Shown: in pieces, positions 1-32,000 of the stretch
How positions within the stretch are numbered: position 1 is the stretch's first letter
Layout of the letters: each line of letters begins with the position of its first letter
Assembly: GCA_937860055.1 (NCBI GenBank)
Contig: CALMBO010000009.1
Location: forward strand, 54,414 to 86,413
DNA from: an uncultured Verrucomicrobiota bacterium
GTDB lineage: Bacteria > Verrucomicrobiota > Kiritimatiellia > CAIQIC01 > Lenti-01
Direction: 5' to 3'
Length of the DNA stretch: 32,000 bases
Position numbers and translations under genes: made by a program
The notes under the pieces: model-generated
Seen by the model: only the letters and a program-made list of their open reading frames with translations
The model's database searches: none
Told to the model about the DNA's origin: nothing

Positions 1-143
1 CGCCGGACGGCCTGCCGGCGGGCCTGCACGTGGTCGGCCCGGCGTTCCGGGAGGAACTGGCGCTGCGGATCGGCGCGGCGTACCAGCATGCGACGGAGTG
101 GCACCGGAAAAAGCCGGCGGATCCGAAAGGGGGCCGGCCATGA
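1..143 (+). CDS. gatA: 3' end of Glu-tRNA(Gln)/Asp-tRNA(Asn) amidotransferase subunit A (partial, runs off the window)
   Basis: Frame 3 reads PDGLPAGLHVVGPAFREELALRIGAAYQHATEW..., which resembles the C-terminus of amidase-family GatA. Its TGA (141-143) overlaps the gatB ATG (140-142) as ATGA, the usual gatA-gatB arrangement. Confidence 0.6.
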   Translation, partial: PDGLPAGLHVVGPAFREELALRIGAAYQHATEWHRKKPADPKGGRP

Positions 144-1567
144 GCGACTACATTCCCTCCATCGGGCTGGAAGTGCACGTGCAGCTGAAAACGCGCACGA
201 AGATGTTCTGCGCGTGTCCGGCCCACGAGGAAGGCGAGCCGAACACGACTGTCTGCCCGGTGTGCATCGGACTGCCGGGGGCGCTGCCGGTGATGAACCG
301 CGAGGCCATCCGCAAGACCGTCAAGGTGGGCCTGATGATCGGATCGCGGATTTCGCTGCGGAGCATGTTCGACCGGAAGAACTATTTCTATCCGGACATG
401 CCCAAGAACTACCAGATCACCCAGCAGGCGGCGCCGCTGTGCATCGGCGGAGCCGTGGAGATCGAGGCCGGCGGGCAGAGGAAGACCATCCGCGTGAACC
501 ACATCCACCAGGAGGAGGATGCGGCCAAAATCACGCACATGGAAACCACCTCGGAGATCGATTTCAACCGCGCCAGCACGCCGCTGATGGAGCTGGTGAC
601 GGAGCCGGACATGTCGAGTCCGGACGAGGCCATTGCGTTCCTGACGGCGCTGAAGGAGATGCTGATCTACGCGGGCATCAGCGACTGCAACCTGGAGCTG
701 GGGCATATGCGCTGCGATGTGAACTCGTCGGTGCGGCCGTCGGGGACGGACAAGCTCGGCGTGAAGTGCGAAATCAAGAACATGAACACCTTCAAGGGGA
801 TCCACCGCGCGCTGGAATACGAGCTGGAGCGGCAGGCGGAGACTCTGCGCAAGGGCGGCACGCTGGTGCAGGAAACGCGGCGCTGGGACGACGAGGCCGG
901 GATCACCCTGCCGATGCGATCAAAGGAATATGCGCACGACTACCGCTATTTCCCGGAGCCGGACCTGCCGCCGGTGGTGCTGGACGCGGCGACGGTGGAG
1001 GCGTGGCGCGCGGAGCTGCCGGAGCTGCCGGCGGTCCGGCGCGCGCGGTTCGTGAAGGACTACGGCCTGCCGGAATACGATGCGGGCGTGCTGACGGCGG
1101 ACAAGGCGATATCCGAATACTTCGAGGCGGCGGCGAAGAAGTCGAAGAACTTCAAGGCCGTGTCGAACTGGGTGATGGGCGAACTGCTGCGGGCGCTGGG
1201 CGAGAAGGGGCAGGGCATCGCGGACGCGAAGATTTCCCCGGAAGCGCTGGCGGCGCTGGTCGCGCTGGTGGACGCCAGGACGATCAACATGCCGGCGGCG
1301 AAGGATGTGTTCCAGGTTCTGTTCGAGAACGGCGGGGATCCGGCGGCCATCGTGAAGGAAAAGGGCCTGGCGCAGGTCAGCGATGCGGGGGCCATCGACG
1401 GTTTCGCGGAGCAGGCGATCGCGGCGAACGAGAAGGTCGCGGCGGAATACCGTGGCGGCAAGGAGGCGGCGCTGATGTTCCTGGTGGGGCAGGTGATGAA
1501 GCTCTCGCGCGGAAAGGCCAATCCACAGCTGGCGGCGGACGCGCTCCGCCGGAAGCTGGGAAAATAG
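140..1567 (+). CDS. gatB: Asp-tRNA(Asn)/Glu-tRNA(Gln) amidotransferase subunit B
   Basis: MSDYIPSIGLEVHVQLKTRTKMFC...PVCIGLPGALPVMN...NYFYPDMPKNYQITQ and the C-terminal YqeY-like tail (FLVGQVMKLSRGKANPQ) are full-length GatB hallmarks. I chose the start at 140 (ATGA overlap with gatA) rather than the track start at 98. Confidence 0.95.
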   Translation: MSDYIPSIGLEVHVQLKTRTKMFCACPAHEEGEPNTTVCPVCIGLPGALPVMNREAIRKTVKVGLMIGSRISLRSMFDRKNYFYPDMPKNYQITQQAAPLCIGGAVEIEAGGQRKTIRVNHIHQEEDAAKITHMETTSEIDFNRASTPLMELVTEPDMSSPDEAIAFLTALKEMLIYAGISDCNLELGHMRCDVNSSVRPSGTDKLGVKCEIKNMNTFKGIHRALEYELERQAETLRKGGTLVQETRRWDDEAGITLPMRSKEYAHDYRYFPEPDLPPVVLDAATVEAWRAELPELPAVRRARFVKDYGLPEYDAGVLTADKAISEYFEAAAKKSKNFKAVSNWVMGELLRALGEKGQGIADAKISPEALAALVALVDARTINMPAAKDVFQVLFENGGDPAAIVKEKGLAQVSDAGAIDGFAEQAIAANEKVAAEYRGGKEAALMFLVGQVMKLSRGKANPQLAADALRRKLGK

Positions 1568-1608
1568 GAGAAGCGCCCCCGGGGGGCCGGCAAGTCCCCT
1601 TCCCCGCA

Positions 1609-1634
1609 GAAGCGAAGGCGGCGCCCTTCGCTTC
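1609..1634 (+). terminator. Hairpin downstream of gatB (10-bp perfect stem, 6-nt loop), possible terminator
   Basis: GAAGCGAAGG-cggcgc-CCTTCGCTTC read directly, 42 nt after the gatB stop. No U-tract follows, so its function is uncertain. Confidence 0.35.
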
Positions 1635-1699
1635 CGGCGGGGAGCCCGGTCATCCGGTTCGTCTTGAGTTTGCGCGCAAAACATGGGATATTTCCGCAA

Positions 1700-2221
1700 A
1701 TGAATCCTCCCCATGCCATTCCGGCGACCGAGTCCTTCAAAACGGTACGGGTCGCCTCGCGTGAAGAGGCGGAGGAAGTGTCGGCGTTCCTGCTGCAGCC
1801 GGGCTTGTTCGGCACGCCCCTGACCCCCGGCGAGCAGGAGGAATTCAAGACCCATCCGGCCACGGCCGTCGGCTGCGCGGATGACGCCTACTGGTTGGTG
1901 CGGGATGGCCAAGGCGCGGTCTGCGCCGTGATCGGGGTCCGCATGAACGTGGAGAAAACCGGCATCTTCGAGGTCAGCGCGTTGGCGATCCATTCCTCCC
2001 GCCGCCGCCGGGGACTGGGCCGCCGCCTGCTCGAACTGGCATTGCGTTTCGTGGCCGAGGCCCATGGCCGCGGGCTGCTCTTCGAGACCTCCTCGGATCC
2101 CTCCTACGCGCCCATGCACAGCCTGCTGCATGCACTCGGGTTCAGGCAGGTCGGCCGGTTCCCCGATTTCTACTATCCGGGCGAAGACACACTCTGGTAT
2201 TATCGGGCGATAGAACGTTGA
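1700..2221 (+). CDS. GNAT-family N-acetyltransferase
   Basis: The acetyl-CoA binding motif region ALAIHSSRRRRGLGRRLLELALRFVAEAHG plus the ...LGFRQVG tail is typical of the GNAT fold. The first in-frame ATG is at 1700; the track starts at a TTG at 1664. Confidence 0.8.
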   Translation: MNPPHAIPATESFKTVRVASREEAEEVSAFLLQPGLFGTPLTPGEQEEFKTHPATAVGCADDAYWLVRDGQGAVCAVIGVRMNVEKTGIFEVSALAIHSSRRRRGLGRRLLELALRFVAEAHGRGLLFETSSDPSYAPMHSLLHALGFRQVGRFPDFYYPGEDTLWYYRAIER

Positions 2222-2238
2222 CTCAACCGGGATATCCG

Positions 2239-5205
2239 ATGGATCGACCACGTTTCACGCTTCCCGTCCTTTTTGCCTTGGTCCTCCTGCTGGGGGGGGG
2301 ATTGTTCGTCCTGCGCGATCGCATTCCCGAAGCCTTTTCGCTGTCCAATTCGGTTCCGTTCGAGAAATTGTCCAAGGCGGCCCGTTGCGCCGACGGGTCC
2401 TTCGCCGTCGTGTTCGATTCCAACAAGCGCATCGCACGGGTGGGGGCCGATGGTTCCCTGATCTATCTCATTCCGGCCCGCAATGCCCCGGAAAAGGGGT
2501 TTTTCTTTGCCAACGAGATCGCGTTCGACCCCGGCGGCCACCTGTATGTGGCGAGCACGTATCTCGACACCGGCACGCTGGCGGTCAACCGCGAGGCGAT
2601 CGTGCGCTTTTCCCCGGAGGGCCGCTGGGAAGGCGTCCTCTACTCGCTCGAACACGACCCCGACCAGTATGTCGACAACATCGGACTGATCCGTTCCCTC
2701 CAGTGGACTCCCGACGGCCTGCGCTTCTGCCTTGCGCGCGAAGAAGGGATCCACAGCCTGCGGGTCGATCCCGCCGACGGGACGAAGGTCGACGAAACCA
2801 TCACGCCGTTCCCTGAGGGGGCGGCCAGCGTGATCTACGCCACGATTTCCGCAGACGGCCGCGAACTGGCGTATTCCACCGGCGCCACGGAGATCTACAC
2901 GGCGGTTCCCGGCCAGACCCCCTCCAAGCGCTATGACGGGCGCGCGCTACCCGACGAGGTGTACTCGATTCCTTCGGATCTCCATTACCAGGACGGCGAA
3001 CTGTATTTTTCCGATCTGGGCCGCGACGCCATCATGCGGCTGGCGGGGGAAAACGCCGCCGAGCCCCTGTTCGACCGGGCCATCGCCCTTGCGCATGGCT
3101 ACGAAGATGCCTTTTTCGAATGCAAGGGGTTCCAGCTGGAACCCGACCACCTGACCCTGCCCAACAACGGCAAGGTGGTCTATTTCCCGACCGGAGGATC
3201 CGCCGCCATCCGCACCTTCGACCGTGCCCGGGGCACGGCCGCGCTCTGGGGCCGTCGCGCCGCCCTCTGGTCGCAAATGGGATTGTTCGCGCTCCTGTCG
3301 GTCGCGCTGGTTTCGCTGGCGATCCGCCATGCCTCGCCCGACCGGCGGCGTCTGGCGAAGCAGGTCGCGCTGGTGGCCATGATGCTGGGCACGGCGGTGG
3401 GCATCACGACCTACATGATCTTCAACAACATGAACCGGCGGCTGGCGGAGGAGGCCCGGAACAACCTGCGGGGATATCTGGCGGTCGGACAGCTGGTGGT
3501 GGATGCCGAGGCCGTGGACCGGATCCAGCATGTGAAGCACTACATGAACGAGGATTACCAGGCCGTGCTGCGGCAGCTGCGGCAGACGATCACCCGGGAG
3601 GGCGAAATCGCCTCGGGCACCTATTCGGGCGTCTACAAGATCTTCGGCGACAAGCTTTCGGCGCTGGCATACCACGACGGCCTGCGGGGCATCTTCTATC
3701 CGTACGATTACCAGTACGGCCAATCCATCTACGCGCAGGTGGCCCAGACCGGCCAGCCGTACGTTGGCGAAGTCGTGGACATCTATGGAGTCTGGCTCAA
3801 CGGCGTGATTCCGCTGGTGAGCACGAACGGCGCCACCGTCGGCCTGCTCGAAGTGGGCGTGGATCAATCCGCCCAGCGCGAAGCCAACCGCGAGCTGTTC
3901 AAGAGCACGCTGATCGATCTGGCCATGGTCCTGTTCGTGCTGCTGTTCATCTTCTTCGAAATCGGGTTCTTCAGTTCCCATGTGCTGGACCAGGCCGGAC
4001 CGGATGACGAGAGGGCCGGGCAGCGCTACGACGAAGGGGCGTTGCGGTTCGTTTCATTCCTGGCCATCACCGGTGTTTTCCTTTCCGCCTCCTTCCTGCC
4101 GTTGTACATCAAATCGCTGGCCCCGGCTGTCGGCCGCGTCCCCGACCTGATCATCGGCCTGCCGATGGTGGTTGAAACGCTCTGCGGGGCGCTGATCGCG
4201 CTGCTCTATGGCCATGTCCGGATCCGCATGGGCATCAAGACGGATGTCGTGCTGGCCTGCCTGGTGATCATGGCGGGGATGGTGGCCACGGGGCTGGCCA
4301 CGACGTTCGACCGCCTGGTCGTCGGCCGGGTGCTGGTGGGCATGGGCATGGGCCTCCTGATGATCGCGTTCCGGACCTATTTCCTGATCGAGAAAAACGA
4401 AACCCGGAAGGAATCGGGCATCATCGCGCTGACCGCCGGAGTGGTGGCGGGCATCAATACCGGATCGGTTTCCGGCGGCATGCTGGCCGACCGGGTCGGC
4501 ATGAAGCCGGTGTTCCTGATCCAGGCGGCGCTGCTGGTGCTGGCGGCGGCGGCCGCACTGGTGCTGGTCCGCAACCGCCGGCGCGGGAAGCCGGCCGTCG
4601 CGGCCGCCGTCGCCCTTTCGCCGTGGACATTCCTGCGCGACCGCGCGGTCTGGAGCTTTTTCGTCTTTGTCTTCCTGCCGGTCACAGCCTGCGGCCTTTT
4701 CCTGGGATTCCTCTTCCCGCTGTTTGCCGAAGCGCAGGGCCACACGATCAACGAGATCAGCCTGGCCTTCATGCTGTTCGGCGCCGCCAGCGTCTATCTG
4801 GGGCCGTCCCTGACGCGCCTGACCACGGTCCTGTTCGGGGCGCGGCGCGCCATGCCCGTCGGGGCGCTGGTCATGACCGGCGCGCTGCTGCTGTTCGCCT
4901 ATTTCCAGACCCTCGCGGCCGCCTACGCCACCATCATCCTCTTTGGCCTGACGGAAAGCCTGCTCTTCAACCAGGGGATGTCCTACTATTCCTCGCTGCC
5001 GGGAGTCCGCCGCTTCGGGGAAGACAAGGCGATGGGGGTCTACAATGTCTTCGAATCCGGCGGGGAGGCGCTGGGGCCGATGGCCTTCGGGCTGGCCGCG
5101 AGCATGAGCCTGGGCGCCGGCATCGCCGCCATCGCCGCCGTGCTCGGCGCCTGCGCCGTGATCTTCTGGGCGATGGGCCCGCGGCCGGGAGGGGGGCGTC
5201 CATGA
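2239..5205 (+). CDS. Multidomain membrane protein: N-terminal TM, periplasmic beta-propeller-like repeats, 2 TM, Cache/PDC-like domain, TM, then a 12-TM MFS transporter domain
   Basis: Repeated blade-like segments occur between hydrophobic helices (ADGSFAVVFD, FDPGGHLYVAS, WTPDGLRF, ISADGRELAYS, YQDGELYFSD). A second extracytoplasmic block ends in VVDIYGVWLNGVIPLVSTNGATVGLLEVGVD, a Cache-type terminal strand pattern. The C-terminal ~430 aa contain 12 hydrophobic helices with MFS-like loops. The TM parity (1+2+1 before the MFS) places both sensor domains outside and the MFS N-terminus inside. Confidence 0.75.
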   Translation: MDRPRFTLPVLFALVLLLGGGLFVLRDRIPEAFSLSNSVPFEKLSKAARCADGSFAVVFDSNKRIARVGADGSLIYLIPARNAPEKGFFFANEIAFDPGGHLYVASTYLDTGTLAVNREAIVRFSPEGRWEGVLYSLEHDPDQYVDNIGLIRSLQWTPDGLRFCLAREEGIHSLRVDPADGTKVDETITPFPEGAASVIYATISADGRELAYSTGATEIYTAVPGQTPSKRYDGRALPDEVYSIPSDLHYQDGELYFSDLGRDAIMRLAGENAAEPLFDRAIALAHGYEDAFFECKGFQLEPDHLTLPNNGKVVYFPTGGSAAIRTFDRARGTAALWGRRAALWSQMGLFALLSVALVSLAIRHASPDRRRLAKQVALVAMMLGTAVGITTYMIFNNMNRRLAEEARNNLRGYLAVGQLVVDAEAVDRIQHVKHYMNEDYQAVLRQLRQTITREGEIASGTYSGVYKIFGDKLSALAYHDGLRGIFYPYDYQYGQSIYAQVAQTGQPYVGEVVDIYGVWLNGVIPLVSTNGATVGLLEVGVDQSAQREANRELFKSTLIDLAMVLFVLLFIFFEIGFFSSHVLDQAGPDDERAGQRYDEGALRFVSFLAITGVFLSASFLPLYIKSLAPAVGRVPDLIIGLPMVVETLCGALIALLYGHVRIRMGIKTDVVLACLVIMAGMVATGLATTFDRLVVGRVLVGMGMGLLMIAFRTYFLIEKNETRKESGIIALTAGVVAGINTGSVSGGMLADRVGMKPVFLIQAALLVLAAAAALVLVRNRRRGKPAVAAAVALSPWTFLRDRAVWSFFVFVFLPVTACGLFLGFLFPLFAEAQGHTINEISLAFMLFGAASVYLGPSLTRLTTVLFGARRAMPVGALVMTGALLLFAYFQTLAAAYATIILFGLTESLLFNQGMSYYSSLPGVRRFGEDKAMGVYNVFESGGEALGPMAFGLAASMSLGAGIAAIAAVLGACAVIFWAMGPRPGGGRP

Positions 5206-6812
5206 GAGGGGTTGGCTGGTACCGCAGGCAGACGGTCCGGTGGAAGATCTTCATTCCGTTCTTCGCCATCACCCTTCTGTCGTCCACGCTGTTCACCGTC
5301 TACGGCTTCATCCAGAACAACCGGGCCATCGTCAACGAGATCGACAAGCGCCTGCTCATTGCCGCGTTGACGATGCCGCAGCTGCTGCCGGCGGATTATT
5401 TCGACCGGGTGCAGGCGCCGGACAGCATCCCGGAGGAGGAGCACTGGGCCCACACGCGGAGGCTGGAGCTCTTTCTCCGCAACGTCGGCGGCACGTACCT
5501 CTACGCGCTGCACAACGTGAGCAACCGGTACTACTTCGTTGCGTCCGCCGCCCTGGACACGCCGTATTGGACGGAATACGAGAAGCCGGCGCCGAACATC
5601 TACGAGGTCCAGAAGACGTGGCAGCCGCACATTTCGACCACGCCCGATCCGGACTACGGGCTGCTCCGTTCCGTCGTGATCGGGTACAAGGATTCGGCGG
5701 GCCGCCGCTTCATCATCGGGGCCGACATCCATGCCTACGAGGTGGCCGCGCTCAAGCGACGCGCGTTCCTGAACTTCTTCATGATGGGCGCGGCCAGTTT
5801 CTTCCTGGCGGTCCTGTTCAGCTATGTCGCCAGCACGGCCATCACGCAGCCGCTGTCCCGCCTCTCGAACTTCACCCGCCGCCTGGTGGAAGGCGGTTTT
5901 TCCGCCGCCATCCGGGTGGATCCCACCCTGTTTCCGGACGGGAACCAGACCGGTTCCGAAACCGCGATCCTGGCCTACGACTTCGACCAGATGCAGACGA
6001 ACCTCGCCGCGCATATCGAGCAGCTGAAGCTCACGCAATCCGCGCGGGAACGCGCGGAGAGCGAGCTGCGGATCGCCGGCCAGATCCAGGCGACCTTCCT
6101 TCCGGGCGCGTTCGACCCGTCCCTCTTCGGCGGGCGTGTGCAGATGCAGGCCGCCATGAAGACGGCCAAGCAGGCGGGCGGCGACTTGTACGACTACTTC
6201 GCGCTCGACGAGTCGCACCTGTTTTTCGCCATCGGGGATGTTTCGGGAAAGGGCATGCCGTCCGCCATGTTCATGTCGGCCGTGGTGGTGCTGCTCCGTT
6301 CCGCCGCCAAGCAGCTGCGCGATCCCGCGGAGATCCTGCGGCGGGTGAACGACGATCTGGCGATCCGCAACGAGAGCTGCACCTTCGTGACCCTCTTCAT
6401 CGGGATCCTCGACACCCTCACCGGCGAGGTGGTGCTGGCCAACGGCGGTCACAACCCGCCCCGCCGCCTGGGCGCCGACGGCGCGGTTTCCGGCGTGCCC
6501 GTGAAGACCAACATCGTCGTGGGGGCCGTGGACGGGGCGACATTCGCCCGCGAGACGCTGCTTTTGCGGCCTGGCGAGACGCTGTTCCTCTACACGGACG
6601 GCGTGACCGAGGCGATCGACGAAGGCGGAAAGCTCTATGGGGAGGAGCGCATGGATCGCCGGCTCTCCGCGTTGCCGGCGAAGGGGGGCGTTCCGGAGGT
6701 CATTCAGGGGGTTTCCGACGATGTCGCCGCCTTCAGCGGTTCGCGGGACCAGTCCGATGACATTACCCTGCTGGCGTTGCGGTACGAGCCCCGCGGGGCG
6801 AAAACTTCTTGA
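5202..6812 (+). CDS. Transmembrane PP2C/SpoIIE-family serine phosphatase (RsbU-like) with periplasmic Cache-like domain and HAMP linker
   Basis: TM (IFIPFFAITLLSSTLFTVYGF), a ~170-aa periplasmic domain, a second TM, then a HAMP-like segment (ITQPLSRLSNFTRRLVEGGF). The SpoIIE/PP2C core follows (GGDLYDYF...FFAIGDVSGKGMPSAMFMS...LYTDGVTEA...QSDDITLLAL). The ATG at 5202 overlaps the upstream TGA (ATGA). Confidence 0.85.
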   Translation: MRGVGWYRRQTVRWKIFIPFFAITLLSSTLFTVYGFIQNNRAIVNEIDKRLLIAALTMPQLLPADYFDRVQAPDSIPEEEHWAHTRRLELFLRNVGGTYLYALHNVSNRYYFVASAALDTPYWTEYEKPAPNIYEVQKTWQPHISTTPDPDYGLLRSVVIGYKDSAGRRFIIGADIHAYEVAALKRRAFLNFFMMGAASFFLAVLFSYVASTAITQPLSRLSNFTRRLVEGGFSAAIRVDPTLFPDGNQTGSETAILAYDFDQMQTNLAAHIEQLKLTQSARERAESELRIAGQIQATFLPGAFDPSLFGGRVQMQAAMKTAKQAGGDLYDYFALDESHLFFAIGDVSGKGMPSAMFMSAVVVLLRSAAKQLRDPAEILRRVNDDLAIRNESCTFVTLFIGILDTLTGEVVLANGGHNPPRRLGADGAVSGVPVKTNIVVGAVDGATFARETLLLRPGETLFLYTDGVTEAIDEGGKLYGEERMDRRLSALPAKGGVPEVIQGVSDDVAAFSGSRDQSDDITLLALRYEPRGAKTS

Positions 6813-6883
6813 TTGGGCGGGCAAGGATGCGACAGGATGATTTTATATGACGAGGTCAAGGATCGTCGGGAAGGTGGTGCGGC

Positions 6884-7219
6884 ATGGTGATCTCCATTGA
6901 GAAGCAGGGTGAAACGGCGATCGTGGCGGCGGGCGGGCGGCTGGATGCCGTGGGGGCGCCGGAGCTTGAAGCGCGCGGAAAGGCGTCGATCCAGGAAGGA
7001 TCGAAGCGGCTGCTGCTGGATCTGGCCAAGGTGGAATACATCAGCAGCGCCGGCTTGAGGAGCCTCCTGGTCCTGGCCAAGACGGTGAAGGCGGCCGGGG
7101 GGGGGATGGCCCTGTGCAGCCTCACCCCGGCTGTCCGCGAAGTGATGACCATGTCCGGCTTCGACAACATCTTGTCGCTGGCGGCGGACCGTTCCGCCGC
7201 GATGGGGCTTTTGAAATAG
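6884..7219 (+). CDS. STAS-domain anti-sigma-factor antagonist (RsbV/SpoIIAA-like)
   Basis: LLLDLAKVEYISSAGLRSLLVL contains the phosphorylatable Ser motif (Ser54). ...MALCSLTPAVREVMTMSGFDNIL parallels the SpoIIAA C-terminal region. Confidence 0.9.
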   Translation: MVISIEKQGETAIVAAGGRLDAVGAPELEARGKASIQEGSKRLLLDLAKVEYISSAGLRSLLVLAKTVKAAGGGMALCSLTPAVREVMTMSGFDNILSLAADRSAAMGLLK

Positions 7220-7238
7220 GCCCCGGGTTTCCGCGCCC

Positions 7239-7646
7239 ATGATGGAATTCTCCATGGTCAATACCGTTGCCGACCAGCAGCGGGTGATGGACGAGGTGGA
7301 AGCCCTCCTGTCGGCCCGTTCGGTTTCCGCCCGGCGGAAATCCGCGGTCCGCCTCGCCCTGGACGAGCTGTTGTCCAACGTCATCCAGTACGCCTATGAC
7401 GACGGCGGCGTCCACCGGATCGGGGTGAAGATCGATCCGGGAATCCCGTTCGTCCTGGCCATCGAAGACGACGGGCGGCCGTTCGATCCCTTGTCGGATG
7501 CGCCGGCGCCGGTCCTCGAAGGCCCGGTGGAGGATCGGCCCGTCGGCGGGCTGGGGCTGCACCTTCTCCGCTCGATGGGCATGGAGATGGACTACCGGCG
7601 CGAGAAGGGCCGCAACATCCTGCGCGTGGTTTTTCCCGGGGAATAG
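7239..7646 (+). CDS. Anti-sigma regulatory factor-type Ser kinase (RsbW/SpoIIAB-like, HATPase_c)
   Basis: N-box ALDELLSNVIQYAY, G1 EDDGRPFDP and G2 GGLGLHLL are present. It is 135 aa and lies 19 nt after the STAS gene. Confidence 0.85.
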   Translation: MMEFSMVNTVADQQRVMDEVEALLSARSVSARRKSAVRLALDELLSNVIQYAYDDGGVHRIGVKIDPGIPFVLAIEDDGRPFDPLSDAPAPVLEGPVEDRPVGGLGLHLLRSMGMEMDYRREKGRNILRVVFPGE

Positions 7647-7664
7647 GGGGCGGCCTTGTCTTCC

Positions 7665-8357
7665 ATGCTGTACATGAGCAGTCCGATCAACGCCCTGCTG
7701 GAGGGGTTCTATCGCGACGACATCACGATCGACACCCTGAGGGAGAAAGGCGACTTCGGCATCGGCACGTTCAACAACCTCGACGGCGAGATGATCGCCC
7801 TTGGCGGCCGGTTCTTCCAGCTCGACCTCGATGGCAACGCCCGTCCGGCGGAAGGCGGCATGAAGACGCCCTTTTCCACCGTCTGCCATTTCCAGCCGGT
7901 GTTGTCGGAGGAAATCGCCATGCCGCTGTCGCACGAGGCCTTCACGGAGCGGCTGAAGGGCATCCTGCCGTCGGACAACATGTTCTATGCCCTCCACATG
8001 GAGGGGCGGTTCCGGGCGGTCAAGACGCGATCCGTGCCGCGGACGGAGAACTACCGGCCGCTTTCCGAGGCGACGGAACGCCAGAAGATCCGCCAGTTCC
8101 AGGATGTCGAGGGGCATCTGGTGGGATTCTACACGCCGTCGTTCGTTCCCTCGGTCAACGTGCCGGGATACCACTTTCATTTCATCGACAAGACCTTTTC
8201 GGCGGGCGGCCATCTGCTGAGTTGCGAGCCGGGGCATCTGGACATCCGGTTGCAGATCTTCTTCAGCATGGAGCTGACGCTTCCCAAGACGCTCGACTAC
8301 CTGACGGCTTCCTTCACGCGCGACGCGAAGAAGGACCTGGAAAAAGCCGAGAAATGA
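7665..8357 (+). CDS. budA: Alpha-acetolactate decarboxylase
   Basis: LYMSSPINALLEGFYRDDITI...GDFGIGTFNNLDGEMIALGGRFFQL...PFSTVCHF...GFYTP...VPGYHFHFI matches the AlsD/BudA family along its length. An alternative TTG start lies at 7656. Confidence 0.85.
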   Translation: MLYMSSPINALLEGFYRDDITIDTLREKGDFGIGTFNNLDGEMIALGGRFFQLDLDGNARPAEGGMKTPFSTVCHFQPVLSEEIAMPLSHEAFTERLKGILPSDNMFYALHMEGRFRAVKTRSVPRTENYRPLSEATERQKIRQFQDVEGHLVGFYTPSFVPSVNVPGYHFHFIDKTFSAGGHLLSCEPGHLDIRLQIFFSMELTLPKTLDYLTASFTRDAKKDLEKAEK

Positions 8358-8363
8358 TCCGGC

Positions 8364-11312
8364 TCAGGCGGCGCGCCCGGAGCTTTTCTTTCCCGGGAGG
8401 CGCACGGCGAGAAGCGCGGCGAGGGCCGCATTCATGAGCCAGAGCGCCGCCATGTCGAAGCCGTAGGTGCGGAACGTTTTTCCCGCGATCCGCTTTTCGC
8501 CGGCCATGAAGGGGGCGCGCCCCCATGCCGATCCGGGCGGCTGGTAGACGGGATCCGAAAGCCGGACGAGCCGGCCGCCCTGGATGCGGAGCGGCGCCAA
8601 CAGGCCCCTGTTGCGGGCCAGTTCGGCGATTCTCCGGTTGGTGTGCGCCTTGACGAAGGCCGACAGCCCGTCCTCGCCGTGTTCGGCGAGCAAGGCGTTG
8701 TGGATGTCGTTGCGGCGGCTCTGGACCGTTTGACGTCCGGCCTGTTCCGCGCGGGACAATTCGCGCAGGCTGGACTTGAGCGCATCCAGCCCGGAACGAT
8801 CCGGCGGGCGGAGACGGGCGGCGGCGAGGGCGGCGCCGGACAGGCGGCCGGATTCACCCTCCAGGGCGCGGAATTCGCGGACGAGCAGCGCGCGGGTTTC
8901 CTCGCGCTGTTCCGGGGTCGCGGAATCCAGGTAGAGCGCGTCGAGGCGTCCGATGATCGCGGGAATCCAATCGTTCACGAGATAGTCGATCCGGGAGAGC
9001 TCCCGGTCGACCTCCTCGAATTGCCGCTGGCAGGCGTTGGATTGGAATTGTTCGACAACCAGCGCCTCGAAGGCCCAGCGGGAGGCCGTGAGCTCGCCGA
9101 TCAGGGGGGGATGGGCGTTCGGAGCGTCTCGGGAGCGGAGATCGTCGTAGGAGACGATGAGCCCGCCCAGCAGCATCTGGGGCAGGAGCAGCAGCGGCAG
9201 CAGGATATAAACGGTGACGGCCGATTTGAACCAGGACGAGACATTGAGGCCCAGGAAGCCGCCGAAGACGGCGGCCGAGAACAGGGCGAACCAGAGCTTG
9301 GCGAAGAAGCCGGGGATCTGCAGGATGCCGGCGCCGATTCCCGCGCACACGCCTGTCTGGAGAAGGGCCAGGAGAACGACATGGAACATCTTGGCTCCGG
9401 AATAGGCGCTCCAGCTCAAATGGAGAAACCGCTCGCGGCGGAGCATGCGGCGGTCGCGCACGATTTCCTCCGCGCTCACGCTCAGGCCCAGGAAGATCGC
9501 CACGATGACGGACATGAAAAAGTAGATGTGGAGGTAGGGGTTGTCGCCGAGGACATAGGAGCCGCCGGGCGCGGCATGGCAGAGCCATGCGGTGAGGAGG
9601 GCGAGCAGCGGCGGTTCCAGCAGGTTCACGAGCCGGTAGGCGCGGTTGGCGAAGCGGGCGCGGAACGTGCGCGAGAAGAACACGGCGAGCTGGCGTGGCC
9701 ATGAGGGACGGTTGAGCTGGCGGGGCGGGAGGCCGGCGGCCTTCGTTTCGGCGGCCGGCGCCGGGGCGCTCTTCCTCCAGGCCTCGTGCCAGAACTCCGG
9801 CGGGAATTTCCGCTCGCGGGAGAAACGGCCATCGGCGTCGATCTCCTTGGATTCGATGATGGAAAAGATCTGTTCGGGGTTGACGTTTCCGCACTCGGGG
9901 CAGACGCTGCGGTCGGAGCCCGCCAGATGGGCGGCTTCGCGGAAGTGGCGGGCGGCTTCCAGGGGATGGCCCATGTAGATGGGGACGCCGCCCCGGTCGA
10001 GGATCCACAGCGCGTCGAAGAGCCGGAACAGGTTGGAGGAGGGCTGGTGGATGATCACGATGACCAGCCGTCCGCGGGCGGCCTGCGCCTTGAGCAGCCC
10101 CATGACGATGTCGGAGTCCGCGGAGGAGAGGCCGGAGGTGGGTTCGTCCACAAAGAGGACGGAGGGTTCGCGGATGAGTTCCAGCGCGATGTTCAGCCGC
10201 TTGCGCTGCCCGCCGCTGATGGTTTTCGCCAGCGGGTCGCCCACCCGGAGATCGGCGATCTCCTCCTGGTGGAGTTCCCGGAGCATTTGGCGGACGCGCT
10301 CGCGGCGTTCCTCGTCCGCCAGTTTGGCGAGGCAAAGGCGGGCGTTGTAGTCCAGGTTTTCCCGGACGGTCAGATCCTCGAAGAGCAGGTCGTCCTGGGG
10401 GACGTATCCGATGACGCCTTCGAGCGCGCCGGGGTTCCGGTACAGGTCGATTCCATTGAGGACGACCCGTCCGGAGCCGGGAGGGAGGCTCCCGTTGAGC
10501 AGGTTGATGAGCGTGGATTTTCCGACGCCGCTGCCGCCCATCACGCCGATGAGGCGTCCTCCCGTTTCGCGGAAGGAAAACCCATGGATGCCCTGTTCAC
10601 CGCCCGGAAAGCGGTACTCGACGTCTTCGGCTTCGAACCGGATCGGGGCGGAAACCGCGGCAAGGTCGAACAGGCGTTCGATTTCACAAAGGTAGGCCGC
10701 CTGTCCGCCGGGGTCGCGGAGGATCGAGCCGGGTTCGAGGGGATGGAACCGGCCGGGCGCGACCGGGTTTTCATCGAGGGAAAGCTCGCCTTGCAGGACG
10801 CGGATGAAGAAGCGCCCCGTCCACGGGCTGTGAAGGGCGGCGATTTCCGCGCGCCAGCCGGCGCGACGGAAGCGCCGGCAGAGAGGGGTGTCGGGCGAGG
10901 CGGGCGTGGCGGCGGCGAATTGCCGCCAGGCCTCCAGTTCGGCTTCGGGCACATGGAAGGCTTCCGCCACGCGGGCCATGAGACGGTCGACCCGTTCGCC
11001 GGAATCCGGGAGCGAATGGCGGATCTGCAGCGCGTGCAGCAGGAACGACTGCTTTTCGCCGGGCGACAGGAGGGTGGCGAGGCGGGCGCAGACCCCGTCG
11101 ATGCCGTGTTCGGGGGCGTCGGAGCCGGCTTGTTCCGCGTAGAGCTCCAGGAGATCGCCGAAAATGCCGAAGCTGGCATCCGTGCGGCGGAGCCCCATCG
11201 TGCCGACGAGGTAATCCTCCACCAGCCGGGCGGCTTCGTCCTTCTTTTCTCCCGCCAGCGCGGAAAAAACGGCGAATACGTGGATGATCCCGTTCAGCGA
11301 ATGTTCATGCAT
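8364..11312 (-). CDS. ABCG-type (NBD-then-ABC-2 TMD) half transporter with ~250-aa N-terminal extension and a ~230-aa loop before the last TM
   Basis: Walker A GGSGVGKST, Q-loop VPQDD, signature ISGGQRKRLNIA, Walker B LFVDEPTSGL and H-loop IIHQPS, followed by hydrophobic helices typical of the ABC-2/ABCG order. A CPECG motif lies between NBD and TMD. The terminal TM is AALWLMNAALAALLAV. Confidence 0.85.
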   Translation of the reverse strand: MHEHSLNGIIHVFAVFSALAGEKKDEAARLVEDYLVGTMGLRRTDASFGIFGDLLELYAEQAGSDAPEHGIDGVCARLATLLSPGEKQSFLLHALQIRHSLPDSGERVDRLMARVAEAFHVPEAELEAWRQFAAATPASPDTPLCRRFRRAGWRAEIAALHSPWTGRFFIRVLQGELSLDENPVAPGRFHPLEPGSILRDPGGQAAYLCEIERLFDLAAVSAPIRFEAEDVEYRFPGGEQGIHGFSFRETGGRLIGVMGGSGVGKSTLINLLNGSLPPGSGRVVLNGIDLYRNPGALEGVIGYVPQDDLLFEDLTVRENLDYNARLCLAKLADEERRERVRQMLRELHQEEIADLRVGDPLAKTISGGQRKRLNIALELIREPSVLFVDEPTSGLSSADSDIVMGLLKAQAARGRLVIVIIHQPSSNLFRLFDALWILDRGGVPIYMGHPLEAARHFREAAHLAGSDRSVCPECGNVNPEQIFSIIESKEIDADGRFSRERKFPPEFWHEAWRKSAPAPAAETKAAGLPPRQLNRPSWPRQLAVFFSRTFRARFANRAYRLVNLLEPPLLALLTAWLCHAAPGGSYVLGDNPYLHIYFFMSVIVAIFLGLSVSAEEIVRDRRMLRRERFLHLSWSAYSGAKMFHVVLLALLQTGVCAGIGAGILQIPGFFAKLWFALFSAAVFGGFLGLNVSSWFKSAVTVYILLPLLLLPQMLLGGLIVSYDDLRSRDAPNAHPPLIGELTASRWAFEALVVEQFQSNACQRQFEEVDRELSRIDYLVNDWIPAIIGRLDALYLDSATPEQREETRALLVREFRALEGESGRLSGAALAAARLRPPDRSGLDALKSSLRELSRAEQAGRQTVQSRRNDIHNALLAEHGEDGLSAFVKAHTNRRIAELARNRGLLAPLRIQGGRLVRLSDPVYQPPGSAWGRAPFMAGEKRIAGKTFRTYGFDMAALWLMNAALAALLAVRLPGKKSSGRAA

Positions 11313-11333
11313 GGAACGGAGCCGCCCCCTGCG

Positions 11334-12155
11334 CTACTGGAGGATTTCCTTGCGGGCCTTGGCGATGGCGGGCCGCAGCTCATCCAGCTGTGCGGCGGAG
11401 ATGGCGGGCTGATCGCCCAGGATGACAAGGATGGAGACCAGCAGGTTGAGGCGGTCGTGCTTCTGGACCGTCATGGCGAACTCGGGGCTGTCGCCCAGGC
11501 GATAGAGGAGCCTCTTGTAGGCCTGGAAGGAGTCCCGCATATAGGCGACATACATCATGGAGGACGGGCTGTAGTTGGAAAGGACGCACAATTCGGAGGT
11601 GAGATGCAGTCCTTCGATCAGGAAGCCATAGAGGCCATCCACCACGAGATCGACGCCTTCGCCGGTCTGCAGCTTGTCCTGCCAGATTTCATCCTTTTCC
11701 TGGTCCTTGGCCAGTTGCCGCAGCCGTTCCTCCCCGCCGGGCTGGTCGATCTGGTCGAGCGCCTCGCGGTAGCGGCGTTCCATGTCGGGTTGCGGATAGC
11801 CCAGCTGTTCCAGCAGCCGGTAGAGGCCCTGGCCATAGCGGGCGGTGGGTTCGCGCTGGTCGAACGTCGATGCATAGGTCAGGTCCATCAGGTACACGCC
11901 CACCATCAGGCGGCGCCTTTCCATGCTTTGGAACCGGTCGACATCGACGGGGGCGACGAGTTCCGGCAGATAGGAGGATCCGCTTTCGCGCAAGGCCGCC
12001 ATCACTTCGCCCATCCGGGGCCCTTCCTTCTGGACGGCCTCGACATCGCCTTGGATCTGCTTCCGGAGTTCGTCGGAGATCTCGAATTCGGAAGCTTCCA
12101 GCGCCGTCGCCATCAACGCCATCCCCAACGCCATGCCGCATGCCTTCATCTTCAC
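11334..12155 (-). CDS. Secreted (Sec signal peptide) helical protein of unknown function
   Basis: High GC at third codon positions on the minus strand. AGGAGG lies 6 nt upstream of the GTG at 12155 (ATG at 12149 is an alternative). The N-terminus (V)KMKACGMALGMALMATALEA-SE looks like a signal peptide. I recognise no family. The stop is 21 nt upstream of the ABC gene start. Confidence 0.6.
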   Translation of the reverse strand: MKMKACGMALGMALMATALEASEFEISDELRKQIQGDVEAVQKEGPRMGEVMAALRESGSSYLPELVAPVDVDRFQSMERRRLMVGVYLMDLTYASTFDQREPTARYGQGLYRLLEQLGYPQPDMERRYREALDQIDQPGGEERLRQLAKDQEKDEIWQDKLQTGEGVDLVVDGLYGFLIEGLHLTSELCVLSNYSPSSMMYVAYMRDSFQAYKRLLYRLGDSPEFAMTVQKHDRLNLLVSILVILGDQPAISAAQLDELRPAIAKARKEILQ

Positions 12156-12383
12156 GTGCCACCTCCTGTTTCCCGTGGACCCGGCGACCGCCGGTCGCCA
12201 ACATGCGGGAGAATGCTGAACCATTCGGGAAGTCGCGTCAACGGTTTTGTGATTTCCCGGCCCGGCGCTTCCGCGACTCCCGGCATAGGCAGGGCGAGGC
12301 GGCCGGCGGATGGGGCCTGGCCGTTTCCTTGCCTTGCCGGGGTCGTTGTGCTACAAGGGCCCCAACCAAGAAAGGCGGGACAC

Positions 12384-12746
12384 ATGGCTTTGACGCTGAA
12401 GGTTGCTGAGAATACGCCGCGCATCTTCGTGGTGTCGCTGGGCGGGTCGCTGGATAGCACCACTTTTCCCGCGCTGGAGAAGAAAATGGACTCCCTGATC
12501 GTCGAAGGCGCGGCCAAGGCCATCACGCTGGACCTGGCCGGGCTGGAGTTCATCAGCAGCATGGGCATCCGGGTCATCTTCAAGGCCAAGAAAGACCTGG
12601 TGCGCACCGGCGGCTCCCTGTTCCTGGCGCGGGTTCCGCCGCCCATCCAGAAGGCCCTGGAAATCATCAATGCGCTTCCGTCCATGCAGATTTTCTCCAG
12701 CATCCAGGAAATGGACGACTATCTGGCCAAGATGCAGAAGCCATAG
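12384..12746 (+). CDS. Second, orphan STAS-domain protein (anti-sigma-factor antagonist family)
   Basis: ITLDLAGLEFISSMGIRVIFKAKKDL has Ser58 at the phospho-site position. ...GGSLFLARVPPPIQKALEIINAL is the STAS C-terminal helix region. Only the last 120 codons of the 986-aa track ORF are credible. Confidence 0.85.
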   Translation: MALTLKVAENTPRIFVVSLGGSLDSTTFPALEKKMDSLIVEGAAKAITLDLAGLEFISSMGIRVIFKAKKDLVRTGGSLFLARVPPPIQKALEIINALPSMQIFSSIQEMDDYLAKMQKP

Positions 12747-12798
12747 GCTGTTTTGCGGCCCAGGCGGAACGCGGGCGGGGTCGGGGGAGCCGTCCGGG

Positions 12799-13728
12799 CT
12801 AGCCATTCCCTGGCGCGCCGTCCGGTCCGGCCGCAAGCCCGATCGTGACGTGGCTGTTGCGGATCTGCGCTTCGATCTGGCGGCGCAGGCTGGCCGCCAC
12901 CGCCTGGATTTCCCCGGCCTTCTTTTCCGGGGCGAATTCCAGGAGGATTTCGATGTAGGCCTCCGGGCCCGATCGCCGCGACCGGATGCCATGGAGGAAC
13001 TCATAGCCGTCGAAATGCCTCGCCAGTTCGCGCAGGATCAGGATCTGGTCCTCCTCCTCGAGCGTCCGGTCGAGCAGTTCGCCGACCGAGGTGGAAAAGA
13101 TGCCCATTGCGGCCATCAGGATGGAGCCGGCGATCACGAGGGACGCGGCCGGGTCGATATAGCGCGCCCACCAGAAGCGCGCCAGGACGATGCTCGCCGC
13201 CAGCGAAAGGAGGATGAAGGCGTTGGCCGCCGCGCGCGTGAAGTGGAGGCGCGCCTGCGCCTCCAGCAGCGGCGAATTCTCCTGTTTCGCCGCGCGCCGG
13301 CATCGCCGGGCCACGACGCCGTTGATCACGACATAGACCAGCTGGGCCGCGATGCTGATCTGGATGCCGATGCCGGCGAGATGGGCGGGGTGCAGGATGT
13401 TGCGGACGGCGTTTCCAGCGATGACCAGCAGGCAGGCCGTCATGAGCACGCCCACGAACAGGCTGGCCAGGTGCTCCATCTTGCCCAGGCCATAGTCGAA
13501 GCCTCCGCCCGACCCGCGAGCCATTCGCCGGATCGCCCACCACGAGAGAAAGACCGCCACGAATTCGAGGAAGGTTTTGCAGAAGTCGGCGAGGATCACT
13601 GCCGAGTTGGCGGCGGCCATGGCGCCGAAGGTGACTAGGGTGTCCGCCAGCGCCATGATCGAAGCCTGGCGGGCGACCTTTTCCCGCGAGAGATTGGGTT
13701 TTCCGGCGGTTTCAGCCGGCGACTGCAC
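12799..13728 (-). CDS. Cation diffusion facilitator (CDF) family metal efflux transporter
   Basis: ALADTLVTFGAMAAANSAVILADF...FDYGLGKMEHLASL... shows the CDF TM1-TM3 signature region, with a C-terminal cytoplasmic domain (HGIRSRRSGPEAYIEILLEF). Confidence 0.85.
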   Translation of the reverse strand: MQSPAETAGKPNLSREKVARQASIMALADTLVTFGAMAAANSAVILADFCKTFLEFVAVFLSWWAIRRMARGSGGGFDYGLGKMEHLASLFVGVLMTACLLVIAGNAVRNILHPAHLAGIGIQISIAAQLVYVVINGVVARRCRRAAKQENSPLLEAQARLHFTRAAANAFILLSLAASIVLARFWWARYIDPAASLVIAGSILMAAMGIFSTSVGELLDRTLEEEDQILILRELARHFDGYEFLHGIRSRRSGPEAYIEILLEFAPEKKAGEIQAVAASLRRQIEAQIRNSHVTIGLAAGPDGAPGNG

Positions 13729-13904
13729 GGGCCGCCCCCTTTCCGGGGGCCGCCGCGGGGCGGCCTGGAAGTCGAATGGCGCAACGTGCTTCTGCGGTCA
13801 TGATGCCGGTTTTCCCATGATGCATGGACGGGGGCAGGATAATCTTCCGCCGTAGGCGCACAAGCCGGAAATGCGCGCCCTGGAATCCGCGCTGCCGGAA
13901 ACAC

Positions 13905-13922
13905 CCGGCCGCCGCCGGCCGG
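13905..13922 (-). terminator. GC-rich hairpin about 40 nt downstream of the Na/Pi cotransporter stop, possible terminator
   Basis: CCGGCCG-ccgc-CGGCCGG (7-bp stem). On the minus strand it is followed by GTGTTTCC, only a weak T-tract. Confidence 0.3.
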
Positions 13923-13962
13923 AAGCATCGGACGGAGCCTTCCTGTCGTATAAGGGGGGGGG

Positions 13963-15759
13963 CTAGAGGTAGTCCTCGGCCTGGAGGCGCGCGAGGTAGT
14001 CCTTGGGATCGACGAGCGTCTGCTGGGCGGGCTCGGGAGCCATGTCCACGTGCTTGCCGAGTTTGGTGCGCTTGATCCAGAACTGGGGCTGCTGCTCGGC
14101 GAGGGCGATGCTCTTGGAGTGCTTCACGATGCGGTCGAGGGCGGAGATGTATTCGCCGAAGAAGATGCCGGCGATCGCGGTGACGGAACGCTGGGCGACC
14201 TTGTCGGTGAACATGGAGCGGGTATTGAGGCTTGCCTGCATGTAGTCGTCGCGCGCGCGCAGGATCTGCTGGGCGATCTCCTGGATGTTGTCCTTGTCCG
14301 CGTCGAGGGAGTCGATGACGAGCTTGAAGATGTGGAGTGCGTTCTCGTAGAGGCGGAAGAGGGTGTCGAAGGATTCCTTGTCCACGATGGCCTCGGGGAC
14401 CTTCTGGCGGCGCAGGGACAGGTCGCAGATGGATTCGATGTGGTCGCCGATGCGTTCAAGGTCGACCATGCAGCGGTCGATGTGCTGCAGCAGGACGGCC
14501 TGGCGCTTGGAGAGGTAGCGTCGGGTGAGGCTGTCGAGGTATTCCTTCATGGCGAGCTTGACGTCGTTGACGACCTGCTCGTTGAGCTTGATGGCCTGGA
14601 TGTCCTGCGGGGTGTGGGCGAAGAGGATGGTCTGGCCGGAAAGCCGCAGGCTCTTGAAGCAGATCTTGGCGACGCGCTGCAGTTCGCGGATGCTGGCGCA
14701 GACGGCCTGTTCGGGGTATTCCAGGAGCTTGTCGTCGAGATAGCTGGGTTCGGGTTCGGGCTTGCGGCTGCGGAAAATGCGGGTGATGAGCCGGGCATAG
14801 GGGACGGAGAAGGGGAGGACGAGGAAGGCCGCGACGACCATGACCGTGGTGTGGAGGTTCGCGGACTGGCGCACCACCAGCTCGGCGAGCTGGGTGGAGG
14901 CCGCATCGGCGGGGATGGGCGTGATCTTCTCCAGGAACCAGACCAGCGGCTCCTTGAGCAGGGAGGCGAGGGTGACGTTGAAGATGTTGAAGATCAGGTG
15001 GGCATAGGCGGAGCGCTTGGCGTTCATGCTGGTGCCGATGCTGCCCAGCAGGGCGGTGGCGCAGGTGCCGATGTGCGCGCCGAAGATGATCGGCATGGTC
15101 TGCTCGACGCTGGTGAGCACGCCGGCTTGCGCCAGCGCGAAAGCCATGCCGATGGTGGCGCCGCTGCTCTGGATGATGGAGGTGAGCAGCGTGGCCATCA
15201 GGATGCCGAGCACCAGGCCCCGGGTCGTTTCGCCGCTGATGGACGCCATGATGGGCTTGAGCAGGTCGCGGTACGGCTGGATGGCGCCGCTCATGAGGTT
15301 CATGCCAAGGAACAGCAGGCCGAAACCCATGATGGACAAGCCGATTTTTTTCACCTTCGGGTTCTTGGCGATCATGCTCAGGATGAAGCCGATGGTGACG
15401 GCGAAGAGCGCGTATTTGCCGAGGCTGAACGAAATCGCCTGCATGGAGACGGTGGTGCCGATGTTGGCGCCGAGGATGACCGGAATGCTCTGGGTCAACG
15501 ACATCAGGCCGGCGTTGATGAAGCCGACGACCATGACGGTGGTGGCGCTGCTGTGGACAAGGGTCGCGATGAGGGTGCCCAGTCCGATGCCCGACAGCTT
15601 GCGGGTGGTCATGACCGAGAGGACGCTGCGGAGTTTCTGGCCGGCGGCTTCGCGCAGGCCGTCCGACATGATGTTCATGCCGAAAATAAACAGCGCCAGG
15701 CCGCCGAGGACCTGGAAGGCCAAGAAGAACAGGGCGCCGGGAGTCATCAGTGGATCCAT
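13963..15759 (-). CDS. Na+/phosphate cotransporter family protein with C-terminal PhoU-like domains
   Basis: LALFIFGMNIMSDGLREAAGQKLRSVL...HSSATTVMVVGFINAGLMSL...ILGANIGTT and its internal repeat (SSGATIGMAFALAQAGVL...IFGAHIGTC) are the NptA/Na_Pi_cotrans duplication. The tail carries PhoU-type helices (DRCMVDLERIGDHIESI). Confidence 0.9.
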   Translation of the reverse strand: MDPLMTPGALFFLAFQVLGGLALFIFGMNIMSDGLREAAGQKLRSVLSVMTTRKLSGIGLGTLIATLVHSSATTVMVVGFINAGLMSLTQSIPVILGANIGTTVSMQAISFSLGKYALFAVTIGFILSMIAKNPKVKKIGLSIMGFGLLFLGMNLMSGAIQPYRDLLKPIMASISGETTRGLVLGILMATLLTSIIQSSGATIGMAFALAQAGVLTSVEQTMPIIFGAHIGTCATALLGSIGTSMNAKRSAYAHLIFNIFNVTLASLLKEPLVWFLEKITPIPADAASTQLAELVVRQSANLHTTVMVVAAFLVLPFSVPYARLITRIFRSRKPEPEPSYLDDKLLEYPEQAVCASIRELQRVAKICFKSLRLSGQTILFAHTPQDIQAIKLNEQVVNDVKLAMKEYLDSLTRRYLSKRQAVLLQHIDRCMVDLERIGDHIESICDLSLRRQKVPEAIVDKESFDTLFRLYENALHIFKLVIDSLDADKDNIQEIAQQILRARDDYMQASLNTRSMFTDKVAQRSVTAIAGIFFGEYISALDRIVKHSKSIALAEQQPQFWIKRTKLGKHVDMAPEPAQQTLVDPKDYLARLQAEDYL

Positions 15760-15909
15760 CTCATTTCTCCTGAATCAAAACCAATATCTTCCGAAACAGT
15801 GGGCCGGGTTGTCAATCTCGAGGGAAGCCGAACGGTAGAAAACCCGGTCCGGAGGGAGGGGGCAGAGGAAGCGCTTTACGTGGGGGGGAGGGCGCCGCCC
15901 GGGGCGCGC

Positions 15910-16608
15910 CTAGGCCGTGTAGACCATCCAGAGGCCGGCGAGGAGGACCAGGACGCCGCAGGTTTTCTTGAGGATCAAGGCGCCCCGCGAGGCCTCGTTC
16001 CAGTCCAGGTAGTGCTGGACGCTTTCGGTGAAGGTGCCGGCAAGGACGATGACGGCGCAGTGGCCGATGCCGTAGGCCAGCAGGAGGAGGATGCCGTAGG
16101 CCATCCGGGAATCGGCCAGCCGGAAGGTGACGGCAAGCATGGGCGCCATGAAGGCAAACGTGCAGGGACCCAGTGCGACGCCGAACACCAGGCCGAGGAG
16201 GAAGGCCGCGAGGCGGCCGCGCTTCTTCATTTTGACCTGTCCCGGACCGGTGAACGGCATCGGGACAATTCCCAGCAGATGCAGGCCGACGAACAGGAAA
16301 ATCGCGGCCACGAAATAATTGCCATAGGCGCCGACGTCGCCCAGCATGCGCCCGGCCGTTGCCGTGACGGCGCCGATGAGTCCGATGGTGACCAAGATGC
16401 CCAGCGCGAACAGCAGTGCGATCTGGAAGGCGCGTTTCGTGGAGATCTGTCCTTGTTCGTCGATGAATCCGACGATGAGCGGGATGCTGGCGAGATGGCA
16501 GGGGCTGAGCAGGATGCTCAAGAGGCCCCAGGCAAACGCGGCGGAGAGTGCGACGGCGGGGCCGCCCTCGATGGCTCGGGTCAGGGCGGTGAAAAGTTGC
16601 TCAAGCAT
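15910..16608 (-). CDS. ccdA: CcdA/DsbD-family transmembrane thiol-disulfide electron transporter
   Basis: There are two membrane-embedded Cys motifs (LLSPCHLASIPL and ALGPCTFAFMAPM) in a ~6-TM, 232-aa protein. The start is 3 nt after the acr3 stop. Confidence 0.8.
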   Translation of the reverse strand: MLEQLFTALTRAIEGGPAVALSAAFAWGLLSILLSPCHLASIPLIVGFIDEQGQISTKRAFQIALLFALGILVTIGLIGAVTATAGRMLGDVGAYGNYFVAAIFLFVGLHLLGIVPMPFTGPGQVKMKKRGRLAAFLLGLVFGVALGPCTFAFMAPMLAVTFRLADSRMAYGILLLLAYGIGHCAVIVLAGTFTESVQHYLDWNEASRGALILKKTCGVLVLLAGLWMVYTA

Positions 16609-16611
16609 CGG

Positions 16612-17790
16612 TCAAGTCTCCGGTTGCGGGAACCATCGCCGGGTGCGGGTGCAGATCTTCACCAGCCCGAGCATGACGGGCACCTCGATCAGGACGCCCA
16701 CCACGGTGGCCAAGGCGGCCCCCGAGCTGAGGCCGAAGAGCATCGTGGCCGTGGCGATGGCGACTTCGAAATGGTTGGAGGCACCGATCATCGCGGCGGG
16801 CGCGGCGTCGGCATAGGAAAGCTTCAGGACGCGGGCGGCGGCGTAGCTGAGCCAGAAGATCAGGAGGGTCTGGAGGAACAGCGGGATCGCGATCCAGAGG
16901 ATCGTCAGGGGGTTGGCCAGGATGACCTCGCCCTTGAAGCTGAAGAGGAGGACGAGGGTGGTCAGCAGGGCGATGATCGTGACGGGGGTGAGGACATGCA
17001 GGAACTTTTCCCTGAACCAGGCCTCGCCCTTCGCCGCGAGGATCCACTTGCGCGAATAATAGCCGGCGACGAGCGGCAGGGCCACGTAGATGGCGATGGA
17101 AAGCAGCAGGGCCTGCCACGGGACGGGGAGGCGGCCGACGCCCAGCAGGAATCCGCCGAGCGGGCCGTAGAGCAGGAGCATCGTCAGGGAGTTGATGGCC
17201 ACCATCACGAGGGTGAGGCCGTCGTTGCCGCGCGCGAGATAGCCCCAGACCAGCACCATGGCCGTGCAGGGGGCGATGCCCAGCAGGATGCACCCGGCCA
17301 GATAGCTGCGCCACAGGGGCACCTGAAGCATTTTGACGCCTTCGGCCAGCACCACCGTGCCCGCGCCGTGCTCCGCGCCCACGGGCAGGTCGAGACCGAA
17401 GGGCATCTTGACGAGATCGACCGCATCCGTTCCGATGAACGTCCGGAAAACGAATCCAAGGAAGAAATACGCGATGGCGTACATCGTGAACGGCTTGATG
17501 GCCCAGTTGATGAACAGCGTCAGCCACACGGGCTTGCCGCTCTTGCCCGCCTGGATCACCGAGGCGAAATCGATCTTCACCATGATGGGATACATCATGA
17601 AGAACAGGCAGACGGCGATGGGGATGGAGACCACCGGCGCGCCGTTGACGAAGATGGCCATGCCATCGAGGGTCTTGGCGAAATCCGGCGCGAGCTTGCC
17701 GAGGAGAATGCCGCCGGCGATGCACAGCGCAACCCAAAGGGTCAGGTAGCGTTCGAAGGGGTTGGTCAGCTTGCGATTTTCTCCGTTCAT
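16612..17790 (-). CDS. acr3: ACR3-family arsenite efflux transporter
   Basis: [22 protein letters not shown]...[15 protein letters not shown]...WAIKPFTMY is the characteristic ACR3 N-terminal region. The ATG at 17790 overlaps the arsM TGA (ATGA). Confidence 0.9.
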
Positions 17791-18587
17791 GGCCGTGCTC
17801 CTTTGATGGCCTCGATGGTGGCGGAGCGGACGAACTTTTCCGCGCCGCTTCCCGGGAACCAATCCTTGATGAAGATTTTGCTTTGCTCGTTCACGCGGAT
17901 GAGGATTCCGGAAAAGCCGGCGGCTCTGAGCATGCGCTTCGTTTGGGAAACGGTGGCGGATCCGGCAATGCAGCCGCTATGGGCCTGGAGGTTCCGTTTT
18001 ACCTTGGCCGGGATGGAGGCGACGGCCACGACATCGGAAATGGCCAGGCGCCCCCCCGCTTTCAGGATCCGGAAGGCTTCGGCGAAGACCTGCGGCTTGT
18101 CGGGCGACAGGTTGATGACACAGTTGGAGAGGATAACGTCCGCCGTCGCGTCCGCGACGGGCAGGTGCTCGATTTCGCCGAGGCGGAAATCCACGTTCCG
18201 GACCTTGCCCCTCACCGCGTTTTCGCGCGCCTTGTGGACCATTTCGGGTGTCATGTCCACGCCGATGACATGGCCCTTCTTGCCGACGCGGCGGGCGGCG
18301 AGGAAGCAGTCGAATCCCCCTCCGCATCCGAGATCGACCACGGTTTCGCCGGGCCGGAGATCCGCGATGGCCTGCGGGTTGCCGCATCCAAGGCCCATGT
18401 TCGCCCCCCCTGGAACGGCGGCGAGTTCTTCCTGCGAATAGCCGATCTGGGCCGAAGCGTCGGGGTTGAGCAAGGCGTCGGGCTGGCAGCAACTGCTGGA
18501 ACAGCCGCACGCGCCGCCGGATTTTGCGATGCCGGCGTAGCGGTTGCGGATATGTTGGCGGACCCGGTCTTTCTGGGGGGAAGGCAT
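17787..18587 (-). CDS. arsM: Arsenite S-adenosylmethionine methyltransferase
   Basis: [10 protein letters not shown], the SAM motif [36 protein letters not shown] and HSGCIAG provide the conserved ArsM cysteines and Rossmann motifs. The N-terminus is Cys-rich ([11 protein letters not shown]). Confidence 0.9.
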
Positions 18588-18590
18588 GAT

Positions 18591-19036
<446 letters not shown>

Positions 19037-19040
<4 letters not shown>

Positions 19041-19609
19041 TTGAACTCGAACCCCAGTTCCTTCCATTTCGCGAGGATGTCTTCCTTCGGGAAGAATCCT
19101 TCATGGCGGAAGAGCTCCTTGCCTTCGGCGTCGAAGAATATCTGCAGGGGAATCACGCGGACGCTGTATGTCTCGCCCGCGCTTTCCTCTTTCCAGACGT
19201 CGATGAAATCCACCTGGAGTTGGCCGGAGTAGGCGGCGCGGAGTTCATCGAGGATGGGCGCCATCATCTTGCACGGAATGCATTTGTCCGCTCCCAGCTC
19301 GAGGAGGCGCGGAAGGGCGGACGGCTTCTCAACGCCCGGGGCGGTTGCGGCGCCTTCCCGCGCCGGAATTTGTTCAACGGCCGCCAGCCGATTCTGTTTG
19401 AGGGTGAATACGGCGGCCAAAGCCAGAAGCAAGGCGGCGAGGATCGCGCCGGTCTGCCATTTCATCTTGGTTTTTCCTTTCCGTGCTCGGAGCCATTGGG
19501 TGGCGGCATATGACGCGAAGAAGATGCCCAGCACGACGAGCAGAGAAGCGAAATCGCTGCCGCCGCCCGGCGGGCAGCAGGCGGGAAAGGATTCCAATTC
19601 GTTGGTCAT
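19037..19609 (-). CDS. Membrane-anchored thioredoxin-fold protein (TlpA/ResA-like, CIPC active site) with an N-terminal vicinal-Cys tail
   Basis: Two hydrophobic helices are separated by the basic loop RARKGKTKMK. A Trx fold follows with LGADKCIPCKMMAP and a cis-Pro region VRVIPLQIFF. GAGG lies 8 nt upstream of the ATG at 19609, which is 13 nt after the upstream stop. The N-terminus reads MTNELESFPACCPPGGG. Confidence 0.75.
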
Positions 19610-19622
19610 CGCGGCGCCTCGT

Positions 19623-19856
19623 TCAGGCCAGATGCTTTTGGATTTCGCCGGGGCTCAAGACCTTGCCGACGCTTTTGACTGTGCCATCCACGACGAGGGC
19701 CGGGGTGGACATGACGCCGAACTTCATGATTTCCATGATTTTTTCGACCTTTTCGATTTTTGCCTCGATCCCGGCGGTTTTTGCGGCCGCTTCGGCGTTG
19801 GCGAACAGTTGCTTGCACTTCGGGCAGCCGGTTCCGAGGATTTGAATATGTTTCAT
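19623..19856 (-). CDS. Small thioredoxin-family protein (redox-active disulfide protein 2 / Thioredoxin_3 type)
   Basis: MKHIQILGTGCPKCKQL...STPALVVDGTVKSVGKV; 77 aa with a CPKC motif. This is the classic small partner of COG0701 permeases. Confidence 0.85.
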   Translation of the reverse strand: MKHIQILGTGCPKCKQLFANAEAAAKTAGIEAKIEKVEKIMEIMKFGVMSTPALVVDGTVKSVGKVLSPGEIQKHLA

Positions 19857-19871
19857 GGCATTCCTTTCTCG

Positions 19872-21251
19872 TCAGGAAACAATGGCGCCGAACATCCATC
19901 CGGACAGCGTCGCCATGACAACGACCAGGCCCACGTAGGTCAGGGTTTTCCGGGGGCCGAGGATGGAGTTGATCACCAGCATGTTGGGGAGGGAGAGGGC
20001 GGGGCCGGCGAGGAGGAGGGCGAGGGCGGGCCCTTGGCCCATGCCGCTGTCGATCAAGCCGCGCAGGATGGGGACTTCGGTCAGCGTGGCGAAGTACATC
20101 CAGGCGCCGGCGAAGGCGGCGAAGAAATTGGTCCACAGCGGCCAGAGGAAGGAAAGCCAGGCCGGCGCTTCCGTTTCGGGGCGGCCGAGGAGGGAGAGCA
20201 GGGCCTGCGGCGAGTCGCCGACGAGCGCCTGGATCCAGAGATTCGGGACGATGCCGGCATCGGCATGGTCGGGGCTGCCGAGGAAGAACCCGGCGGCGAG
20301 CACGCCCATGAACAGGAGGGGGAGGATTTGCTTGGCGAAGCCCCACGACTGGTCGCGCCAGTCCTTGAGTTCCGCCCCGCCGAAGAACGTCAGGGCCGCC
20401 AGCCCGGCGGAACCTGCCGCGAAGGCCGCCACGGGGTATTGCGGAAGAGCGATGCCCAGCGCCAGGGCGGGGGCGGCGGCCAGGAGAACATGGGCCGGCT
20501 TGACCTGGAAGAACCGCCACAGACAGACGCCCATCAGGGCGGCGAACAGCGAGGTGAGGATCCATTTGGCCTGGAAGATTGCAAACCAAATGCCGGAGGT
20601 TTCCTGCGGTCTGGCCCAGTTGGCGAAGACGAGAATGCCGACCATGGAGAGAAAGTAGAGCGCGACTTGCCAGAGCGGGCGATCGTCCTTCTCGTCGTCG
20701 CCGAGGAACACTTCCTGGGGGTTGGCGGCCTTGGCTCGTTCCTCCTTCAGGAAAATCAAATGCATGAGCAGGCCGATGACGACGCTGAAGGCGATGGCGC
20801 CCGCGGCGCGGGCGGCGCCGAGCGGGAATCCCAGCACGCGGGCGGTCAGCACGATGGCCAGCACGTTGATGGCCGGGCCGGAATAGAGGAAAGCGATGGC
20901 GGGGCCGAGGCCCGCGCCGCGGAAGTAGATGCCGCCGAAGAGGGGCAGGACGGTGCACGAGCAGACCGCCAGGATCGTGCCCGAAACGGAGGCCACGGAG
21001 TAGGAAAGCCATTTCGGCGCCTGGGGGCCGAAGTATTTCATCACCGCGTTCTGGCGGACGAAGACGCCGATGGCCCCGGCGATGAAGAACGCCGGCACAA
21101 GGCAGAGCAGCACGTGTTCCCGGGCGTACCACTTGGCGAGATGCAGGGCTTCGAGGAGCGCCCCTTGGAAGCGGAGGTGCTCCATCGGCAGGAAGTAGAG
21201 GCCGAGGAGGGCGGCCAGAAGGCCGAGGAGGATTTTCAGTTCTTTGTTCAT
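19872..21251 (-). CDS. COG0701/ArsP_1-family permease (ArsP-like)
   Basis: REHVLLCLVPAFFIAGAIGVFV...SVSGTILAVCSCTVLPLFGGIY..GAGLGPAIAFLYSGPAINVLAI is the family signature, including the CxC pair. The protein is multi-TM and 459 aa. Confidence 0.85.
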   Translation of the reverse strand: MNKELKILLGLLAALLGLYFLPMEHLRFQGALLEALHLAKWYAREHVLLCLVPAFFIAGAIGVFVRQNAVMKYFGPQAPKWLSYSVASVSGTILAVCSCTVLPLFGGIYFRGAGLGPAIAFLYSGPAINVLAIVLTARVLGFPLGAARAAGAIAFSVVIGLLMHLIFLKEERAKAANPQEVFLGDDEKDDRPLWQVALYFLSMVGILVFANWARPQETSGIWFAIFQAKWILTSLFAALMGVCLWRFFQVKPAHVLLAAAPALALGIALPQYPVAAFAAGSAGLAALTFFGGAELKDWRDQSWGFAKQILPLLFMGVLAAGFFLGSPDHADAGIVPNLWIQALVGDSPQALLSLLGRPETEAPAWLSFLWPLWTNFFAAFAGAWMYFATLTEVPILRGLIDSGMGQGPALALLLAGPALSLPNMLVINSILGPRKTLTYVGLVVVMATLSGWMFGAIVS

Positions 21252-21261
21252 GGCGGCCCGG

Positions 21262-21570
21262 TCAGACGGAGCCCTCTTGGCGCTTCTTGACGGATTTCAG
21301 GGCTTCGAAGGTGCAGCCAAGCGCTTGCAGCATGCAAGGGCAGGCGAGGTGGTGGATGACCCGTTTTCCGGCGCGCCGTTCAGTGACGATTCCGACTTTC
21401 TTGAGTTTCTCCAAATGGCGGGAAATGGTCGGCTGGCTCGTCGCGGCGAGACTGCGGAGGTCGTTGACGCAGCAATCGCCGCGGCCCAACGCGTCCAGCA
21501 TGAGGACGCGGGTGGGGTGGGCGAGGGCCTTCAGGAGATCGGCGCGGGCTTTGGCTTGGGCGGTGTTCAT
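21262..21570 (-). CDS. arsR: ArsR/SmtB-family metalloregulator
   Basis: ADLLKALAHPTRVLMLDALGRGDCCVNDLRSLAATSQPTISRHLEKLKKVGIV is the winged-HTH region with Cys in the alpha3 site. It corresponds to the last 102 codons of the 665-aa track ORF. Confidence 0.9.
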   Translation of the reverse strand: MNTAQAKARADLLKALAHPTRVLMLDALGRGDCCVNDLRSLAATSQPTISRHLEKLKKVGIVTERRAGKRVIHHLACPCMLQALGCTFEALKSVKKRQEGSV

Positions 21571-21578
21571 AGATTTAA

Positions 21579-21606
21579 GATATACACATATGTGTATAAG
21601 TGTCAA
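21579..21606 (-). promoter_or_regulatory. Putative sigma70-type ars promoter (TTGACA, 16 nt, TATATC) ending about 8 nt before the arsR ATG
   Basis: The minus strand reads cTTGACActtatacacatatgtgTATATCttaaatctATG. No Shine-Dalgarno sequence lies between the -10 element and the ATG. Confidence 0.5.
21581..21598. promoter_or_regulatory. 18-bp perfect palindrome TATACACATATGTGTATA, candidate ArsR operator
   Basis: Self-complementarity was verified base by base. The sequence is AT-rich in a GC-rich genome and spans the -35/-10 spacer and the -10 element of the putative ars promoter. Confidence 0.6.
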
Positions 21607-21714
21607 GGAGGGCGGGGGACGGTTCGCGGTTGATTTGCGGAGGGGCTCTGGCAACATAGGGATGGCCCAGCGCGCGCCGGCCGGCGCGTCGCCGGTCCAC
21701 CAAGGAGCAACGAC

Positions 21715-23142
21715 ATGAAGACGCTGAAAGCCTGTCTGGTTTCCCTGTTCATTCCCCTGTGCGCGCCGGCGGCAACGATGCCGGAGGCGATGCTGATCCT
21801 GGACGCGTCGGGCAGCATGATGGGGGCGGCGGGGGGGCAGACCAAGATCGATGCGGCCAAAGCGGTGCTGGCCCAGGTGGTGCCGGCCGTCGCGCCGGAA
21901 GTGAAGATCGGCCTGGCCGCCTATGGCCACCGCCGGCCGAACGATTGCGCGGACATCGAAATTCTCGTCCCGCCCGGCAACGAAGACCGCGCCGCCGTGC
22001 TGGCCCGCATCGCCGCGATGCAGCCGCGGGGGATGACCCCCATTTCGGCGGCGGTGACGCAAGTGGCCGATCTGCTGAAAGGGCGCGACGCGGAAACCAC
22101 GATCGTGCTCGTGAGCGACGGCCAGGAGACCTGCGGCGGCGATCCGTGCGCGACGGTGAAGGCGCTGAAAGCCGCCGGCGTGAAATTCGTGATGCATGTG
22201 GTGGGATTCGACGTGACGGAGGAGGACAAGGCGCAGTTGGCGTGCATCGCGGAGGCCGGCGGCGGCAGGTATTTCGGCGCGTCGGACGCGGCGGGTTTGC
22301 TGGCGGCGATGCAGGCCGTGAACCAGGAAATCGCGCAGAAGGTGGAACAGGCCAAGACGCAGGTGGTGCAGCAGGCGACCGGCCTGGGCAAGCTGCGGAT
22401 CGCGGTTCCGGAAAGCGCCCTGCAAAGCCTGAAGGGGTTCCGCATCGTCCGCAAGAGCAGCGGCAAGGTGGTGAAGGAGGGCGAACTTCCGGCGGCGGAT
22501 TCGACGCATCCGCTGATGTCGGGCGACTACTCGCTGACGCTGCTGTTCGCGAATCCGAACTACCAGCCGCCGACGGAAATGCCGCTGGGCGATTTCACGG
22601 TGGTGAAGGGCGGCACGGCCGCGATGGAGCTGGGAGCGCTGGTCTTCAACATCGCCGAGGAGCTGAAGGAGGCCCCGGTGGAGGCGATCATCGTTTCGGA
22701 GAGCGGCGCGGACCGCGAGGTGCTGCGGATCCTGCCGCACGGGAACGACTATTATCTCTTCAAGCCCAAGGCACTGCTGCCGGGCACCTGCGATGTGTCG
22801 TTCCTCTACCGCCGCTGCGAGAAACCTTCGAAAGTCGCAGCGGGGCTCGGGGTGGCGGCGGGCCAGGAAACCGTTCTGACGCTGGATTCGGGGATCCTCG
22901 TCACGCGGCCGGGGGAAACCCGGGTGCGCGGCTGGGACCTGCTGCCGGCGGGCGGCGGCGAACCCGTGCTGTCCATCCGGCGGGGATTCGACAACGAGGA
23001 GCCGCTCTGGCGCCCGTTCCCGGTGCCGCCGGGGACGTACGACCTGATCCTGAAGGTCAGCGACATGGACGAGGACCTCCCCGCCGGAGAAGGCATCGCG
23101 ATCGAAGCGGGCAGGACGGTGCGGTTCGACACCGGCCTGTAG
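21715..23142 (+). CDS. Secreted von Willebrand factor A (VWA) domain protein with C-terminal beta-rich region
   Basis: Signal peptide MKTLKACLVSLFIPLCAPAA, MIDAS-like LILDASGSM and IVLVSDGQETCGG. AAGGAG lies 8 nt upstream of the ATG. Confidence 0.8.
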   Translation: MKTLKACLVSLFIPLCAPAATMPEAMLILDASGSMMGAAGGQTKIDAAKAVLAQVVPAVAPEVKIGLAAYGHRRPNDCADIEILVPPGNEDRAAVLARIAAMQPRGMTPISAAVTQVADLLKGRDAETTIVLVSDGQETCGGDPCATVKALKAAGVKFVMHVVGFDVTEEDKAQLACIAEAGGGRYFGASDAAGLLAAMQAVNQEIAQKVEQAKTQVVQQATGLGKLRIAVPESALQSLKGFRIVRKSSGKVVKEGELPAADSTHPLMSGDYSLTLLFANPNYQPPTEMPLGDFTVVKGGTAAMELGALVFNIAEELKEAPVEAIIVSESGADREVLRILPHGNDYYLFKPKALLPGTCDVSFLYRRCEKPSKVAAGLGVAAGQETVLTLDSGILVTRPGETRVRGWDLLPAGGGEPVLSIRRGFDNEEPLWRPFPVPPGTYDLILKVSDMDEDLPAGEGIAIEAGRTVRFDTGL

Positions 23143-23166
23143 GCCGCCTTCCTGCGCCGGCGGACG

Positions 23167-23260
23167 GTTTTCCACGCCGTGGAAAAACTGCCGAAAGTTT
23201 TTCCATTGCGTGGAAAAAGGCGTGAAAGTTTTTCCATTGTGTGGAAAAGTGGCCGGCAAA
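23167..23260. repeat. Three tandem ~31-bp direct repeats, each containing the inverted repeat TTTTCCA-N5-TGGAAAA
   Basis: Units GTTTTCCACGCCGTGGAAAAACTGCCGAAA, GTTTTTCCATTGCGTGGAAAAAGGCGTGAAA and GTTTTTCCATTGTGTGGAAAAGTGGCCGGCAAA, read directly. They are intergenic, between the VWA stop and the lapA-like start. Confidence 0.8.
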
Positions 23261-23282
23261 CCAAAAAGGGCGCCCGATAGAT

Positions 23283-23462
23283 ATGAGCAAAGGAATGATC
23301 CTGGGACTGTCGATCCTGGCCGCGTTCATCATCGTGTTGATCATGACGAGGGACAGCGTGACGGTGAACGTGTTTTCGATGAAGGTGACAATGAGGGCGT
23401 CCTACGCGTTGCTGGCGGCGGCGGGGGTCGGGGTGGTGGCGGGGGCGCTGCTGCGCAAATAA
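23283..23462 (+). CDS. Small membrane protein, LapA-domain-like (DUF1049 pattern)
   Basis: 59 aa: TM (ILGLSILAAFIIVLI), then SVTVNVFSMKVTMRASYALLAAAGVGVVAGALL, resembling the LapA_dom pattern of TM, V-x-V-N-F and TM. The protein is short, so the call is tentative and the start is uncertain. Confidence 0.5.
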   Translation: MSKGMILGLSILAAFIIVLIMTRDSVTVNVFSMKVTMRASYALLAAAGVGVVAGALLRK

Positions 23463-23589
23463 GGCGCATGGCGGGGGACGCCGAGGCCGGGAATCCGGCG
23501 GAAAACCCCGTTTTTCGGCTTTTCAAGAGGGGGGGCGTGGTGGACAATGCCGCGCAAATCGTTTTTCCTATAAGGAAAGGAATCAGCAG

Positions 23590-24171
23590 ATGGATATGAA
23601 GAAGATCGTTGCGGTGGCGGCGGCCCTGGGTTTCCTGGCGTCGGCCGTCGGGGCGGCGGAACTGAAAATCGCGACGGTAGACCTGGACAAGGTGTTCACG
23701 GCGCATCCCAAGACGCAGGCGGCCGAAGCGGACCTGAAGAAGGCCGAAGACGGCATCCAGGAGGAGATGGACAAGATCGTGGCCGAGGGCCGCGCCCTGG
23801 AGGAGGAAGTGGCCAAGCTGCGCGAGGCGGCCAAGAACCCCCTCCTGTCGGAGGATGCGCGCCTGAAGAAGCGCAACGAGGCCGAGGACAAGCTGACGGA
23901 ACTGCAGGAATTCCAGCTGCGCGCCCGCCGCACCCAGGAGACCAAGCTCAAGCAGATGCGCGAGCAGGTGATGAAATCCAGGCAGGGCATCGTGGACGAG
24001 CTGATGGTGGCGGTGGCCGATTTCGCGAAGGCGGAGGGTTATGATTTCGTGCTCGACCGGTCGGGCATGACGATGAACGCAGTTCCCCTGGCGGTCTATT
24101 CCAATCCCGACCTGGACGTGACGGAGAAGCTGATCGAGCGCCTGAAGGCCTCGGCGGCGGATGCGGAATAG
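23590..24171 (+). CDS. skp: OmpH/Skp-family periplasmic chaperone
   Basis: Signal peptide, then LKIATVDLDKVF, a long Lys/Glu coiled region and a C-terminal ...EGYDFVLDRS... . It sits immediately upstream of lpxD, as is typical. Confidence 0.85.
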   Translation: MDMKKIVAVAAALGFLASAVGAAELKIATVDLDKVFTAHPKTQAAEADLKKAEDGIQEEMDKIVAEGRALEEEVAKLREAAKNPLLSEDARLKKRNEAEDKLTELQEFQLRARRTQETKLKQMREQVMKSRQGIVDELMVAVADFAKAEGYDFVLDRSGMTMNAVPLAVYSNPDLDVTEKLIERLKASAADAE

Positions 24172-24183
24172 GCGGAGGGGACC

Positions 24184-25233
24184 GTGCCTACGTTGACGAC
24201 CGGCGAATTGGCGGCGAAGCTGGGGGCCGCGCTCGAGGGGGATTCCGGCATCGTTCTGCAGGGCGTGTCGGATCTGCGCGCGGCGGGGGCGGGCCAGGTG
24301 TCGTTCGCGGGGAATCCGAAGTACCTGCCCGAAGTGGCGGCCAGCCGCGCTTCGGCGGTGATCGTGCCGAAGGAGGCGGCGATCCCCGCGCCCCATCCCG
24401 CGCTGCTGCGCGCGGCGGATGCCGATGCGGCCTTCGCCGCGGCCTGCGCGCTCTTCGCGCCCAGGCCGGTGGTGCTGCCGCGCGGGGTGCATCCGCAGGC
24501 GCTGGTTTCGCCGCAGGCGAAGCTGGGCAGGGAAGTTTCCATCGGCGCCTTCGCGGTGGTGGAGGCCGGGGCCGTGATCGGGGACGGCACCACGCTCTAT
24601 CCGCAGACCTACGTCGGCCACGAGGCGAAGCTGGGCCGGGACTGCCTGCTCTATCCCTTCGCCAGCGTGCGCGAGAGGTGCGAGCTGGGCGACCGGGTCA
24701 TCCTGCACAACGGAGCGGTCATCGGCAGCGACGGGTTCGGCTACGCGGTGGATGCGAAGGGGGTGCGCACCAAGATCCCGCAGACGGGCATCGTGGTGCT
24801 GGAGGACGATGTCGAGATCGGCGCGAACACGACGGTGGACCGCGCGCGGTTCGGCCGGACGCGGGTGGGGAAGGGCACCAAGGTGGACAACCTGGTCATG
24901 ATCGCCCACAACTGCGTCATCGGCGAACATTCGGTGCTGTGTTCCCAGGTGGGGCTGGCGGGGACCACCACGCTGGGCAATCATGTGATCTGCGCCGGGC
25001 AGGCGGGTCTGGCCGGGCATCTGACGGTTGGCGATGGCGCCGTGGTCGGTGCGCAGGCGGGCGTCTCGAAGGATCTGCCCGGCGGCCAGATGTATCTGGG
25101 CGCGCCGGCGGTTCCGCGGCTGGAGTTTGGCCGGTCCCTTGCGCACGTGGCGGGGATTCCCAAGCTCAAGGAGCAAATCAAGGCCCTGGAGGCCCGGCTG
25201 GCCGCGCTGGAGCGCGGCGGGACCGAGGCATAG
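24184..25233 (+). CDS. lpxD: UDP-3-O-acylglucosamine N-acyltransferase
   Basis: The N-terminal region (LAAKLGAALEGDSGIVLQGVSDLRAAGAGQVSFAGNPKY) is followed by left-handed beta-helix hexapeptide repeats (IGDGTTL.., IGANTTVDRA.., IAHNCVIGEHS..). GTG start with GGAGGGG upstream. Confidence 0.9.
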   Translation: MPTLTTGELAAKLGAALEGDSGIVLQGVSDLRAAGAGQVSFAGNPKYLPEVAASRASAVIVPKEAAIPAPHPALLRAADADAAFAAACALFAPRPVVLPRGVHPQALVSPQAKLGREVSIGAFAVVEAGAVIGDGTTLYPQTYVGHEAKLGRDCLLYPFASVRERCELGDRVILHNGAVIGSDGFGYAVDAKGVRTKIPQTGIVVLEDDVEIGANTTVDRARFGRTRVGKGTKVDNLVMIAHNCVIGEHSVLCSQVGLAGTTTLGNHVICAGQAGLAGHLTVGDGAVVGAQAGVSKDLPGGQMYLGAPAVPRLEFGRSLAHVAGIPKLKEQIKALEARLAALERGGTEA

Positions 25234-25303
25234 GATCAAAATCAACGACGCCCGGCGGAATGCGCGGCCGCGGGCGGACATTTCCACGCGCGAGGTGGAC
25301 GAG

Positions 25304-28300
25304 ATGACATTGACGAAAGCGTCGGAGAAGCAGATCGAAAAACTGGCGGCCCAGGCCCAGGCCGGCTTCTTGGACAATGCCACCGGCGCGTTCTTCCGCC
25401 GCATCGACTGGTGGGCCTTCTGGATCGTGTTCCTGGCGACCTTCGGCGTCTATTTCTACACGCTGGCGCCGACGCTCACGCTGGAGGATTCCGGCGAGCT
25501 GGCGGTGGCGTCGGACTATCTCGGCGTCCCGCATCCGCCGGGCTATCCGATCTGGACGCTGGTGACCTGGTTCTTCCAATGGGTCTTCCACTGGGTGACG
25601 TACCACGGGCATCCGAATCCGGCGTGGTCGGTGGGGCTGGCCTCGGCGGTGGCCGGGGCGGGGGCGTGCGCCTTGCTGGCGCTGCTGATCAGCCGTTCGG
25701 GCGCGGACCTGCTGCGGAGCATTCCGGCGCTGACGGACAAGGTCGGGTTCCGCACGGAGAACCTGTTCTGCCTGGTGGCGGGCATCTCGGGCGGGCTGCT
25801 GCTGGCATTCAGCCCGGTGCTGTGGTCGCAGAGCGTCATCGTGGAGGTATACAGCCTCAACGCGCTGTTCCAGCTGGCGGTGCTGCTGCTGATCTACATG
25901 TGGATGTGCCGCCCCAAGAGCGACACGCTGCTGTTCCTGGCCGCGTTCCTGTTCGGGCTGGGGCTGACCAATCACCAGACGCTGCTGTTCCTGGGCCTCG
26001 CCCTGGCGGTGGCCGTGCTGATGAAGGACGCGAACCTGTTCCGCGATTTCGCGATCGCGGCGGTGCTCGTCGGCGTCGTGTTCCTGCTCGCGGCCAAGGG
26101 GGTGGGGGTGGTCGTCGGAAAGGCGCAGATGGAGCTGGCCGGGGCCGATCCCACGATCTGGAAATGGTCGAGGGGCCCCTATACCGAGCCCTTCTGGATC
26201 TACAACTACCTGTTCCTGGCGGTTCCGATCGCCCTGGCGCTGGGGAGCGCCCTGCGGGACCGGACGGCCTCGGCCCGCCTGGGGTTCGGATTCCTGGCGA
26301 GCATGGCCATCTACCTCTGCATGGTGGCGGCCGCCGCCTTCCACCTGCGCCTCCTGGCGGGGAACGCCCAGCTTGCGCCGGAAGTCATGCAGGAGGCCCA
26401 GGGCTTCAGTCCGTGGCTGTTCAACTCGCTGCTTCCTCCCGAGACGGAGCGGGCGGCGAGTCCCTTCGCGGCATGGCTGTGGCAGGGGCCCGGCCAGCGG
26501 CTGGGCTTCCTGCTCCAGGTCTCCCTCCTGCTGCCGGTGGTGCTGGCGCTGGTGCGGCTGCCGCACGGCAAGACGGTGTGCGCGACCATCCTCCTGGCGG
26601 AGCTGGGGGTGGCGTTCTACCTCTATCTGCCGTTCGCCTCGGAGCAGAATCCGCCGATGAACTGGGGATATCCGCGCACGTGGGAAGGCTTCATGCACGC
26701 GGTGACGCGCGGGCAATACGAGGCCATCGTTCCGACGGACGTCTTCAGCGAGAAGTTCATCCAGCAGCTGGGCGCCTACCTCTCCGACCTGCGCAGCCAG
26801 TTCTCGCTGCCGGTGGCGGTGCTGGGCTTCCTGCCCTTCTGTTCCTGGGGCCTGGTGCTGGGCGGCAAGCGCCGCTCGGCGTTCCCGCTGGCCCTGGGGC
26901 TGGTGCTGGCGTCGTCGGCGCTGATCGTGCTGGAAACGGTGGCGGGCTGGACGGGGGCGGAGAAGCTGTACCGCCTGCTGATCGCGCCGATCCTGTTGCT
27001 GGCGGGCTGGGGGTTCTTCACGCTGCTGGCGCTCTACCTGAACAAGCAGATCTCCGACCTGCGCAACTACGCACTGGGGACGAAGCTGGTCATCGGGGGC
27101 TTCCTGGCCGTGGTGGCGCTCGGCGTGGTGTGGGTGGACGTGATGACCCTGAAGGCGCTGTTCACGGACAAGACGCTGTCGCAGATGGGCCGGGTGATCT
27201 TCGCCGGGGTGGTGATCGGTCCGCCGGTGGCGGTGGCGCTGGCGTGGGCGCTGGGCCGGTCGCGCTTCCAGCTGGATTCCGACCTGGGGGTTTCGCAGCA
27301 GCGGTGGCTGCTCACCTCGATGGTGGGTTTCTTCTCGGTCAGCGTGATCTTCCTGATCTTCCAGAACCCGCAGCTGGACATCCAGAACCTGTTCATCGGC
27401 CGCGTGCAGTTCATCCAGAGCCATGCGCTCTATTCGCTGTGGCTGGGCTACGGCATCCTGCTGTCGACGGCGTGGCTGGAGCGGATGCTGGGCCGCAAGG
27501 CGCTGCTTCCGGCCATGCTGGCCGGCCTGCTGCTGCCGGGCATCCTGCTGTGGCAGAACGGATATGACGAGGAGCAGCTGCGGATCGTCGGCGGCGCGGA
27601 GCAGAACGGCCACCACTACGGCTGGCAGTTCGGCAACTGGTCGCTCGAGGGCATCGGGGGGATCCGGGAGGATTTCCAGTATTGGTTCCCGGACGAAGAG
27701 GACTTCGCCCGCGAATGGGGGGCGCTAACCAGCGCGATGGGCAAGCCCGAGCCGGACTATCCGCCGCCGATGACGGAGGGGGCGATCTTCTACGGCGGCA
27801 CCGATCCGGGGCGTTTCGTGCCGACCTACATGATCTATTCGGCGGACGTGCGGCCCGACGTGTATCTCATCACCCAGAACGCGCTGGCGGACAACACGTT
27901 CATGAACATCACGCGCGACCTCTACGGCGACACCATCTACATTCCGTCGCTGGAGGACAGCAACGAGGCCTTCCGCAAGTACGTCGACGACGTGAACGCC
28001 GGCCGCATCCAGGCCGGGGCCGACATCAAGATCGAGAACGGCAAGGTCAGCGTGCAGGGCGTCGGCGGCGTCATGACCATCAACGGCATCCTGGCGGACC
28101 TGATCTTCAAGGAAAACAAGGACAAGCACGACTTCTACGTCGAGGAAAGCTATGTCATCGGCTGGATGTATCCCTACCTGACGCCGCACGGGATCATCAT
28201 GAAGCTCAACCGCGATCCGGTGACGAGCCTGGATCCCCAGCTGGTGGAGAACGACCACAAGTTCTGGGGCTGGTACACGAAATGGCTGCTGGACCAGCCG

Positions 28301-29101
28301 GGGTTCCGCCGCGACATCTGCGCGCGGAAGTCCTTCTCGAAGCTCCGCAGCGCCATCGCGGGCATCTACGACTACCGGCGCATGTACGACGAGGCCGAAT
28401 ACGCCTTCAAGCAGTCCATCGACCTGTATCCGCTGAGCCCGGAGGCCAACTTCCGCCTGGCGCAGATGTACATGAACATGCAGCGGTTCGAGGATGCCGG
28501 GAACCTCATCCGGGCCTTTGCGGAGGCCGACCCCAAGAACGAAAGCTCCAAGGGGTTCCTCGCCCAGATCGAGGGCACGATGAAGATGTCCCAGCGCCGG
28601 AGAGAGATCGAGCGGAAGCAGCAGGAGACGGGTGTCCTGACTCCCGACGAGGCGCTCGAGCTGGTGTCGATCTACCGCGCCTCGGGCATGCAGGGGGCCT
28701 ACCAGAACCTGGCTTCGCGCCTGCTTTCCGACACGAATCTTCCGCCGCAGCACATCCTCGCGCTGGCGAGCTTCTTCGCGCAGGAGCAACGCGTCGAGGG
28801 CCTGATCTATGCGCTGGAGCAGTACGTCCGGCAGGAGAGCGGAAACCTGGACGTGTGGCTCGACCTGGCCGCCGCCCATGCCTTCCTGCGGCGCGACGCG
28901 AACGCCATCGAGGCCACGCGCCGGGCCATCGAGATCGGCGGCGACCGCGCCCGCGAGGCGATTCTGCGCGACCCGCGCTTCCAGCCGCTGGCCACCAACC
29001 GCGAATTCCGCGCGCTCTTCCCGCGACAGACCGCCCCGCGTCCGGCCGGTCCCGTTCCGTTCCAGGGCGGCGCGCTGCCGAATCTGCCCGGCCTGAGATA
29101 G
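25304..29101 (+). CDS. DUF2723 (TMEM260-like, GT-C-fold-type) polytopic membrane protein with C-terminal soluble region and TPR repeats
   Basis: The N-terminal motif YFYTLAPTLTLEDSGELAVASDYLGVPHPPGYPIW matches the DUF2723 signature as I recall it. More than 15 hydrophobic helices follow. The C-terminal TPR-like repeats include YDEAEYAFKQSIDLYPLSPEANFRLAQMYMNMQRFEDA. Confidence 0.7.
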   Translation: MTLTKASEKQIEKLAAQAQAGFLDNATGAFFRRIDWWAFWIVFLATFGVYFYTLAPTLTLEDSGELAVASDYLGVPHPPGYPIWTLVTWFFQWVFHWVTYHGHPNPAWSVGLASAVAGAGACALLALLISRSGADLLRSIPALTDKVGFRTENLFCLVAGISGGLLLAFSPVLWSQSVIVEVYSLNALFQLAVLLLIYMWMCRPKSDTLLFLAAFLFGLGLTNHQTLLFLGLALAVAVLMKDANLFRDFAIAAVLVGVVFLLAAKGVGVVVGKAQMELAGADPTIWKWSRGPYTEPFWIYNYLFLAVPIALALGSALRDRTASARLGFGFLASMAIYLCMVAAAAFHLRLLAGNAQLAPEVMQEAQGFSPWLFNSLLPPETERAASPFAAWLWQGPGQRLGFLLQVSLLLPVVLALVRLPHGKTVCATILLAELGVAFYLYLPFASEQNPPMNWGYPRTWEGFMHAVTRGQYEAIVPTDVFSEKFIQQLGAYLSDLRSQFSLPVAVLGFLPFCSWGLVLGGKRRSAFPLALGLVLASSALIVLETVAGWTGAEKLYRLLIAPILLLAGWGFFTLLALYLNKQISDLRNYALGTKLVIGGFLAVVALGVVWVDVMTLKALFTDKTLSQMGRVIFAGVVIGPPVAVALAWALGRSRFQLDSDLGVSQQRWLLTSMVGFFSVSVIFLIFQNPQLDIQNLFIGRVQFIQSHALYSLWLGYGILLSTAWLERMLGRKALLPAMLAGLLLPGILLWQNGYDEEQLRIVGGAEQNGHHYGWQFGNWSLEGIGGIREDFQYWFPDEEDFAREWGALTSAMGKPEPDYPPPMTEGAIFYGGTDPGRFVPTYMIYSADVRPDVYLITQNALADNTFMNITRDLYGDTIYIPSLEDSNEAFRKYVDDVNAGRIQAGADIKIENGKVSVQGVGGVMTINGILADLIFKENKDKHDFYVEESYVIGWMYPYLTPHGIIMKLNRDPVTSLDPQLVENDHKFWGWYTKWLLDQPGFRRDICARKSFSKLRSAIAGIYDYRRMYDEAEYAFKQSIDLYPLSPEANFRLAQMYMNMQRFEDAGNLIRAFAEADPKNESSKGFLAQIEGTMKMSQRRREIERKQQETGVLTPDEALELVSIYRASGMQGAYQNLASRLLSDTNLPPQHILALASFFAQEQRVEGLIYALEQYVRQESGNLDVWLDLAAAHAFLRRDANAIEATRRAIEIGGDRAREAILRDPRFQPLATNREFRALFPRQTAPRPAGPVPFQGGALPNLPGLR

Positions 29102-29106
29102 CCGCC

Positions 29107-30087
29107 GTGGCCGATCCCGCCGGAGCCGCCGGTTTCGCGGCATTGACGCCCGATGCCGTGATGGACCGCGCCGAACGGGCCTCGGGGCGCCGGGTTTCCG
29201 GCATCTGCCGCCCGCTGACCTCCTACATCAACCGCGTCTACGAAGTCGGCCTCGAGGACGGCGGGTTCCTCGTCGCCAAGTTCTACCGTCCCGGGCGCTG
29301 GACGAGGGAGGCCCTGCAGGACGAGCAGGATTTCCTGCTCGAACTCGCCGCCGACGAGATTTCCGTCGTCGCGCCGCTGGCGGATGCGGAAGGCCGGACC
29401 CTCCATGAAGAAGACGGGATTTTCTTTGCCCTGTTCCCGCGCATGGGCGGACGCCCCTGCGACGAACCTTCCCGGGAGGAATGGCTGCAGATCGGCCGCC
29501 TGCTGGGGCGCATCCACCAGGTGGGCGCGCGCCATTCCGCCGCGAACCGCCTGGAGCTCCATCCGCGGAAATCCTCGCGGACGCATCTGGAGTTCCTGCG
29601 CGATTCCGGCGCGATCCCGTCCGAGGTCCAGGGCCGCTATCTCGACGTCGCGCAGCGCCTGCTCGACCGCATCGCGCCGATGTTCGATGGCATCGAAACG
29701 CAGCGCCTGCATGGCGATCTGCACCGCATGAACCTGCTCTGGCGGCCGGGCGAGGGATTCCACGCCATCGATTTCGACGACATGGCCATGGGGCCCGCCA
29801 TCCAGGACCTGTGGATGCTGCTGCCGGACCGCCTGCCGGCGGCGCGGCCCGAGTTCGAGCTGCTGCTGGAGGGCTACGACACCTTTGCGGAATACGACGA
29901 CGCGCAGACGCGGCTCATCGAGCCCCTGCGCGCCATGCGCTATCTGCACTATGCCGCCTGGTGCGCCCGCCAGAAGGCCGACGGGGGGCGCGGGCTTCTG
30001 GCCGCCGACTGGGGCACGGCGGAATTCTGGCGCCGCGAACTCGCCGATCTCCAGCGCCAGGCCCGGGATATCGAAGACCTGGCTTGA
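29107..30087 (+). CDS. srkA: Stress-response Ser/Thr kinase SrkA (YihE/RdoA family)
   Basis: LTSYINRVYEVGLEDGGFLVAKFYRPGRWT, the catalytic HGDLHRMNLLW and IDFDDMAMGPAIQDLWMLL parallel E. coli YihE. The GTG start lies 5 nt after the upstream stop; the ATG at 29161 would truncate a conserved N-terminal region. Confidence 0.8.
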   Translation: MADPAGAAGFAALTPDAVMDRAERASGRRVSGICRPLTSYINRVYEVGLEDGGFLVAKFYRPGRWTREALQDEQDFLLELAADEISVVAPLADAEGRTLHEEDGIFFALFPRMGGRPCDEPSREEWLQIGRLLGRIHQVGARHSAANRLELHPRKSSRTHLEFLRDSGAIPSEVQGRYLDVAQRLLDRIAPMFDGIETQRLHGDLHRMNLLWRPGEGFHAIDFDDMAMGPAIQDLWMLLPDRLPAARPEFELLLEGYDTFAEYDDAQTRLIEPLRAMRYLHYAAWCARQKADGGRGLLAADWGTAEFWRRELADLQRQARDIEDLA

Positions 30088-30265
30088 GCCATCCATTTTT
30101 TCCGGATTCGGGATTGAATCCCCGCGGAAAGGGAGCGAGGATGGAATCGCAGATGAAAGCACGGGATGCAGGAATGGCGGCGCCGGGTAACGGGCATGGA
30201 TGGAAGATTTCCGCCGTTCCCGCCGCATCCCGATCCGGATACGCGAAGATCTGAGGCCCATACCG

Positions 30266-31114
30266 ATGTCGGAAAAGTTATGCGTGAAGAAGGCCGCCGA
30301 CCTCCTGGCTTTCCTCCATGCCTATTTGCATGGATGGTCCCGCAACACCATCAAGCAGCGGTTGCTGGCGGGCTGCGTTCGGGTAAACGGCGCGTCCGTC
30401 GGCCGGCATGATTTCGCGCTCAAGGCCGGCGACCAGGTCGAGGTTTCGGCGCCTTCCCGGCCGGCGGGCGATTCGCTGCCATCGCTGGAAATCCTGTATG
30501 CCGACCGCGATTTGATCGCCATCAACAAGCCGGCCGGCCTGTTGGCGGTGGGCACCACCCAGGAGAACCGGCGGCATGCCCTGGCCCTGCTCCGCCACCA
30601 GCTGTCGCGCCGGTCGTCCGCGGTCCGGCTATGGCCCGTGCACCGGATCGACCGGGACACGTCGGGCGTCCTGCTGTTTGCCACGTCCCGCGAAATGCGG
30701 GAGGCGGTCATGGCCCGGTGGACCACCGCCGAGAAGATCTACCTGGCGGTGGTGGAGGGGTGCCCGGCCCCTGCGCATGGCACGATCGACCAGCCCCTGC
30801 GGCTGGATGAAGAGGAATACCGGGTGCATGTGGGCGCCCATCCCCGCGCCAAGCCGGCGCGGACGCATTATGCGACCGAGAGCACGGAGGGGGGGAGATC
30901 CCTGGTGCGGATCCAGCTGGAAACCGGCCGGCAGCATCAGATCCGCGCGCACATGGCCTGGCTCGGCTGCCCTGTCGTGGGGGATCCTCGCTATGGCAAG
31001 GCGGGCGGACGCCTGGGCCTGCATGCCCTGAGATTGAAAATCGCCAGCCCCGGCGGCGGCAAGGATCTGATTTTCGAGGCGCCCGTTCCGGACGATTTTT
31101 GGGCGCTCCTGTAA
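30266..31114 (+). CDS. RluA-family pseudouridine synthase with N-terminal S4-like domain
   Basis: LIAINKPAGLL, the catalytic VHRIDRDTSGVLLFA, and GRQHQIRAHMAWLGCPVVGDPRYG. The start may be upstream at 30200. Confidence 0.85.
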   Translation: MSEKLCVKKAADLLAFLHAYLHGWSRNTIKQRLLAGCVRVNGASVGRHDFALKAGDQVEVSAPSRPAGDSLPSLEILYADRDLIAINKPAGLLAVGTTQENRRHALALLRHQLSRRSSAVRLWPVHRIDRDTSGVLLFATSREMREAVMARWTTAEKIYLAVVEGCPAPAHGTIDQPLRLDEEEYRVHVGAHPRAKPARTHYATESTEGGRSLVRIQLETGRQHQIRAHMAWLGCPVVGDPRYGKAGGRLGLHALRLKIASPGGGKDLIFEAPVPDDFWALL

Positions 31115-31174
31115 GGCGGGCCGGGAAGCGCATTCATCCGGAGGGAGCGGCGCCGCCGTTCCGCACGGATATTC

Positions 31175-31933
31175 CTACATCTTCCGCGCGACGAACAGCC
31201 AATCCCACGGGAAGGGGGCTTTCATCCACCGCGGCGGGATCGCGAACTCGGTTCCCCAGGGATACTCGATTTTTTCGATCTCCAGCGTGCGCATGCCTCT
31301 GTTCCCCAGGAGGATCATCACTTCTTCCCTGAGGAAGTGCTTGGTTTCGATGCCGTCGATCCGCACGACCCCTTCATGGGCCCTGGGCTTGCGGATGGGC
31401 CGATGGGCCCGGAACCCGGAGCGGACGGCGCGGCCCGGCCGCATGCCTTCCCGGAGATTCCACTCGATCAGCCGGAAATCGGCGAGGAAGATGGATTCCA
31501 GGGCGGGCACGACTAGGACCAGATGCCCTCCGGGGCGGAGGTGCCGGCACGTGACGTCGAGGAGTCGGTTCCGGTGGGTGATCGAGGGCGAGATGGCGGA
31601 GTTCACGCACAGGGCGAAATCGGCGGGGGGGAGGCGCATGCCCGGTGCCGCCAGATCGGCGGTGCGATAGGACACGTTAGAGAGGCGGGAATGCGCCGCC
31701 CGGGCCTTGGCGATGCATTTGGACGACAGATCCAGCGCGAGGACCTTCCGGAACTGTCCGGCCAACAGCGGGAGAAAATGGCCGATGCCGCATCCGATGT
31801 CGCTCGCCGCCTGGTTCTTCTTTCCATACCGGCGGATCCGGCTTGCGATGAGGTCCGCCCGGTCATGCTCCCGCACGCTGAAGATCTCGTCTTCGTAGCG
31901 ATCGGCCATTCGGTTCCAATAGGTACGGTTCAT
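31175..31933 (-). CDS. Class I SAM-dependent methyltransferase
   Basis: Motif I ASDIGCGIGHF, post-I VLALDLS, and LRPGGHLVLVVP. The substrate is not inferable. Confidence 0.75.
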   Translation of the reverse strand: MNRTYWNRMADRYEDEIFSVREHDRADLIASRIRRYGKKNQAASDIGCGIGHFLPLLAGQFRKVLALDLSSKCIAKARAAHSRLSNVSYRTADLAAPGMRLPPADFALCVNSAISPSITHRNRLLDVTCRHLRPGGHLVLVVPALESIFLADFRLIEWNLREGMRPGRAVRSGFRAHRPIRKPRAHEGVVRIDGIETKHFLREEVMILLGNRGMRTLEIEKIEYPWGTEFAIPPRWMKAPFPWDWLFVARKM

Positions 31934-32000
31934 GGGGCGGCTTACCTTGGTTTCCAGATTTTCAAGCCTACGCCGGGGGAAAGGAGGGAGTCAAGGAAGG

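Follow-up and report, generated by a model that had tools for sequence, protein, structure and literature searches.

Positions 2239 to 7646 of the 32-kb window, by which we mean the whole 32,000-nucleotide stretch of DNA that was analyzed, hold four genes in the order sensor-MFS fusion, PP2C phosphatase, STAS protein, and RsbW-like kinase. The coordinates and gene order given by the original prediction, including the 988-aa fusion at 2239-5205 and the ATGA at 5202-5205, are correct by sequence. The ATG of the fusion at 2239 comes 17 nt after the stop codon of a GNAT gene (2219-2221), its own TGA occupies 5203-5205, and an alpha-acetolactate decarboxylase (AlsD) gene starts 9 nt past the end of the kinase at 7646. 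The features of the locus are as follows.

1664..2221, + strand: GNAT N-acetyltransferase, 185 aa from TTG 1664 (Pfam Acetyltransf_1, E 7e-8)
2239..5205, + strand: sensor-fused MFS protein, 988 aa, 16 TM helices (full-length orthologs)
2335..3231, + strand: ectodomain 1 of the fusion, six-bladed NHL-type beta-propeller, residues 33-331 (AF2 pLDDT about 90+; Foldseek)
3238..3504, + strand: TM2, short cytoplasmic turn, TM3, and periplasmic stalk helix, residues 334-422 (hydropathy, AF2)
3505..3864, + strand: ectodomain 2, Cache-like alpha/beta domain, residues 423-542 (AF2 topology; sub-threshold Pfam)
3865..3966, + strand: TM4 of the sensor module, residues 543-576, bearing the membrane-embedded E574 (family alignment)
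4009..5175, + strand: 12-TM MFS domain of the DHA1 (drug/amine:H+ antiporter) type, residues 591-979 (Pfam, Foldseek)
5202..5205, + strand: ATGA, the fusion stop overlapping the PP2C start (sequence)
5202..6812, + strand: membrane PP2C of the SpoIIE/RsbU family, 536 aa (Pfam SpoIIE, E 1e-45), with TM 16-34, periplasmic domain 35-187, TM 188-206, linker 207-336, and PPM domain 337-528 (TM prediction, Pfam)
6884..7219, + strand: single-domain STAS protein (STAS1), 111 aa (Pfam STAS, E 5e-18; TIGR00377, E 1e-20)
7239..7646, + strand: RsbW/SpoIIAB-like serine kinase, 130-135 aa (Pfam HATPase_c_2, E 8e-20)
7656..8357, + strand: AlsD (Pfam AAL_decarboxy, E 6e-69)
12384..12746, + strand: second, orphan STAS protein, 120 aa (Pfam STAS, E 7e-20)

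At other loci, gene callers place the GNAT start ~12 codons downstream of the position corresponding to TTG 1664. The best PDB match of the GNAT is 2r7h, a putative D-Ala N-acetyltransferase (E 3e-6).

The AF2 model and hydropathy together give the fusion 4 + 12 TM helices, arranged as one TM helix, the NHL-type propeller, two TM helices, the Cache-like domain, a further TM helix, and the DHA1-like MFS domain. The whole protein is modeled with a pLDDT of 85 and a pTM of 0.77 (88 and 0.87 for the N-terminal half alone), and the helices around TM2 and TM3 run from 334 to 363 and from 367 to 420. Of the two ectodomains anticipated as propeller-like and Cache-like, the first is upheld at the structural level, with the NHL domains of TRIM71, Thin, and TRIM2 as the best Foldseek matches (E 4e-10 to 1e-8; TM-score on target 0.60-0.66). 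Because ectodomain 1 yields no Pfam NHL sequence match, its agreement with NHL is solely one of fold; a Pfam SGL match is weak (E 0.012). The Cache assignment is less secure, ectodomain 2 reaching only E about 9e-4 against Pfam sCache_3_2 and sCache_3_3 (~20 bits, against a curated cut-off of 28). Its residues Y440, Y462, Y466, W519, and E538 are common to the cyclase-type paralogs described below.

The C-terminal part of the fusion is a complete DHA1-like domain, as had been proposed. Pfam MFS_1 (PF07690) covers residues 604-947 at profile positions 3-347 of 347 (E 1.7e-25; 90.1 bits versus a cut-off of 33.4), and the AF2 helices span residues 591-979 as two bundles of six. Foldseek ranks NorA, VMAT1/2, SotB, and SPNS2 as the nearest structures (TM-score on target 0.73-0.86), and the best partial NCBIfam match is MdtG. 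The motifs expected of such antiporters are GxxxGPxxGGxL (motif C, TM5) and an arginine in TM4 (motif B). By sequence reading, the fusion has a motif-B-like R697xxxG701xGxG705, whose arginine is present in 26 of 47 family members, and a motif-C-like G738xxxG742SxxG746G747xL with Ser in place of the motif Pro; the glycines of both stretches are kept in 45-47 of the 47. Motif A lacks its Asp. Two charged residues stand out at the junction of sensor and transporter: E574 of TM4 is kept in all 47 diverse sensor-MFS proteins and its position is acidic in 0 of 25 HAMP-cyclase/kinase fusions, R603 of the MFS domain is likewise invariant, and the invariance of the pair is restricted to MFS fusions.

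An exhaustive phmmer search with the N-terminal 580-aa module returned 453 representatives. Among the best 149 of these, the module is fused to an MFS domain in 84, to HAMP plus a class III (adenylate/guanylate) cyclase in 47, and to HAMP plus a histidine kinase in about 4; the MFS domain of the fusion sits where these paralogs carry HAMP and the output domain. The distribution shows that the module is a genuine modular sensor, and we read the ectodomains of the fusion as sensors because their counterparts in other proteins serve HAMP-cyclases and histidine kinases. The arrangement in the window is not a one-off; it represents one variant in a large family pairing "sensing transporters" with a signaling enzyme, a family of which we found no description.

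About 20 loci, spread over roughly 9 distinct lineages, represent a distant subfamily with the order sensor-MFS, paralogous sensor-HAMP-cyclase, and Formyl_trans_N (formyltransferase-like) gene; the first two genes overlap by 4 nt in both loci whose boundaries were checked. No STAS or kinase gene was found near these cyclase-coupled cassettes. The general design combines a sensor-MFS with an enzyme that acylates amines and with a membrane signaling enzyme of the HAMP type.

The signaling enzyme in the window is a transmembrane PP2C, with PF07228 (SpoIIE) matching residues 337-528 (E 1e-45). Its relatives in the PDB are Rv1364c, P. aeruginosa RssB, SiaA, and SpoIIE, and no PDB sequence match reaches the periplasmic part. 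In its GDVSGKG, DGVTE, and DDIT stretches the residues D328, D346, D466, D519, and D520, which we take to be the metal-binding aspartates of the PPM motifs, are invariant in the family alignment, as are the glycines. The protein had been described as Cache-HAMP-PP2C; its transmembrane phosphatase nature holds, and a Pfam scan at E<=1 detected neither HAMP nor Cache. Full-length homologs of 33-36% identity do carry PF00672 HAMP, residues 191-384 give partial NCBIfam matches to SiaA and BaeS, and the periplasmic domain aligns weakly by hhalign with the Cache domain of the fusion (E 3.8e-4, probability 36%).

Comparison of ortholog loci defines which genes belong together. Homologs of the fusion are full length in 57 of 61 clusters (985-1010 aa, 50-100% identity), and the identical protein occurs on 18 contigs. 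PP2C orthologs form 58 clusters at >=60% identity, followed by a gap down to <=40%, a set that matches that of the fusion. The GNAT-fusion-PP2C triad is kept in all ortholog loci with flank coverage at about 49-100% identity, in Kiritimatiellia/Verrucomicrobiota MAGs, Victivallales, and Desulfobulbus, although the surrounding genes are wholly different between loci. The GNAT lies immediately 5' of the fusion wherever 5' sequence is available, in keeping with the suggestion that it is part of the same unit, and the overlap or abutment of fusion and PP2C is retained in all five contexts with listed gene calls (L001, L006, L007, L008, and G2A). Two distant sensor-MFS loci, L040 (HMM E 1e-37) and L077 of Crassaminicella profunda (E 3e-46), likewise have a GNAT ahead of the transporter gene. 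The pairing recurs independently in L028 and L042, where a PP2C paralog of 37% identity divergently adjoins a 26%-identical sensor-MFS, and three further PP2C paralog contexts (L029, L078, L079) are without a sensor-MFS.

The STAS and kinase genes behave differently. Only in a close clade (mostly >=77% identity) do they adjoin the triad; elsewhere they have been relocated or swapped for a STAS-GPP34 fusion, a divergent kinase is all that is left, or neither gene is present over as much as 10 kb. Neither was found in the sequenced 3' flank of L008, L014, L017, L019, and L026, and because these five ortholog loci lack them, we regard the tie of the PP2C to this STAS/kinase pair as clade-specific. 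STAS proteins of differing form lie near the triad in three clades, STAS1 sharing 43-46% identity with the STAS part of the STAS-GPP34 fusions. The conserved unit is thus the triad of GNAT, sensor-MFS, and membrane PP2C, not the four-gene set originally put forward. STAS1, the kinase, and AlsD occur together as a block in eleven loci (L003-5, 9-13, 15, 16, and 20); in the 10-kb 3' flanks of L008, L014, and L019 none of them was detected. AlsD accompanies STAS and kinase in no clade but the close one, and its membership of the unit is doubtful.

The components of a partner switch are nonetheless intact in the window, namely the acidic motif residues of the PP2C, the STAS serine, and the kinase domain. 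The proposed phospho-Ser motif is substantiated by alignment of the STAS 'YISSAGL' to the 'FMDSSGL' of SpoIIAA (1th8_B), which sets S54-S55 opposite the SS of 'DSSGL' and makes S55 (codon 7046-7048) the predicted phospho-acceptor. STAS1 scores 73 bits against TIGR00377 (cut-off 53), and the kinase, identified earlier as RsbW-type, scores 71.5 bits against PF13581 (HATPase_c_2; cut-off 27.4), with RsbW matches at E 2e-3 (6m36) and E 1e-5 (PRK04069). The orphan STAS, which is syntenic in L011, L012, L013, and L020, is a possible extra substrate of the PP2C/kinase pair.

Taken together, these observations lead us to consider it probable, if by no means certain, that the locus encodes a three-gene membrane signaling/transport module that feeds a STAS/RsbW-type switch without a dedicated sigma factor, with the sensor-MFS as co-sensor of the PP2C. 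The NHL propeller and the Cache-like periplasmic domain would bind an extracytoplasmic ligand, and the signal would run via TM4 straight into TM1 of the DHA1-type exporter domain. The charged pair E574/R603, specific to MFS fusions, may mediate this step from TM4 to the MFS domain, and the ligand state would thereby be coupled to the transport state of the fusion. The sensor-MFS would then serve as co-sensor (transceptor) for the co-translated PP2C, which itself bears a putative Cache-like ectodomain; we infer the contact between the two from gene order alone. Active PP2C would remove phosphate from STAS~P at S55 and the RsbW-like kinase would put it back, leaving free STAS or free kinase to act on what may be a non-sigma target. 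The GNAT probably N-acetylates an amine-type compound handled by the presumed exporter. That the transporter might be a transceptor feeding the phosphatase had been one of two initial hypotheses, and it is the reading best supported by the comparative data.

Alternatively, the operon may be shared because of a common physiology rather than complex formation. The sensor-MFS would then be a ligand-gated exporter (or importer) that serves detoxification or homeostasis together with the GNAT, and the PP2C an independent receptor sensing the same compound or a relative of it. PP2C and cyclase partners alike bring their own ectodomains, making a co-sensor unnecessary, the nearest MFS structures are ordinary exporters, and B. 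subtilis blt-bltD is a known GNAT/DHA1-exporter operon that has no signaling part. Nevertheless, we judge this explanation unlikely, if deserving of serious weight, in that the stop/start overlap is retained across phyla and with two partner enzyme classes, transporter and partner have paralogous sensors, as expected of hetero-oligomerizing receptors, and a 580-aa signaling-type sensor module would be superfluous for a plain exporter.

A second alternative concerns the output, the RsbW-like kinase being an anti-sigma factor for an alternative sigma factor encoded at another site in the genome, so that the genes form an RsbU-RsbV-RsbW set with an unusual input. STAS1 does fit the anti-sigma antagonist model TIGR00377 and the kinase the RsbW model PRK04069, and the inspected flank was at most 10 kb per locus. 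We nevertheless find a conventional switch rather improbable: sigma-factor Pfam families match no plausible ORF of the 32 kb, in line with the earlier reading of the window, and no sigma factor is seen in roughly 10 annotated related neighborhoods with up to 10 kb of flank each. Moreover, the RsbW equivalog score of the kinase (24.8 bits) is far under the cut-off of 145, and the fusion of the STAS partner to GPP34 in sister clades points to non-sigma outputs.

The other initial hypothesis held that the transporter is itself the regulated target of the STAS/kinase pair. STAS domains regulate SulP/SLC26 transporters, and by analogy the closeness of STAS and kinase to the fusion in the window would suit such a role. 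It is very improbable here, because STAS and kinase lie outside the conserved unit; five ortholog loci lack them in their flanks, as does every cyclase-type cassette, and it is invariably the PP2C gene that is coupled to the fusion. An assembly or frameshift artefact, or a chance adjacency of unrelated genes, is ruled out by the 57 full-length clusters from independent assemblies, the recurrence of the identical protein, the confident single-chain AF2 model, and the retention of the triad in all covered loci.

Beyond the co-sensor reading, we raise as a speculation of distinctly low probability that the window holds one version of a widespread, apparently undescribed kind of self-signaling cassette, in which an acylated amine is made, released by a DHA1-type exporter under the control of its NHL-propeller and Cache sensor, and its outside level read by a paralogous ectodomain. 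If so, the N-acyl- or formyltransferase would be the cytoplasmic maker of the small acylated amine and the reader a HAMP-type enzyme, either a class III cyclase or a PP2C with a STAS switch downstream. Such a quorum-sensing-like loop would, in some lineages, lie within T6SS or extracellular contractile-injection-system clusters, which it may control.

The proposed module recalls several known systems. E. coli UhpC (an MFS protein) with the kinase UhpB, DctA or DcuB with DcuS, and BceAB with BceS are transporter/sensor co-sensing pairs. In those pairs, as proposed here, a transporter(-like) protein reports substrate or flux to a membrane signaling enzyme encoded by a neighboring gene. Here, however, the MFS protein bears its own 580-aa two-domain ectodomain sensor, the partner is a PP2C (a class III cyclase in relatives) instead of a histidine kinase, an acyltransferase belongs to the unit, and the physical interaction is putative. 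CbrA, an SLC5/SSSF domain fused to a histidine kinase, similarly joins a secondary-transporter domain and signaling elements in one polypeptide; its transporter is N-terminal as the kinase input, however, whereas in the fusion the ectodomain sensor is N-terminal and the MFS domain downstream. B. subtilis blt-bltD, a DHA1 exporter with a spermidine/spermine acetyltransferase, likewise places a GNAT and a DHA1-type exporter in one operon with an amine substrate, but without sensor ectodomains or a signaling enzyme, and the GNATs are not demonstrably orthologous. In P. aeruginosa SiaABCD, the membrane PP2C SiaA, which carries a HAMP domain, opposes a kinase on a small phospho-protein with a sigma-independent output. 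For our PP2C, SiaA is the best partial NCBIfam match (E 2e-12), and 6k4e, the SiaA PP2C domain, is among the PDB matches; the score of 46 bits nevertheless compares with a SiaA cut-off of 700, the substrate here would be a canonical STAS protein, and no GGDEF gene for a SiaD-type diguanylate cyclase is present in the 32-kb window. The Rsb system of Chlamydia trachomatis (RsbU-RsbW-RsbV1/V2; PMC11619594) has no sensor-MFS or GNAT partner, and its sequence similarity is confined to the PPM domain. It nonetheless shares with our locus a place in the PVC superphylum, an RsbU built as TM, periplasmic sensor, TM, and PP2C, and STAS antagonists with an RsbW kinase in a locus without a dedicated alternative sigma factor.

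The fusion gene of the window, which encodes an NHL-type propeller, a Cache-like domain and an MFS transporter in one 988-aa protein (the sensor-MFS), lies in a compact gene cluster. We drew the gene map from ORFs with high GC3 in this sequence of ≈65% G+C.

Genes around the fusion (gatB and GNAT from the ORF map; Pfam families as named)
98-1567: gatB
1664-2221, plus strand: GNAT gene, TGA at 2219-2221
2239-5205, plus strand: fusion gene, ATG at 2239, Pfam MFS_1
5202-6812, plus strand: PP2C phosphatase, 536 aa, Pfam SpoIIE
6884-7219, plus strand: STAS protein, Pfam STAS
7239-7646, plus strand: kinase, a small Pfam HATPase_c_2 protein
7656-8357, plus strand: alsD (alpha-acetolactate decarboxylase)
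8364-11312, minus strand: fused ABC-2 transporter, 982 aa, residues 1-240 without a family match
11334-12224, minus strand: 296-aa protein without a Pfam or NCBIfam match
12384-12746, plus strand: second, orphan STAS gene, 5 kb downstream

The sequence agrees with the junctions of the original prediction, in which the GNAT stop at 2221 is followed by the fusion ATG at 2239 and an ATGA at 5202-5205 is common to the fusion stop and the PP2C start. The subsequent gaps are 71 nt (PP2C-STAS), 19 nt (STAS-kinase) and 9 nt (kinase stop to alsD). A promoter and terminator scan of window positions 1400-8600 gave no signal above that of shuffled sequence and therefore says nothing for or against co-transcription. 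As originally predicted, no sigma factor was found, with no match to such a family in any plausible ORF of the 32 kb. The orphan STAS gene, the fused ABC-2 transporter and the 296-aa protein are syntenic in close relatives. Further along, a same-strand run at 15910-21251 (minus strand) carries Pfam DsbD_TM, SBF, SAM methyltransferase, LMWPc, thioredoxin and ArsP_1 permease genes, which we read as arsenic/redox resistance genes, the SBF protein possibly being ACR3-type, the methyltransferase possibly ArsM-like and the LMWPc protein ArsC-type. At 25028-29101 (plus strand), a 1357-aa protein combines a TMEM260-like O-mannosyltransferase domain with TPR repeats at its C terminus; because this ORF starts 200 nt inside the lpxD ORF (24184-25233), its true start is probably further downstream.

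The topology of the fusion was derived from hydropathy and from an AlphaFold2 prediction that used 38 homologs (pLDDT 85, pTM 0.77; N-terminal half alone, pLDDT 88, pTM 0.87).

Predicted topology of the fusion protein
Residues 7-25: TM1
Residues 33-331: all-beta domain (ectodomain 1)
Residues 334-400: TM2 and TM3, then a stalk helix
Residues 423-542: alpha/beta domain (ectodomain 2)
Residues 543-576: TM4
Residues 591-979: twelve MFS helices

Both sensor modules of the original prediction are recovered, with different degrees of support. Ectodomain 1 ranks with the six-bladed NHL propellers TRIM71, Thin and TRIM2 (Foldseek E 4e-10; TM-score on target 0.60-0.66), which agrees with the proposed beta-propeller. 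Ectodomain 2 has a Cache-like topology and matches Pfam sCache_3_2 and sCache_3_3 at E ≈9e-4, under the curated cut-offs, so that "Cache-like" is the right wording. A PDB sequence search with the N-terminal 604 aa returned no match. The transporter half is, as proposed, a complete 12-TM MFS domain, with twelve predicted helices and a full-length Pfam MFS_1 profile match across residues 604-947 (E 1.7e-25). Its nearest solved structures are the DHA1 antiporters/exporters NorA, VMAT1/2, SotB and SPNS2 (TM-score on target 0.73-0.86), and MdtG is its best partial NCBIfam match. By comparison with the known MFS motifs, R697xxxGxGxG in TM4 of this domain may be motif B and G738xxxG742SxxGGxL in TM5 may be motif C, with Ser in place of Pro. 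Glu574, near the cytoplasmic end of TM4 of the fusion, and Arg603, at the start of the first MFS helix, are both present without exception in a set of 47 diverse MFS fusions, and none of 25 HAMP fusions has an acidic residue at the Glu574 position; this pattern suggests that the pair may form a coupling element specific to MFS fusions.

The motif residues of the three downstream signaling proteins are intact. The PP2C carries a SpoIIE/PP2C Pfam domain at residues 337-528 (E 1e-45), with solved relatives Rv1364c, P. aeruginosa RssB, SiaA and SpoIIE, and its GDVSGKG, DGVTE and DDIT stretches, presumably the PPM metal-binding motifs, are invariant at their acidic and glycine positions. Two TM helices (16-34 and 188-206) bracket a periplasmic domain of ≈150 aa. 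The Cache-HAMP-PP2C architecture first proposed for this protein is upheld for the membrane helices and the phosphatase domain, and Pfam finds neither HAMP nor Cache in it even at E ≤1. HAMP (PF00672) is present in full-length homologs at 33-36% identity, and in profile-profile comparison the periplasmic domain with TM2 aligns with the Cache-like domain and TM4 of the fusion (E 3.8e-4, probability 36%), a weak hint that the two may be paralogous. The STAS protein (Pfam STAS, E 5e-18) aligns end to end with SpoIIAA, its Ser54-Ser55 falling on the SS of the SpoIIAA "DSSGL" and so bearing out the predicted phospho-Ser motif. The kinase, previously called RsbW-type, has a clear HATPase_c_2 domain (E 8e-20); its resemblance to RsbW is weak (6m36, E 2e-3; RsbW equivalog model, 24.8 bits against a cut-off of 145).

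The fusion is not an assembly artefact, as 57 of 61 homolog clusters are full length rather than split (985-1010 aa, 50-100% identity) and an identical protein occurs on 18 contigs; named sources are Kiritimatiellia or "uncultured Desulfobulbus." We surveyed ortholog loci by tblastn in six annotated neighborhoods and nineteen genome loci, the latter labeled Verrucomicrobiota, Kiritimatiellia or Victivallales, with one Competibacteraceae MAG. In every locus with covered flanks, GNAT lies directly upstream and PP2C directly downstream of the fusion, and these genes still overlap or abut in all loci with listed gene calls; the genes further out are unrelated between clades. In far orthologs PP2C (60-64% identity) is more strongly conserved than the fusion (49-57%). 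The PP2C orthologs end at 60% identity and the next homologs follow at ≤40%, a gap that mirrors the fusion family boundary. The conserved unit is therefore the triad GNAT-fusion-PP2C. GNAT, previously only a possible member, belongs to it, and the four-gene unit of fusion, PP2C, STAS and kinase does not hold, because the last two adjoin PP2C only in the close clade.

STAS, kinase and AlsD genes at ortholog loci
L003-5, 9-13, 15, 16, 20 (close clade, mostly ≥77% identity): all three directly after PP2C
L008, L014, L017, L019, L026: all three absent from the sequenced 3' flank (10 kb in three loci)
L001, L002, L006 (Desulfobulbus): divergent kinase upstream only; no STAS found
L007, L024, L025, G2A (49-52% clade): STAS present; fused to GPP34 in L007, L024 and G2A, and cut off by the contig end in L025

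AlsD is present or absent as one block with the STAS-kinase pair of the close clade, and its membership in the unit is unproven. A 252-aa hypothetical protein after PP2C in L007, L024 and L025 was also considered; it has no family match, and its close-clade matches are weak and on the opposite strand. No annotated ortholog neighborhood contains a sigma factor. In the 49-52% clade, STAS fusions to GPP34 (GOLPH3-like; Pfam E 3e-49) flank the triad (L007 14772-15788; L024 67-1089 and 7107-8189; G2A_hy4d 10517-11548), with STAS domains 43-46% identical to that of the window, and could serve as a sigma-independent output of the switch.

To place the N-terminal half, we compared residues 1-594 exhaustively by phmmer with 1.84 billion representatives. 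The whole 580-aa module is carried N-terminally by 453 representatives (at 50% clustering) with 20-29% identity, including WP_223036972.1 from the cultured Clostridium-class Crassaminicella profunda and one from a Peptococcaceae MAG. C-terminal classes, assigned for the best 149 of the 453 and spot-checked with Pfam, comprise MFS fusions (84), HAMP plus class III adenylate/guanylate cyclases (47), histidine kinases (4; three with HAMP detected, one a hybrid kinase by Pfam) and HAMP only, fragments or unclassified (14). The module is thus a modular sensor. MFS-type and cyclase-type modules have in common Tyr103, Glu119 and Asp259 in the propeller and Tyr440, Tyr462, Tyr466, Trp519 and Glu538 in the Cache-like domain, residues that point to a shared ligand class. 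In L076 (7101-12623) the module occurs in a tandem pair of sensor-HAMP-cyclase genes that lack an MFS partner.

The design recurs with other enzymes. When metagenomes were scanned with the largest distant subfamily (≈22-25% identity to the fusion of the window), 47 loci emerged, of which ≈20, from roughly 9 distinct lineages, have the order sensor-MFS, sensor-HAMP-Guanylate_cyc, Formyl_trans_N (L030 6801-13801; L034 7986-14890; L048 7839-14857; ≈17 further loci). The cyclase gene directly following the sensor-MFS encodes ≈920 aa with a paralogous sensor module; in both loci with checked gene boundaries, L034 and L048, it overlaps the sensor-MFS gene by 4 nt. Two of the loci depart from this pattern and carry the window's partners, an orthologous-type GNAT directly upstream in L040 (HMM E 1e-37) and a full-length window-type PP2C divergently upstream in L042 (E 5e-135; 37% identity). 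In L028 the PP2C paralog P0121 divergently adjoins a 1036-aa sensor-MFS, which has 26% identity to the sensor-MFS of the window and 50% to that of L042. In Crassaminicella, GNAT (E 3e-46, window-clade HMM) precedes the sensor-MFS, and a 916-aa HAMP-cyclase lies two genes away. From these GNAT, PP2C, cyclase and Formyl_trans_N contexts, the recurring design has three parts: an amine N-acylating enzyme (GNAT or formyltransferase-like), a sensor-MFS and a HAMP-type membrane signaling enzyme (PP2C or cyclase).

A second SpoIIE phosphatase in L028 (2270-3460, minus strand; soluble, 396 aa) lies directly downstream of the divergent sensor-MFS, so that this fusion gene stands between two PP2C genes. 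At L029 and L079 the PP2C paralog occurs without an MFS partner, and a 791-aa "MFS" adjoining the paralog P0136 (L078) gave no phmmer match to the sensor-MFS and is not related to it. GNAT and sensor-MFS genes also lie beside or inside contractile-injection clusters in three unrelated settings.

Contractile-injection genes near GNAT and sensor-MFS
L001 14805-22961 and L006 14801-22961: Desulfobulbus T6SS (TssJ/K/L/M/A-type Pfam families)
L040 12022-14257: phage-sheath-like gene
L077 1-7451 and 14711-18964: Crassaminicella profunda eCIS/PVC-like cluster (Phage_Mu_Gp48/Tail_P2_I baseplate, Pvc16_N, DUF4280)

The window has no such genes, and the adjacency may be a coincidence or a hint at the module's control target.

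The best-supported reading is that the sensor-MFS is a ligand-sensing exporter that doubles as a co-sensor for the adjacent membrane enzyme. A DHA1-type exporter, its direction suggested by DHA1 similarity, would sense a ligand and relay its state to the neighboring enzyme, in the window PP2C, which would dephosphorylate the STAS protein against an RsbW-like kinase, giving an output without a dedicated sigma factor. GNAT may make or modify an amine-type substrate, by analogy with blt-bltD of B. subtilis, where one operon encodes a GNAT and a DHA1-type exporter that handle an amine. The originally suggested transceptor feeding the phosphatase survives in this form, with contact between the proteins as a proposed element. 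The main rival is that transporter and phosphatase sense in parallel and make no contact; the data at hand do not separate the two. It is also possible that a sigma factor is encoded elsewhere in the genome. The earlier alternative, with the MFS domain as target of the STAS/kinase pair, agrees poorly with the data, as STAS and kinase are the least conserved neighbors of the fusion and are absent from cyclase-type cassettes.

If the co-sensor reading is true, the module represents a new input logic, in which a canonical ectodomain sensor is wired straight into a secondary transporter, the MFS taking the place held by HAMP plus kinase or cyclase in paralogs and always having an enzyme of second-messenger or phospho-switch signaling as its partner. 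This architecture is unexpected, is shared between phyla and is open to experiment, since the family has a member in the cultured Crassaminicella profunda. It offers testable entries into how transport state becomes signal and into what PVC bacteria and Desulfobacterota sense or control with their many "orphan" partner switches. An observation on one locus thereby widens into a large, uncharacterized family, whose 453 representatives are annotated only as "MFS transporter." Full-text searches of a literature collection with incomplete coverage yielded no account of a sensor-fused MFS or of the cassette, including its sensor-MFS/cyclase/Formyl_trans_N form, so that this is absence of evidence only. 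The window module differs from the classical sigma-linked Rsb module in having no sigma factor in the 32 kb or in the annotated neighborhoods, and from SiaABCD in that its PP2C scores 46 bits against a cut-off of 700 and no diguanylate cyclase is present. On the input side it may be likened to the co-sensor pairs UhpC/UhpB, DctA/DcuS and BceAB/BceS, and on the output side to the sigma-independent switches Chlamydia Rsb (PMC11619594), SiaABCD and SypE/SypA. Overall, we rate the module as a combination of known kinds, a co-sensing transporter and a partner switch.

Follow-up and report, generated by a model that had tools for sequence, protein, structure and literature searches.

An arsenic-resistance operon that carries a conserved thiol cassette with an anchored thioredoxin and a CcdA-like membrane protein

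CcdA and thioredoxin (Trx) genes have been seen among arsenic-resistance genes before. [quoted passage not shown] These are the same three gene types as in the locus analysed here, although that report lists them only briefly and does not deal with topology, fusions, a link to a permease or the definition of a cassette. The second described system is ArsEFG. PMC9144182, which cites the ArsEFG paper (Chen, Zhang and Rosen, 2019), counts ArsG with the efflux transporters for which carriage of organoarsenicals has been shown, and lists ArsE and ArsF as proteins that confer organoarsenical resistance; the functions of the three proteins are taken here from PMC9144182 and from NCBIfam product names. 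CcdA and thioredoxin in ars operons had already been reported, and NCBIfam carries models for ArsE, ArsF and ArsG; the combination, for which the initial annotation of our locus knew of no described function, is therefore not undescribed. The CcdA-Trx ars cassette is nevertheless little studied, widespread as it is.

We analysed a window of 32,000 nucleotides from a contig of an uncultured Verrucomicrobiota bacterium (CALMBO010000009.1, positions 54,414 to 86,413), in which eight minus-strand genes spanning 21570..15910 make up a genuine arsenic-resistance operon (Table 1). All the ORFs are present, and when they and the sequence between them were read again, the gene order and the junctions (10, 15, 13, -4 (ATGA), 3, -4 (ATGA) and 3 nt in operon order) came out identical to those claimed initially; Pfam and NCBIfam profile searches gave a significant family match for each of the eight products. 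Relatives (loci L002/L008, L089, L090 and L091) share this gene order, which is therefore not a chance arrangement. Terminator-like matches inside the operon numbered 12, against 5.4 ± 2.9 expected; all of them are located in coding sequence, their T-runs are weak, and they were not regarded as functional. A gap of 150 nt separates the operon from a Na/Pi cotransporter gene.

Table 1. The ars operon and its upstream elements, with positions in the window.
Feature	Position	Strand	Description
promoter-like site	21577..21606	-	TTGACA, 18-nt spacer, TATCTT; sigma-70-like, upstream of arsR
palindrome	21581..21598	.	perfect, 18 bp, TATACACATATGTGTATA; overlaps -10 hexamer and spacer; candidate ArsR operator
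arsR	21262..21570	-	102 aa; ArsR/SmtB-family repressor; HTH_5 8e-13; NF033788 79 bits, cutoff 55
PF03773 (ArsP_1/DUF318) permease	19872..21251	-	459 aa; ArsP_1 218 bits, 2e-64
mini-thioredoxin	19623..19856	-	77 aa, cytoplasmic; Thioredoxin_3 95 bits, 2e-27
membrane thioredoxin	19037..19609	-	190 aa; Pfam Thioredoxin 1e-10
arsC	18591..19040	-	149 aa; LMW-phosphatase type; LMWPc 82 bits, 6e-23; P-loop CTGNSCRS
arsM	17787..18587	-	266 aa; arsenite S-adenosylmethionine methyltransferase; NF008823 345 bits, cutoff 263
acr3	16612..17790	-	392 aa; arsenite efflux permease; TIGR00832 373.5 bits, cutoff 282.8
ccdA-like DsbD_TM gene	15910..16608	-	232 aa; six TM helices; PF02683

The promoter-like site is the only sigma-70-like match between positions 15500 and 21900. 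The arsR start codon (ATG at 21570) lies 7 nt past its -10 hexamer, so that the operon mRNA is probably leaderless. The palindrome sits between the promoter hexamers, and outside the window its core was found upstream of arsR in L002/L008 only, these being the same contig. ArsR itself has a vicinal cysteine pair (Cys33-Cys34, in GDCCVNDL) plus C77, C79 and C86. ArsC had been called thioredoxin-coupled; C13, C85 and C92 do form the equivalent of the Cys10/82/89 triad and give it the thioredoxin-coupled (pI258-type) pattern, while its score stays under the NCBIfam equivalog cutoff (TIGR02691, 147.8 versus 174.3 bits).

The membrane thioredoxin consists of a Cys pair (residues 11-12), a first helix (TM1, 19-37), a loop (38-51), a second helix (TM2, 52-70), a linker and a Trx domain of the classic kind, with its CIPC motif at residues 110-113 (nt 19282-19271). 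Read from its sequence, the protein joins a small CC-TM peptide and an anchored Trx in one reading frame; in L091 the two are separate, overlapping ORFs. No Pfam family was found for the 48-aa CC-TM peptide. A TlpA/ResA-type identity, as initially proposed, was rejected in favour of a classic thioredoxin: in Pfam the protein matches only Thioredoxin and Thioredoxin_2, its NCBIfam TlpA score is 12.6 bits versus 230, and its PDB profile matches are classic thioredoxins. The ArsF model (NF040494, cutoff 60 bits), which gives 131.8 bits with the ArsF of Prevotella, returned no match to the window Trx at E<=1. AlphaFold modelled the membrane Trx poorly (pLDDT 60.6), and this model was left out of the fold search.

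The CcdA-like protein scores 44.4 bits against PF02683 (DsbD_TM; gathering score 27.1), and transmembrane prediction and structure model both give six helices with Pro-Cys motifs in TM1 and TM4. At least 90% of 69 representatives keep Cys37 (SPCH) and Cys149 (GPCTF), and all keep P36; in the window protein the odd loops are rich in K/R (8 versus 4). Its structure model is confident (pLDDT 90.6), and the fold search with this model placed the CcdA of T. thermophilus (5VKV) first, with a probability of 1.00, a TM-score of 0.51-0.52 over 210 columns and 28% identity, at an E value of only 0.057; all other PDB matches had TM-scores of 0.35 or less, which leaves 5VKV as the only convincing one. As modelled, the protein has the CcdA fold. 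A phmmer search of PDB chains with the sequence gave nothing relevant, the solved CcdA being too distant for detection. No NCBIfam model reached its cutoff, and the best match was ArsG (NF040495), whose equivalog threshold of 200 bits is far above the 53.9 bits obtained; relatives gave 47-57 bits or no match, and an annotated ArsG, which scores 292.9 bits, is only 30% identical to the window protein over 155 aa. The company of a Trx gene in 74/76 loci and natural fusions with Trx (both below) suggest, indirectly, that the CcdA-like protein may transfer electrons from a cytoplasmic thioredoxin to an exported Trx-fold partner.

A genome scan with 14 sequences gave at least 598 matches, and conservation was surveyed in the closest 80 of these, from more than 10 phyla. 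A Trx homologue lies on the same strand within 3 kb upstream of ccdA in 74 of 76 loci, and the two genes abut in 56 of the 76; the mini-Trx was found in 56/59, the Cys-triad PF03773 permease in 50/51 and ArsR in 42/46. ArsR, permease, mini-Trx, exported Trx and CcdA-like protein thus form a conserved five-gene thiol cassette, which this CcdA subfamily almost always accompanies. Arsenic genes are a frequent addition: of the 40 loci with 6 kb or more of sequence on each side, 26 have acr3, arsC or arsM nearby (15 of the 40 have arsC), and in 10 loci ars genes are interleaved at various positions in the same-strand cassette. In L004-L006 arsC and arsM are absent, and Trx and ccdA overlap by 4 nt. 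The operon in the window is this five-gene cassette, into which arsC-arsM-acr3 has been inserted to lie between the Trx gene and ccdA. The survey, which the initial annotation had called for, thereby upholds its pairing of the CcdA-like protein with the membrane Trx as coupled partners in silico, natural fusions of the two (below) pointing the same way, and shows that they are not an add-on peculiar to this operon.

Source annotations call the CcdA-like protein a cytochrome c biogenesis protein, which would make ccdA and the Trx gene housekeeping genes of cytochrome c maturation with an incidental location in this operon. We rejected this role, to which we give hardly any credence, on the near-universal association with ArsR, permease and mini-Trx across more than 10 phyla and on the distinctness of the subfamily, far from the solved CcdA in sequence and under all NCBIfam cutoffs. 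Moreover, no adjoining ccs, res or ccm genes were identified in the gene tables of several loci, looked at non-systematically (L002/L008, L004-L007 and L089-L091 among them).

The loop between the two helices of the membrane Trx is K/R-rich (six K/R, no D/E, with an invariant M49), and the N-terminal tail has no K/R; because of the positive-inside rule, the loop is predicted to be cytoplasmic, and the protein is very probably exported with its Trx domain outside the cytoplasm. Relatives agree with this topology: proteins with a signal-peptide-like N-terminus (read by eye) and a Trx domain adjoin ccdA in 21 loci, and in five fusion proteins (P0241, P0246, P0248, P0249 and P0262) an N-terminal signal anchor is followed by a Trx domain 39% identical to the window Trx (E 1e-35) and then by a CcdA-like domain 61% identical to its window counterpart. 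The extracytoplasmic placement first proposed is therefore borne out in silico. The opposite arrangement, a cytoplasmic Trx domain as reductant of the Trx-coupled ArsC with CcdA unrelated or merely adjacent, was raised by Castillo and Saier (PMC2963123) and would fit both the overlap of arsC with the Trx stop codon (ATGA) and the Cys triad of ArsC. Against it stand the predicted topology, the signal-peptide and fusion forms, the many Trx-CcdA cassettes without arsC (present in only 15/40) and the soluble mini-Trx as the more obvious ArsC partner; we consider it very unlikely and rejected it.

The permease has a membrane-embedded triad of cysteines, Cys50, Cys97 and Cys99 (AVCSCTV), that are kept in 51-54 of 54 cassette permeases, the intramembrane C97-S-C99 pair being invariant (54/54). 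With its Pfam match and CxC it is of the ArsP type, with a trivalent arsenical as its putative substrate, and its best NCBIfam matches are SO_0444 Cu/Zn efflux and SaoE, both under cutoff. The mini-Trx belongs to the MTH895/ArsE family (TIGR00412, 106 bits, cutoff 62) and is 42% identical to a Prevotella ArsE-family protein; it has a CPKC motif at residues 11-14, and signal peptide and transmembrane helix are absent. The two permease matches would suit a cassette directed at another thiol-binding metal or compound (Hg, Cu, Zn, Cd), loosely linked to arsenic and placed next to ars genes by the clustering of resistance genes, as would the MerB-like domain fused to Trx in 19 loci of relatives, the RND/CzcB-type efflux genes that adjoin the Trx-ccdA pair in Sulfuricella pSCD, L002 and L007, and the many metals that ArsR/SmtB regulators sense. 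We hold this to be improbable in view of the frequency and interleaving of acr3, arsC and arsM in the survey, the ATGA overlaps of window arsC and acr3 with cassette or ars genes, and the naming of the ArsE, ArsF and ArsG relatives for arsenicals.

Taken together, the observed gene content, order, coupling, conservation, fusions and CcdA fold lead us to propose a single ArsR-controlled operon of two layers, the thiol cassette and the inserted arsC-arsM-acr3, in which a relay reduces the exported Trx and extracytoplasmic thiols; we put the probability of this reading at about 0.6. Regulation, topology, direction of electron flow and target are what we infer, as follows. A trivalent arsenical would release ArsR from the promoter-overlapping palindrome and so allow a single transcript to be made. 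ArsC would reduce As(V), Acr3 export As(III) and ArsM methylate As(III), while the PF03773 permease would export a trivalent thiol-binding arsenical. The CcdA-like protein would draw on a cytoplasmic thioredoxin, in the simplest case the co-encoded mini-Trx, for reducing equivalents and hand them on to the exported Trx, which would keep extracytoplasmic thiols reduced, the most plausible targets being the outward-facing Cys triad of the permease and the Trx protein's own N-terminal Cys pair. The thiol relay of the initial annotation is thus retained in its coupled Trx/CcdA pair and, in silico, its extracytoplasmic Trx domain, while a TlpA/ResA type, an undescribed combination and an add-on peculiar to this operon find no support. 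Several points speak against a relay: (i) the mini-Trx/permease pair could work without CcdA, so that ArsC or the permease, and not CcdA, may be what the mini-Trx serves; (ii) record titles suggest that the carriers are mostly MAGs of uncultured bacteria from anaerobic or sediment habitats, many of them anoxic (such as digesters, sediments and groundwater), which makes the need for a protective periplasmic reductase less obvious; (iii) ArsG, the closest relative to bear a name, is labelled in NCBIfam as an efflux permease rather than an electron carrier.

A rival reading is an ArsEFG-type function, in which mini-Trx and membrane Trx would be subunits of an organoarsenical reductase (acting, for example, on the nitro group of roxarsone/nitarsone-type compounds) and the CcdA-like protein an ArsG-type permease for efflux of the product. 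ArsG is indeed the best NCBIfam match of the CcdA-like protein, the mini-Trx falls in the ArsE family, and the ars locus of Prevotella nigrescens (NZ_CP072340.1), with ArsF, ArsG, ArsE-family mini-Trx, PF03773 permease, ArsC and ACR3 in a row, has the same architecture; PMC9144182 ties ArsG to organoarsenical efflux and ArsE/ArsF to resistance. We nonetheless find this reading doubtful: the ArsG score and identity are low and ArsF gave no match, 50/51 cassettes already encode a dedicated permease besides the CcdA-like protein, and the obligate pairing, the fusion to an exported Trx and the two Pro-Cys motifs, which typify electron transfer of the CcdA/DsbD kind, are features that a permease does not need.

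If the thiol relay is correct, arsenic resistance in many bacteria would have a third arm beside reduction with efflux and methylation, namely dedicated reducing power outside the membrane. The cassette would gain a testable function in at least about 600 species-level genomes, the frequent company of PF03773 permeases and small thioredoxins would be accounted for, and the label 'efflux permease' of ArsG would be due for re-examination. More speculatively, and with little confidence, one might suppose that CcdA-like proteins of ars operons, possibly including ArsG, are electron conduits and not efflux permeases, powering an arsenic-inducible extracytoplasmic thiol arm that in the window services the Cys-triad permease or captures trivalent arsenicals via the exported CxxC/CC, and that in relatives with MerB-like fusions could drive an oxygen-independent carbon-metalloid lyase outside the cytoplasm. 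ArsI, the known C-As lyase, requires oxygen; the MerB-like Trx fusions would then be candidates for breaking carbon-arsenic or carbon-metal bonds in the absence of oxygen.

The gene combination was known before, and the operon in the window is a variant of it; the targets proposed for its exported Trx are conjectural. Akin to ArsEFG of Prevotella, the window has a 77-aa mini-Trx, an exported Trx-fold CxxC protein directly upstream of a two-Cys DsbD_TM protein of ~230 aa, and an ArsR-type operon with PF03773 permease, ArsC and ACR3; it differs in gene order, in the CcdA-like protein (54 versus 200 bits, 30% identity to ArsG) and in its Trx, which is classic, anchored, endowed with an N-terminal Cys pair and outside the ArsF family. 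The published roles of ArsEFG are those of an efflux permease and of subunits of a nitroreductase; the anatomy of the operon in the window suggests a transmembrane thiol relay instead. With CcdA and its partners ResA, StoA or CcmG, and with DsbD or ScsB, the window shares the six-helix DsbD_TM core, the two Pro-Cys motifs and the exported Trx-fold partner, and DsbD and ScsB are fused Trx-TM forms, like those among relatives of the window pair. In the window family, by contrast, the partner in the fused form is a classic Trx that precedes the TM core, the surrounding genes are those for ArsR and the permease and ars genes, not cytochrome c or Dsb genes, and a dedicated mini-Trx is co-encoded. 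The window permease resembles ArsP, the methylarsenite permease of Campylobacter jejuni, in being a PF03773 protein with a CxC pair within a membrane helix, and is set apart from it by its length of 459 aa, an insertion of ~125 aa, a third conserved cysteine (C50) and its consistent pairing with the mini-Trx and the relay.

The eight minus-strand ars genes proposed by the initial annotation were borne out, each of the eight products having a significant Pfam or NCBIfam match, and the gene junctions read off the sequence have the values claimed for them (10, 15, 13, -4, 3, -4 and 3 nt). Region 15500-21900 holds a single sigma-70-like promoter match (TTGACA, 18 nt, TATCTT), and a perfect 18-bp palindrome, TATACACATATGTGTATA, lies between and over its hexamers. 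The arsR ATG is located 7 nt past the -10 hexamer (21570-21606), and the mRNA from which arsR and the rest of the operon are translated is therefore probably leaderless. No convincing terminator was found between the eight genes or from ccdA to the next gene. ArsM, ACR3 and ArsR each score above their own NCBIfam cutoff. The PF03773 permease has a CxC pair (C97, C99) and a third cysteine (C50), all kept in 51-54 of 54 permeases of related cassettes, and the mini-thioredoxin (mini-Trx), a member of the MTH895/ArsE family (106 bits, cutoff 62), has a CPKC motif and neither signal nor membrane segment.

Features of the ars operon and its flanks, in window coordinates
Feature	Position	Strand	Product or remark
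vWA gene	21715-23142	+	von Willebrand factor A domain protein
Promoter match	21606..21577		sigma-70-like
Palindrome	21581-21598		18 bp
arsR	21570..21262	-	102 aa
PF03773 permease	21251..19872	-	459 aa
mini-thioredoxin	19856..19623	-	77 aa
membrane thioredoxin	19609..19037	-	190 aa
CC-TM segment	19466-19609		membrane thioredoxin residues 1-48
arsC	19040..18591	-	149 aa
arsM	18587..17787	-	266 aa
acr3	17790..16612	-	392 aa
DsbD_TM/CcdA-like	16608..15910	-	232 aa
Na/Pi cotransporter gene	13963-15759	-	with PhoU domain

The CcdA-like protein has six predicted helices, K/R-rich loops on one side and two Pro-Cys motifs (C37, C149) that are at least 90% conserved among 69 diverse representatives. Its structure model is confident (pLDDT 90.6) and had one convincing PDB match, the Thermus thermophilus membrane electron transporter CcdA (5VKV; probability 1.00, TM-score 0.51, 28% identity); phmmer of the protein against PDB found no relative. 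No NCBIfam model reached its cutoff, the top one being ArsG (53.9 bits versus 200), and relatives of the protein gave the same outcome. By sequence, it forms a distinct subfamily.

When the 50%-identity cluster representatives were searched exhaustively, 2384 relatives of this protein were returned, several of them 372-396 aa long and five with an N-terminal signal anchor followed by a Trx domain and then a CcdA-like domain. One natural fusion, P0241, shares 39% identity with the window Trx across residues 50-189 (E 1e-35) and 61% with the window's CcdA-like protein. Because the fusions combine a basic N-terminus, a Trx and a six-helix core with a predicted outside N-terminus, only an extracytoplasmic Trx domain fits. 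The window ArsC, scoring below the NCBIfam equivalog cutoff, carries the P-loop and the cysteines (C13, C85, C92) of the thioredoxin-coupled pattern; that the membrane Trx is a cytoplasmic one serving this ArsC is poorly compatible with the data. On the Sulfuricella denitrificans plasmid pSCD (NC_022358.1, 54786-55894), a Trx-CcdA pair sharing 56% identity with that of the window directly follows an RND efflux operon, and a few kb upstream are arsM, a thioredoxin gene and arsC; the pair is hence carried by mobile DNA too, alongside other resistance genes.

The initial annotation had likened the membrane Trx to the TlpA/ResA type, but Pfam, NCBIfam and a PDB profile search place it with classic thioredoxins. 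Its N-terminal half, conserved across full-length homologues, consists of a near-invariant Cys-Cys pair (residues 11-12), TM1, a loop with six K/R, zero acidic residues and an invariant Met49, and TM2. From the positive-inside rule we infer that the loop is cytoplasmic and that the Cys pair and Trx domain both lie outside. In the related locus L091, the first 49 residues form their own small ORF (4501-4650), which overlaps the start of an anchored Trx of 135 aa beginning at the Met49 equivalent; as peptide and anchored Trx are two ORFs there, the window gene is a small CC-TM peptide fused in frame to an anchored Trx. The Cys-pair and TM1 segment had no Pfam match. The pair differs by lineage (CC, CPC, CSC, CGC), and such vicinal cysteines at the outer membrane face may recall metal hand-off sites.

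Scanning one genome per species gave at least 598 matches, and the ORFs of the best 80 (62-85% identity) were searched with the eight window proteins. These 80 loci come from Kiritimatiellia, Verrucomicrobiota, several Planctomycetota orders, Lentisphaerae, Hydrogenedentota, Armatimonadota, Chlamydiota, Thermodesulfobacteriota and others. A Trx homologue lies on the same strand within 3 kb upstream of ccdA in 74 of 76 loci and abuts it in 56 of 76, and ccdA is accompanied by a mini-Trx (56/59), a PF03773 permease (50/51) and an ArsR-family gene (42/46). Of the 40 loci flanked by 6 kb or more in each direction, 26 have any of acr3, arsC or arsM near ccdA and 9 have all three; in 10 loci, ars genes are interleaved within the cassette at varying positions. 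Since several megabases of a typical genome contain just one or a few ars loci, we infer a co-occurrence far above that expected of a random 20-kb stretch. Housekeeping cytochrome c maturation is poorly compatible with these data, and service to another thiophilic metal stands as a rival.

In loci L004-L006 the cassette consists of arsR, permease, mini-Trx, Trx and ccdA, the last two overlapping by 4 nt, and acr3 is present without arsC or arsM. The window gene order is common to its close relatives (L002/L008, L089, L090, L091), some with an extra CMD/AhpD-like or DGC-domain gene. As the five-gene cassette recurs in relatives, it is the ancestral unit, the window lineage having arsC-arsM-acr3 between Trx and ccdA. 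Accessory genes recur inside the cassette (loci L008-L087), encoding a DGC-domain protein of ~125 aa (28 loci), a signal-peptide protein that abuts ccdA and joins a ~220-aa N-terminal domain to a C-terminal Trx (21), a TrmO_N-like protein (9) and a CMD/AhpD-like CxxC protein of 70-77 aa (6). The gene next to ccdA, 150 nt downstream and in the same orientation, encodes a Na/Pi cotransporter, and such genes also follow the cassette in L004-L006, L089, L090 and L091, some fused to a phosphate-binding-protein-like domain; the adjacency may reflect arsenate/phosphate discrimination or just synteny. Upstream of arsR, a divergent von Willebrand factor A gene keeps its position in L002, L089, L090 and L091.

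In 19 of the 80 loci (e.g. L009 1497-2825, L025 7592-9004, L026 8584-9969) the exported anchored Trx is fused to a Cys-rich C-terminal domain of ~280 aa that matches Pfam MerB, the alkylmercury lyase family (67.5 bits, E 1.4e-18), and in one part shows a faint similarity to NosL; the window lacks this domain. The fusion could act outside the cytoplasm as a carbon-metal(loid) lyase of ArsR-controlled cassettes, and together with the breadth of the cassette it raises the interest of the system.

Given the observed anatomy, conservation, fusions and fold, the best-supported reading is a relay that would start from a cytoplasmic thioredoxin, the simplest candidate being the mini-Trx of the same operon, with the CcdA-like protein carrying its reducing equivalents across the membrane to the exported Trx. 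Topology and electron flow are predicted, as is regulation, ArsR presumably controlling the relay genes, which would share a transcript with those of ArsC, ArsM, Acr3 and the Cys-triad permease. As a working hypothesis, we favour a role in maintaining the thiols outside the cytoplasm to which trivalent arsenicals bind; since the permease is the relay's most constant companion, its Cys triad, when facing outward, would be a first candidate target, together with the N-terminal Cys pair of the exported Trx.

The transmembrane relay proposed by the initial annotation is supported by comparative evidence, but earlier literature had anticipated it, and the gene combination had already been described. 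[quoted passage not shown] In NCBIfam, the mini-Trx family carries the name ArsE, the ArsF model is titled 'nitrophenyl compound nitroreductase subunit' and the ArsG model 'aromatic aminobenzylarsenical efflux permease'. PMC9144182, which cites Chen, Zhang and Rosen 2019, includes ArsG in its list of efflux transporters with demonstrated organoarsenical transport, and ArsE and ArsF in that of proteins with a demonstrated role in organoarsenical resistance. A rival to the relay pairs a reductase of the ArsEFG type with a permease of the ArsG type; the 'efflux permease' label of ArsG conflicts with the anatomy of the cassette. In Prevotella nigrescens (NZ_CP072340.1) the order is winged-helix regulator, ArsF (146 aa, CATC motif, apparent signal peptide by reading), ArsG (235 aa, SPCP and FCPT motifs), ArsE-family protein (77 aa), PF03773 permease, ArsC and ACR3. 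This published triad shares the architecture of window genes 3, 4 and 8, whereas the window Trx has no hit to ArsF, and the window's CcdA-like protein and Prevotella ArsG share just 30% identity over 155 aa. As ArsF-family lipoprotein genes are extra members in 11 of 80 cassettes, the two Trx-fold families are distinct. The window system is best filed as a thiol triad of the ArsEFG kind in which the exported thioredoxin differs and the CcdA belongs to a distinct subfamily.
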